DNA from: Eubacteriales bacterium
GTDB lineage: Bacteria > Bacillota > Clostridia > Oscillospirales > CAG-272
NCBI GenBank assembly: GCA_045631025.1
Contig: JAZQTY010000203.1
Location: 1-40,793, forward strand
Length of the DNA stretch: 40,793 bases
Direction: 5' to 3'
Shown here: one piece after another, positions 1 to 40,793 of the stretch
Position numbering within the stretch: position 1 is the stretch's first letter
How the letters are laid out: the number at the start of each line of letters is the position of its first letter
Notes under the pieces: model-generated
Seen by the model: only the letters and a program-made list of their open reading frames with translations
What the model was told of the DNA's origin: nothing
The model's database searches: none
Translations under genes and position numbers: made by a program

Positions 1-28
1 TTATGGGGGGCTGTTTTTGTTTATTTTG

Positions 29-886
29 CTATTTGCGCATCTTTTTGGAATATTCCTTGGGAGTTATTCCCGTGCTTTGCTTAAAAAACGAGTAAAAATA
101 CTTCTCGTTTTCAAATCCGCATTGCGTGGATATCTCACGAATATTCATATCATTTTCCACCAACAGAGATTTCGCAAGATTTATTCTCGATTCCATTATA
201 AAGCTTCTTATGCTCATCTGAGCGTACCTTTTAAAGTCACGGTTTAACTTATCACGGCTGACAAAAAATTTTTCAGCGATCTGAGGAGTGGTCAGATGAG
301 AGCTGAGATTGTCTACAATATACATAATAACGTCAGGAATATAATTCTTCCCGGCGGCTACCGTTTCCATCTCTATTCCGTGCTTGAATTGCTTTATCTT
401 ATTTACCAAAACTCCAAAATAAAGCTTTTGCGTAACCGATGCGAGGACAGTCTTTCCCCGTCCGACATTCTCCGCAAGCTCATCAATAATATGCTGCGTC
501 ACAGCCCGCAGCTCTTCCTCATGACCCGTTATATCAAAAATACATGCCTTCTGATCTCCCAATAAGGATTTGAACGGGACAAGATCGTCCTTAAAGCTGT
601 CCAGATAATTCTCACCAATGTAAAAAGCAATATATTTTTTGTCTTTAATGTTTTTGTCCGTATAATAAGTAAAGTGCATACAGTACGGAGACACGACCAT
701 CACCATAGGGCCCTTACCGTGAAATATCTTGCCATCTATAACTGCGCTGTACGGAATAGGATCAAGCACCATAAGGAGCTCATAGCAGGAATGCATATGC
801 GCCATTGTAATATCGGGAGTTCCATATGGGTGAGCATCACTACAATCAAGATACAGTTCTTCGCCGAAATATCTAAAATTCTTCAT
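29..886 (-). CDS. AraC/XylS-family transcriptional regulator (cupin-like N-terminal half)
   Basis: From ORF 29..904. I place the start at ATG 886 (MKNFRYF) because GGAGGG lies just upstream. The C-terminal double HTH (...REISTQCGFENEKYFYSFFKQSTGITPKEYSKK) is typical of AraC/XylS. Confidence 0.85.
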   Translation of the reverse strand: MKNFRYFGEELYLDCSDAHPYGTPDITMAHMHSCYELLMVLDPIPYSAVIDGKIFHGKGPMVMVVSPYCMHFTYYTDKNIKDKKYIAFYIGENYLDSFKDDLVPFKSLLGDQKACIFDITGHEEELRAVTQHIIDELAENVGRGKTVLASVTQKLYFGVLVNKIKQFKHGIEMETVAAGKNYIPDVIMYIVDNLSSHLTTPQIAEKFFVSRDKLNRDFKRYAQMSIRSFIMESRINLAKSLLVENDMNIREISTQCGFENEKYFYSFFKQSTGITPKEYSKKMRK

Positions 887-1031
887 ATTCCCTCCACAAA
901 GCATTGTTACCTAATTATATCATATAAAAAGGCATATTGCAATAAAATTTTCAAATTTGGGACCGTTCGACGCAAACATTCTTCTGGGGTGCATATCATT
1001 CCGTATAGCTCTTTTGATTATTGATTATTTA

Positions 1032-1973
1032 TTATTTATCATTTTTCATCTTTCGTCTATACTCCGCAGGCGGACATCCGTATTTCTTTTTAAAGGCGAT
1101 AGTAAATCCGTTTCTGTGGTCGTAGCCTATCGCTTCCATTATTTCCGTAATGGAAAGTTCTGAATTAACAAGCGAGTTTTTCGCCCACTCCATCTTACAA
1201 TCAGTGATATATTCGGAAGGATTCATGCCCATAGCCTCAGTAAAAACGCTGGAAAAATACTTCCTATTATAATGCTGATCCGCCGCCATATCTGTAACGG
1301 TAACATATTTTAGGTTTTTTCTTACGTATGCTTTGGCATTACGAACTAATTGTGCTACCCTATCTGTGGCGAACGTCTCGGAGAGATTGGACTCTTTGTT
1401 CGGCGCTATATATGAAAGATAAATGCCTATCAATAATTTAAAATAAGAGGTAGAGGTTTCACCGAGATTGGTTTCGTATAGAAGAACTTTCGTCAGCTTC
1501 ATTATATCTGTTCGGCGTTCAATGGGTATGATCTTTTTCTGGCTTTCTTCATTCAATTTACTCACTATATCATATATGTAAGATCCGTCAAGGGATATCC
1601 ACGCTGATACGTAAGGCTCATCCTTATCCGATTCGATAGTATGCCTTTCATACGGAAGAGTATAGTAAAACTGTCCCTCGAAAAAAGGCTCTCCGTTGAT
1701 CTTACCTTTGCCCTTTATAATGAAATTTAAAAACAGTCTTTCACTACACCTATTTTCGATTGTGAATTTTGGCGGCGAAAAATCAACGCCGAGATCCAAG
1801 CTTGTGATCTCAGTACTCTTTCCCGAAACATTTATATATGAAGTGTGGTATTCATAATCAAACTGTATTTGATATCTCCGGGGGGAGGTGATCTTTCTTC
1901 GTATATATATTCCATTGGCAATGTCGGATGACAAAAAATAATAGCACTTGTAATCGTAATGATTGAACTTCAT
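1032..1973 (-). CDS. AraC/XylS-family transcriptional regulator (paralog group with 19640..20635 and 36953..37906)
   Basis: 313-aa ORF with a C-terminal AraC HTH (...CKMEWAKNSLVNSELSITEIMEAIGYDHRNGFTIAFKKKYGCPPAEYRRK). It is transcribed divergently from the GH39-like gene. Confidence 0.85.
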   Translation of the reverse strand: MKFNHYDYKCYYFLSSDIANGIYIRRKITSPRRYQIQFDYEYHTSYINVSGKSTEITSLDLGVDFSPPKFTIENRCSERLFLNFIIKGKGKINGEPFFEGQFYYTLPYERHTIESDKDEPYVSAWISLDGSYIYDIVSKLNEESQKKIIPIERRTDIMKLTKVLLYETNLGETSTSYFKLLIGIYLSYIAPNKESNLSETFATDRVAQLVRNAKAYVRKNLKYVTVTDMAADQHYNRKYFSSVFTEAMGMNPSEYITDCKMEWAKNSLVNSELSITEIMEAIGYDHRNGFTIAFKKKYGCPPAEYRRKMKNDK

Positions 1974-2050
1974 TTTGTATTTCTCCCATTTATTGGATTA
2001 CGTAATTTTGGAGCGATAAAGCTGAATTTTCAATAAATTCACACAAATAA

Positions 2051-2079
2051 ATTATACTACTTTATACTGTATTTGTCAA
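2051..2079 (-). promoter_or_regulatory. Consensus sigma-A promoter for AraC 1032..1973
   Basis: On the minus strand the sequence reads GCTATTGACAAA, a 17-nt spacer, then TATAAT. The same CTATTGACAAA context precedes the two other AraC paralogs. Confidence 0.5.
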
Positions 2080-2174
2080 TAGCAACAGCAATAATGGTGA
2101 ATATTCACAAAAGCACACAAATTTTTTATGCAAGAAAAATGTCTTTTGTTTGTACTTTTTATGTCCTTTATTTG

Positions 2175-2203
2175 TTGAATGCAAATTTAATTTATGATAA
2201 AAT
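2175..2203 (+). promoter_or_regulatory. Putative sigma-A promoter for the GH39-like gene (TTGAAT-N17-TAAAAT, TG-extended)
   Basis: TTGAAT at 2175-2180, a 17-nt spacer, TGATAAAAT ending at 2203. A similar tttgTTGAAT...TGATAGAAT lies upstream of the paralog at 19415..19443. Confidence 0.4.
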
Positions 2204-2274
2204 ATACCCATAAAGCGAAAAGATGCCATTAGGGAGGATGTTCTCCTCAAACATGCATAGGAAAGGAGTTTTAG

Positions 2275-3615
2275 GTGAATTTACAGTTTTATTTCGAGAA
2301 AAAAACGGGTAAAATCAAGCCTATGCACGCTGTTGGACAGCCGCCAACGGACATTGGATTGAATGAGATAGACTCAAGCATGTTGCGTTATCTGAAGGAA
2401 GCCAATATCCCGTATTCACGTATGCACGACGTTGGCGGTACTTTTGGCAGAAACCTGTTTGTTGACGTTCCGAATTTGTTTAGGGATTTTGATGCTGACG
2501 AGAACGATCCGGAGTCCTATGATTTTATATTTACGGATAAACTGTTCGAGGCGCTTATGGAATACGGAGTAGAGCCGTATTTCCGTTTGGGTGTTACTAT
2601 TGAAAACTGTCACGGTATCAAAGCGTATCGCATTTTTCCTCCCAAGGATTTTGCAAAATGGGCGAGGATATGTGAGCATATCGTAAAACACTATAACGAG
2701 GGTTGGGCGAACGGGTATCATTTCAATATCAAGTATTGGGAGATATGGAACGAGCCTGACGGTGATCGCATTGTTGAGAATAATGATATGTGGCGCGGAA
2801 CGGCGGAGCAGTTCTATGACCTTTACGCGGTAACAGCAAAGCACCTAAAGGAAGTCTTTGGCGATTCTATTAAGATAGGCGGTTACGGAAGCAGGGGACT
2901 TTATCTCGGCTTTATGCAATTTGAGGAAAAATACACAAGACCTCACGAATTAGCGAACTGGGAGAAGAACGAGTATTATCATCTTGAATTTTTCAGGGGA
3001 TTTGTTGAGAAAATCAAGAAAGACAACGTTCCGTTCGATTTCTTCTCGCACCACAGTTATTTAGACGTAGGCAGAACCGAGAGAGTTCAAAGATACTGCG
3101 AGGCATTGCTTGAGGAATATGGATTGCGTGACGTTGAGATACATCTCAACGAGTGGAATACCATTAAAAAACGTGAGACGAGAGGCTCGTCTCAGTCGGC
3201 GGCGGAGTCGGCGGCAATGATGATATCTATGCAACGCACCAAGCTGCAGATGATGTGCTATTACGATGCGCGATTTAACACAAGTATGTATGCGGGCCTG
3301 TTCAATCCTTTGACGGCAAAGCCCTTCTGTACGTTTTATTCCTTTTCCGCCTTTGGAGAGCTTTACAGGCTTGGCGCTGAGGTTCAGGTCGAAGGCTGGG
3401 GGGACGGACTTTATGCACTTGCCGCGACGAACGGCGAAGAAAAAGGTATTTTAATTACCAACATTGGAGAGACGAAGTCGGTAACGACCAATCTCGAGAA
3501 CGGCTATACGGTATATAAGATCGATTTTGACAATCATATGACACCCGTAGAGCTGAATTACAATGATTTTGAAATAGCGAAGTTTGCCACGCTATTTTTA
3601 AAAAATAAAAAATGA
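2275..3615 (+). CDS. Clan GH-A glycoside hydrolase, GH39-like; no signal peptide
   Basis: GTG start preceded by AGGAAAGGAG. YWEIWNEPD (acid/base NEP motif) and IHLNEWN (nucleophile-type motif) resemble GH39 beta-xylosidase-type enzymes. Family call by eye only. Confidence 0.65.
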   Translation: MNLQFYFEKKTGKIKPMHAVGQPPTDIGLNEIDSSMLRYLKEANIPYSRMHDVGGTFGRNLFVDVPNLFRDFDADENDPESYDFIFTDKLFEALMEYGVEPYFRLGVTIENCHGIKAYRIFPPKDFAKWARICEHIVKHYNEGWANGYHFNIKYWEIWNEPDGDRIVENNDMWRGTAEQFYDLYAVTAKHLKEVFGDSIKIGGYGSRGLYLGFMQFEEKYTRPHELANWEKNEYYHLEFFRGFVEKIKKDNVPFDFFSHHSYLDVGRTERVQRYCEALLEEYGLRDVEIHLNEWNTIKKRETRGSSQSAAESAAMMISMQRTKLQMMCYYDARFNTSMYAGLFNPLTAKPFCTFYSFSAFGELYRLGAEVQVEGWGDGLYALAATNGEEKGILITNIGETKSVTTNLENGYTVYKIDFDNHMTPVELNYNDFEIAKFATLFLKNKK

Positions 3616-3630
3616 AAAAAGGAGACACTT

Positions 3631-4689
3631 ATGAAAAAACTTTTATCTTTGGCATTAGTTATTATTATGACTGCATCTCTTATGATCGCGGTCGGCGCAA
3701 GTGGGACGGATGAACCCCAGAACGGAGATCTGCTGGGTACGGTAGATTTTAGCGGTTCGAATTTCACCGACGGAAGAGGCAGCCACTGGAACAAGACGAA
3801 TGCTCAGGTTTCTGACAACGGAGATTCCGTTACGGTTGAGTATACGGATGACAAGCGAAACGATGGTGACGAGAACAGAGGCCGCGCAAGATACGGTTCT
3901 GACCAGATGAGCGCGTACAAAACCGCGGGTAATTCTTATACCGTTGAGTTCACTATCGATTCCAAGGCTTACGTGGGCGTTATGCTTGACGGCAACACGG
4001 GATTCATCATCAATCCTGCTTTGAATTCTACCAGCGTTGGTCAGACGAACGTTATGGACAATATGGATTTTGAGACGTATGACGGTACGGGCGCGTCAAA
4101 GCAGACTTATGCTATAGAGATGACGTGTGCGGCGGAGACGTCTAAAAGCTATGACGGCTCGCTTGATGTTTATGCACCGACGGTATACAGACTTTTCGTT
4201 AAGGACGAGGCTAATGATAGCTGGAGACTCGTAAGAGAGATCACCGATATGGCAGAGCTGTCTCGCTTTGAATTTGAATCAGGCGGATTCGATTATTTCT
4301 ATTTTGCAGTAACCCGTTACGGTGACGATGAGTACAATTTTGACTCAGAGAACGATAATGCTCCCGTAAAGTCCACTGTAAGCAACGTAAATATATACAA
4401 GGGAATTGACTTTATTACCAAAGGCGAGTCTGCTATCGTAGTTCCGCCTGAAGACGAAAACAACGCAGGTGATCCTCCTACAACAAATCCTTCCGGTGGC
4501 AACACAAACAACGACAACGACAAGACTACCGACACAGAGAAGCAGGACACTGAGGCTCAGACCGAGGCACAGACTGAGGCTGAGGCGCAAAAGGGATGCG
4601 GTTCCGTAATCGCAGGAGTAGGTGCTGCTTTGGTAAGCGCTTGCGCGGCAGGATTTGTAATCAGTAACAGAAAAAAGGAAGAGGACTGA
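3631..4689 (+). CDS. Secreted protein: signal peptide, one jelly-roll module (type A), acidic T/E/A/Q linker, C-terminal KGCGS-TM-RKKEED tail
   Basis: RBS AAGGAGA and an N-terminal signal peptide. The module aligns with both repeats of 6444..9350 (RARYxS..., YTVEFTIDSKAxVGxMLDGNTGFxINP, KQTYAIE, NxPVKSTVSxVxIYKG). The tail resembles those of 12737..13717 and 30212..31999. Confidence 0.8.
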   Translation: MKKLLSLALVIIMTASLMIAVGASGTDEPQNGDLLGTVDFSGSNFTDGRGSHWNKTNAQVSDNGDSVTVEYTDDKRNDGDENRGRARYGSDQMSAYKTAGNSYTVEFTIDSKAYVGVMLDGNTGFIINPALNSTSVGQTNVMDNMDFETYDGTGASKQTYAIEMTCAAETSKSYDGSLDVYAPTVYRLFVKDEANDSWRLVREITDMAELSRFEFESGGFDYFYFAVTRYGDDEYNFDSENDNAPVKSTVSNVNIYKGIDFITKGESAIVVPPEDENNAGDPPTTNPSGGNTNNDNDKTTDTEKQDTEAQTEAQTEAEAQKGCGSVIAGVGAALVSACAAGFVISNRKKEED

Positions 4690-4933
4690 TAACGGTTTTG
4701 CAGTAAAAGGTTGGGCAAAACCAACTGATATAAAGAAACATTAGAAAACGAAGAGCATATCTGAAAAATTCGAAAATATCATCGGAGGGTTTTGGATATG
4801 CTCGGTTTTCGTTAATTCGTTAAAAATGCGATCGTTGGCGGCGTGATTATACCGTGACGGCGGATGTTCAGTCATTTCGCCGTACGGTGTAAAACGGCAC
4901 ACCGCCACCAAGATAAAAACACGAGGAGAATTT

Positions 4934-6409
4934 ATGAAAAGAACAATTACACTTTTAGTGGTAATTTTAATGCTTTTGCCTATAATGGTGTCTTGTTTAG
5001 ATAATACCGAAGAGGTTGGTGAAACTGAATCTTTGGTAGAAGAAGATGACGGATTGCTGTTGAGCGACAAGGTCAGAGACGTTAAGTTCAACGGAGAGGA
5101 CATCAATATATGGCAGGTCACCATAGCAACTAATGCGGCTGAATATTTTTACGATATGAACGGTGACTTTGAGGGAGATATTATTTCCCAAGAAATATTC
5201 AGAAGAAACGTAGCAGTAAAGGATTATTTAAACGTCAATATAAACTTTATTGACGGAGGCGCGGAATCCAGCAACGCGGCAACCGATTGCCGTCCTCTTT
5301 TGCAATCGGACTCTGGAGAGTTTGACGCATACGAGCTTATTCAGTGGAATGGAATGAGTCTTGTTATCGAGGGGTGGTTCAAAAACCTTGACGATTCGAA
5401 GTATCTTGATTTTGAAGGCGAGTGGTGGTCTGAGGATTTTATGGACGCCGCAAAGATAAACGGTCACAACTACGTAATGGCGGGTGACATCGGCATAGAT
5501 ATGGTAAGCTGCGCAGCCTCAATATTCGTTAACAAGAATATGCTTGCTAAATATCACGGTGAGAACGCCTACGAGGAATTGAGAACGATGGTTCTTGACG
5601 GCAAATGGACTATCGAGGAAATAACCAAGCTCTCTAAAGATACGTACGACGATTTGAACAGAAACGAAGTAGTGGATCTTGAGGATCAGTTTGGATTCCT
5701 TTCGAGTCAGAATCACATCGACGGCTGGTATTTCGGAGCAGGCGGTACTACCATAGTGCGCGACAACGAGGGCAAGGCGGTTCTTTCTATGGGAGACGAG
5801 TACACCGTAGACGTTATGGAGCGTCTGTATCGCGTTATGCACGTGGAAAGCCCCAATGATTACGGAAACAATGCAGGCACGGTACAGATATACAATAACA
5901 AGCATCAGTCAACGCTTGTAGAGAAATTCTCTAAGGGGGAGATGATGTTCTGCATAGGTTATCTGTATACGTCAAGAAATCTCACCAATATGGATGACAA
6001 GTTTGCTCCCCTGCCCTATCCTAAATACAATACCGATCAAGAGGAATACTACTCAATTCTTCACAATATAGTAACGCTGTTTGCAATTCCCACGTCTTGC
6101 GCGAAGTACGATCAGACGAGTGCGTCTTTTGAAGTTATGGCAAGCTTTGGAAAGCAGATGATATTACCTTCTTACTATGAAACGATGCTTAAGATAAGAT
6201 ATCTTGACAACGCAGAGGATGCCGCGCTCGTTGATTTGATCTATAATGCGAGAATGTCGGATATAGGCGTTGTATTCAATTCCAAGGCGTTTTCAATTCC
6301 CCGTAAGATGATACAGGAAAAGAGTATGAATATGTCTCGGTATATTACCACGTACAATAATGAAATTCAAGATGACCTGAACAAGATAAACGGTGTGAAT
6401 TTGTCCTGA
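4934..6409 (+). CDS. Extracellular solute-binding-protein-like lipoprotein (no ABC partner genes in the window)
   Basis: Lipobox (LLPIMVSC). About 490 aa, the usual size of family-1 sugar SBPs. Paralog of 28777..30219 (shared PLPYPxY..Q..YY block). SBP assignment is by overall look only. Confidence 0.55.
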   Translation: MKRTITLLVVILMLLPIMVSCLDNTEEVGETESLVEEDDGLLLSDKVRDVKFNGEDINIWQVTIATNAAEYFYDMNGDFEGDIISQEIFRRNVAVKDYLNVNINFIDGGAESSNAATDCRPLLQSDSGEFDAYELIQWNGMSLVIEGWFKNLDDSKYLDFEGEWWSEDFMDAAKINGHNYVMAGDIGIDMVSCAASIFVNKNMLAKYHGENAYEELRTMVLDGKWTIEEITKLSKDTYDDLNRNEVVDLEDQFGFLSSQNHIDGWYFGAGGTTIVRDNEGKAVLSMGDEYTVDVMERLYRVMHVESPNDYGNNAGTVQIYNNKHQSTLVEKFSKGEMMFCIGYLYTSRNLTNMDDKFAPLPYPKYNTDQEEYYSILHNIVTLFAIPTSCAKYDQTSASFEVMASFGKQMILPSYYETMLKIRYLDNAEDAALVDLIYNARMSDIGVVFNSKAFSIPRKMIQEKSMNMSRYITTYNNEIQDDLNKINGVNLS

Positions 6410-6443
6410 CAGTTTTTTATCTTACTAAAAAAGGAGATTTATT

Positions 6444-9350
6444 ATGAAAGTGAAAACAACAAAAAAAGCGCTGTCACTCTTTCTTGCAGTATTGATGATA
6501 GCGTTGGCGATTCCATTTACACTGCTGACAGTATCCGCAGCATCTTATGATTCCGCAAGCGTCGGAGACGTGCTTTACGAGGTAAACTTCAAGGGTGACG
6601 ACACTTATGCGCCTGTTGACGGAAGAGGTGAGTGGTACAAGACCAATGCTACCCCTTCTAATGACGGAAAATCCGTTACAGTTCAATATACGACAGAAAA
6701 AAGATCCGGCGTGACGGTTACTAAAGAGCGTGCAAGATATTGTTCTAACGCTATGACCGCATTCCCTGTAAACGGTAGAGCCTATACAATTGAATTTACC
6801 ATTGATTCTAAAGCTGACGTAGGCTTTATGCTTGACGGTAACACGGGCTTTGTAATCAACCCAAGTCTCAATAGAACGTCGATAGGTCAAAGCGATTGGA
6901 GAAGTGCTTTAGCTAACTACGAATACTACGACGGCACGGGTAATAGCAAGCAAACCTACGCAATAGAGCTTGAGTGTTCGGATACACTCACCGGCGTTAA
7001 ATATTATCCCACTGTTTATAAGCTTTACGTTCAGCAGGACAACGGTACGTGGAAGCTTATAAGAGAGGTTGGCGGAAACGTAACGGTTGGCGGCGATAAC
7101 AACGGTAAAGAGATGGCAAGCATATTTGAATGGGAATATTACGGCAAAAACGAAAACTATGCTTATTTCTATCTTTCCATAAATCGCTACGGCGCGGACG
7201 AAAAAAATTTTGACGCAGAGGATAACCCCGTAAAGTCCACCGTAAGTGACGTAAAGATAAGAAAAGGTATAAACGTTATAGACGTGTATGTAGAAGAACC
7301 GGAAGAACAGGAAAGAGAGCCTCTTTATACTGTAAACTTCAATGGTGACGACACTTATGATCCTGTTGACGGAAGAGGTGACTGGTACAAGACCAATGCT
7401 CAGACTTCCGATGACGGAAAATCCGTTACAGTTCAATATACAACGGAAAAAAGAGACGGTGCGACGGTCACTACAGAGCGTGCAAGATATTGTTCTAACG
7501 TTATGACCGCATTCCCTGTCAATGGCAGAGCCTATACAATTAAATTTACCATTGATTCTAAAGCTGACGTAGGCTTTATGCTTGACGGTAACACGGGCTT
7601 TGTAATCAATCCGAGTCTTAACAGAACCTCGATAGGTCAGACGGACTGGAGAAGCGCATTAGCTGATTACGAGGTGTACGACGGCACGGGTAACAGCAAA
7701 CAGACCTACGCAATAGAGCTTGAGTGTTCGAATACACTCAAAAATGGCAAATACGATCCTGTCGTTTATAAGCTTTACGTTCAGCAGGAAAACGGAACGT
7801 GGAAGCTTATAAGAGAGTTACCTTACAGCAAGGCAGAAAAGTTTGAATGGGAGGATGGCTATGCTTATTTCTATCTTTCCATAAACCGTTACGGTGCAGA
7901 CGAAAACAATTTTGATGCAGATAATAATCCCGTAAAGTCTACCGTAAGCGACGTAAAAATTTACGACAGTATCGGATTCCTTCCTGCTTTCGGTCTTGTA
8001 AGCGGCGCGTCCGTTCGTATTGACGAGCCTACGGGACTTCGCTTTACCGGTATTCTCGGCAAGCATTACGTTGACGGACTCAGAAAAACTTACGGTGAAG
8101 CGGACGTCACGATAGGAATGCTTATCACTCCTACCGATTATCTTGGCGGTATTGAATTTACCAAGGATGCTCTTGATAATAGCGCGGCTCTTGCGGACTA
8201 TGAATACAAATATCTTGAAATTGACGCTACGACTATATTGACCAAGGGTAACAATTACGAGGTGAATTGTACTATCGTAAATATTCTCAAGGGGAACTAC
8301 AACAGAGCCTTCTCCGCAATCCTTTACATAAAGATCACCGACGGTGATACGGTATCGTATTCTTATTCTTCGTACGACGCAGCGTACAATTCAAGAAGCG
8401 TGGCTTACGTTGCTTCTCTTGCAAATTCTGATATGAAGGAAGAACAGAGCGGAGATTACCAATACCCCGTAGAGGATGTTTACGGAAAAACGATGTATAG
8501 TCCCTACAACGATGACCAGAGAACGTTGCTTGAATCTTTCAGCAGTGCTGTTACTTCCTTTACGGTTATGACTTATAACATTAACATAGAGGCTAATAAC
8601 AGCGAAAATATATTGGACACCGTTAAAAATGCAGCTCCCGATATCGTTGGGTTCCAAGAGGACAGCGAAAATTGGAAGAATATTTTACCCGAGCTTAAGA
8701 ACTCCGGATACAATAACGTAGGCGGAGAGAGCAATAACGATGAGTATCTCGATATTTACTACAACAGCAAAAAATTCACAGAGGTTACAGACGGTGCTTT
8801 GTACTACAAGGACCTTAAAAATACGTATTCGGACGTTCCGCTTAATGGAGCAGATTTGAGCTTGGATCAGGATTCTTTTTCCACCTATAAAGGCAGATAT
8901 TTTCGCTACGTAATTTTGAAGGATGCGTCAGGCACACAAATTCTTGTGGTAAATACTCACTTGCATCGTGGCGAAAACAGTGCTGATGACAGACTCCTTC
9001 GTGAATATCAGGCAAGACTTTTGAAGGCTTGGCTTGACGATATGGCTGCTCAATATCCCAATCAGGTCGTTTTGGGAGATATTAACGACGGTCCGAGTGA
9101 GAATTCTATCATTGAGCTTACAGGCGACGGTGCTTTGAGTCAAGCAAGAAGAACCGCATTTCTCAAGGTAGACGTTGGCGGTACTCTTGCAGACAATGAA
9201 GGCCGTAAAACGTATGCGCTTGACCACGTGATCTACAGGGTTGAAAATATGAAAGCACTTGAATATTCAGTAATAGATAACGCATATAGCGATACGTATC
9301 CGTCAGACCATTTGCCCGTAATGGCAAAGTTTGTCTGCTGCACACAATGA
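6444..9350 (+). CDS. Giant secreted protein: 2 x type-A jelly-roll module + conserved middle domain + C-terminal EEP domain
   Basis: Signal peptide MKVKTTKKALSLFLAVLMIALAIPFT. Middle domain GASVRIDEPTGLRFTG...IGMLITPTDYL. EEP motifs MTYNIN, GFQED, NTHLH, LGDIND, DHVIY, YPSDHLPV. Confidence 0.85.
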   Translation: MKVKTTKKALSLFLAVLMIALAIPFTLLTVSAASYDSASVGDVLYEVNFKGDDTYAPVDGRGEWYKTNATPSNDGKSVTVQYTTEKRSGVTVTKERARYCSNAMTAFPVNGRAYTIEFTIDSKADVGFMLDGNTGFVINPSLNRTSIGQSDWRSALANYEYYDGTGNSKQTYAIELECSDTLTGVKYYPTVYKLYVQQDNGTWKLIREVGGNVTVGGDNNGKEMASIFEWEYYGKNENYAYFYLSINRYGADEKNFDAEDNPVKSTVSDVKIRKGINVIDVYVEEPEEQEREPLYTVNFNGDDTYDPVDGRGDWYKTNAQTSDDGKSVTVQYTTEKRDGATVTTERARYCSNVMTAFPVNGRAYTIKFTIDSKADVGFMLDGNTGFVINPSLNRTSIGQTDWRSALADYEVYDGTGNSKQTYAIELECSNTLKNGKYDPVVYKLYVQQENGTWKLIRELPYSKAEKFEWEDGYAYFYLSINRYGADENNFDADNNPVKSTVSDVKIYDSIGFLPAFGLVSGASVRIDEPTGLRFTGILGKHYVDGLRKTYGEADVTIGMLITPTDYLGGIEFTKDALDNSAALADYEYKYLEIDATTILTKGNNYEVNCTIVNILKGNYNRAFSAILYIKITDGDTVSYSYSSYDAAYNSRSVAYVASLANSDMKEEQSGDYQYPVEDVYGKTMYSPYNDDQRTLLESFSSAVTSFTVMTYNINIEANNSENILDTVKNAAPDIVGFQEDSENWKNILPELKNSGYNNVGGESNNDEYLDIYYNSKKFTEVTDGALYYKDLKNTYSDVPLNGADLSLDQDSFSTYKGRYFRYVILKDASGTQILVVNTHLHRGENSADDRLLREYQARLLKAWLDDMAAQYPNQVVLGDINDGPSENSIIELTGDGALSQARRTAFLKVDVGGTLADNEGRKTYALDHVIYRVENMKALEYSVIDNAYSDTYPSDHLPVMAKFVCCTQ
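6561..7967 (+). repeat. Intragenic tandem duplication (period 750 nt) encoding two type-A modules
   Basis: gtaaacttcaa at 6582 recurs at 7332. Identical runs include 6661-6691 = 7411-7441 (31 nt) and 6801-6859 = 7551-7609 (59 nt). Confidence 0.85.
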
Positions 9351-9366
9351 AAGGGAGGATCGAGTT

Positions 9367-9510
9367 ATGCAAATGATTAAGAAGTACGCTACACCGAATG
9401 TCAGTGTTATATTCGTTGCGACGAGTGATGTGATTACAATTTCTCCCGGCGGTGGATATGATGACAAAGAAAACTGGCAGAACGACGTATTTATTGGTAA
9501 AAACCCGTAA
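9367..9510 (+). CDS. Conserved micro-ORF (47 aa) coupled to the giant EEP gene: MQMIKKYATPNVSVIFVATSDVITISPGGGYDDKENWQNDVFIGKNP
   Basis: Below the cutoff of the ORF track. AAGGGAGG RBS; starts 16 nt after the giant gene stop. Shares the K-Y-x-x-P...T-x-D-[IV]...NW-x-x-D-x-F pattern with the micro-ORFs at 13810..13938 and 32045..32173. Confidence 0.55.
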   Translation: MQMIKKYATPNVSVIFVATSDVITISPGGGYDDKENWQNDVFIGKNP

Positions 9511-9583
9511 TTTTAAATGTGTTAAATATGTCAACCATTTGCGGCGTGTGATCTGCTGTTAGAAAAATAAAAATAACAGAAAG

Positions 9584-9616
9584 CTGCACAAGTCCGTTGT
9601 TGACGGACTTGTGCAG
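9584..9616 (+). terminator. 14-bp-stem hairpin (ctgcacaagtccgt/acggacttgtgcag), probable operon end; weak T-tract
   Basis: Perfect inverted repeat with a 5-nt loop. A related copy lies at 28731..28763 in the same orientation relative to its upstream gene. Confidence 0.4.
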
Positions 9617-9653
9617 TAATGTCGTTAGAGTCATTATAAAATAGGAGAAGTCA

Positions 9654-10931
9654 ATGAAAAAGAAAATCAGATTTTTAAGTGCGTTTTTAGTATCTATTTT
9701 GCTTGTGTCTGCGTTGATGGGATGTAACAAAACTCCAACGGAAACGGAAACACAAACACCGTCCGTAACCTCCCCTTTGACGATAAATGGCGTTGCGTTA
9801 AAGGAATATACTGTGGTCTACAACAAAAGACCTATCAGCGGAGCAGAAGATGCATTCTCGTATTTAAATAAAAAAATCGAAGAGCTTTGCGATACTACGT
9901 TGCAAGGAGACGTGATAAGCGCGGACAGATATGAGATATTGATTGGTCTTGACGGAGACAACGGGGATATTGCTCAAGCGTATGAACAAAACCCTGACGG
10001 ATTGATCGGCGCAACCGAAAAAAAGATAGTATTGCTTGGGGTGAATTATGGTGCTTTGTGTCAAGTAATCGATGCTTTTCTTGATAAAGCAACCGAAGTT
10101 AACGGAATCTTTGAGATATCGATAACAGAATGTGAATTTCCGAATGCTAATAAAGCATCTCTTAATATTATGTCTTATAACATCCTTATGGATTTGAACA
10201 AGACCGGACGTCCGTCTGATCCCCGATCAAAAATGGTCAGTACTATTCTCGCCAACGATACCGACGTATTCGGAACACAGGAGGATAATAACGACAACGG
10301 CAATGTCTTTTTCAAAAAGCTTGGAGCCTACAGTTATTATAAGGGTGCTAATGAAGAAAATAACGGCAACTATATATATTGGAAGACCGATAGGTTCAAT
10401 TTGTTGAAAAAAGGATTTTATTATCTAAGTGACACTCCTGAGATAAGATCGAAATTCTCTGATTCAAAGCATTACCGTACTATGACATACGTGATTCTTG
10501 AGGACAAGGAAACGGGAAAGCAAATTCTCTTCGTTGATACGCACTTGCAAAATAATAACACCGAGGGTAGTAACGATACGACACGTAAAAAGCAGTTGGT
10601 CGTGCTGACCTCACTTATCAAGCAAATAAATGTAAACTCCCTTCCTGTTATCATTATGGGTGACTTTAATACCTCTTCGAATGCCGTCTCCGTCCAAACA
10701 TTTAAAAGAGACAATCCCAACCTTGGAGAGACAATAGACATTGCTGTGACTAAGGGCGATATCGGAAAGACCTTTGCGGATAACTTCAAAGACAGAACTG
10801 ACACTATCGATCATATTTTTGTTTCTACAGATAGAATATACACAAAGTATTTTTCCGTGATAGACAATAAGACGAACGGAAAATATCCGTCTGACCATCT
10901 ACCCCTACTTGCTCAAATCGATATATATTAA
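9654..10931 (+). CDS. Lipoprotein with an N-terminal alpha/beta domain and a C-terminal EEP domain
   Basis: Lipobox LMGC. EEP motifs MSYNIL, GTQED, DTHLQ, MGDFNT, DHIFV, YPSDHLPL. Paralog of 26150..27466 over its full length. Confidence 0.85.
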   Translation: MKKKIRFLSAFLVSILLVSALMGCNKTPTETETQTPSVTSPLTINGVALKEYTVVYNKRPISGAEDAFSYLNKKIEELCDTTLQGDVISADRYEILIGLDGDNGDIAQAYEQNPDGLIGATEKKIVLLGVNYGALCQVIDAFLDKATEVNGIFEISITECEFPNANKASLNIMSYNILMDLNKTGRPSDPRSKMVSTILANDTDVFGTQEDNNDNGNVFFKKLGAYSYYKGANEENNGNYIYWKTDRFNLLKKGFYYLSDTPEIRSKFSDSKHYRTMTYVILEDKETGKQILFVDTHLQNNNTEGSNDTTRKKQLVVLTSLIKQINVNSLPVIIMGDFNTSSNAVSVQTFKRDNPNLGETIDIAVTKGDIGKTFADNFKDRTDTIDHIFVSTDRIYTKYFSVIDNKTNGKYPSDHLPLLAQIDIY

Positions 10932-11005
10932 AGCAAAAGATATCGTTTGACGGTGAATTTTTCGAGCGAATAACTCATAGCATCAATAAAGTATCAAAAA
11001 ATTCA

Positions 11006-11049
11006 GGGCGACTGCAGATTCTTCGTTATCTACAGTCGCCCTTTTATTT
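11006..11049 (+). terminator. Rho-independent terminator
   Basis: gggcgactg(c)ag ... ct(a)cagtcgccc stem followed by TTTTATTTG. Confidence 0.6.
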
Positions 11050-11146
11050 GTTTACTGCGATGCAAATCTTGAGGTGTGATCTGCAATTATAAATTTGGGG
11101 AACATTCTTGATTTACAAAAATGTTCCCCAAGGGATTATTCAATCA

Positions 11147-11722
11147 TTATTTACCATCAGCTTTAAAGGTTCTATAACATTGATTTCTAAGGAAATCCTT
11201 TATTGACTCAGCATCGATATCCTCATAGTATTTTAACAATAGCTGCTTGAATTCGGGAACGATGCTTTCGGGAACGACCATAAGCCCTGCACCGTGAGCA
11301 ACGAGATAATGATTTGCAAAGATGATTGCCGTTCTCTTGTTACCGTCGTTAAATATCTGTGTTTTCATAACGTACAGAGCAAGCTCGATTGCGATATCAA
11401 GCGCAGGAGCATCCAAGACGAGAATTTTATCAATCTGCTCCTTAACATCATATTCCACGGGCAAAGGGGGAATATAGCTTGAGCCGCCAATCTTTACGGG
11501 AACACCTCTGATTCTGCCACCCTCGTGATAGAAGCCCCCGTTAACAAGGCGAGCAATATATTGGCATACGTAATAGCTTGTGGGCGATTGAACTACATCC
11601 TTATCAAGTACGAATTCCCATGCATGCTTTAAGTTCAATATTTTTTGGACGTCCTCTGCGCTTACGTTGTTAACCTTTCCGTTTTCAATAATCAGCATTT
11701 TGAGCGAAGCGAAAAATATCAT
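11147..11722 (-). CDS. Fic/Doc-family protein with a degenerate active-site motif (QIFNDGNKRTAI)
   Basis: GGRIRGVPVKIGGSSYIPP plus the Doc-like motif xIFNDGNKRTA. No convincing RBS at either candidate ATG (11722 or 11698), and an in-frame TGA lies immediately upstream. Confidence 0.6.
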   Translation of the reverse strand: MIFFASLKMLIIENGKVNNVSAEDVQKILNLKHAWEFVLDKDVVQSPTSYYVCQYIARLVNGGFYHEGGRIRGVPVKIGGSSYIPPLPVEYDVKEQIDKILVLDAPALDIAIELALYVMKTQIFNDGNKRTAIIFANHYLVAHGAGLMVVPESIVPEFKQLLLKYYEDIDAESIKDFLRNQCYRTFKADGK

Positions 11723-11765
11723 ATCGCCGTAGGTGATGCTTCATTAAAGATACAAAGCTCTCGCC

Positions 11766-11794
11766 TTGACATGTTTTCGGAACTGTGGTATAAT
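11766..11794 (+). promoter_or_regulatory. Consensus sigma-A promoter (TTGACA-N17-TATAAT, TG-extended)
   Basis: TTGACA at 11766-11771, a 17-nt spacer, TGGTATAAT ending at 11794, about 50 nt upstream of the 11844 start. Confidence 0.55.
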
Positions 11795-11843
11795 ACTTTT
11801 GTATGCTGATCGCATCTTGTAAAACCGCAAAGGAGAATGCAAA

Positions 11844-12356
11844 ATGAAAAACGAATACAAAATTACAAAGGATTTAATCAAATCTTGGGCTAAAGAATAC
11901 CACCTTCACGGAACCGCAAATATCTTTTTGTTTATTCTTTGGTGTGTTGTAGGTGTTATCGGATTCTTTGGACTGATCTTTTCTGTTGCTATGAGCTTGG
12001 ATTGGAAGATTATTTATCTCTATGCTTTGATGCTTATAATCGCTATATTTAAGCTTTTTATTCAGCGTTTTATCGTTTGGTCCAAAAGATACAAATTGTA
12101 TTCAACCACCTACGGTGTTACGGAATGGATGCGTACTACAGAATTTTCAGATGACGAAATTGTGCTTACGGATCACACATCGGTTACTAAATTCAAATAT
12201 AGCAATATTCAAAGAATAAAAGAAAAAGGCAATGTTGTTATGATATTTATGAATAACAATATGGCTTTGAGATTGTATAAGGATGCATTTGTCGAAGGCT
12301 CATGGGAAGAATGCAAAAGAATTCTTTTTGAAAAGAGTAAACAATTAAATAGTTGA
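11844..12356 (+). CDS. Small membrane protein, YcxB-like (two N-terminal TM helices + soluble C-terminal domain)
   Basis: RBS AAGGAGA, two hydrophobic helices, then a C-terminal ~90 aa with a YcxB-like look (..TKFKYSNIQRIKEKGNVVMIFMNNNMALRLYKDAF). Family call tentative. Confidence 0.55.
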   Translation: MKNEYKITKDLIKSWAKEYHLHGTANIFLFILWCVVGVIGFFGLIFSVAMSLDWKIIYLYALMLIIAIFKLFIQRFIVWSKRYKLYSTTYGVTEWMRTTEFSDDEIVLTDHTSVTKFKYSNIQRIKEKGNVVMIFMNNNMALRLYKDAFVEGSWEECKRILFEKSKQLNS

Positions 12357-12409
12357 CCTTTTCTTCAGTTTTACCTCGATTTTTGACCTTTTCACTCGTT
12401 TCAGGCAAG

Positions 12410-12444
12410 AAAAAAGCCTAACGCATAAGCGTTGGGCTTTTTTC
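12410..12444 (+). terminator. Rho-independent terminator (A-tract, gcctaacgc/gcgttgggc stem, T-tract)
   Basis: aaaaaagcctaacgcataagcgttgggctttttt, directly downstream of 11844..12356. Confidence 0.7.
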
Positions 12445-12445
12445 A

Positions 12446-12622
12446 ATGAAATAAATCCCTTTCGGGATTTGTGAAATGCACTTCGTGCGTGAAATTCGCC
12501 TTGCGGCGAGTGAAATGCCCGCGGGCATAAGGGGATTTATTTCATTTCACGTCGAGCGAAGGGAGATATTTCACGATTTCCAAAGGAAATTATTTCACAT
12601 TTTGCGTAGCAAAATATTTCAC
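12446..12622. repeat. Opposed heptamer arrays: (A/G)TGAAAT x4, then ATTTCA(T/C) x5, each next to a small variable hairpin
   Basis: Forward copies start at 12446, 12471, 12489 and 12510. Inverted copies start at 12539, 12544, 12568, 12592 and 12616 (the last four at exact 24-nt phasing). The block lies between two terminators. Confidence 0.75.
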
Positions 12623-12680
12623 TTTCCAATATTTCCGTCTGTTCCAACCTTTCCGTTTGGTACAGCATCAAAAAAGCATC

Positions 12681-12717
12681 AAGGCTACCGCAGTTTTTTA
12701 TCTGCGGTAGCCTTTTT
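12681..12717. terminator. Bidirectional terminator hairpin (aaggctaccgcag/ctgcggtagcctt)
   Basis: 13-bp perfect stem, T-rich on both sides. Lies just downstream of the minus-strand gene ending at 12737. Confidence 0.65.
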
Positions 12718-12736
12718 AATTAGCACAAATTATCAA

Positions 12737-13717
12737 TCAGTCTTTTTTTCTTTTAATTACGAGAGCAGCGCCCGATACGAGAGATATCATAGCAATGCCT
12801 GCGATACCTATGCTTCCGCCGCATCCGCCTTTAGCTGCCTCGGTCTCGGGAGCAGGAGCAGCCTCGGTATTAGCTTCTGTATTTGCATCTGCCTCGGGAG
12901 TCGTGCCGGTATTGTTATCGCCGTTAGCGTTGTTTTCGTTGTTGTTTACATCGTTATTTCCATTGTTCTCGTTTTCTTCGTCTTCTTCATCGACGATAGC
13001 AGTTCCCGTCAGCACTACCTCTGAAATGATTCCTTCGTCGGCACCGGATACGAGCTCGGAAACAGCAACAACGATATACTCGGCAGTTACGCCCTTCATA
13101 TCGATCTCGTGAACGTGTCCACTCTTACCGTTGTATTCACCCTCAACGTAAAATCCGTTAACCGGATACTCGGTATAAACGTTAGAAAACGTCGCGTCCT
13201 CTACGGCAGAGAATGCGCCTCCGTCTTCAGAATAGTATATATCGTAGCCATTGTTAGCCATGTAAGGACGGTCTGCGTTCGAAGTAGAAGCTTGCGCATA
13301 CGATGTCCAAAGGCTCAACGTATCTACTACTGCAGCTTCATTCAGTTCGATTATAAACATTGCGTAATACGACTTGCCATTTGCATCGGGATTCGTTCCG
13401 TTCTCCATATTTCCTTCTGCATCAAAATAGCACATTTCGTAAGGCAAGTTACCAACTTCATCATTATTCAAGATCTGTGCATCAGTCGTTATATCTCCGT
13501 CAAAAGCACAGTCTGCGGGGTACGAGGCATAAAAGTTTAAGCCTATCGGCGCATCTTCTTTAATATGTCTGCCAAACAAGTCAACATACAATATTTCAAG
13601 CTGTGTGGGAGTAGCTTCTTCCGCGCCTACCGTCATAAGAGCGAATGGGGTTGCGAGTGCGAGCATCAGCGTTGCAATAATCAGCGCCATAGCTTTTTTC
13701 AAGGTTTGTTTTTTCAT
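12737..13717 (-). CDS. Secreted protein: signal peptide, one discoidin/CBM32-like module (type B), acidic linker, C-terminal KGGCGGS-TM-KRKKD tail
   Basis: The module aligns with the four modules of 13953..17975 (AFDGDITTDAQ, DTLSLWTSY, RPYMANNGYDIYYSEDG, GKSGHVHEIDM, YIVVAVSEL). The tail has the same pattern as 30212..31999. Confidence 0.8.
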   Translation of the reverse strand: MKKQTLKKAMALIIATLMLALATPFALMTVGAEEATPTQLEILYVDLFGRHIKEDAPIGLNFYASYPADCAFDGDITTDAQILNNDEVGNLPYEMCYFDAEGNMENGTNPDANGKSYYAMFIIELNEAAVVDTLSLWTSYAQASTSNADRPYMANNGYDIYYSEDGGAFSAVEDATFSNVYTEYPVNGFYVEGEYNGKSGHVHEIDMKGVTAEYIVVAVSELVSGADEGIISEVVLTGTAIVDEEDEENENNGNNDVNNNENNANGDNNTGTTPEADANTEANTEAAPAPETEAAKGGCGGSIGIAGIAMISLVSGAALVIKRKKD

Positions 13718-13809
13718 TTTGGTTTTCTCCTTTTAAAAAAAATTTTATTTTCCAGATAACGCGCTATCCGCGCTATCTAAATTACAAGATTAAGTTATGT
13801 TTACTGTGT

Positions 13810-13938
13810 TTAAAACGGATCTTCTGCCCAGTTATCCATTCCGTCGCTTCCGAATATAACGGAAAATACCATAATATCTTTAGTGTCAACGGTTACGATA
13901 CTAATAGAAGGAACCGTATATTTCTTATTCTTTCTCAT
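13810..13938 (-). CDS. Conserved micro-ORF (42 aa) coupled to the giant EEP gene: MRKNKKYTVPSISIVTVDTKDIMVFSVIFGSDGMDNWAEDPF
   Basis: AAGGAGGAA RBS; starts 14 nt after the giant gene stop. 28/42 residues identical to the micro-ORF at 32045..32173. The last 8 codons differ only at synonymous sites. Confidence 0.65.
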   Translation of the reverse strand: MRKNKKYTVPSISIVTVDTKDIMVFSVIFGSDGMDNWAEDPF

Positions 13939-13952
13939 AAATCAATTCCTCC

Positions 13953-16900
13953 TTATTTCGCGATAAACTTGGCGTAAACAGGCAAGTGGTCCGAAGGATA
14001 GAGCGTAGGAGCATCCTCGTCGTAGTTGTCTACTACAACGTATTCAATAGCGTTCAAGCTGTCGCCGTTATAGAATATGTGGTCGTATACGTGCGACTGA
14101 CGAGTGGAGTATCCATCTTCTATCAGCGTTCCGCCGACGTTTACTGCGATAGCAGCATCTTCCGCTGCCTGGTCAAGTGCGCCCGTGCCGGTAAGAAGTC
14201 CCTTGGTGGAGTGTGCATTCTGGTCAGAGTTAAGGTCACCCATAACGATCTGATTTGCGCACGTTTCACTCATATCAAGGAGCCAAAGTCTTATAAGCGT
14301 CGCCTGAGCTCTGCGCAAGTACTTGTTGCAGTCAGCGTTAGTCGCTTCGTCGTCGGTGAGCCACGCCTTGTAGTGCAAGTGAGTGTTAACAACGAGGAAC
14401 CTCTCTCCCGTGGTCTTATCCTCAACGAGAACCCATCTGAAGAATCTTCCTTTTGCGTTGTCGCCCTTTGTGTCGTTATCCCAGTCCACTCTGGAGTCAG
14501 AAACGTCGCTGTTGCTTGAATATTTTGAATTCTTCGCAAGCTCCTTGAAATACTCAACGCCGTCATCGATAACGTTAAACTTTGCGGTATTAACAAGGAT
14601 CTCGTTTCCTTCATTGCCGTTTGCGTTAGAGTTGAAACGGGTGTATGCGGAAAGACCGGAAACCTTACTGTACTCACCGTAAAGGTTACTGTCGTCCTCT
14701 TGGAGGCCCACAACGTCAGGCATCATCTCGATAATCGTTTCAAGAGCGTATACGGGATCTCTTCCGTCCCAGCCCGTCTCATTACCGGTTATTTTATCCC
14801 AGAAGTCACCTTCACCGTATGCCTTAATGTTATAAGTCATAACTGTAATAGAAGAAGCCTTGACGCTAAAAGTCTCAAGCATTGCTCTCTGATTCTCGTC
14901 GTAAGGACTGTACTTCGTTTCACCGTGAACGGTTACTGCGTTCTTGTAAGTCGAGTCTGCCTTATCTCTTACGTCGGCCAACGCAACGGATGCAACGTAA
15001 GATACGCTTCTTGAGTTGCTTGACTTACCGTATCCGGAATAGATATATTCAGTCTCGTCGCCACTTGTAACCTTGATATAAAGTCTTGCGGAGAACTCTC
15101 TTTGTACGTTATCCGTCTTAATATTTACCAAAGCGCAGTTTATTCTGTAACTGTCGTTACCGTCAGCCAAAATCGTGTCCGCGTCGATCTCGATATACTT
15201 CGTTTTTGCGAAGCTCCAATTATCGAACGCTTCCTTGGTAAATTCGTCAACATTTTCAAGATACTCGGTGGGAGTGATGAGCATTCCCAGCTTTACGTTG
15301 TCCTCGCCGTAGTCCTTAACGAGTCTGTCGTAGTAGCTGCGGGCTACTGTACCCGTAAAGCGAATTCCCGTGGGATCGTCCATACGAACCGATGCACCGT
15401 CAACAAGCGTTTTCTTGAGTGCGCCGCCGTTTACCGTAACCTCGGAAATGATCGCCTCGTGCGCGTTGTATACAATATCAGAAACTGCGATTGCTATATA
15501 TCTTGCCTCAACGCCACCCATATCGATATTATGAACGTGGCCGTCCTTGCCGTTGTAGGTACCTTCCACGTAAAGAGCATCAGCAGTGCTCTGTTTAGGA
15601 TAAACGTCCTCGAAGGAAGCCCCACTTACTGCATTATAAGACTTTCCATCTGTAGAATAATAGATATCGTATCCGTTGTTAGCCATGTAAGGACGGTTCG
15701 CAGGATCAGAGTCATTCACATACTGTGTCCAAAGGCTGAGCGTGTCTACTTGAGCATAATCCTCAAGCCTAATTACAAATATCAAGTAATAAGACTTGCC
15801 GTCTGCGTCGGGATTTTCACCGTTAGCCATAACTCCGTCCGCATCAAAGTAGCACATTTCGTAGTCCTTAATGGTTTCTCCATTTCTATTGTGATTCGCA
15901 TTCTGTGCATCAGTTGTAATATCTCCGTCAAACGCATTCGATATTGGGTAATCATTGTAGAAAGAGAAATTTTGCGTTGCTCCGGTTTCGGGTACAAGGT
16001 GTCTACCAAATGCATCCACTTTATCTATCTCAATAGCAGTCGGCGTTCCGTGCACGGCGAACTCGAAGAAGATCATATAGTTGTTTGCATCGCCATACAC
16101 TGCTTCGGAAACTGCAATAACAACGTACTTCGCCTTCACGTCTCTCATATCTATGTCGTGAACGTGACCCTTATCAGAGCCGTACATGCTCTCAACGTAA
16201 TAGCCGTTGTTATCCTTGTCGCTATAAACGTTGTTGAATTCTGCGTCCTTAACGGCGTAGTAGTTCACACCGTCCGCGGAGTAGTATATATCGTAAGCAT
16301 TGTTTGACATGTACTCGCCGTCATACGTTCCGTCGTCAAGCACGTGGTCGTAGTAGGAGGTCCAGAGGCTCAACGAAGATACCTCGGTCTCCTCATAAAG
16401 CTCAACCTCGAACAAGCAGTAATATGACTTTCCTGCCGCATCGGCATTATTTGTGCCGCTCATAAGCTCTACAAAGGATTTGTGAGCGAGATTTGCGTCA
16501 GGCTTTGTTTGAGCTTCCGTCATAATATTTCCGTCAAAAGCTCTTTCAGTATTGTAGCTGCCCAAAAAGCCCACTCCGTTTCCGTAAGGCTTAAAGGTCT
16601 TTATATCTCCCTTGGGGGCATCAGTATACTCGCCCTCTACGACTATCTCGGAAAAGATTATATCGGTCGCGTTGTATACAAGATCAGAAACGGCAATTGC
16701 AATATATCCTGCAGTTACGCCACCCATATCGATATTGTGAACGTGACCGCTCTTACCGTTGTAGGTGCCCTCTACGTAAAGAGCATCATCAGTGCTCTGC
16801 TTCTTATAAACGTCCGTAAAGGATGCGCCGTCTACTGCTGTATAAGACGCGCCGTCAACGGAATAATAGATGTCGTATCCGTTATTAGCCATGTAAGGAC

Positions 16901-17975
16901 GGTTCGCAGGATCAGAGTCATTCACATACGGTGTCCAAAGGCTGAGCGTGTCTATTTTAGCATAATCGTCAAGCTCTACTACGAATATTCCAAAATACGA
17001 GGTGCCGATCTCGGCAGGGCCCTGCTTCATGCCGCCGTTTGCATCGAAATGAGTCATAACGAAGTCATCTCTATCAGCTCCCGGCCAGGTCTGCGCATCG
17101 GATGTAATATCACCGTCATACGCCTTGTCTTCGGTCCATACGCGGCTGGGCGGTTCGTTTCTGAAGCTTATGGGCTCATAGTCTTCAACCCAATTTCCGA
17201 ATACCGAAAGCTTATTGATATCAATATAGGGATTTACTACAGGCGTACCCATTACCTCAACCTCGGTAAGGATCGCTTCTGCGTTCGACGCGAGTCCGTA
17301 AACTCCGATAGCGATATATTTAGCAGTAACGTCGTTCATTTCTATCTTGTGAACGTATCCTGCCTGATCCTCGCCGTCAGCATTTACAAACGTTTCGGCC
17401 TTATAGAGGGTTTCATATTTTCCGCCGGTATAAACATCGTAAAATTTTGCGGACTCAATGCCTGCGTCGGTATACGTGCTTCCGTCTTCCGAATAGAAAA
17501 TTTCGTATCCGTCGTTGCACATATACCATTCGCCGTAATAGCTTTCCGGCGTCCACAGATTCAAGGAATCAACCACTACTGCGTAGTCAGCAAGCTCGAT
17601 TATAAAGAAGAGAAAATAATCGTCGCCGTTGTTTGCGCCGTGCTGCATTTTGCCGTTCTCGTCAAGGTAGCAGTATTTATATCCACCACCTTTTGCCTCG
17701 ATTTGAGCATCACTTTCAAAGTATCCGCCGCCGTCTTTTGGCTTTACACCATTCACGAGATCGCCATCAAAAGCGTTTTCAGCAGGATACGAGCCACGGA
17801 ATGCAACATTATATCCATCTGCATACTTTCCAAAAGCCGAAACCTTATTGATCTCCACCTTTTGGCTTGTAGCCTCCTCTGCCGACGCCGTCATAAACGT
17901 GAACGGTATCGCAAGCGCTATCATCAGCACTGCAAGAAAGAGCGATAACGCTTTTTTTAGATTTCGCGTTTTCAT
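13953..17975 (-). CDS. Giant secreted protein: 4 x discoidin/CBM32-like module + conserved middle domain + C-terminal EEP domain
   Basis: Signal peptide MKTRNLKKALSLFLAVLMIALAIPFT. Middle domain GASVRMDDPTGIRFTG...LGMLITPTEYL. EEP motifs MTYNIK, GLQEDD, NTHLH, MGDLNS, DHIFY, YPSDHLPV. Confidence 0.85.
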   Translation of the reverse strand: MKTRNLKKALSLFLAVLMIALAIPFTFMTASAEEATSQKVEINKVSAFGKYADGYNVAFRGSYPAENAFDGDLVNGVKPKDGGGYFESDAQIEAKGGGYKYCYLDENGKMQHGANNGDDYFLFFIIELADYAVVVDSLNLWTPESYYGEWYMCNDGYEIFYSEDGSTYTDAGIESAKFYDVYTGGKYETLYKAETFVNADGEDQAGYVHKIEMNDVTAKYIAIGVYGLASNAEAILTEVEVMGTPVVNPYIDINKLSVFGNWVEDYEPISFRNEPPSRVWTEDKAYDGDITSDAQTWPGADRDDFVMTHFDANGGMKQGPAEIGTSYFGIFVVELDDYAKIDTLSLWTPYVNDSDPANRPYMANNGYDIYYSVDGASYTAVDGASFTDVYKKQSTDDALYVEGTYNGKSGHVHNIDMGGVTAGYIAIAVSDLVYNATDIIFSEIVVEGEYTDAPKGDIKTFKPYGNGVGFLGSYNTERAFDGNIMTEAQTKPDANLAHKSFVELMSGTNNADAAGKSYYCLFEVELYEETEVSSLSLWTSYYDHVLDDGTYDGEYMSNNAYDIYYSADGVNYYAVKDAEFNNVYSDKDNNGYYVESMYGSDKGHVHDIDMRDVKAKYVVIAVSEAVYGDANNYMIFFEFAVHGTPTAIEIDKVDAFGRHLVPETGATQNFSFYNDYPISNAFDGDITTDAQNANHNRNGETIKDYEMCYFDADGVMANGENPDADGKSYYLIFVIRLEDYAQVDTLSLWTQYVNDSDPANRPYMANNGYDIYYSTDGKSYNAVSGASFEDVYPKQSTADALYVEGTYNGKDGHVHNIDMGGVEARYIAIAVSDIVYNAHEAIISEVTVNGGALKKTLVDGASVRMDDPTGIRFTGTVARSYYDRLVKDYGEDNVKLGMLITPTEYLENVDEFTKEAFDNWSFAKTKYIEIDADTILADGNDSYRINCALVNIKTDNVQREFSARLYIKVTSGDETEYIYSGYGKSSNSRSVSYVASVALADVRDKADSTYKNAVTVHGETKYSPYDENQRAMLETFSVKASSITVMTYNIKAYGEGDFWDKITGNETGWDGRDPVYALETIIEMMPDVVGLQEDDSNLYGEYSKVSGLSAYTRFNSNANGNEGNEILVNTAKFNVIDDGVEYFKELAKNSKYSSNSDVSDSRVDWDNDTKGDNAKGRFFRWVLVEDKTTGERFLVVNTHLHYKAWLTDDEATNADCNKYLRRAQATLIRLWLLDMSETCANQIVMGDLNSDQNAHSTKGLLTGTGALDQAAEDAAIAVNVGGTLIEDGYSTRQSHVYDHIFYNGDSLNAIEYVVVDNYDEDAPTLYPSDHLPVYAKFIAK
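15426..17864 (-). repeat. Four tandem type-B (discoidin-like) modules of about 200 aa; modules 2 and 4 are partly near-identical
   Basis: The (A/Y)(F)DG(D/N)..T(D/E)AQ anchor recurs four times. 15681-15723 is identical to 16887-16929 (43 nt, offset 1206 nt). Confidence 0.75.
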
Positions 17976-17992
17976 AACTTTTTCTCCTTATG

Positions 17993-19336
17993 TTATATTT
18001 GTTTTTTCAAAAACAGCGTGTCGCATTTCGCCATTTCAAAATTGTTGTAATCAAGCTCTACGGGAGTCATATGGTGATCAAAGTCGATCTTGTATACCGT
18101 ATACCCTTCCTCGAGGTTGGTGGTGAGCGTCTTTGGATCGCCCGTGTTAGTGATAAGCACTCCGCGCTCGGAGCCGTTCGTCGCCGCGATGGCGTAAAGC
18201 CTCTCGCCCTCTCCCGTCGTTTCGACCTCCGTGCCCAGTCTGTAAAGCTCACCGAACGCTACGAATGAATAGAGTGTGCAAAACGGATCTGTCGTAAGGG
18301 GATTAAAGAGTCCACCGTAAATGCTCGTACCATAACGCGCATCGTAGTAGCACATCATAGACATCTTGGTACGCTGCATCGCGATCATCATTGCCGCCGC
18401 GTTCGCCGCCGCATGCGACGTTCCTCTCAACGCTCGCGTTCTGTCGGTATTCCATTCGTTAAGATGTATTTCCACGTCGCCAAAGCCGTATTCCTCAAGC
18501 AGCCCTTCTACGTAGGCTTGCACCTGGCAGGTCTCGTTAACTGACATGTAGCTGTGGTGCGAGAAGAAATCAAGAGGTGCGTTTTCCTTTATAACCGCTT
18601 CAAGGAAGCCGCGGAAGAACTTGGTGTGATATATCGCTCTTTCCTCCCAGTGACTTACCTCGTGCTCGCCCGTATACTTTTCCATCGTCTGCATGTAGCC
18701 GAGGTAAAGTCCCGTGCTTGCGTAGCCTCCGACCTTGATTGAGTCGCCAAAGCACGATTTAAGATGCTTCGCAGTCACGGTGTAAAGCTCGTAATACTGC
18801 TCTGCCGTTCCCTTCCACATATCGTTTAGTTCAATGTTTTCCTCGTTGTCGGGCTCGTTCCATATCTCCCAATATTTGATATTGTAGTGATATCCGTCAG
18901 CCCAGCCCTCGTTATAGTGGCGAATAACGTGCTCACATATTCTCGCCCACTTATAAGGGTCATTAGGCGGGAATATGCGGTATGCCTTTACCCTGTGAGC
19001 GTTCTCAATGGTTACTCCCAAGCGGAAATACGGCTCAATTCCGTATTCATACATAACTGCAAACAAATTGTCGGTAAAGGCAAAGTCATAAGATGCGGGA
19101 TCGTTCTCATCTGCGTCGAAATCGCGAAACAGGTTCGGAATGTCAACGAACATATTACCGCCGAAGTATCCTTCTCCAACGTCGTGCATACGGGCGTACG
19201 GAATATTTGCCTCCCGTAAGTACCTCATCATGTCGCCGATGACCCCATTCTCGCCAATGTCCATCGGCGGCTGTCCCACGGCGTGCATCGGCTTTATTTT
19301 GCCGAGCTTCTTTTCAAAATCAAACTGTAAATTCAT
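17993..19336 (-). CDS. Clan GH-A glycoside hydrolase, GH39-like (paralog of 2275..3615)
   Basis: I place the start at ATG 19336 (MNLQFDFEKK) behind GGGAGG. YWEIWNEPD and IHLNEWN are conserved. The stop is 17 nt before the giant gene start. Confidence 0.65.
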   Translation of the reverse strand: MNLQFDFEKKLGKIKPMHAVGQPPMDIGENGVIGDMMRYLREANIPYARMHDVGEGYFGGNMFVDIPNLFRDFDADENDPASYDFAFTDNLFAVMYEYGIEPYFRLGVTIENAHRVKAYRIFPPNDPYKWARICEHVIRHYNEGWADGYHYNIKYWEIWNEPDNEENIELNDMWKGTAEQYYELYTVTAKHLKSCFGDSIKVGGYASTGLYLGYMQTMEKYTGEHEVSHWEERAIYHTKFFRGFLEAVIKENAPLDFFSHHSYMSVNETCQVQAYVEGLLEEYGFGDVEIHLNEWNTDRTRALRGTSHAAANAAAMMIAMQRTKMSMMCYYDARYGTSIYGGLFNPLTTDPFCTLYSFVAFGELYRLGTEVETTGEGERLYAIAATNGSERGVLITNTGDPKTLTTNLEEGYTVYKIDFDHHMTPVELDYNNFEMAKCDTLFLKKQI

Positions 19337-19414
19337 AAAGCCTCCCGTGCGCATGGGGGTAAAAACGCATCAAATCGCGGTTATATCCCTATGGATATAC
19401 TCTTCTGTATATAT

Positions 19415-19443
19415 ATTCTATCACAGCTCCACCCCAAATTCAA
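19415..19443 (-). promoter_or_regulatory. Putative sigma-A promoter for the GH39-like/giant operon (TTGAAT-N17-TAGAAT, TG-extended)
   Basis: The minus strand reads tttgTTGAAT, a 17-nt spacer, then TGATAGAAT. Confidence 0.4.
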
Positions 19444-19537
19444 CAAACAAACGTCATAGAAACACAACAAAAGGTCATTTTGAACGCACAAATGTAATGT
19501 TATTTTTTGTAAATATTGACTATTTTTTCGTTTACTA

Positions 19538-19566
19538 TTGACAAACTACACATAAAGTTATATAAT
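19538..19566 (+). promoter_or_regulatory. Consensus sigma-A promoter for AraC 19640..20635
   Basis: CTATTGACAAA, a 17-nt spacer, then TATAAT. Confidence 0.55.
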
Positions 19567-19639
19567 GCACTTAAAAATATACGCGCAAAACCACTCCAAG
19601 TCGTCAAAAACCGGAAACACAAAAATAGGAGGTATAAAA

Positions 19640-20635
19640 ATGAATCTCGGGAATTACATCTACAAGCATTCTTACTATTTATCGTCCGAGGTTTCACAAG
19701 AAATATACGATTTAAGAGAGATAATCTCACCCAACAGACCCGAGATACAGCCCGATCACGTATATTATACGTCAAGCATAACTATCTCTCAAAAAAACCC
19801 CGAAATCATGAGTATGGGTTTAGGCATATCTTTGTCTCCCCCGGATTCCTATATCAGAAGCAGATGCCGCGAAAAAATGTTTTTGAATTTCATTGTTAAA
19901 GGCAAAGGAACGCTTAACGGAAAGCCCTTTTACGAAGGACAGGCTTACTATACCCTCCCCTATGAAACGCACACCGTCATTTCCGACCCCGTTGATCCTT
20001 ACGTATCCGCATGGCTCTCATTAGAAGGAACTTATGTACAAACCGTATTGGATGAAATCAACAAAAGAGGCTCTCAAAGTATATTACCGATCGAAAACGG
20101 ATCGGATATATTTGAGCTGACTATGACTCTCCTTTATAAAACCAACCTCGGCGAGACCTCGACGTCATATTTGAAATCCCTCATAGATATTTACCTTTTC
20201 TATATAAAGCCGAGCGAAAAGGTCATATCGACGACCGAAGTATTCGCAACCGAGAAAATAGCGCAGATAGTGCGCGAAGCCAAAGCGTATGTCGCTAAAA
20301 ATCTGAAATACGTCACCGTTGCGGATCTGGCAAAGTATCTGCATTACAATAAAAGATACTTTTCCGGCATATTCACCGAGGCTATTGGCATGAATCCATC
20401 TGAATATATCAACGATTGCAAAATGGAATGGGCAAAGAACTCACTTGCCAATTCTGACCTTTCTATTACCGAAATAATGGAAGCGATAGGCTATAATCAC
20501 AGAAACGGATTTACGATAGCCTTTAAAAAGAAATACGGCTTCCCTCCCGCAGAGTATAGAAACAAAATAAAAAATCAAAGCGAGAAATCACCCTCCCTCG
20601 CTTCGGATATGCATACAGACGCAACAGCGCAGTGA
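19640..20635 (+). CDS. AraC/XylS-family transcriptional regulator
   Basis: From ORF 19565..20635. I place the start at ATG 19640 (MNLGNYIYK) behind AGGAGG. The C-terminal HTH is nearly identical to that of 1032..1973. Confidence 0.85.
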   Translation: MNLGNYIYKHSYYLSSEVSQEIYDLREIISPNRPEIQPDHVYYTSSITISQKNPEIMSMGLGISLSPPDSYIRSRCREKMFLNFIVKGKGTLNGKPFYEGQAYYTLPYETHTVISDPVDPYVSAWLSLEGTYVQTVLDEINKRGSQSILPIENGSDIFELTMTLLYKTNLGETSTSYLKSLIDIYLFYIKPSEKVISTTEVFATEKIAQIVREAKAYVAKNLKYVTVADLAKYLHYNKRYFSGIFTEAIGMNPSEYINDCKMEWAKNSLANSDLSITEIMEAIGYNHRNGFTIAFKKKYGFPPAEYRNKIKNQSEKSPSLASDMHTDATAQ

Positions 20636-20656
20636 GCCGTGGCTCACTGCGCTGTT
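20615..20656. repeat. Left 42-bp direct repeat (last AraC codons + terminator hairpin)
   Basis: aca(g)acgcaacagcgcagtgagccgtggctcactgcgctgtt matches 23772..23813 at 41/42 positions. Here it is followed by a T-tract. Confidence 0.9.
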
Positions 20657-20846
20657 TTCTTTTTGGTATTCATTCCACGCCCTCCGCTTGACTTCCAATC
20701 CGAGAGCTCTCCCACAAAAAACAAACTTCCATCATAATCACAAATATAGCTATTATACCAAAAAAGTGCTCATAAAAAGCTTCTTTTATTTTGATATACT
20801 TAATTATACCAATTTGAAAGAGTTTTTTGTAGTTTGATAAGCGACA

Positions 20847-21746
20847 TTAATATCCCAAAAGTGGCTGATCAAAATCCAGCAATATCATATTGATAATATT
20901 CACGTCGTACAGTTGCTCTTTTATACAGTATCCTACTATAATATCAAACTTATTGCTGTTGGAAAGCAAATATCCAAGAGTTCTTAAAAGATGGTTTGTC
21001 TCGTTGATATCCAATTTGAGTGCAATGGCAAAAGCTATTGCCGTTGACTTACTTGGGCGATAATCTTGGTTGCATTTTATTTTTGAAAATATTTTTCTGT
21101 CAACGTTAGCCTGTTTATAGCATTCAACGTCAGTAATACCCTTTTTGTCTATGTAATAAAGCAGTGTATCTGAAAACCCTTTATCCATATTTTTCAAAGC
21201 TTCAATTATAGTATCGCTTTTAATTTGTGGCTGTCCTATATACGGAGCAGCTGCGAAGTCTTTTTTTGGAGGGTCCGATACCTCTCGAGGTGTATTTGAA
21301 GCACTATAAATGCAGCGGCTATATCTTCTATCAATATATCTTCTTATGTTTTCCGAAATATCTTCTGTTGTCTTGCACTTTATAAATTTATGAATCGAAT
21401 TGTATTCATCACTGTTTTCAAAATCGTACTCATAAAGTCCTAAAATACGGTACTTATTTCCGTACTCGTTTTCCTCAAACAAAACAATAATTCGGTATGC
21501 TTTTTCATCACGAAAAAAATCGTAATAAGGCGGTCTTTTGTCTTTGTTGATGTATTCCTCGCTAACGGCATCCTCTGTAATCACTATTTCCCAACCGTTG
21601 TTTTTCTTCAAATCCGAGTTTATAAACCATAACCAAAAGTCGTCAGATAAGCTATATCTGCTTTTTGTAAAGGTCTTGAAATTCGTCTTGAAGGCTTTGT
21701 TTAAGAATTCTGCATGATTTTTTAGATTTACACTATCAATTGCCAT
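20847..21746 (-). CDS. Islet gene 3: unknown N-terminal domain fused to a C-terminal XRE-like HTH module
   Basis: The C-terminal ~110 aa (FSDTLLYYIDKKGITDVECYKQANVDRKIFSKIKCNQDYRPSKSTAIAFAIALKLDINETNHLLRTLGYLLSNSNKFDIIVGYCI) follow a small HTH-regulator pattern common in Firmicutes. Confidence 0.7.
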   Translation of the reverse strand: MAIDSVNLKNHAEFLNKAFKTNFKTFTKSRYSLSDDFWLWFINSDLKKNNGWEIVITEDAVSEEYINKDKRPPYYDFFRDEKAYRIIVLFEENEYGNKYRILGLYEYDFENSDEYNSIHKFIKCKTTEDISENIRRYIDRRYSRCIYSASNTPREVSDPPKKDFAAAPYIGQPQIKSDTIIEALKNMDKGFSDTLLYYIDKKGITDVECYKQANVDRKIFSKIKCNQDYRPSKSTAIAFAIALKLDINETNHLLRTLGYLLSNSNKFDIIVGYCIKEQLYDVNIINMILLDFDQPLLGY

Positions 21747-21774
21747 TTGCTTTCCTCTGACTACAATTTATTTA

Positions 21775-22509
21775 TCAATAATTTGAATATTCCATAGAAA
21801 ATTGCTTGTATATTTTCACTTTTCGAACTTTATTGTTTATTTCTTTCTCCACGATCTCTTGCGGACGGTATATGCCATAAAAGGCATACCCCTCTTTAGT
21901 TTTAATAAATGTTACTCTATCAGACCAATCGTTATGAATGGACCGTGTTTCATTACCAAGCCAAATTTCTTCTATGACATTCCCCTTTACGAAATTAAAC
22001 CAGTGGTAATTTTCATTAAATTTTTCAAAACGGTCATTGTGAGGTATGAACCATACGCTGTATCCCTCCGGGGTACAATTTTTGGCATACATGAGCGTAT
22101 TCATACCAAAATATCCCTTTTTAGAAATTTCCCAATCAAAAAAATTACAAAACTGAACGTATATATCCCTGCTATTTTTCCCATAAGCGGCACCGAACAA
22201 AATCCGTCTTTTTATTTTTTCCGGTTTTTCCCATATTCTGATTGCTTTGCATGAACGCTGATTAATTATATCTATTATTTCAGATTGAATCTTTTTATCA
22301 ACCGCTTCAAGGTGAAATCTGAATTGATCGGGGAAATAAAAATACTTTTCCTCTCCGGTGTCATAAAATTTTACTTTTATGTAGTAATGATTAAATCCCC
22401 CCTCAAATTTGGTCGTATATCCGCAGGTCTTTCCTTTTCTGTCTTTGTCAACGGTTACATCGAATTCTTTATTAAGAAATTCGTTTAATCTTTCATACTT
22501 GGCGAGCAT
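21775..22509 (-). CDS. Islet gene 2: hypothetical protein
   Basis: GGAGGA RBS; starts 18 nt after the gene 1 stop. No family recognised. The C-terminal half loosely resembles the N-terminal domain of gene 3. Confidence 0.65.
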   Translation of the reverse strand: MLAKYERLNEFLNKEFDVTVDKDRKGKTCGYTTKFEGGFNHYYIKVKFYDTGEEKYFYFPDQFRFHLEAVDKKIQSEIIDIINQRSCKAIRIWEKPEKIKRRILFGAAYGKNSRDIYVQFCNFFDWEISKKGYFGMNTLMYAKNCTPEGYSVWFIPHNDRFEKFNENYHWFNFVKGNVIEEIWLGNETRSIHNDWSDRVTFIKTKEGYAFYGIYRPQEIVEKEINNKVRKVKIYKQFSMEYSNY

Positions 22510-22527
22510 TTTCTTCCTCCACTCGTT

Positions 22528-23565
22528 TTAATTGCTGATTTTTACTATATTGTATCCTAATGATTCTGCTCTTTTTATAAACCCATGAATATTCCCTTGA
22601 CCCCATTGCGTACAAACCCAAATAGGCGTATCCAACAAGTATATTGGTGAACCCGAATAGTATCTTTTTTCATAATCTTCCCGACGACTTCTTGCCTCGT
22701 CAGGTTTAGCAACAACACCGCATGACCCTTGCAATCTGTCATAAAAAACAGCCTTTAATTCTCCATATTTGATAGTAGGATTATCTCGAACGTATGATTT
22801 AACTACAGCCTCAACCAATCTTGCCTTGCCGTATATCATTCCCTCGAAACAATATTTCGAATAATCCATGCCCTTCCCTTTTGTAGGCTTATCTACAATT
22901 GGAGGATTAACAATTATAGTTGTTTTAGGCTTTACCTCTATTGAAACATCCTGCAGTGCCGTGTCGATTTCCTTTTCAGAATAAGTACCTTCAAGATAAA
23001 GCTTTATCAATTCTAAAATGGTTTCCGTTGTAAGCTCATCTTTAATCTTTTGAATGTTATTGGAGAAATTATTTTTCGAATCTATAAATTCTTCTATCCG
23101 CTCTGCCGAAAAATTTCCCTTTCGAAGTAGCTCAATGAGCTTTATTCCCTCAGGATTGTTTTCAACAAAGGGTATCTCCCGCCTTTTGATTGTATCATTC
23201 TGGTAGTTATATACGCAAACATATATTTTTTGGCATACCAATATACCGACAGAAATACGCAATTGCCTTAAATAGCTTATCAATTGCTTTTGCATTTCTT
23301 GAGAAAAAGGCATATTATATTGCTTTAATTCAACATCAAACAGATCTTGCCCATTCGTATTTATAATAATATCGGGAATTCCTCTTTCACTTGTGCCAAA
23401 ATTAACTGTTCTCTGCGAATCAACTTCTTTAAGCATTCGACTATACCCGAATATTTCTAAATCTAAAAAATAATCTTCCCATTCCCGTTGTATATTGCTT
23501 TCCCTTAAATTATATAATTCTCGATATCTTGATACTATATAATTCCAATTTTCTGCGTATCCCAT
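22528..23565 (-). CDS. Islet gene 1: PD-(D/E)xK nuclease-fold protein (HsdR-N-like) with an unknown C-terminal domain
   Basis: I place the start at ATG 23565 (MGYAENW) behind AAGGAGA. Core motif GIPDIIINTNGQDLFDVELKQ (PD ... ExK), then QLISYLRQL...GILV, as in type I R-subunit N-terminal-like nucleases. Confidence 0.65.
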   Translation of the reverse strand: MGYAENWNYIVSRYRELYNLRESNIQREWEDYFLDLEIFGYSRMLKEVDSQRTVNFGTSERGIPDIIINTNGQDLFDVELKQYNMPFSQEMQKQLISYLRQLRISVGILVCQKIYVCVYNYQNDTIKRREIPFVENNPEGIKLIELLRKGNFSAERIEEFIDSKNNFSNNIQKIKDELTTETILELIKLYLEGTYSEKEIDTALQDVSIEVKPKTTIIVNPPIVDKPTKGKGMDYSKYCFEGMIYGKARLVEAVVKSYVRDNPTIKYGELKAVFYDRLQGSCGVVAKPDEARSRREDYEKRYYSGSPIYLLDTPIWVCTQWGQGNIHGFIKRAESLGYNIVKISN

Positions 23566-23771
23566 TTTAAAATTCTCCTTATTGTGTTTTGAGTATTCAT
23601 ATATAATATACGCAAAAAATCCCAAAAATACTTTTTATTTTCTAAAATTTTACATGAATTTTTTCACGACTTTATTTTACTATATTTTTTGACTTTTTTG
23701 GTCGTTTTAAAAGCGACATATTGCAATATTTTTTGTCTTTCAGGTTGCTCATGTTTCTTACGTGGCTTCCC

Positions 23772-23813
23772 ACAAACGCAACAGCGCAGTGAGCCGTGGC
23801 TCACTGCGCTGTT
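23772..23813. repeat. Right 42-bp direct repeat; here part of a perfect 20-bp-stem palindrome (23776..23817)
   Basis: acgcaacagcgcagtgagcc gt ggctcactgcgctgttgcgt. Lies 26 nt past the MFS gene stop (23843). Confidence 0.9.
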
Positions 23814-23842
23814 GCGTATATTAAACTAACTAAATTCGTATT

Positions 23843-25060
23843 TTATATTTCTCTACTCTGATTATCAGCCTTTTTCTTTCTTACTACGAGAGCTGCCACA
23901 AGTCCAACTGCGGCAATTCCGCACCAAACGAGTACGACTCCGTTCCAATCAAGCCCCAGAAGCTTCGCGAACACGGCGTTAGCCACTGACGCAGAAAGAT
24001 AACCCGTGCAATTTATCACTCCGTTTATACTTGATACCTTTCCCGTGCTTCCCATTCCGGGTATATAAATACTCCACAAAACGGCAGAGCAGCACGAAAG
24101 GCTGAGTCTTGCTATGATAAGAAATGCTACCTTTGCCCATATGGCGGGTACGAATATCATACACAAAAACGCAACCACCGCAATGGAAAATCCGCATCGC
24201 ATCATTGCTATATCTCTTTCCTTCGTGAGCTTAAAAATGAACAGAGATACAAACGGAGCAATCGCGCTCGTCAGCGATATTACAGAAAACAAAGTATTCG
24301 TCGTAACGCTGTCGAGCTTGAGCGCATCCGAAAGATACGTAGGTATCCAAAAGCCGATTGCCGATGCCGCTATCTCAACGACTCCGCCAACGACCATATA
24401 AAACACGAAGTTTTCAATTTTAAACAGCTGCAAATAGTCACGCAAGCCTGGTTTTTTATTGCTATGAAAGTTAAAATATCCCTTGCGCTCTAATACGGTC
24501 AGCGAAACGAACGCTATTACGGCAATTAAAATTGCAGCTCCTCCAGCCACTACAAACATAGTATTCCATTTAAACACCATGGCAAAGCAGCTTGCAACGA
24601 GCGGACCTGCAAACGATGCAGCCGATAGACACGTACATATTACTCTCGAGTAATCCTTATTCACGTTTTCAGAAACCATTTTCATTATAGGTCCGCGCAG
24701 CATTGAAAGACCGACGCCCATAAGCGCAAAGCAAGCCACCTGCATCCATGCAAACGGCAGACTCGGAAAAAGCGCAATTACACTTCCGGTAACCGTAAGA
24801 CCTACGGATATCATGTATTTCGGGTTGATCGCGTCTCCAACGAGTCCGTTTACAAGCTGCCCCGAAGCATATACGACAAAATAAACGGAAGAAAGAAGTC
24901 CAATAAATTCAGCGGTATATTCTCCGGACTCCAGCATGCTTGGAGTCGCCACGCTTAAAAGATTTCTTAAATAGTAGTTTGCAATGTAAGCAAATATACC
25001 TATAAATCCAAGTCCTACGGCTCTTTTTAGCATAGAGCACTTGGAGTTTTGCGTTTCCAT
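23843..25060 (-). CDS. MFS transporter (N-terminal signature reminiscent of organophosphate:Pi antiporters)
   Basis: 405 aa, about 12 hydrophobic helices, RBS AAGGAGA. LSVATPSMLESGEYTAEFIGLLSSVYFVVYASGQLVNGLVGDAINPKYM resembles the GlpT/UhpC-type helix 1-2 region. Subfamily call tentative. Confidence 0.8.
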   Translation of the reverse strand: METQNSKCSMLKRAVGLGFIGIFAYIANYYLRNLLSVATPSMLESGEYTAEFIGLLSSVYFVVYASGQLVNGLVGDAINPKYMISVGLTVTGSVIALFPSLPFAWMQVACFALMGVGLSMLRGPIMKMVSENVNKDYSRVICTCLSAASFAGPLVASCFAMVFKWNTMFVVAGGAAILIAVIAFVSLTVLERKGYFNFHSNKKPGLRDYLQLFKIENFVFYMVVGGVVEIAASAIGFWIPTYLSDALKLDSVTTNTLFSVISLTSAIAPFVSLFIFKLTKERDIAMMRCGFSIAVVAFLCMIFVPAIWAKVAFLIIARLSLSCCSAVLWSIYIPGMGSTGKVSSINGVINCTGYLSASVANAVFAKLLGLDWNGVVLVWCGIAAVGLVAALVVRKKKADNQSREI

Positions 25061-25301
25061 TTCAGTTTCTCCTTGATACGGCGCACTTTATAGCTCGCCA
25101 ACGTAGTAGTTAGTCTCGATAATTTTGGAAAGTTTGTAAAATTTATCCGGGGGTATCATGCCCCCGCCGTACACGCGAACAGCGAAATGAGGCACGTGAG
25201 AGCCAAAATCAAGGCAAAAATTTTTTTCATAAATATCCTTTCAGCAAAAGCGCAGGGGTAGCAAAAGCCACCCCCACCTCAAAACGCCACTTGGGTTAAA
25301 T

Positions 25302-26036
25302 TTATTCGTTTGTTAAAATCGTATAGCTTCTGCTTTTCAATACTCTAACGAGATCATCGTTATTTCTTATGCGTTCTCCAACTGCAATTCCGGCTCTCCC
25401 CGCTGTTCCAACCTTGTGTGCATCGGAGCCCGCAACGCAAGCAAGCCCGTTTTCATCCGCTAAATTCTGCGCGCTTTCATTCCACGCGGACTCATTCCCC
25501 GCATTATATACCTCTATACCGTCAAGCATATCCAGGCATTCAAGCGGAAAAGGATTTTTTACGTACTCTCTTGCGCGGAAAGGATGCGCCTGGTAAACGA
25601 GTCCTCCTTCGGCATGAATAACCTCGGCGTATTTTTCCGCTGATGCTTTTTTCAGCTCGGGATGCGCCGCTATCATATCCGGAGTAATTCCATACAAAAG
25701 GATCTCCTGACCGTTTCTGACGCCTTCCTCAAGTCCGAACAAAAGGTCAAAATCAACCTCCTTGGCATATTCAAGCCCATAAAGATAATCCTGACGGTAA
25801 GCGTCAACGAATTCCTCCCAAGGCAGCGTTCTATCCAACCTGTTGTCGCCAACGTAAAAATGGTTGGTAACGACCATGCCACTAAAGCCCTTGCTTATCA
25901 AATCATCGATATGTTCTCTTATATCTCCGCCGCCACCGCTGCACGGGCGGGTATGCACGTGCATTTCGTACTTATATACTTTATCTTCTTTCGCCTCGTT
26001 TGCAAAAGAACTTCCGTTTTCAACGCCAATATTCAT
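25302..26036 (-). CDS. PHP-domain metal-dependent phosphoesterase
   Basis: I place the start at ATG 26036 (MNIGVENG) behind GGAGAG. Has YEMHVHT near the N-terminus and AGSDAHKVG near the C-terminus. Confidence 0.8.
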   Translation of the reverse strand: MNIGVENGSSFANEAKEDKVYKYEMHVHTRPCSGGGGDIREHIDDLISKGFSGMVVTNHFYVGDNRLDRTLPWEEFVDAYRQDYLYGLEYAKEVDFDLLFGLEEGVRNGQEILLYGITPDMIAAHPELKKASAEKYAEVIHAEGGLVYQAHPFRAREYVKNPFPLECLDMLDGIEVYNAGNESAWNESAQNLADENGLACVAGSDAHKVGTAGRAGIAVGERIRNNDDLVRVLKSRSYTILTNE

Positions 26037-26149
26037 ATATCTCTCCAAAATTTCATTAAACTCAACGCAGCGTAAGCTACGATACTATTATACACTATGT
26101 TTCGTCCAATATCAAGAGCTTTGGCAAAAAACGTTAACGTATATTTGTT

Positions 26150-27466
26150 TTAGTATATTACGATCTCCGCAATTACCGGCATATGGTCGGAAAGATATCT
26201 TCCGTTTACCTTGCTCTCCTCGTTAAGAGTAGTAAAATATTCGGTCTCGATTCTGTCGCTCGTTACGAAGATATGGTCGAAAATGTAATTTTGACGTTTA
26301 GTTCCTTGCGTACCGTTGATCGTTCCGCCCACGTCTCCCTTCTTTTTCGTAACCGTTGCAGTTCTGTCGAAGCGCTCAAGATTTTCAATGGATCTCAAGG
26401 TTTTACTCGTGGGCACGGAGTTAAAGTCACCAACGAGAATGACGGGCAACCCCTCACACTTTTTACCCTCAAGGAACTTATTAAGATACTGTACCTGCTT
26501 GTATCTTGCGTTATCGTCGTTATTCTCTCCCTGCGCATTTCTGTACGTTACGTGCACGTTAACGAACACAAACTGATTATGCGTAGCAAGGCTTTCAAGA
26601 ACTACGTAAGAAAAACCTCTGTAAGAATTCGACTCCTCGATCTTGGACTCAACGAACGGAGTATTCGTCAAATACTGGAAGCCGGAGGAAACCTTCGTAT
26701 ATTTATCGGCGTTCCAGAATATCATATTAGATACTCCGCTTCCCTTCAATACGATGCCCTCGTAGCAATCGTAATTAGGCATTGCCGCGAGTATTTTTTC
26801 CTTATGAGGACTCATAGTCTCCTGCGTTCCGAAAACGTCGGGAGCCTGCTCCTTTATAAAGTTCGCAAGCGCCGTAATATCTCGCGGAAGCTGTTGGGCA
26901 TCGTCGTAATACATATCGTAAAGAACGTTATACGACATAACCTTAAGGCTATCCTTGGCAAAAGCAACCTTCTCGTTTTTGTCAACCGTAATTACGGTAT
27001 CCGCCCCGTCGGTAGTAACCTTATCAAAGAAAGAGTCTATTACGTTGCAAAGTCCAACGTTATCTTTAGCCAATATATATACGTTCTTTCCGTCGTATCC
27101 GATCATTCCCTCGTCGCAGGTGTCAAAGAACGTAGAAATACTTGCGTCGCTACCCTTTTTGTCTATAAATATCTGATAGCCGTCGCCTGCAAGCTTTTCG
27201 GACTCAAGCTCTATTTCGTATATCTCATTCAATTTAGAATTAAAATACTCAACCGCATGTTCACTCGTTTTTCCACTGTAAACTATGGTATAATCCGTCA
27301 TTTTAACGCCGTTAAGCCTAAAAGTCGGCTCACCGGGCTGCGTCGTCTGCGCTTCGGTATCGCTCGTTTGCACGTCGCCGCCTTGAATTCTGTCGCAAGC
27401 AAACAGCGCCGGAACCAGCATAAGAAGCGCCAATAACAAGCTTAAAAATCTAATTTTACGTTTCAT
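26150..27466 (-). CDS. Lipoprotein with an N-terminal alpha/beta domain and a C-terminal EEP domain (paralog of 9654..10931)
   Basis: Lipobox ALFAC. EEP motifs MSYNVL, GTQET, NVHVT, VGDFNS, DHIFV, LSDHMPV. Confidence 0.85.
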   Translation of the reverse strand: MKRKIRFLSLLLALLMLVPALFACDRIQGGDVQTSDTEAQTTQPGEPTFRLNGVKMTDYTIVYSGKTSEHAVEYFNSKLNEIYEIELESEKLAGDGYQIFIDKKGSDASISTFFDTCDEGMIGYDGKNVYILAKDNVGLCNVIDSFFDKVTTDGADTVITVDKNEKVAFAKDSLKVMSYNVLYDMYYDDAQQLPRDITALANFIKEQAPDVFGTQETMSPHKEKILAAMPNYDCYEGIVLKGSGVSNMIFWNADKYTKVSSGFQYLTNTPFVESKIEESNSYRGFSYVVLESLATHNQFVFVNVHVTYRNAQGENNDDNARYKQVQYLNKFLEGKKCEGLPVILVGDFNSVPTSKTLRSIENLERFDRTATVTKKKGDVGGTINGTQGTKRQNYIFDHIFVTSDRIETEYFTTLNEESKVNGRYLSDHMPVIAEIVIY

Positions 27467-27544
27467 TTAATTTTTCCTCTTTTTGATTTAAAGATAATAT
27501 GATAATCGGTCGCCGCTTTCCGTGCGGCCGATGAATTTTCAATT

Positions 27545-28630
27545 TTATTCCTCGTAGCCAAATCTCTTAACTATGAAATTTTCAGCTCCCAATACCGGAA
27601 ACTCCTTCTTGCCCCAAGGCTTATGCCAATAGAGCGAGCCGCGAAGTCGGTTTTCCGTGTCGCGAACACCGTACTGAAGCTGGGAAATAGCAGGCTTGAA
27701 GCCCACTCCGCATTCAAAATTCAAGGTGCCTACGAATACGTTGCACTTCCCCTTCTTGTTTCCGTAAAGCTCAACGTCGGTAGTTGACATAATTACGGTA
27801 TTGTGCTGGGCTACTATATGATTTATGGTTGATACGTGAGAGCAATCGTGGAAGGTCATTCCCTCTTCGCAGTTGTGGATATAAAGATAATCCGCAACGA
27901 CGTGCTCACCCATAACCAAGCCGTACTTAAAGCCTTGTACGGCTACGTTACGCAAAACGTTATTGTCGTTTTGGTCTTGCGAGGTAATAAGTCCCGCAAC
28001 GTGACAAGGGTTTTTCTGAAGCTCCTTACCAAGGAACGTGTCTCCGATCTCTTCATTCAGACAAAACTGCGAATCGCACACGTTAATTCTTGATACGTTA
28101 CCAAGATTAACCGCTCCCTGCGTCGGATACATTTTTTCCTTATCAAGCGCGACGGCAAATTCAAGATTGCGTATAGAAAAGGATCTTACGCTGAATTTTC
28201 CCGCGCACGAATCTCCTATCGGAGCGGACAGTATAGACCACGGACGAGCCGTGGGATCGTGCTCCTCGGGGGGATTCCAGTCAGAGAATATTCTCGTATT
28301 GACACTGTTTCTGCCAAAGCTAGTCGGAGAGTAATTTCCGTCGTCAGGTCTGACCTGATAGGGATAGAGCATCATGCAGGGCATTTCGCCCTCAAGTATG
28401 ATGTTGTGTCTACCGCGAGGTATGTATAGTTGGGAGCGCAACGGCTGACCGTCAAGCTCCTCAATTCCCGGAGATGCTATCCTATATCCACCTTTTGTAA
28501 ACGGAAAAAACAGCTTGCCGCCTCCACGCTCCGCAAGAAAATTTATTCCCTTTTGAATAGCGGCAGTATCGTCGGTAACACCGTCACCAACCGCTCCGAA
28601 ATCTAACACAGAATAACCGAATATAGACAT
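27545..28630 (-). CDS. Right-handed beta-helix protein (pectate-lyase-superfamily / GH28-55-like); no signal peptide
   Basis: N-terminus VLDFGAVGDGVTDDTAAIQKGINFLAERGGGKLFFP is the hallmark of the Pectate_lyase_3-type beta-helix. Confidence 0.7.
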   Translation of the reverse strand: MSIFGYSVLDFGAVGDGVTDDTAAIQKGINFLAERGGGKLFFPFTKGGYRIASPGIEELDGQPLRSQLYIPRGRHNIILEGEMPCMMLYPYQVRPDDGNYSPTSFGRNSVNTRIFSDWNPPEEHDPTARPWSILSAPIGDSCAGKFSVRSFSIRNLEFAVALDKEKMYPTQGAVNLGNVSRINVCDSQFCLNEEIGDTFLGKELQKNPCHVAGLITSQDQNDNNVLRNVAVQGFKYGLVMGEHVVADYLYIHNCEEGMTFHDCSHVSTINHIVAQHNTVIMSTTDVELYGNKKGKCNVFVGTLNFECGVGFKPAISQLQYGVRDTENRLRGSLYWHKPWGKKEFPVLGAENFIVKRFGYEE

Positions 28631-28730
28631 AGCTCCTCCATTTTAGCCATTTTTTAGGCCGTTAATAAACTTTGCCAAACGAATTTTAAACGATAATCGC
28701 CGCAAGCGCTTGGCATTTTTAACGACGATA

Positions 28731-28763
28731 CTGCACAAGCCCATCATTGACGGACTTGTGCAG
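28731..28763 (-). terminator. Hairpin related to 9584..9616, downstream of the SBP-like gene
   Basis: ctgcacaag...cttgtgcag arms. The flanking tatcgtcgtta resembles taatgtcgtta after the first copy. Confidence 0.35.
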
Positions 28764-28776
28764 TTCTATAAATAAA

Positions 28777-30219
28777 TCAGTCTAACGCTTCAATAGAATT
28801 AAACAGATTTTCAATCTTGTTTTCGGTAGACGTCTTAACGCCGCCGTACAATCCGGAGATATCTTTAGTGGTGTTAATGCTCTCAAGCAAAATCTTTGTC
28901 TTAAGATTTATCTGGCTTCCGTATACAAGACCGAAATCGAACACGAGGCTATCAACAACGACGTCTACCATTTCAGCGCAAACCTCGTCGTAGCTGCTCT
29001 TAACCTTACAAACGGTGTTGTAGTAGGTAGTGAGCGTAGTGTCCGAGGACTTCCACGACAGAACCTCTACCATGAACGCGGAGAAATCAGCGTCTGCCGC
29101 GCAGATCGGAATTCCGTAGGTTGCACCGTAGGTGTTGTCGTTAGTCGTGTAATAGCGTCCCTGCTCTACGTCGTACATAGGATAAGGCAAGGGAGTATAA
29201 GAGAACTGTGCGTTCTCTCCCAAGCTTTCAATGGACGACAGCGAGGAAGCGTAGAAGAACGCTCTGCCGTCAAGGAAGGTATCGTGCGGGTCGTCGTAAG
29301 TACCGAACTTATTTCCGCAGAAGGAAAGGTCCTCGCTAAAGAGCTTGCGGAGTTCTGCGATGCTGTTCATCGAATGCTCGTTAGCAACCTCAACGCTCCA
29401 ATTATCCTCTGCATCAAAAGCAACGATCTTATTGTTAAGTCCGCTCCAGAAGGAAACGGGGAATTCCTTACCTGCCGCAACGAGTCCCCAGCTATCGTCA
29501 AGATCCATCTTGCCGTCTCCGCCGGGATCGCTCTTGGTATAAATGAGCATCTGCTCTATCGTCCACTGCTTGTCGCGAACCATCTGAACGATATCGGCGT
29601 GCTGGTTTTCAGCTCCGAGATCACGGTTGTAGTACAAGGTGTTGATTCGAGCCTTGTCAACGAGCGAGAAGTCGCTTACCATGTGGAACAGTCTGCCTCC
29701 GACTCTCATGGTGTCAAGAGTTTCGGAGTTGTACCACTCGTTTGTGAAGTCTATATACGACACAGCGTCAAGGTCGTTCATATATCCTGCCAAGATTGCA
29801 GACGACATATAGTTACGCGCCAAGAACGCCAAATCGTAGTCGTAATCTTCAGCGAGTATAACGTTTTTAAGAGCCTCAAGACCGTCGGCATCCTCCGTGT
29901 AGTTATCATCAACCGTAATAGTTACGTTGTAGTACTCCTCTATCCAGTTGTTTCTGTGATAAACCGTATCTGCCATTATATCTCCGCCGAGCTCACCTAC
30001 AAGCTCAAAATTGGGCTCGTGGGCGTTGTTCAAAGCGAGTATATTAAAGTTTCTTCCGCCCCAGTCGTAGTGAGGAACGGGATCGGTAGCTGCCTCTTCG
30101 ACGATTCCCTGGGTTTCAGTTTCCTCCGGTACGTCAACGTCGCAGGCAACGAAGGTCATAAGCAAAAGCAACAATGCAAGAAGCAAGCTGCCTGCTTTTA
30201 AAAATTTTGATTTAGTCAT
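28777..30219 (-). CDS. Extracellular solute-binding-protein-like lipoprotein (paralog of 4934..6409)
   Basis: Lipobox TFVAC. The start ATGACTAA overlaps the stop of 30212..31999 by 8 nt, with RBS AAGGAGA inside the upstream gene. Confidence 0.55.
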   Translation of the reverse strand: MTKSKFLKAGSLLLALLLLLMTFVACDVDVPEETETQGIVEEAATDPVPHYDWGGRNFNILALNNAHEPNFELVGELGGDIMADTVYHRNNWIEEYYNVTITVDDNYTEDADGLEALKNVILAEDYDYDLAFLARNYMSSAILAGYMNDLDAVSYIDFTNEWYNSETLDTMRVGGRLFHMVSDFSLVDKARINTLYYNRDLGAENQHADIVQMVRDKQWTIEQMLIYTKSDPGGDGKMDLDDSWGLVAAGKEFPVSFWSGLNNKIVAFDAEDNWSVEVANEHSMNSIAELRKLFSEDLSFCGNKFGTYDDPHDTFLDGRAFFYASSLSSIESLGENAQFSYTPLPYPMYDVEQGRYYTTNDNTYGATYGIPICAADADFSAFMVEVLSWKSSDTTLTTYYNTVCKVKSSYDEVCAEMVDVVVDSLVFDFGLVYGSQINLKTKILLESINTTKDISGLYGGVKTSTENKIENLFNSIEALD

Positions 30220-31999
30220 CTTTTCTTCTCCTTGAGGTTAAACCAACAACGCCTATTGCAGAAGCCATAACAACAGCCGCACCGCAGAAGCCGATAGAGC
30301 TGCCGCAGCCGCCCTTGGCTGCCTCGGTCTCGGGAGCAGGAGCAGCCTCGGTGTCCTTGTTATCCTCAACCAATACGGGAGGCTTGTTTTCGGGTTTGCT
30401 GGATTCGCCCTTTTCCTCTTCTTCCTCTCCCTCTTCCTCTTCGGGAATGTCCATAGGAGGAGCTGCTTCATTTTCAGCAGCTATGAGAGCAACACCCTTG
30501 TATACGTTAAGGTCACTTACGGTTACTTCGGTCACGAAATACGAGTAGAAGTAAATTCCAAGATAATCTCTCATGAATACGGAGGGATCCTCAACAGGGC
30601 TGTACTGCTCGATAAGAAGCCATCTGCCCTCGGAGTCCTTTACGTACAAAGCGATCGTGGTATTATCGCCGTTGATCTCCATAGCGTACTCCTGAACGGA
30701 AGGATAGTTCTCCGTTCCGCCGTCGTATCCGGCAACGTAGTCGGTGGTAAGTTCAGAGTAATCGATATAAGAGTATCCGCTTACCGCATTACCGTTTCTT
30801 TGAGGTCTGCCCCTGTTAGCGTAGAAGTAACCGCCGTAGGTTCCGTCGATAAGCAAGCCTATCGGAACGTTGCTCGTACGGCTCACGGTAAACTTAACGG
30901 TGTAGGAATATCCTTCGCCGAGAGGAAGTCCTTCGATGTCTGCGCCCCAAGCGGCGTTCTTCTTTTCGGTAACGCCTTCCTCGCCCGTAGGTCTTTCGGT
31001 AACCTTAATAGTTACCTTGCCTGCGTCCTCGGAATCAACGTTTGCGGTGATGTTATCGCAAGGCCACTCCCAACCTGCGTTTGCAGCAGCGGCTGCGTTG
31101 CTGGGCTTGAAGCAGTCGTCAGCTCCGCTGAAGTCAGCAGAGTAAAGGAGACCGCCCTCTTCAACTCCGTCCCACAAAGCCGTGGAAATAACGGGCTCTT
31201 CGCCTTCACCCTCGCCTTCGCCTTCGCCTTCACCCTCGCCACCTGCGGGAGGAGTAACGGCAGCATTTTCATTAGCTACAACCGATATGCCCTTGTATAC
31301 GCATACGTCGCTAACGGTTACTTCAGTTACGTAATACGAATAGAAATATAATCCAAGACGGTCTCTGAAAAATGCGGGCGGATCCTCCTTGGGAGTACCA
31401 TCGTCTATCTTGCTCCATTTGCCGTCCTCGCCCTTTACGTACAAAGCAAACGTCGTATCGTCACCGTTTATCTCAATAACGTACTCCTGCTCCAACTTTT
31501 CGGTATAATTACCCCAGCTATGTCCGGTCAATGCGCTACCGTTTCTTTGAATTCGAGCCTTGTGTGCGTAGAAATAACCACCGTGAGTGCCGTCAAACAG
31601 CAATCCGATAGGGTTTTCGTTATCTGCGCAGGAAACCTTGAACTTAATCGTATAGGAATATCCCTCGCCAAGAGGAAGATTGTCTACATCCGCGCCCCAA
31701 GCAGTATTGTTCTGCGGTGTAACCTTAATAGTCACTTTGCCGGAGTCCTCAGGATCAACCGTTGCGGTTATATTATCGCAAGCCCAGTTGTAACCTGCGT
31801 TTGCAGCAGCAGTTTCGTTGCTGGGCTTGTAGCAGTCATCAGCGCCGCTAAAGTCAGCCTCGTAGAGAAGCGCTCCGTCCGCAGCGGCAGCGTAAATATC
31901 GTTCGTAGCCGCATCTGCGAATGTCGCGATTGCCATGAAGGGTACGGTCATCATCAAGACCAATACCAATGCCAAAATTTTTTTCATCGTGTTTTTCAT
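30212..31999 (-). CDS. Secreted protein: signal peptide, 2 x jelly-roll module (type C) joined by a (GE)n linker, acidic linker, C-terminal KGGCGSS-TM-RRRKDD tail
   Basis: Two repeats (GALLYEADFSGADDCYKPSN... / GGLLYSADFSGADDCFKPSN... through ...VTEVTVSD(V/L)xVYKG). GGEGEGEGEGEGEGEE is encoded at 31196..31243. Confidence 0.8.
   Translation of the reverse strand: MKNTMKKILALVLVLMMTVPFMAIATFADAATNDIYAAAADGALLYEADFSGADDCYKPSNETAAANAGYNWACDNITATVDPEDSGKVTIKVTPQNNTAWGADVDNLPLGEGYSYTIKFKVSCADNENPIGLLFDGTHGGYFYAHKARIQRNGSALTGHSWGNYTEKLEQEYVIEINGDDTTFALYVKGEDGKWSKIDDGTPKEDPPAFFRDRLGLYFYSYYVTEVTVSDVCVYKGISVVANENAAVTPPAGGEGEGEGEGEGEGEEPVISTALWDGVEEGGLLYSADFSGADDCFKPSNAAAAANAGWEWPCDNITANVDSEDAGKVTIKVTERPTGEEGVTEKKNAAWGADIEGLPLGEGYSYTVKFTVSRTSNVPIGLLIDGTYGGYFYANRGRPQRNGNAVSGYSYIDYSELTTDYVAGYDGGTENYPSVQEYAMEINGDNTTIALYVKDSEGRWLLIEQYSPVEDPSVFMRDYLGIYFYSYFVTEVTVSDLNVYKGVALIAAENEAAPPMDIPEEEEGEEEEEKGESSKPENKPPVLVEDNKDTEAAPAPETEAAKGGCGSSIGFCGAAVVMASAIGVVGLTSRRRKDD
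30494..31888 (-). repeat. Two tandem type-C modules with a (GE)n spacer
   Basis: Protein-level repeat of about 200-230 aa seen directly in the translation. Confidence 0.7.
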
Positions 32000-32044
32000 A
32001 AAAAACCTCCTTATATTTTTTTTGAAAAAAATTTTTAATGTTTT

Positions 32045-32173
32045 TTAGAATGGGTCCTCCGCCCAGTTATCAAGATTGTCGTTTCCGAATATAACGGAAA
32101 ATACCATGATGTCCTTCGTATCGATATCTACTACTCTCATTTCGGGAGAAACGTATTCCTTTTTCATTTTCAT
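32045..32173 (-). CDS. Conserved micro-ORF (42 aa) coupled to the giant EEP gene: MKMKKEYVSPEMRVVDIDTKDIMVFSVIFGNDNLDNWAEDPF
   Basis: AAGGAGGGG RBS; starts 18 nt after the giant gene stop. 32083-32107 is identical to 13848-13872 (25 nt). Confidence 0.65.
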   Translation of the reverse strand: MKMKKEYVSPEMRVVDIDTKDIMVFSVIFGNDNLDNWAEDPF

Positions 32174-32191
32174 AATACAACCCCTCCTTAA

Positions 32192-35100
32192 TTAATATGC
32201 GAACGTTGCGTATACGGGAATGTGGTCAGAGGGATATCTCATAACATCCTTGACTACTTCCTCGCCCGTCTCTTCATCGGTCTCGGTTACAGTACCGGGG
32301 TCGTTCATAACGTTAACTACGGTGTAGGTGAGAGCCTCGGTGTTTCTGAAGAGAATGTGGTCAAATACATATTCATCACGTCCAACGTAATTACTTGAGC
32401 TTGCTAGCGTACCGCCGGTGTCACCGGTAATGCAAGCCTCATCTCTTGCGAAGGAGAGTCCGCTCTCGGAGTAGCCGTTAAGAACCGCCTTACCATTGTT
32501 GGAGTTTATGTGAGCGTTCATATCTCCGGTAAGTATCTGCGTAGGATACTGTGCTTCCTGATCCTTCATCCATGCTGCGAGAAGTCTTGACTGATACTCA
32601 CGAAGAACGTGGTCGTCAGCGCACTTCTCGTCGGAGGAGCTTGTGCCGTCACCGTAGTGGAGGTGAGTATTAACGAAGAGAATTACCTCGCCGGTCGTAT
32701 TGTCTTTGAGAACTGCGTAGCTAAAGGTTCTTCCGATGTCCTCGCTAGAGAACCAGCCCTCTGCGTCACCCTGAGAGTCGATGGACATATCAGTTCCCTC
32801 ATAGCCCTCAATAGTGTAGGTCTTGGCAAGATTCTTGAAGGAATCCCAACCGGAAGTCACAAGAGTGAACTTCTCGGTCTTGTAGTAGATGTCGTTAAAC
32901 GCCCAGCCGTTACCAAACTTGTTGGACCACTTGTACTCTCTGTCTCCTGCAATATTTGCGTATCCTTTGTTCTCAAGAACAGCGAGATAATCGTTCCAGT
33001 CCTCGGTATCCTCCTGGAGTCCGACAACATCAGGGTTAACGTCAAGAATAATCTGAACTGCGTTTGCGGGGTTTCTTCCCTCCCAAGCGTCATCTCTCTT
33101 GTACTCAAGGTTGTAGGTGAGCACGGAAATGGTGGAGTTCTTGTTTGTTCCCTCGCCGTCAGGCTGATTGAAGAAGCTCGTGAGCGTCTTCATCTCGTCT
33201 GCATCGTAGGGGCTGTATACGGTAACGCCTGCAATGGTTATCGCGTTTACGTAATCTCCGCCCATCTCGGTCTTGGTGTCACCATATGCCTTTCTTGCTA
33301 CCTCTGCGACGGATCTGGAGTTATACTCCACGTCAAAATCAGAGTACTTGTAAATTTCGCCGTTAATTTCAATAAACGCTCTTGCAGAGAACTCGCGCGT
33401 GTAGTTAGCAGCCTTTACGTTAACGAGCGCGCAGTTAATAGTGTAGAACAGGCCGTCATCGTCTACGTGTACCGTAGTCGCATCAATCTTTACGTACTTA
33501 ACGCCCGTGATAGCATCGCATGCATCAAGCGCTTCCATAGTAAAGTCGACGCCGTTCTCGGTGAGGTAATCGGTAGGAGTGATTATCATACCGAGCTTTA
33601 CATTCTCCTCGCCGTATTCCTTCTTCAAGGAATCAAGCGTGTACTTTCTGAACTCACTCTCGAAGCGAATACCCGTGGGACTGCTGAGACGAACAGCCGC
33701 GCCCGTTTCGCTCTGAATCTCACCTGCCATAAGTCCCTTGTATATCTTCATGTCAGAAATCTCGGTCCAGGAATTTGCGTCCGAAGTACCGCTGAGCTTT
33801 CTTGTGTAAATTCTGGGGTTAAGGTTATTGCCAAGCTTTGCGCCGTCATAGGTAAGCGTTCTTACTGCGTTGAACGCGCCGTTAGCATCCGCAACGTAAA
33901 GAGTCATAGTGTTATTTTCGGGATCGACCTCAACTGCGAACGTATGCTTCTCGGACTTTTCTACGTCGGTCGAGTAGTTCCACTTATCCTCTCCCGCGTC
34001 AGACTTTCCGACCTTTTCGGTGTTCCACTTATAACAGCGGTTACAGCCAAATCCGTCGATAACGATCGAATGGTCGCCGTCGGCCATGACGCCAAGTCCG
34101 TACTTGTTGTATGCGGTGTTTCCGAATTCGAGGTCAAATATGATGGTGTACTTATACTGCTTGTCGCCGTATACGTAGGTAGTCTCTTCATCAGAACCTT
34201 CCTCCGGCTCTATCACTTCAACAACGTCTCTGAGAGGATAAGAGGTATCGATTCCACCCCAAATAGCGCGGTTATACGACTTACCGTCAATAAGGGTAAG
34301 TCTTGCCATGCTTCCGTCCTCGGAAATAACGGCATCCGCACCGTAGTTGCTATCGCTATAGAAGCCCTGACGCCAATTGAAGCGGTCAGCGAAGTTGACA
34401 GTATAAAGAAGATCGCCGTCCTTTGCGTTATCATACTCGGCAACTCTGTCTTCCTCGGTAGATACAGGCAATCCCTTGTATATCAACAAGTTAGAAAGTT
34501 TAGCCCAAGAATTGGCATTAACTGCGCCTCTTATGACAATCCTGCAGCTCAAATAATCGCCAAAGTCTACATCACCGTACGTAGCTACCTCATTGAACGA
34601 GCCGTCAAGGTCCACAATATAGAGGGACATTGTTTTTGCTTCGGGGTCAACCTCAACAGCAAAGGTCTGTGTACCGGACTTAGGACTCCACAAGCCATCA
34701 TAGTCCCACTGCTCGACGGGATAGTTTGCTCCAACCTCCGTATCCGCGGACATGTCGTTATTCCAGTCCCAGAGTCTGGAGTTTCCGTTTCCGTCGACGG
34801 TAATAGCATAGTTCCCGTCAACCTGAATACCTACCAACGTTCTACCGCCGGTTTCGTTACCGAAATCTACGTCGAACATAACGGTATATTTTCTGTAATT
34901 GCCGTTTGCGTCTGCGGTAAGAGGATATGTGTATTCTCCCCTGTATCCTGCCCACATAGCGCGCTTCGAGCTATAGTTTGCAACGGAAAGCGTTGCGGAG
35001 CTTCCGTCCTTGGAAGCAGTGATATACGCACCTCTGTTGGAGTCAGATGCAAAATTGCCTGCCCAGCCAAGAGAGTTGAAGTTGACGGTGTTAAGAAGAT

Positions 35101-36589
35101 CGCCAACCTTCGCACTATCATACTCAGCAGCTCTGTCTATTGCTTCTGCCTTAATATCGCTGACAGCGCCCTTGTATATCAGAACATCTGCAATTTCATT
35201 CCAGTAATTGCCGTCTACCGTTCCGGACGTATATCTTGTATAGATTCTGCAGTCTAATTTTTTATTGAACTTTACGCCTGTAAACGTTTCTACCTTTACG
35301 TATTCGCCTTCAGTATTCTTTACGTAAAGAGTCATCGTTCCGTTTGCAGTATCAACCTCGACTGCAAACGAATGCAAATCACCATATTTGTCGGCGGCGA
35401 ATCCGCCCGCGGTCAACCAGTTTACTGTTCCCGTGGTGGCTTTAGTGTTCCACTTATACAGATAGGTGTCACCGGATCCGGTAACAAGAATATCCGTGTC
35501 ATTATCTGTACAATCTACCATGATGCCTACTCCGGTTTTTGTATTTCCGAATCTTGCATCATACGTGATTGTGTATTTTTCGCCGCCCTCGGTGGAGAAG
35601 CTATCTGCAGCAGAAAATCCGCCCCAAATTGAGCGCTTATTATTATAGTCGGCAAGTATAGCCTTCGAATGTATCAATTGCTTCAGCGATCTTCCGTTTG
35701 CGGAAGTCATAACATAGGCATGCCAGTTGTTGTGATCTGCAAAATCGTTGCGCCAGGACATGTCGTTAAAGTCGACAACCTTAAGAAGGTCGCCGTTGCC
35801 GGCAGCTGCATATATCTCTGCGGGAGTCTTTTCGACATTGAGCGTATCTACCGTTCCGTTTACGGTAACCTCACCGATATCGATGCATCCGTCCTTACTG
35901 GGAGCTGTTACGGCAACTGCAACGTACTTTGCCGAAACTCCGTTACCCTCACCATCACGAAGATCTATCTTGTGACCAACTCTGAGGTAGCCGTCAACAG
36001 TTTTAGACGCGTATGCGGCATCGCCCTCAACAGGGAACTTCGCTCCGGGATCAGTTCCATCTCCGCACATTCCGCTGAACTCCTTCAAAAAAGTCCAGGT
36101 CTCGCCGTCAGTGCTCACAAGGATTTCATATCCATCGTTAATACCCCAGCTTGATGTGGGATCGCTCCAGGCTACTGCCTTATCTGCAGCGTATCCGTTA
36201 CCCGTAAGCCAAATAGTTACGTCGTCAAGAGTGCTCAAGCCGTTGAGCTCGAATACTGCATATCCGTAATACAGACTCATTGTTGAGCCCACCATAAGAG
36301 GCGTATAGGGGGAAGATATGGACTCGGACTCGTAGTACGGACGTTTACTTCTTCCATCCGCGGACGTATCGTAGGGATCTCCGTCGATCATTCCTGCAAC
36401 GGAGCCATACGAAGTGTGAAGGTCGTATCCGTCACTTCTCTTCGCAAAGATTTTCGCATGCGTAATGGTTGTAGCTATGGTCTCACTTTCCTCTGCCGCT
36501 ATAGGCAACATCGTAAGAGGAAGCGCCAGCGCTATCATCAGCACTGCGAGAAATAATGACAACGCTTTTTTCAGAGTTCTCTTTTTCAT
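32192..36589 (-). CDS. Giant secreted protein: 1 x discoidin-like module + 3 x jelly-roll module (type A-like) + conserved middle domain + C-terminal EEP domain
   Basis: Signal peptide MKKRTLKKALSLFLAVLMIALALPLT. Middle domain GAAVRLSSPTGIRFESEF...LGMIITPTDYL. EEP motifs LTYNLE, GLQED, NTHLH, TGDMNA, DHILF, YPSDHIPV. Confidence 0.85.
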   Translation of the reverse strand: MKKRTLKKALSLFLAVLMIALALPLTMLPIAAEESETIATTITHAKIFAKRSDGYDLHTSYGSVAGMIDGDPYDTSADGRSKRPYYESESISSPYTPLMVGSTMSLYYGYAVFELNGLSTLDDVTIWLTGNGYAADKAVAWSDPTSSWGINDGYEILVSTDGETWTFLKEFSGMCGDGTDPGAKFPVEGDAAYASKTVDGYLRVGHKIDLRDGEGNGVSAKYVAVAVTAPSKDGCIDIGEVTVNGTVDTLNVEKTPAEIYAAAGNGDLLKVVDFNDMSWRNDFADHNNWHAYVMTSANGRSLKQLIHSKAILADYNNKRSIWGGFSAADSFSTEGGEKYTITYDARFGNTKTGVGIMVDCTDNDTDILVTGSGDTYLYKWNTKATTGTVNWLTAGGFAADKYGDLHSFAVEVDTANGTMTLYVKNTEGEYVKVETFTGVKFNKKLDCRIYTRYTSGTVDGNYWNEIADVLIYKGAVSDIKAEAIDRAAEYDSAKVGDLLNTVNFNSLGWAGNFASDSNRGAYITASKDGSSATLSVANYSSKRAMWAGYRGEYTYPLTADANGNYRKYTVMFDVDFGNETGGRTLVGIQVDGNYAITVDGNGNSRLWDWNNDMSADTEVGANYPVEQWDYDGLWSPKSGTQTFAVEVDPEAKTMSLYIVDLDGSFNEVATYGDVDFGDYLSCRIVIRGAVNANSWAKLSNLLIYKGLPVSTEEDRVAEYDNAKDGDLLYTVNFADRFNWRQGFYSDSNYGADAVISEDGSMARLTLIDGKSYNRAIWGGIDTSYPLRDVVEVIEPEEGSDEETTYVYGDKQYKYTIIFDLEFGNTAYNKYGLGVMADGDHSIVIDGFGCNRCYKWNTEKVGKSDAGEDKWNYSTDVEKSEKHTFAVEVDPENNTMTLYVADANGAFNAVRTLTYDGAKLGNNLNPRIYTRKLSGTSDANSWTEISDMKIYKGLMAGEIQSETGAAVRLSSPTGIRFESEFRKYTLDSLKKEYGEENVKLGMIITPTDYLTENGVDFTMEALDACDAITGVKYVKIDATTVHVDDDGLFYTINCALVNVKAANYTREFSARAFIEINGEIYKYSDFDVEYNSRSVAEVARKAYGDTKTEMGGDYVNAITIAGVTVYSPYDADEMKTLTSFFNQPDGEGTNKNSTISVLTYNLEYKRDDAWEGRNPANAVQIILDVNPDVVGLQEDTEDWNDYLAVLENKGYANIAGDREYKWSNKFGNGWAFNDIYYKTEKFTLVTSGWDSFKNLAKTYTIEGYEGTDMSIDSQGDAEGWFSSEDIGRTFSYAVLKDNTTGEVILFVNTHLHYGDGTSSSDEKCADDHVLREYQSRLLAAWMKDQEAQYPTQILTGDMNAHINSNNGKAVLNGYSESGLSFARDEACITGDTGGTLASSSNYVGRDEYVFDHILFRNTEALTYTVVNVMNDPGTVTETDEETGEEVVKDVMRYPSDHIPVYATFAY
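33731..35818 (-). repeat. Three tandem ~220-240-aa modules (GDLLxxV(D/N)F ... FAVEVD...MTLY(V/I) ... (L/K)IYKG)
   Basis: Counted from the translation: approximately aa 258-474, 488-705 and 715-953. Confidence 0.7.
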
Positions 36590-36857
36590 AACTTTTCTCC
36601 TGTAGTTTTTTTATCTTAATAGCTTACTTTTTGCTATTTAAGTCAAGGTAAGAAGCAGGGCGAAGCTCCCAAATACTTACTTGTATACACACATTTTTTC
36701 AGTCCAAGGGCTTCGACGCCATTTTCACAATAACATTTTACCACAAATCTCGTTTCCTTTCAATAAACTAAAGTTAAATATAAGCAACAAAAAGTTATAT
36801 TCGATATAGAATTTGTTTCCTTCTATTTGTTTATTTTCACCATTTTGCACTATGCTA

Positions 36858-36886
36858 TTGACAAATAGCAGATGGGGTTGTATAAT
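36858..36886 (+). promoter_or_regulatory. Consensus sigma-A promoter for AraC 36953..37906
   Basis: CTATTGACAAA, a 17-nt spacer, then TATAAT. Confidence 0.55.
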
Positions 36887-36952
36887 TAACTGTGACATTA
36901 TAGTACAAATTACCAAAAAATCACATTTTCAAAAAAGCGGAGACGATGCAAA

Positions 36953-37906
36953 ATGAAGTTTACTCATTGCGATTATAAGTATAAAAGCTCATCGGTAATC
37001 CCATCTACGGGCTCTATACAGTCCCGAAAAATGCAAGTTGCAAGCAGCCGCGCCGACTTAAAGCGCGATACCGAATACTACGCGTCCTGGATATGCATTT
37101 ACGCAACGGACAAGGATATAACCGAGTTTACCCTCGGAATTGACTATTCTTATCCCTCTCAAACGATAAGGGACAGATGCGAGGGTAGACTTTTTCTTAA
37201 TTTTATAGTAAAGGGCAAAGGAACGATTAACGGCGAGCCATTCTCCGCAGGTCAATTCTTTTATACCCGCCCCCTTCAAATGCATACTATACAGTCCGAT
37301 CCCGACGATCCTTACGTCTCCGTTTGGATATATGTTCAGGGTGAGTACGCCAATTACATAGAAAATGAATTGGTCAAAAAAAGCAGCAGCGGCATCATGA
37401 CCCTGAACAATTATGCCGACGTATTGGAGCTTACTAAAACCTTTCTTTTCACCGTCAACCTCGCAGAAACCTCAACCTCTTATCTCAAGCACCTCATAGG
37501 TATTTATCTCTCGTATATATCTCCAAGCAACGACCTGAATTATCCCGAGATATTCGCCACCCAAAAAATAACACGACTCGTTTACGTCGCAAAAACCTAT
37601 ATCAGCAAAAACCTCAAGACCGTTACCGTCGCTGATCTCGCGGCTAATCAGCGCTATAACGTAAAATATTTTTCGAGGCTCTTCGCCTCTGCCACGGGCA
37701 TGAAGCCCGCCGAGTATATCACCGATTGCCGAATAGAGTGGGCTAAAAACTCGCTTGAGCACTCCGATCTCTCCGTCTCGGAAATATCCGAGGCGATCGG
37801 CTACGAGCACAGAAACGGATTTGCTACCGCATTTAAAAAGAAGTACGGCTGCTCCCCATCCGAGTACAGAAAGAAAATGAGAGCCCTTAACAAGGAAACC
37901 GAATAA
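36953..37906 (+). CDS. AraC/XylS-family transcriptional regulator
   Basis: C-terminal HTH (...CRIEWAKNSLEHSDLSVSEISEAIGYEHRNGFATAFKKKYGCSPSEYRKK). Third member of the paralog group, divergent from the giant gene at 36589. Confidence 0.85.
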   Translation: MKFTHCDYKYKSSSVIPSTGSIQSRKMQVASSRADLKRDTEYYASWICIYATDKDITEFTLGIDYSYPSQTIRDRCEGRLFLNFIVKGKGTINGEPFSAGQFFYTRPLQMHTIQSDPDDPYVSVWIYVQGEYANYIENELVKKSSSGIMTLNNYADVLELTKTFLFTVNLAETSTSYLKHLIGIYLSYISPSNDLNYPEIFATQKITRLVYVAKTYISKNLKTVTVADLAANQRYNVKYFSRLFASATGMKPAEYITDCRIEWAKNSLEHSDLSVSEISEAIGYEHRNGFATAFKKKYGCSPSEYRKKMRALNKETE

Positions 37907-38020
37907 TTCCCTCTCAAAAAACGCGACGTTAGTTTTTTAAAAGCACTTGAAAAAGCACGTGCTTTGTGGTATGATATTGTTATAATATCGTTATTATATT
38001 CTCTCGAAAGGAGCTAAAAA

Positions 38021-38830
38021 ATGAGTAACCAACCTACAAACGCAAAAATTGATTCCTTGAAGATAATGTCCTACAACGTCTTGCTCGACTTTTACAAGGA
38101 GGGGCGCGATCCAAGCTTTATCGTAGAGCTCCCCGCTAGCGTAAGAGAGCATGCGCCCGATATCCTCGGCACGCAGGAGACTATTACCGATATGCACGAC
38201 CAATGCTTGGGGCTCTTGGAGGAATACACCTGCTTTAAGGGCGAGGCGTACACGGAAAATAACATGCGAGGCAATTATATTTACTGGCGTGCAGACAAGT
38301 TTAAGGCGCTTGAAGCGGGACACCGCTACATGAGCGACACGCCGACGGTACGCTCAAAGTATGAAAAGTCAAGAGAGTACCGAGGCTTTAACTACCTTTA
38401 CTTGGAAAGCTGTGAAACGGGTAACCGTTTTCTGTTCCTCAACCTTCACGCAGACTACCGCGCTGACGAGGACACCCGAGTTCTTCAGCTTAAGACCGTA
38501 AACGCCTTTTTGAATGAAGAAAGATGGCAGGGGCTCCCGGCAATTATCGTGGGAGATTTCAACTCTACCGCGCATCAGGCAAGTATTTCCACCTTCCTAT
38601 CTGACAATTCTCGCCTTGCCATGACATCGGAGGTCGCAGAGGTAGTCGGAGACACCGGCGCTACCCTCGTAAGCGGCTTTGCCAACAAGCTTCCCTACGT
38701 GTTCGATTATATTTTCGTTACCAAGGATAAGATCAACACAAAGTATTATTCCGATATCGACAATATAAAGAACGGAAAATACCCCTCTGATCATCTCCCG
38801 GTGGTTGCTGAAATAGAATTATTTAACTGA
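38021..38830 (+). CDS. Leaderless (cytoplasmic) stand-alone EEP-domain protein
   Basis: No signal peptide. Motifs MSYNVL, GTQET, NLHAD, VGDFNS, DYIFV, YPSDHLPV. Closest by eye to the EEP domains of the two lipoproteins. Confidence 0.8.
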   Translation: MSNQPTNAKIDSLKIMSYNVLLDFYKEGRDPSFIVELPASVREHAPDILGTQETITDMHDQCLGLLEEYTCFKGEAYTENNMRGNYIYWRADKFKALEAGHRYMSDTPTVRSKYEKSREYRGFNYLYLESCETGNRFLFLNLHADYRADEDTRVLQLKTVNAFLNEERWQGLPAIIVGDFNSTAHQASISTFLSDNSRLAMTSEVAEVVGDTGATLVSGFANKLPYVFDYIFVTKDKINTKYYSDIDNIKNGKYPSDHLPVVAEIELFN

Positions 38831-38844
38831 TCAAATGATAAAAC

Positions 38845-38886
38845 AAAAATCCATCGGGGCGCTATGCGCCCGATGGATTTTTTTTA
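38845..38886. terminator. Bidirectional rho-independent terminator
   Basis: aaaaatccatcggggcgc tat gcgcccgatggattttttttt, between convergent genes. Confidence 0.7.
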
Positions 38887-38915
38887 TTGGATTTTGGAAA
38901 TAATACCGCAGGTTA

Positions 38916-39395
38916 TTACCTTTGTGTCTTGCGAGAATTGTTTTTCAATCCGGAAATGAACTTCATTACGACGGAAACCACCACCGTCCCGCAAACTATT
39001 CCCAACGCTATATAGCAAGTACTCTTAAATGAAGCCGCGAAATTCCCATAATCTCGCAACAACAAATATCGCACGCTGTAATATAGGGCGCTTCCCGGAA
39101 CGATAGGCACGACACCGGGGAGAGTAAATATTACGGTCGGCGTTTTTAACGCTCTTGCCAATATTTCCGCCATCACGGCTACGAACGTCGTGGCGACCGT
39201 TGCCGCCCAAAATTCCGACAAATTAAAAAATATGGCTACCATATATATGGCGTAATTAAAAAGTCCGCAAATGGATATGTATACCAAGTATTTCCCCTTG
39301 AGCTTAAAAATTATTGCAAAGCCAAGAGTTCCGAAAAATGCAGCTATCAGCGCAGGCAACAAGTCAAGAAGATATAACGCAAGCTCCTTCATCAT
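38916..39395 (-). CDS. Threonine/serine exporter family, small subunit (ThrE_2 / YjjB-like)
   Basis: 159-aa polytopic membrane protein. Its start overlaps the stop of the upstream ThrE-like gene by 4 nt (ATGA), the usual two-gene arrangement. Confidence 0.7.
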   Translation of the reverse strand: MMKELALYLLDLLPALIAAFFGTLGFAIIFKLKGKYLVYISICGLFNYAIYMVAIFFNLSEFWAATVATTFVAVMAEILARALKTPTVIFTLPGVVPIVPGSALYYSVRYLLLRDYGNFAASFKSTCYIALGIVCGTVVVSVVMKFISGLKNNSRKTQR

Positions 39396-40186
39396 AGCAG
39401 TACCCCCGCAGTAAATATTGCAAGTCCAAAGGCAACGGCTATAAGAACTGCTTTAATAAGCGATTGCACTAATCTTGATACACCCGCTAAAATATCACCG
39501 TATACGAGATCCGACAACGAGTTACCAAATGCGATTCCCGGTATCAGCAGCATTATCGTTCCAATCATTATTATATTTTGATCGTGTCCGATGCCAAAAT
39601 TAACGCAAACACAAGCTAATAATCCGCATATAAAGGACGTTATAACGCATTTGACCGTAGAATCTATATTCTTTATCGGCAGATTATCAATAAAAGTAAC
39701 CAATACGCCCATAAACGCAGCTACCAGCGCATCTAAAAAGCTTCCGCCAAACAATATAGCAAAGCTCCCTGCTACAAGCACTCCGCCAAGGTATTGCCAT
39801 ATCCAATGACACTGCGTTTGTTGCTTGACGTTTAATATCATTTTCTCAAACTCGTCGAGCGACGGCAGATTTTTACAAACGGTTCTTGAAATATCGTTTA
39901 ATTTTTCTACTCTCATCAGATTGTTCGACGAATTATACACGCGTCGCATTTGCAAAGACATATCCCCGTTGGATAGTCTTACGGACGCAACTATGAGCGA
40001 GGTTATTGCGAAAACCTCAACGTGAGCTACTCCGTAAGCCAAGCAAATTTTGCGAATACACTCCTCAACTCTGTGTATTTCCGCGCCACTCTTCAGCATT
40101 CCTTCTCCCATATCCAACGAGAGGCGCAAAAGCCTGTCTGAATCTATGTGCTTTAATTCATCAGCTGCTTCCATGGTATTATTCAT
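39392..40186 (-). CDS. Threonine/serine exporter family, large subunit (ThrE / YjjP-like)
   Basis: N-terminal soluble region LRLSLDMGEGMLKSGAEIHRVEECIRKICLAYG, followed by TM helices. Confidence 0.7.
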   Translation of the reverse strand: MNNTMEAADELKHIDSDRLLRLSLDMGEGMLKSGAEIHRVEECIRKICLAYGVAHVEVFAITSLIVASVRLSNGDMSLQMRRVYNSSNNLMRVEKLNDISRTVCKNLPSLDEFEKMILNVKQQTQCHWIWQYLGGVLVAGSFAILFGGSFLDALVAAFMGVLVTFIDNLPIKNIDSTVKCVITSFICGLLACVCVNFGIGHDQNIIMIGTIMLLIPGIAFGNSLSDLVYGDILAGVSRLVQSLIKAVLIAVAFGLAIFTAGVLL

Positions 40187-40349
40187 AGCTATTCGCTCCC
40201 CAAACTTTTAGAAATCCCTTGAATTTCTTTCTTGAAAAATGTTTTTTCTGTTAAAAAGCCACATTAGACATTGACGAAAAAATCTTCACCAATGTCTAAT
40301 GCTACGTTGATATCAAATCATGTTCAGTGATACGATATCTATATTTAAT

Positions 40350-40793
40350 TTATCTCATCTGCTGGAGATCGTAGTGGATATCGTAAGCCTTTTCCTCATC
40401 GGTGAACTTATGACGGGTATCGATAACGTTGCCGTCGTTGACCTTTCTGTCCTCAACTGCCTCGGTGGTTCCCATAACCGTTACGTTTACCTGTCTGCGG
40501 CGAGCGATAACGTGGTCCCAGTCGATGAAGTAGATGTGAGCGAAAAGACCAAGGTCGAGCTTGCCGTCCTTGATGGTAAGAGTCTCGCTTCTGCCGAAGA
40601 AGCAGGAACGAAGGTGACCGTCGGTGTTCATGCTGGAGTAGTCTCCGGGCTCATCAACGTATCTGCCGTACTGAGCGTGAACAGGACCGGGGTGACGGTA
40701 CTGATGCTCCTCAGCAAAGTCGGGGATCATCTTTCTCATAATGTCGAGAAGGTCGTGCTGAAGGTACTCAAGGTCGAAGGAGTCGATATCGTG
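40350..40793 (-). CDS. YjbQ/UPF0047-family protein (secondary thiamine-phosphate synthase-like); 5' end probably outside the window
   Basis: NTDGHLRSCFFGRSETLTIKDGKLDLGLFAHIYFIDWDH...RRRQVNVTVMG fits the YjbQ pattern. The frame stays open upstream of Met-40739 to the window edge (HDIDSFDLEYLQHDLLDIM...). Confidence 0.6.
   Translation of the reverse strand, partial: HDIDSFDLEYLQHDLLDIMRKMIPDFAEEHQYRHPGPVHAQYGRYVDEPGDYSSMNTDGHLRSCFFGRSETLTIKDGKLDLGLFAHIYFIDWDHVIARRRQVNVTVMGTTEAVEDRKVNDGNVIDTRHKFTDEEKAYDIHYDLQQMR

What the first reader, a model, noticed from the sequence alone, without database searches (positions are those of the whole stretch)
32045..32173. Second micro-ORF copy: 25-nt identical core although the neighbouring giant genes have different architectures
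MKMKKEYVSPEMRVVDIDTKDIMVFSVIFGNDNLDNWAEDPF is 28/42 identical to the 13810..13938 peptide. The stretch TKDIMVFSVIFG is invariant, and 32083-32107 is nucleotide-identical to 13848-13872.

The upstream giant proteins differ in their N-terminal module sets (1 discoidin-like + 3 type-A-like modules here, 4 discoidin-like modules there). They share the signal peptide, middle domain and EEP domain. So the peptide tracks the conserved C-terminal half of the giants, which suggests its partner is the middle or EEP domain.

The peptide gene is followed by a strong RBS and the GCGS-tailed protein gene, so it sits in the middle of an operon.
Basis: seen in the sequence. Interest (0 to 1): 0.7.

Follow-up and report, generated by a model that had tools for sequence, protein, structure and literature searches.

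The report
Micro-protein gene trailing giant secreted phosphodiesterases
A real, conserved 40-50-residue protein of an undescribed family is encoded immediately after each giant secreted EEP phosphodiesterase gene in this gut Clostridia contig (three copies, not two); its role is unknown, most likely a dedicated partner or plug for the enzyme.

Summary
Two minus-strand 42-codon ORFs (32045-32173, 13810-13938) are 28/42 identical and share a 25-nt identical run.

A third, divergent copy (9367-9510, + strand) follows the window's third EEP giant. Each ORF starts 14-18 nt after the giant's stop codon and has its own AAGGAGG-type ribosome-binding site.

Synonymous changes show selection on the protein. 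Pfam, NCBIfam and PDB hold no matching family, but about 50-65 clusters exist in metagenomes.

In 12 distinct loci the DNWxxD[PV]F-tailed peptides sit directly after a gene ending in the middle+EEP module, whatever the N-terminal modules are. One further locus lost its giant by deletion. Stand-alone EEP paralogues have no peptide.

Remoter relatives share only the N-terminal half and follow other large, mostly secreted proteins.

Peptide similarity does not co-vary with EEP or middle-domain similarity. The 25-nt run is not conserved in orthologues.

The peptide has no export signal and is predicted to be disordered. Its N-terminus resembles a lasso-type YxxPxL leader, yet no RiPP enzyme lies in any flank.

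Best guess (about 0.35): a co-translated cytoplasmic partner or inhibitor of the enzyme's C-terminal half. The rival is a RiPP-like precursor matured in trans.

The parts
32045..32173 (-). Micro-ORF B (42 aa, MKMKKEYVSPEMRVVDIDTKDIMVFSVIFGNDNLDNWAEDPF). This is the finding.
   Evidence: An exact copy of the protein is on record only from this contig; a 98%-identical cluster representative exists. In frame with giant B (stop plus 6 codons), which is not the case in loci A or C.
32183..32189 (-). Shine-Dalgarno AAGGAGG, 9 nt before the ATG of micro-ORF B and directly after the giant's TAA (32192-32194).
   Evidence: The same layout (stop, SD, ATG) appears in all 20 Clostridial loci inspected.
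32192..36589 (-). Giant B (1465 aa): signal peptide, N-terminal binding-type modules, middle domain and EEP domain (aa 963-1465 = 32195-33703).
   Evidence: Pfam Exo_endo_phos at aa 1157-1456. C-terminal half 37% identical to giant A. Catalytic N, QE, H, GDxN and SDH residues are invariant.
30212..31999 (-). Downstream 595-aa surface protein with a GGCGSS + transmembrane + RRRKDD tail and its own AAGGAGG. The spacer after the peptide is 45 nt, with no hairpin.
13810..13938 (-). Micro-ORF A (42 aa, MRKNKKYTVPSISIVTVDTKDIMVFSVIFGSDGMDNWAEDPF).
   Evidence: Identical protein on 11 or more contigs.
13948..13954 (-). Shine-Dalgarno AAGGAGG of micro-ORF A, overlapping the giant's TAA (13953-13955).
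13953..17975 (-). Giant A (1340 aa): signal peptide, four discoidin-like modules, middle domain and EEP domain (aa 856-1340).
   Evidence: AlphaFold2 model of the C-terminal half has pTM 0.78. Foldseek matches PDE12, a Bacteroides EEP protein (3MPR), CNOT6L, Nocturnin and TDP2.
13751..13781 (-). 13-bp hairpin 29 nt after the stop of micro-ORF A, followed by a U-run. A possible partial terminator or 3' stabiliser.
   Evidence: z = -3.9. Not reported by the strict terminator scan.
12737..13717 (-). Downstream 326-aa surface protein: one discoidin-like module and a GGCGGS + transmembrane + KRKKD tail.
9367..9510 (+).
   Evidence: tblastn E = 1e-6 against peptide A. ORF list. Family HMM E = 4e-21. 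Orthologues in L008/L009.
9351..9358 (+). Shine-Dalgarno AAGGGAGG of micro-ORF C, immediately after the giant's TGA (9348-9350).
6444..9350 (+). Giant C (968 aa): signal peptide, two modules, middle domain and EEP domain.
9583..9617 (+). 16-bp hairpin 73 nt after the stop of micro-ORF C.
   Evidence: z = -4.4.

Best explanation
**Shown**
- The micro-ORFs are genuine, translated genes for an undescribed family of 37-50-residue proteins.
- The consensus is MKxNK[KE]-Y-x-x-P-x-[LIMF]-x-V-...-D-[IV]-[IM]-T-x-S, a short variable linker, then G-x-D-x-x-D-N-W-x-x-D-[PV]-F.
- The gene sits 14-23 nt after the stop codon of a giant signal-peptide protein ending in a middle+EEP (DNase-I-fold phosphodiesterase) module. 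It has its own strong ribosome-binding site, so it is made from the same mRNA as the enzyme's C-terminus.
- The peptide has no signal peptide, no membrane segment and no cysteine. It is predicted to be disordered on its own.

**Inferred**
- It is a dedicated cytoplasmic partner of the C-terminal half of the giant.
- The N-terminal strand-forming motif docks by beta-strand addition.
- The acidic, aromatic tail (DNWxxDPF) occupies the metal- and phosphate-binding cleft as a phosphodiester mimic.
- This would keep the last-translated, catalytically competent domain inactive and export-competent until Sec translocation strips the peptide off.
- The analogy is to cytoplasmic inhibitors co-encoded with secreted enzymes, here reduced to a micro-peptide.
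- Relatives with other tails would serve other large proteins in the same way.
For: **Real gene**
- 12 synonymous against 14 non-synonymous amino-acid codon differences between the paralogues, with a near-invariant C-terminal half.
- 21 cluster representatives at E < 1e-3 among 1.8 billion proteins, and 50-65 clusters by profile search.
- A Shine-Dalgarno sequence 8-10 nt before the ATG in every Clostridial locus.

**Coupling to middle+EEP**
- Three loci in the window, plus L001-6, L007, L008/9, L010/11, L014/15, L022, L027, L034, L035/36 and L037-39.
- Absent after EEP paralogues that lack the middle domain.
- Independent of the N-terminal modules and of the downstream gene, which varies: CGS-tail protein, EEP lipoprotein, GH36.
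- Hairpins follow the peptide in loci A and C.

**Tail type follows the partner's catalytic class**
- DNW..D.F tails occur after EEP giants and once after a GDPD phosphodiesterase.
- Other tails occur after Pfam-less or LRR giants.

**Other points**
- The catalytic residues of the EEP domain are intact, and the fold matches phosphodiesterases and nucleases.
- The peptide alone folds as coil, mean pLDDT 67.
Against: - No binding has been shown. Co-folding could not be run.
- Peptide similarity is discordant with EEP and middle-domain similarity, so there is no co-evolution signal. This is expected only if the peptide binds an invariant site, or if loci recombine; mosaic identity is seen.
- A cytoplasmic 269-aa EEP (38021-38830) and two EEP lipoproteins have no peptide, so EEP activity is not inherently in need of an inhibitor.
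- Sec substrates cross unfolded, so an inhibitor may be unnecessary.
- Remote relatives follow proteins with no recognisable enzyme domain.
- No peptide inhibitor of EEP enzymes is known to me (own knowledge).
Confidence: 0.35

Rival explanations
1. RiPP-type precursor. The conserved N-terminal half is a leader recognised by an RRE-containing maturation system encoded elsewhere in the genome. The tail is a core peptide that is cleaved or modified (lasso-like or another class) and exported, for example as a signal that reports expression of the giant exoenzyme.
For: - The only PDB sequence the family profile touches is the leader of the lasso peptide TfuA (6JX3), MEKKKYTAPQLA against mkknKkYvaPels. 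The E-value of 2.1 is not significant, but lasso leaders are a tiny fraction of the PDB.
- Y-x-x-P-x-[LIMF] is present in 60 of 62 members. It is followed by T (47/60), x, then an invariant S, and D/E at 7-9 residues further on in 54/60.
- This echoes YxxPxL...T(-2)...core residue 1...Asp8 as described in PMC10368454.
- Other RiPP-like traits: conserved 'leader' with a more variable tail, short length, disorder, and several paralogous copies per genome.
Against: - No RRE/PqqD, lasso cyclase, B2 protease, radical-SAM enzyme or ABC exporter appears among the genes flanking any of about 20 loci, nor among the window's unannotated ORFs.
- Known lasso clusters keep the A gene next to B and C (PMC5067487).
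- Y would lie at -19, not -17.
- Insertions and deletions fall inside the would-be ring, between S26 and GxD.
- The tails are acid-rich, so D/E at positions 7-9 is expected by composition.
- The 'core' DNWxxDPF is as conserved as the 'leader'.
- The strict coupling to giants is unexplained by this reading.
Confidence: 0.15
2. Regulatory (arrest or leader-type) peptide. Translating the micro-ORF, with its W..DP motif near the end, pauses the ribosome and so tunes termination, mRNA stability or expression of what lies downstream. It might do this in response to how the giant is being exported.
For: - Position between the giant and the next gene, with hairpins after the ORF in loci A and C.
- Conserved Trp, Asp and Pro close to the stop in the A/B clade. 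These resemble features of known arrest peptides (own knowledge of TnaC, SecM and MifM).
Against: - The downstream context is not conserved: no hairpin in locus B, different downstream genes, and some copies lie at an operon end.
- The distance from DPF to the stop codon varies from 0 to 8 residues across the family.
- The whole 40 residues are conserved, not only a C-terminal arrest module.
Confidence: 0.1
3. Exported structural partner. The peptide leaves the cell by an unknown route and completes, or tethers, a domain of the giant on the cell surface by donating a strand.
For: Two strand-prone hydrophobic segments flank a polar turn, with an invariant Asp21 and Ser26. The partners are surface or secreted proteins.
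Against: The family as a whole has no signal peptide and no double-glycine leader. No exporter lies in the loci. No fusion proteins were found among 1.8 billion representatives.
Confidence: 0.07
4. Chance ORF or non-functional remnant. The similarity reflects recent duplication or gene conversion only.
For: The loci are mosaic, and the 25-nt run could be a short conversion tract.
Against: - The family spans peptides down to about 35% identity while keeping invariant Y, P, D and S and the DNW..D.F tail.
- Synonymous substitutions dominate in the conserved part.
- A ribosome-binding site is always present.
Confidence: 0.02

Closest known systems
Lasso-peptide precursors (leader of TfuA/fusilassin, PDB 6JX3; YxxPxL leaders bound by the B1/RRE protein)
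   Same: - Short, disordered peptide.
- N-terminal K-K-Y-x-x-P-x-[LIMF] motif, then T-x-[small residue], then an acidic residue 7-9 positions later.
- Aromatic residues in the tail.

   Different: - No B1, B2 or C genes anywhere nearby.
- The motif register is off by two residues.
- The would-be ring varies in length.
- The match is statistically insignificant (E = 2.1).
- The gene is coupled to a giant enzyme gene, not to a biosynthetic cluster.
Cytoplasmic inhibitor or immunity proteins co-encoded with secreted enzymes (barstar/barnase, IFS/SPN, NuiA/NucA; own knowledge)
   Same: - A small, signal-less, acidic product encoded next to a secreted hydrolytic enzyme.
- Expected 1:1 co-expression.
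   Different: - Those inhibitors are folded proteins of 90-160 residues.
- None is known for the EEP fold.
- Here the product is a 42-residue disordered peptide, and binding is untested.
Dispersed multi-copy RiPP precursors matured in trans (prochlorosin-type logic; own knowledge)
   Same: Several paralogous precursors per genome, each with a conserved N-terminal half and a variable tail, encoded away from any maturase.
   Different: No maturase has been identified at all. Each copy is tied to the 3' end of a giant secreted-protein gene.
Translation-arrest or leader peptides (TnaC, SecM, MifM; own knowledge)
   Same: Small ORF in an operon. Conserved Trp, Asp and Pro near the C-terminus in the A/B clade.
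   Different: It lies downstream, not upstream, of the gene it is paired with. There is no conserved downstream structure or target gene. The distance from the motif to the stop codon varies.

Membership tests
Any curated protein family (Pfam-A, NCBIfam) | Significant match to a family HMM | tested here: not met
   Nothing for the two peptides. Nothing for 23 family members at E <= 10 apart from three spurious hits to single members. Nothing for 10 remote relatives.
Lasso-peptide precursor | YxxPxL motif in the leader at positions -17 to -12 (PMC10368454) | tested here: inconclusive
   Y-x-x-P-x-[LIMF] is present in 60/62 members, and the best PDB match is the TfuA leader, but at E = 2.1. If the T-x-S site marked the cleavage point, Y would be at -19. 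The cleavage site is unknown.
Lasso-peptide precursor | Thr (rarely Ile/Val) at -2 and a small residue at core position 1 | tested here: inconclusive
   T in 47/60 members, followed two residues later by an invariant Ser. The A/B clade has Val in place of Thr. This fits one register only.
Lasso-peptide precursor | Asp/Glu at a fixed core position 7, 8 or 9 that closes the ring | tested here: not met
   D/E occurs at positions 7-9 in 54/60 members, but the tails are acid-rich. The conserved GxD aspartate wanders over six positions, because insertions and deletions fall inside the would-be ring.
Lasso-peptide precursor | Clustered with B (or B1+B2) protease/RRE and C cyclase genes (PMC5067487) | tested here: not met
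   No PqqD/RRE, transglutaminase-like or Asn-synthetase-like gene in the window or in the flanks of about 20 related loci. The rest of the genomes could not be searched.
Double-glycine (PCAT-exported) leader peptides | GG/GA/GS cleavage motif at -2/-1 with the LSxxELxxIxGG pattern, and a nearby peptidase-ABC exporter | tested here: not met
   The alignments show a single conserved Gly with a non-Gly residue before it. No ABC transporter lies in any locus (same context calls).
Sec or lipoprotein signal-peptide-bearing secreted peptide | Basic n-region directly followed by a hydrophobic h-region of 7-15 residues and a cleavage site | tested here: not met
   The basic N-terminus is followed by about 15 mixed or charged residues. 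The hydrophobic IMVFSVIF stretch exists only in the A/B clade and is replaced by polar residues elsewhere.
Enzyme / co-encoded cytoplasmic inhibitor pair | Inhibitor gene adjacent to and co-expressed with the gene of a secreted hydrolase | tested here: met
   14-23 nt spacing with its own Shine-Dalgarno in 12 distinct EEP-giant loci. The signal peptide and intact catalytic residues of the giants are shown.
Enzyme / co-encoded cytoplasmic inhibitor pair | Direct binding to and inhibition of the enzyme | not testable with these tools
There is no biochemistry.
Translation-arrest peptide | Arrest motif at a fixed distance from the stall site, plus a conserved downstream regulatory target | tested here: not met
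   0-8 residues follow DPF in different members. Hairpins occur after the ORF in loci A and C but not B. Downstream genes differ between loci.

The most novel reading that the evidence does not exclude
The micro-ORFs are dispersed RiPP precursors with a lasso/RRE-type leader, each welded by translational coupling to the 3' end of a giant secreted enzyme gene. They would be matured in trans by machinery encoded elsewhere. The cell would then release a modified peptide in fixed proportion to each exoenzyme, for instance as a signal or a protective factor. This genomic logic is not known for any RiPP class.
Probability: 0.12. Interest if true: 0.85.

Novelty: new variant of a known kind. Interest (0 to 1): 0.55.

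Why it matters
**The pairing.** Small proteins are routinely missed by annotation. Every member found here is unnamed or called 'hypothetical'. This family shows a strict, repeated pairing of one micro-protein with one giant secreted enzyme in uncultured gut Oscillospiraceae. Relatives sit behind other large, mostly secreted proteins.

**If it is a partner or inhibitor.** It would be the first peptide regulator of EEP-fold phosphodiesterases. It would also be a compact model for how Gram-positive cells handle the last-made catalytic domain of very large Sec substrates.

**If it is a RiPP precursor.** It would reveal a new way of wiring natural-product output to enzyme expression.

**Practical value.** Either way, the pairing rule gives annotators a way to find these genes. 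It also hands experimenters a directly testable pair: a peptide and a recombinant C-terminal half.

Tried and rejected
**Co-folding.** I tried AlphaFold on the peptide joined to middle+EEP, first as a linker chimera, then via the natural in-frame read of locus B.

**Locus searches.** The search for related loci on metagenomes with two family alignments found no stretch conserved enough. A hand-made gapped DNA pattern gave only 9 stretches, about 5 of them real.

**Shared domain hypothesis.** I tested whether the middle domain of the EEP giants is homologous to the C-terminal domain of the non-EEP giants that also carry a peptide. hhalign probability was 0.1%, so this is rejected.

**RNA element under the ORF.**
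- Rfam finds nothing there.
- The 25-nt core is not conserved in orthologues.
- The promoter-like match inside the ORF is weak and absent in locus A.
- Rejected.

**Readthrough or fusion with the giant.** The ORF is in frame only in locus B (and coordinates). No fused homologues exist among 1.8 billion representatives. Rejected.

**Stand-alone cytoplasmic EEP.** The 290-aa EEP ORFs in L010 and L014 are better explained by -1 frameshifting.

**Literature.** Searches for the peptide motifs and for the gene arrangement found nothing.

**PDB sequence search with the giants' C-terminal halves.** Only a weak CNOT6 hit.

**Foldseek.** It identified the EEP part but said nothing about the middle domain.

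Full report
**1. The observation**

The two minus-strand ORFs translate exactly as quoted. They share 28 of 42 residues, an invariant TKDIMVFSVIFG, and a 25-nt identical run (32083-32107 = 13848-13872).

At the DNA level they are 90/129 identical. Twelve codons differ synonymously and 14 amino-acid codons non-synonymously. In residues 19-42 almost every difference is synonymous. That pattern is the mark of selection on a protein.

Each ORF begins 14-18 nt after the stop codon of a giant signal-peptide protein and has its own AAGGAGG 9 nt upstream.

- Giant A has four modules like the one in its 326-aa neighbour.
- Giant B keeps only the first of these.
- Both share the signal peptide and a C-terminal half that is 37% identical and ends in an Exo_endo_phos (EEP) domain.

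The 25-nt run is only mildly surprising:
- A permutation that respects the amino-acid identity gives P = 0.013.
- Orthologues L007 and L037 carry changes inside the run.
- It is one of three exact runs of 20 nt or more between loci A and B. The longest, 35 nt, lies in the linker before the C-terminal anchor of the downstream genes.
- Rfam sees no RNA element there.

I read the run as codon chance or a short recombination tract, not as a functional nucleotide element.

**2. What else is in the window**

It sits 16 nt after a third EEP giant, 6444-9350.

So the 40.8-kb contig holds three paralogous loci. Each has:
- an AraC-type regulator;
- a giant EEP protein followed by its micro-ORF;
- a surface protein with a GGCG[GS]S + transmembrane + basic tail.

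Other components are not in every locus:
- Loci A and C also carry a GH39-like enzyme.
- Loci B and C also carry an unannotated roughly 480-aa lipoprotein and an EEP lipoprotein.

Strong hairpins follow the peptide ORF in loci A and C but not B. This ties the peptide to the giant upstream rather than to the gene downstream.

**3. The family**

Pfam and NCBIfam have nothing, either for the peptides or for 23 relatives scanned singly.

A profile search of 1.84 billion representatives finds 21 proteins at E < 1e-3, all 38-89 residues long and none fused to a larger protein. Word-indexed profile searches find 50-65 clusters, all unnamed or 'hypothetical'.

The consensus is basic MKxNK[KE], then Y-x-x-P-x-[LIMF]-x-V, a polar turn, D-[IV]-[IM]-T-x-S, a linker of variable length, and G-x-D-x-x-D-N-W-x-x-D-[PV]-F. 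Y7, D21 and S26 are invariant and P10 nearly so.

AlphaFold2 with a 48-sequence alignment predicts coil, with mean pLDDT 67.5.

**4. Genomic association**

Every DNW-tailed member with enough flank follows a gene ending in middle+EEP, at 15-23 nt. There are 12 distinct loci:
- the three window loci;
- L001-6 (orthologues of locus A);
- L007 (Oscillospiraceae MAG SIG616, orthologue of locus B);
- L008/9;
- L010/11;
- L014/15;
- L022;
- L027;
- L034;
- L035/36;
- L037-39

.

The one exception, L012/13, is an internal deletion of the giant. The first ~90 nt and last ~45 nt of the gene remain on either side of the deletion.

EEP paralogues without the middle domain, whether lipoproteins or cytoplasmic, are never followed by a peptide.

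Two results qualify it.

*No co-variation.* Peptides A, B and L007 are 64-80% identical to one another, while EEP A and EEP B are about 40% identical and the middle domains about 50%. EEP A's nearest paralogue, L014, is 59% identical but carries a peptide only 45% identical. Orthologue comparisons show mosaic nucleotide identity that switches near the peptide gene. Either the peptide contacts an invariant site, or the loci recombine.

*A wider family.* Members sharing the N-terminal half but with other tails follow other proteins:
- a GDPD phosphodiesterase and a DUF4434-like protein, both still with DNW-type tails;
- a 2154-aa LRR_5 protein and a 420-aa protein in L018;
- three successive Pfam-less giants in L033, each with its own peptide.

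Borderline Prevotella relatives (E about 1e-3) lie upstream of a TonB-dependent receptor.

A profile comparison found no shared domain between the EEP giants' middle domain and the C-termini of those other giants.

**5. Mechanism**

What is shown: the ORFs are real, conserved, co-transcribed and probably translationally coupled to the giants. The peptide has no export signal and is disordered alone. The tail type follows the partner's catalytic class. The partner EEP domains keep all catalytic residues. They fold like PDE12, CNOT6L, TDP2 and the Bacteroides EEP phosphodiesterases.

My preferred reading is inferred, with confidence about 0.35. The peptide would be a dedicated cytoplasmic partner of the last-translated catalytic half. 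The N-terminal motif would dock as a strand, and the acidic, aromatic tail would plug the phosphate- and metal-binding cleft until export.

Against this reading:
- there is no co-evolution signal;
- there are peptide-less EEP paralogues, one of them cytoplasmic;
- Sec substrates are exported unfolded;

The main rival is a RiPP-type precursor. The family profile's only PDB contact is the TfuA lasso leader (E = 2.1). The Y-x-x-P-x-[LIMF]...T-x-S...D/E layout mimics the lasso rules described in PMC10368454.

However, the register is off by two, the would-be ring varies in length, and the tails are acid-rich anyway. No RRE, cyclase, protease, radical-SAM or exporter gene lies in any of about 20 flanks, whereas known clusters keep these next to the precursor (PMC5067487).

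I give the RiPP reading about 0.12-0.15. An arrest or regulatory peptide gets about 0.1, because it lacks a conserved downstream target and the motif-to-stop distance varies. A chance ORF is excluded.

**6. Novelty and verdict**

The family is undescribed, and the pairing rule (giant secreted protein, then micro-ORF) is new to me and to the searched literature. The kind of thing, a small operon-encoded partner or leader-bearing peptide, is familiar. Function is unproven.

I score it as a new variant of a known kind, with interest 0.55.

**7. Side finding**

In four related loci the giant is split just before the EEP domain. At each junction there is a U_UUU_UUU or G_GGU_UUU heptamer, a 6-7 nt spacer and a stable 8-11-bp hairpin whose arms differ between loci yet stay complementary. 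The -1 frame is open across the site. This looks like conserved programmed -1 frameshifting that would set the ratio of EEP-bearing to EEP-less product.

Noticed in passing
Related loci: L010 7060-7066 plus hairpin about 7073-7103; L014 3680-3686 plus hairpin; L022 (minus strand, about 1040-1095); L037 about 790-830: The giant EEP gene is split just before the EEP domain. At the junction there is a slippery heptamer (T_TTT_TTT or G_GGT_TTT), a 6-7 nt spacer and a stable 8-11-bp GC-rich hairpin, and the -1 frame is open across the site. The hairpin arms differ between loci but stay complementary. This looks like conserved -1 programmed ribosomal frameshifting that makes a full-length (EEP-bearing) product alongside a truncated one. 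The window's own giants are continuous ORFs.
   Followed up: partly
window 9367-9510 (+): A third, divergent copy of the micro-ORF (47 aa) lies 16 nt after a third EEP giant (6444-9350). It was not listed in the finding.
   Followed up: yes
window 12444-12521 (+): Rfam match to Gut-1 RNA (RF01706), 75.8 bits against a gathering score of 50, E = 1.3e-13. It lies just downstream of the terminator that ends locus A.
   Followed up: no
window 12737-13717 (-), 30212-31999 (-), 3631-4689 (+): Three surface proteins end in a GGCG[GS]S / CGS motif, then a transmembrane helix, then a basic tail. This looks like a Cys-containing C-terminal sorting signal; there is a weak NCBIfam hit to a MYXO-CTERM-anchored family (E = 0.004). 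Each protein carries the same module type as the giant in its locus.
   Followed up: partly
window 12834-12868 = 30318-30352: A 35-nt exact repeat between loci A and B, in the linker (TEAAPAPETEAA) before the C-terminal anchor. It is longer than the 25-nt run in the peptide genes. Together with the mosaic identity to orthologues, it suggests recombination among the paralogous loci.
   Followed up: partly
window 13751-13781 (-) and 9583-9617 (+): Strong hairpins (13 and 16 bp, z = -3.9 and -4.4) shortly after micro-ORFs A and C. Locus B has none.
   Followed up: partly
L033 (GCA_054283185.1, JAZTAH010000007.1) 3390-14186: Three successive large signal-peptide proteins with no Pfam domain, whose C-termini read ..YGDAAAAYAAANA. 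Each is followed about 20 nt later by a 41-45-aa peptide of the wider family, so the giant-plus-micro-ORF pairing is a repeated rule beyond EEP enzymes.
   Followed up: partly
L029-L032 8001-8153: Very common Prevotella/Xylanibacter 50-aa peptides (MKMKKEYVSPSIQVLQIESENILSGS...DYEEEY; hundreds of contigs) share the N-terminal motif at borderline significance. They sit 175 nt upstream of a TonB-dependent receptor and are divergent from a 2300-aa protein.
   Followed up: no
L012/L013 about 3477-3981: Internal deletion of the giant EEP gene relative to L034. Its first ~90 nt and last ~45 nt and the intact micro-ORF remain. The variant is seen in two JGI metagenomes.
   Followed up: yes
window 20847-23625 (-) and 11147-11722 (-): Three consecutive ORFs (299, 244 and 365 aa) with no Pfam or NCBIfam match lie between loci A and B, and a Fic/DOC protein lies between loci C and A. 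These are possibly small inserted islands.
   Followed up: no
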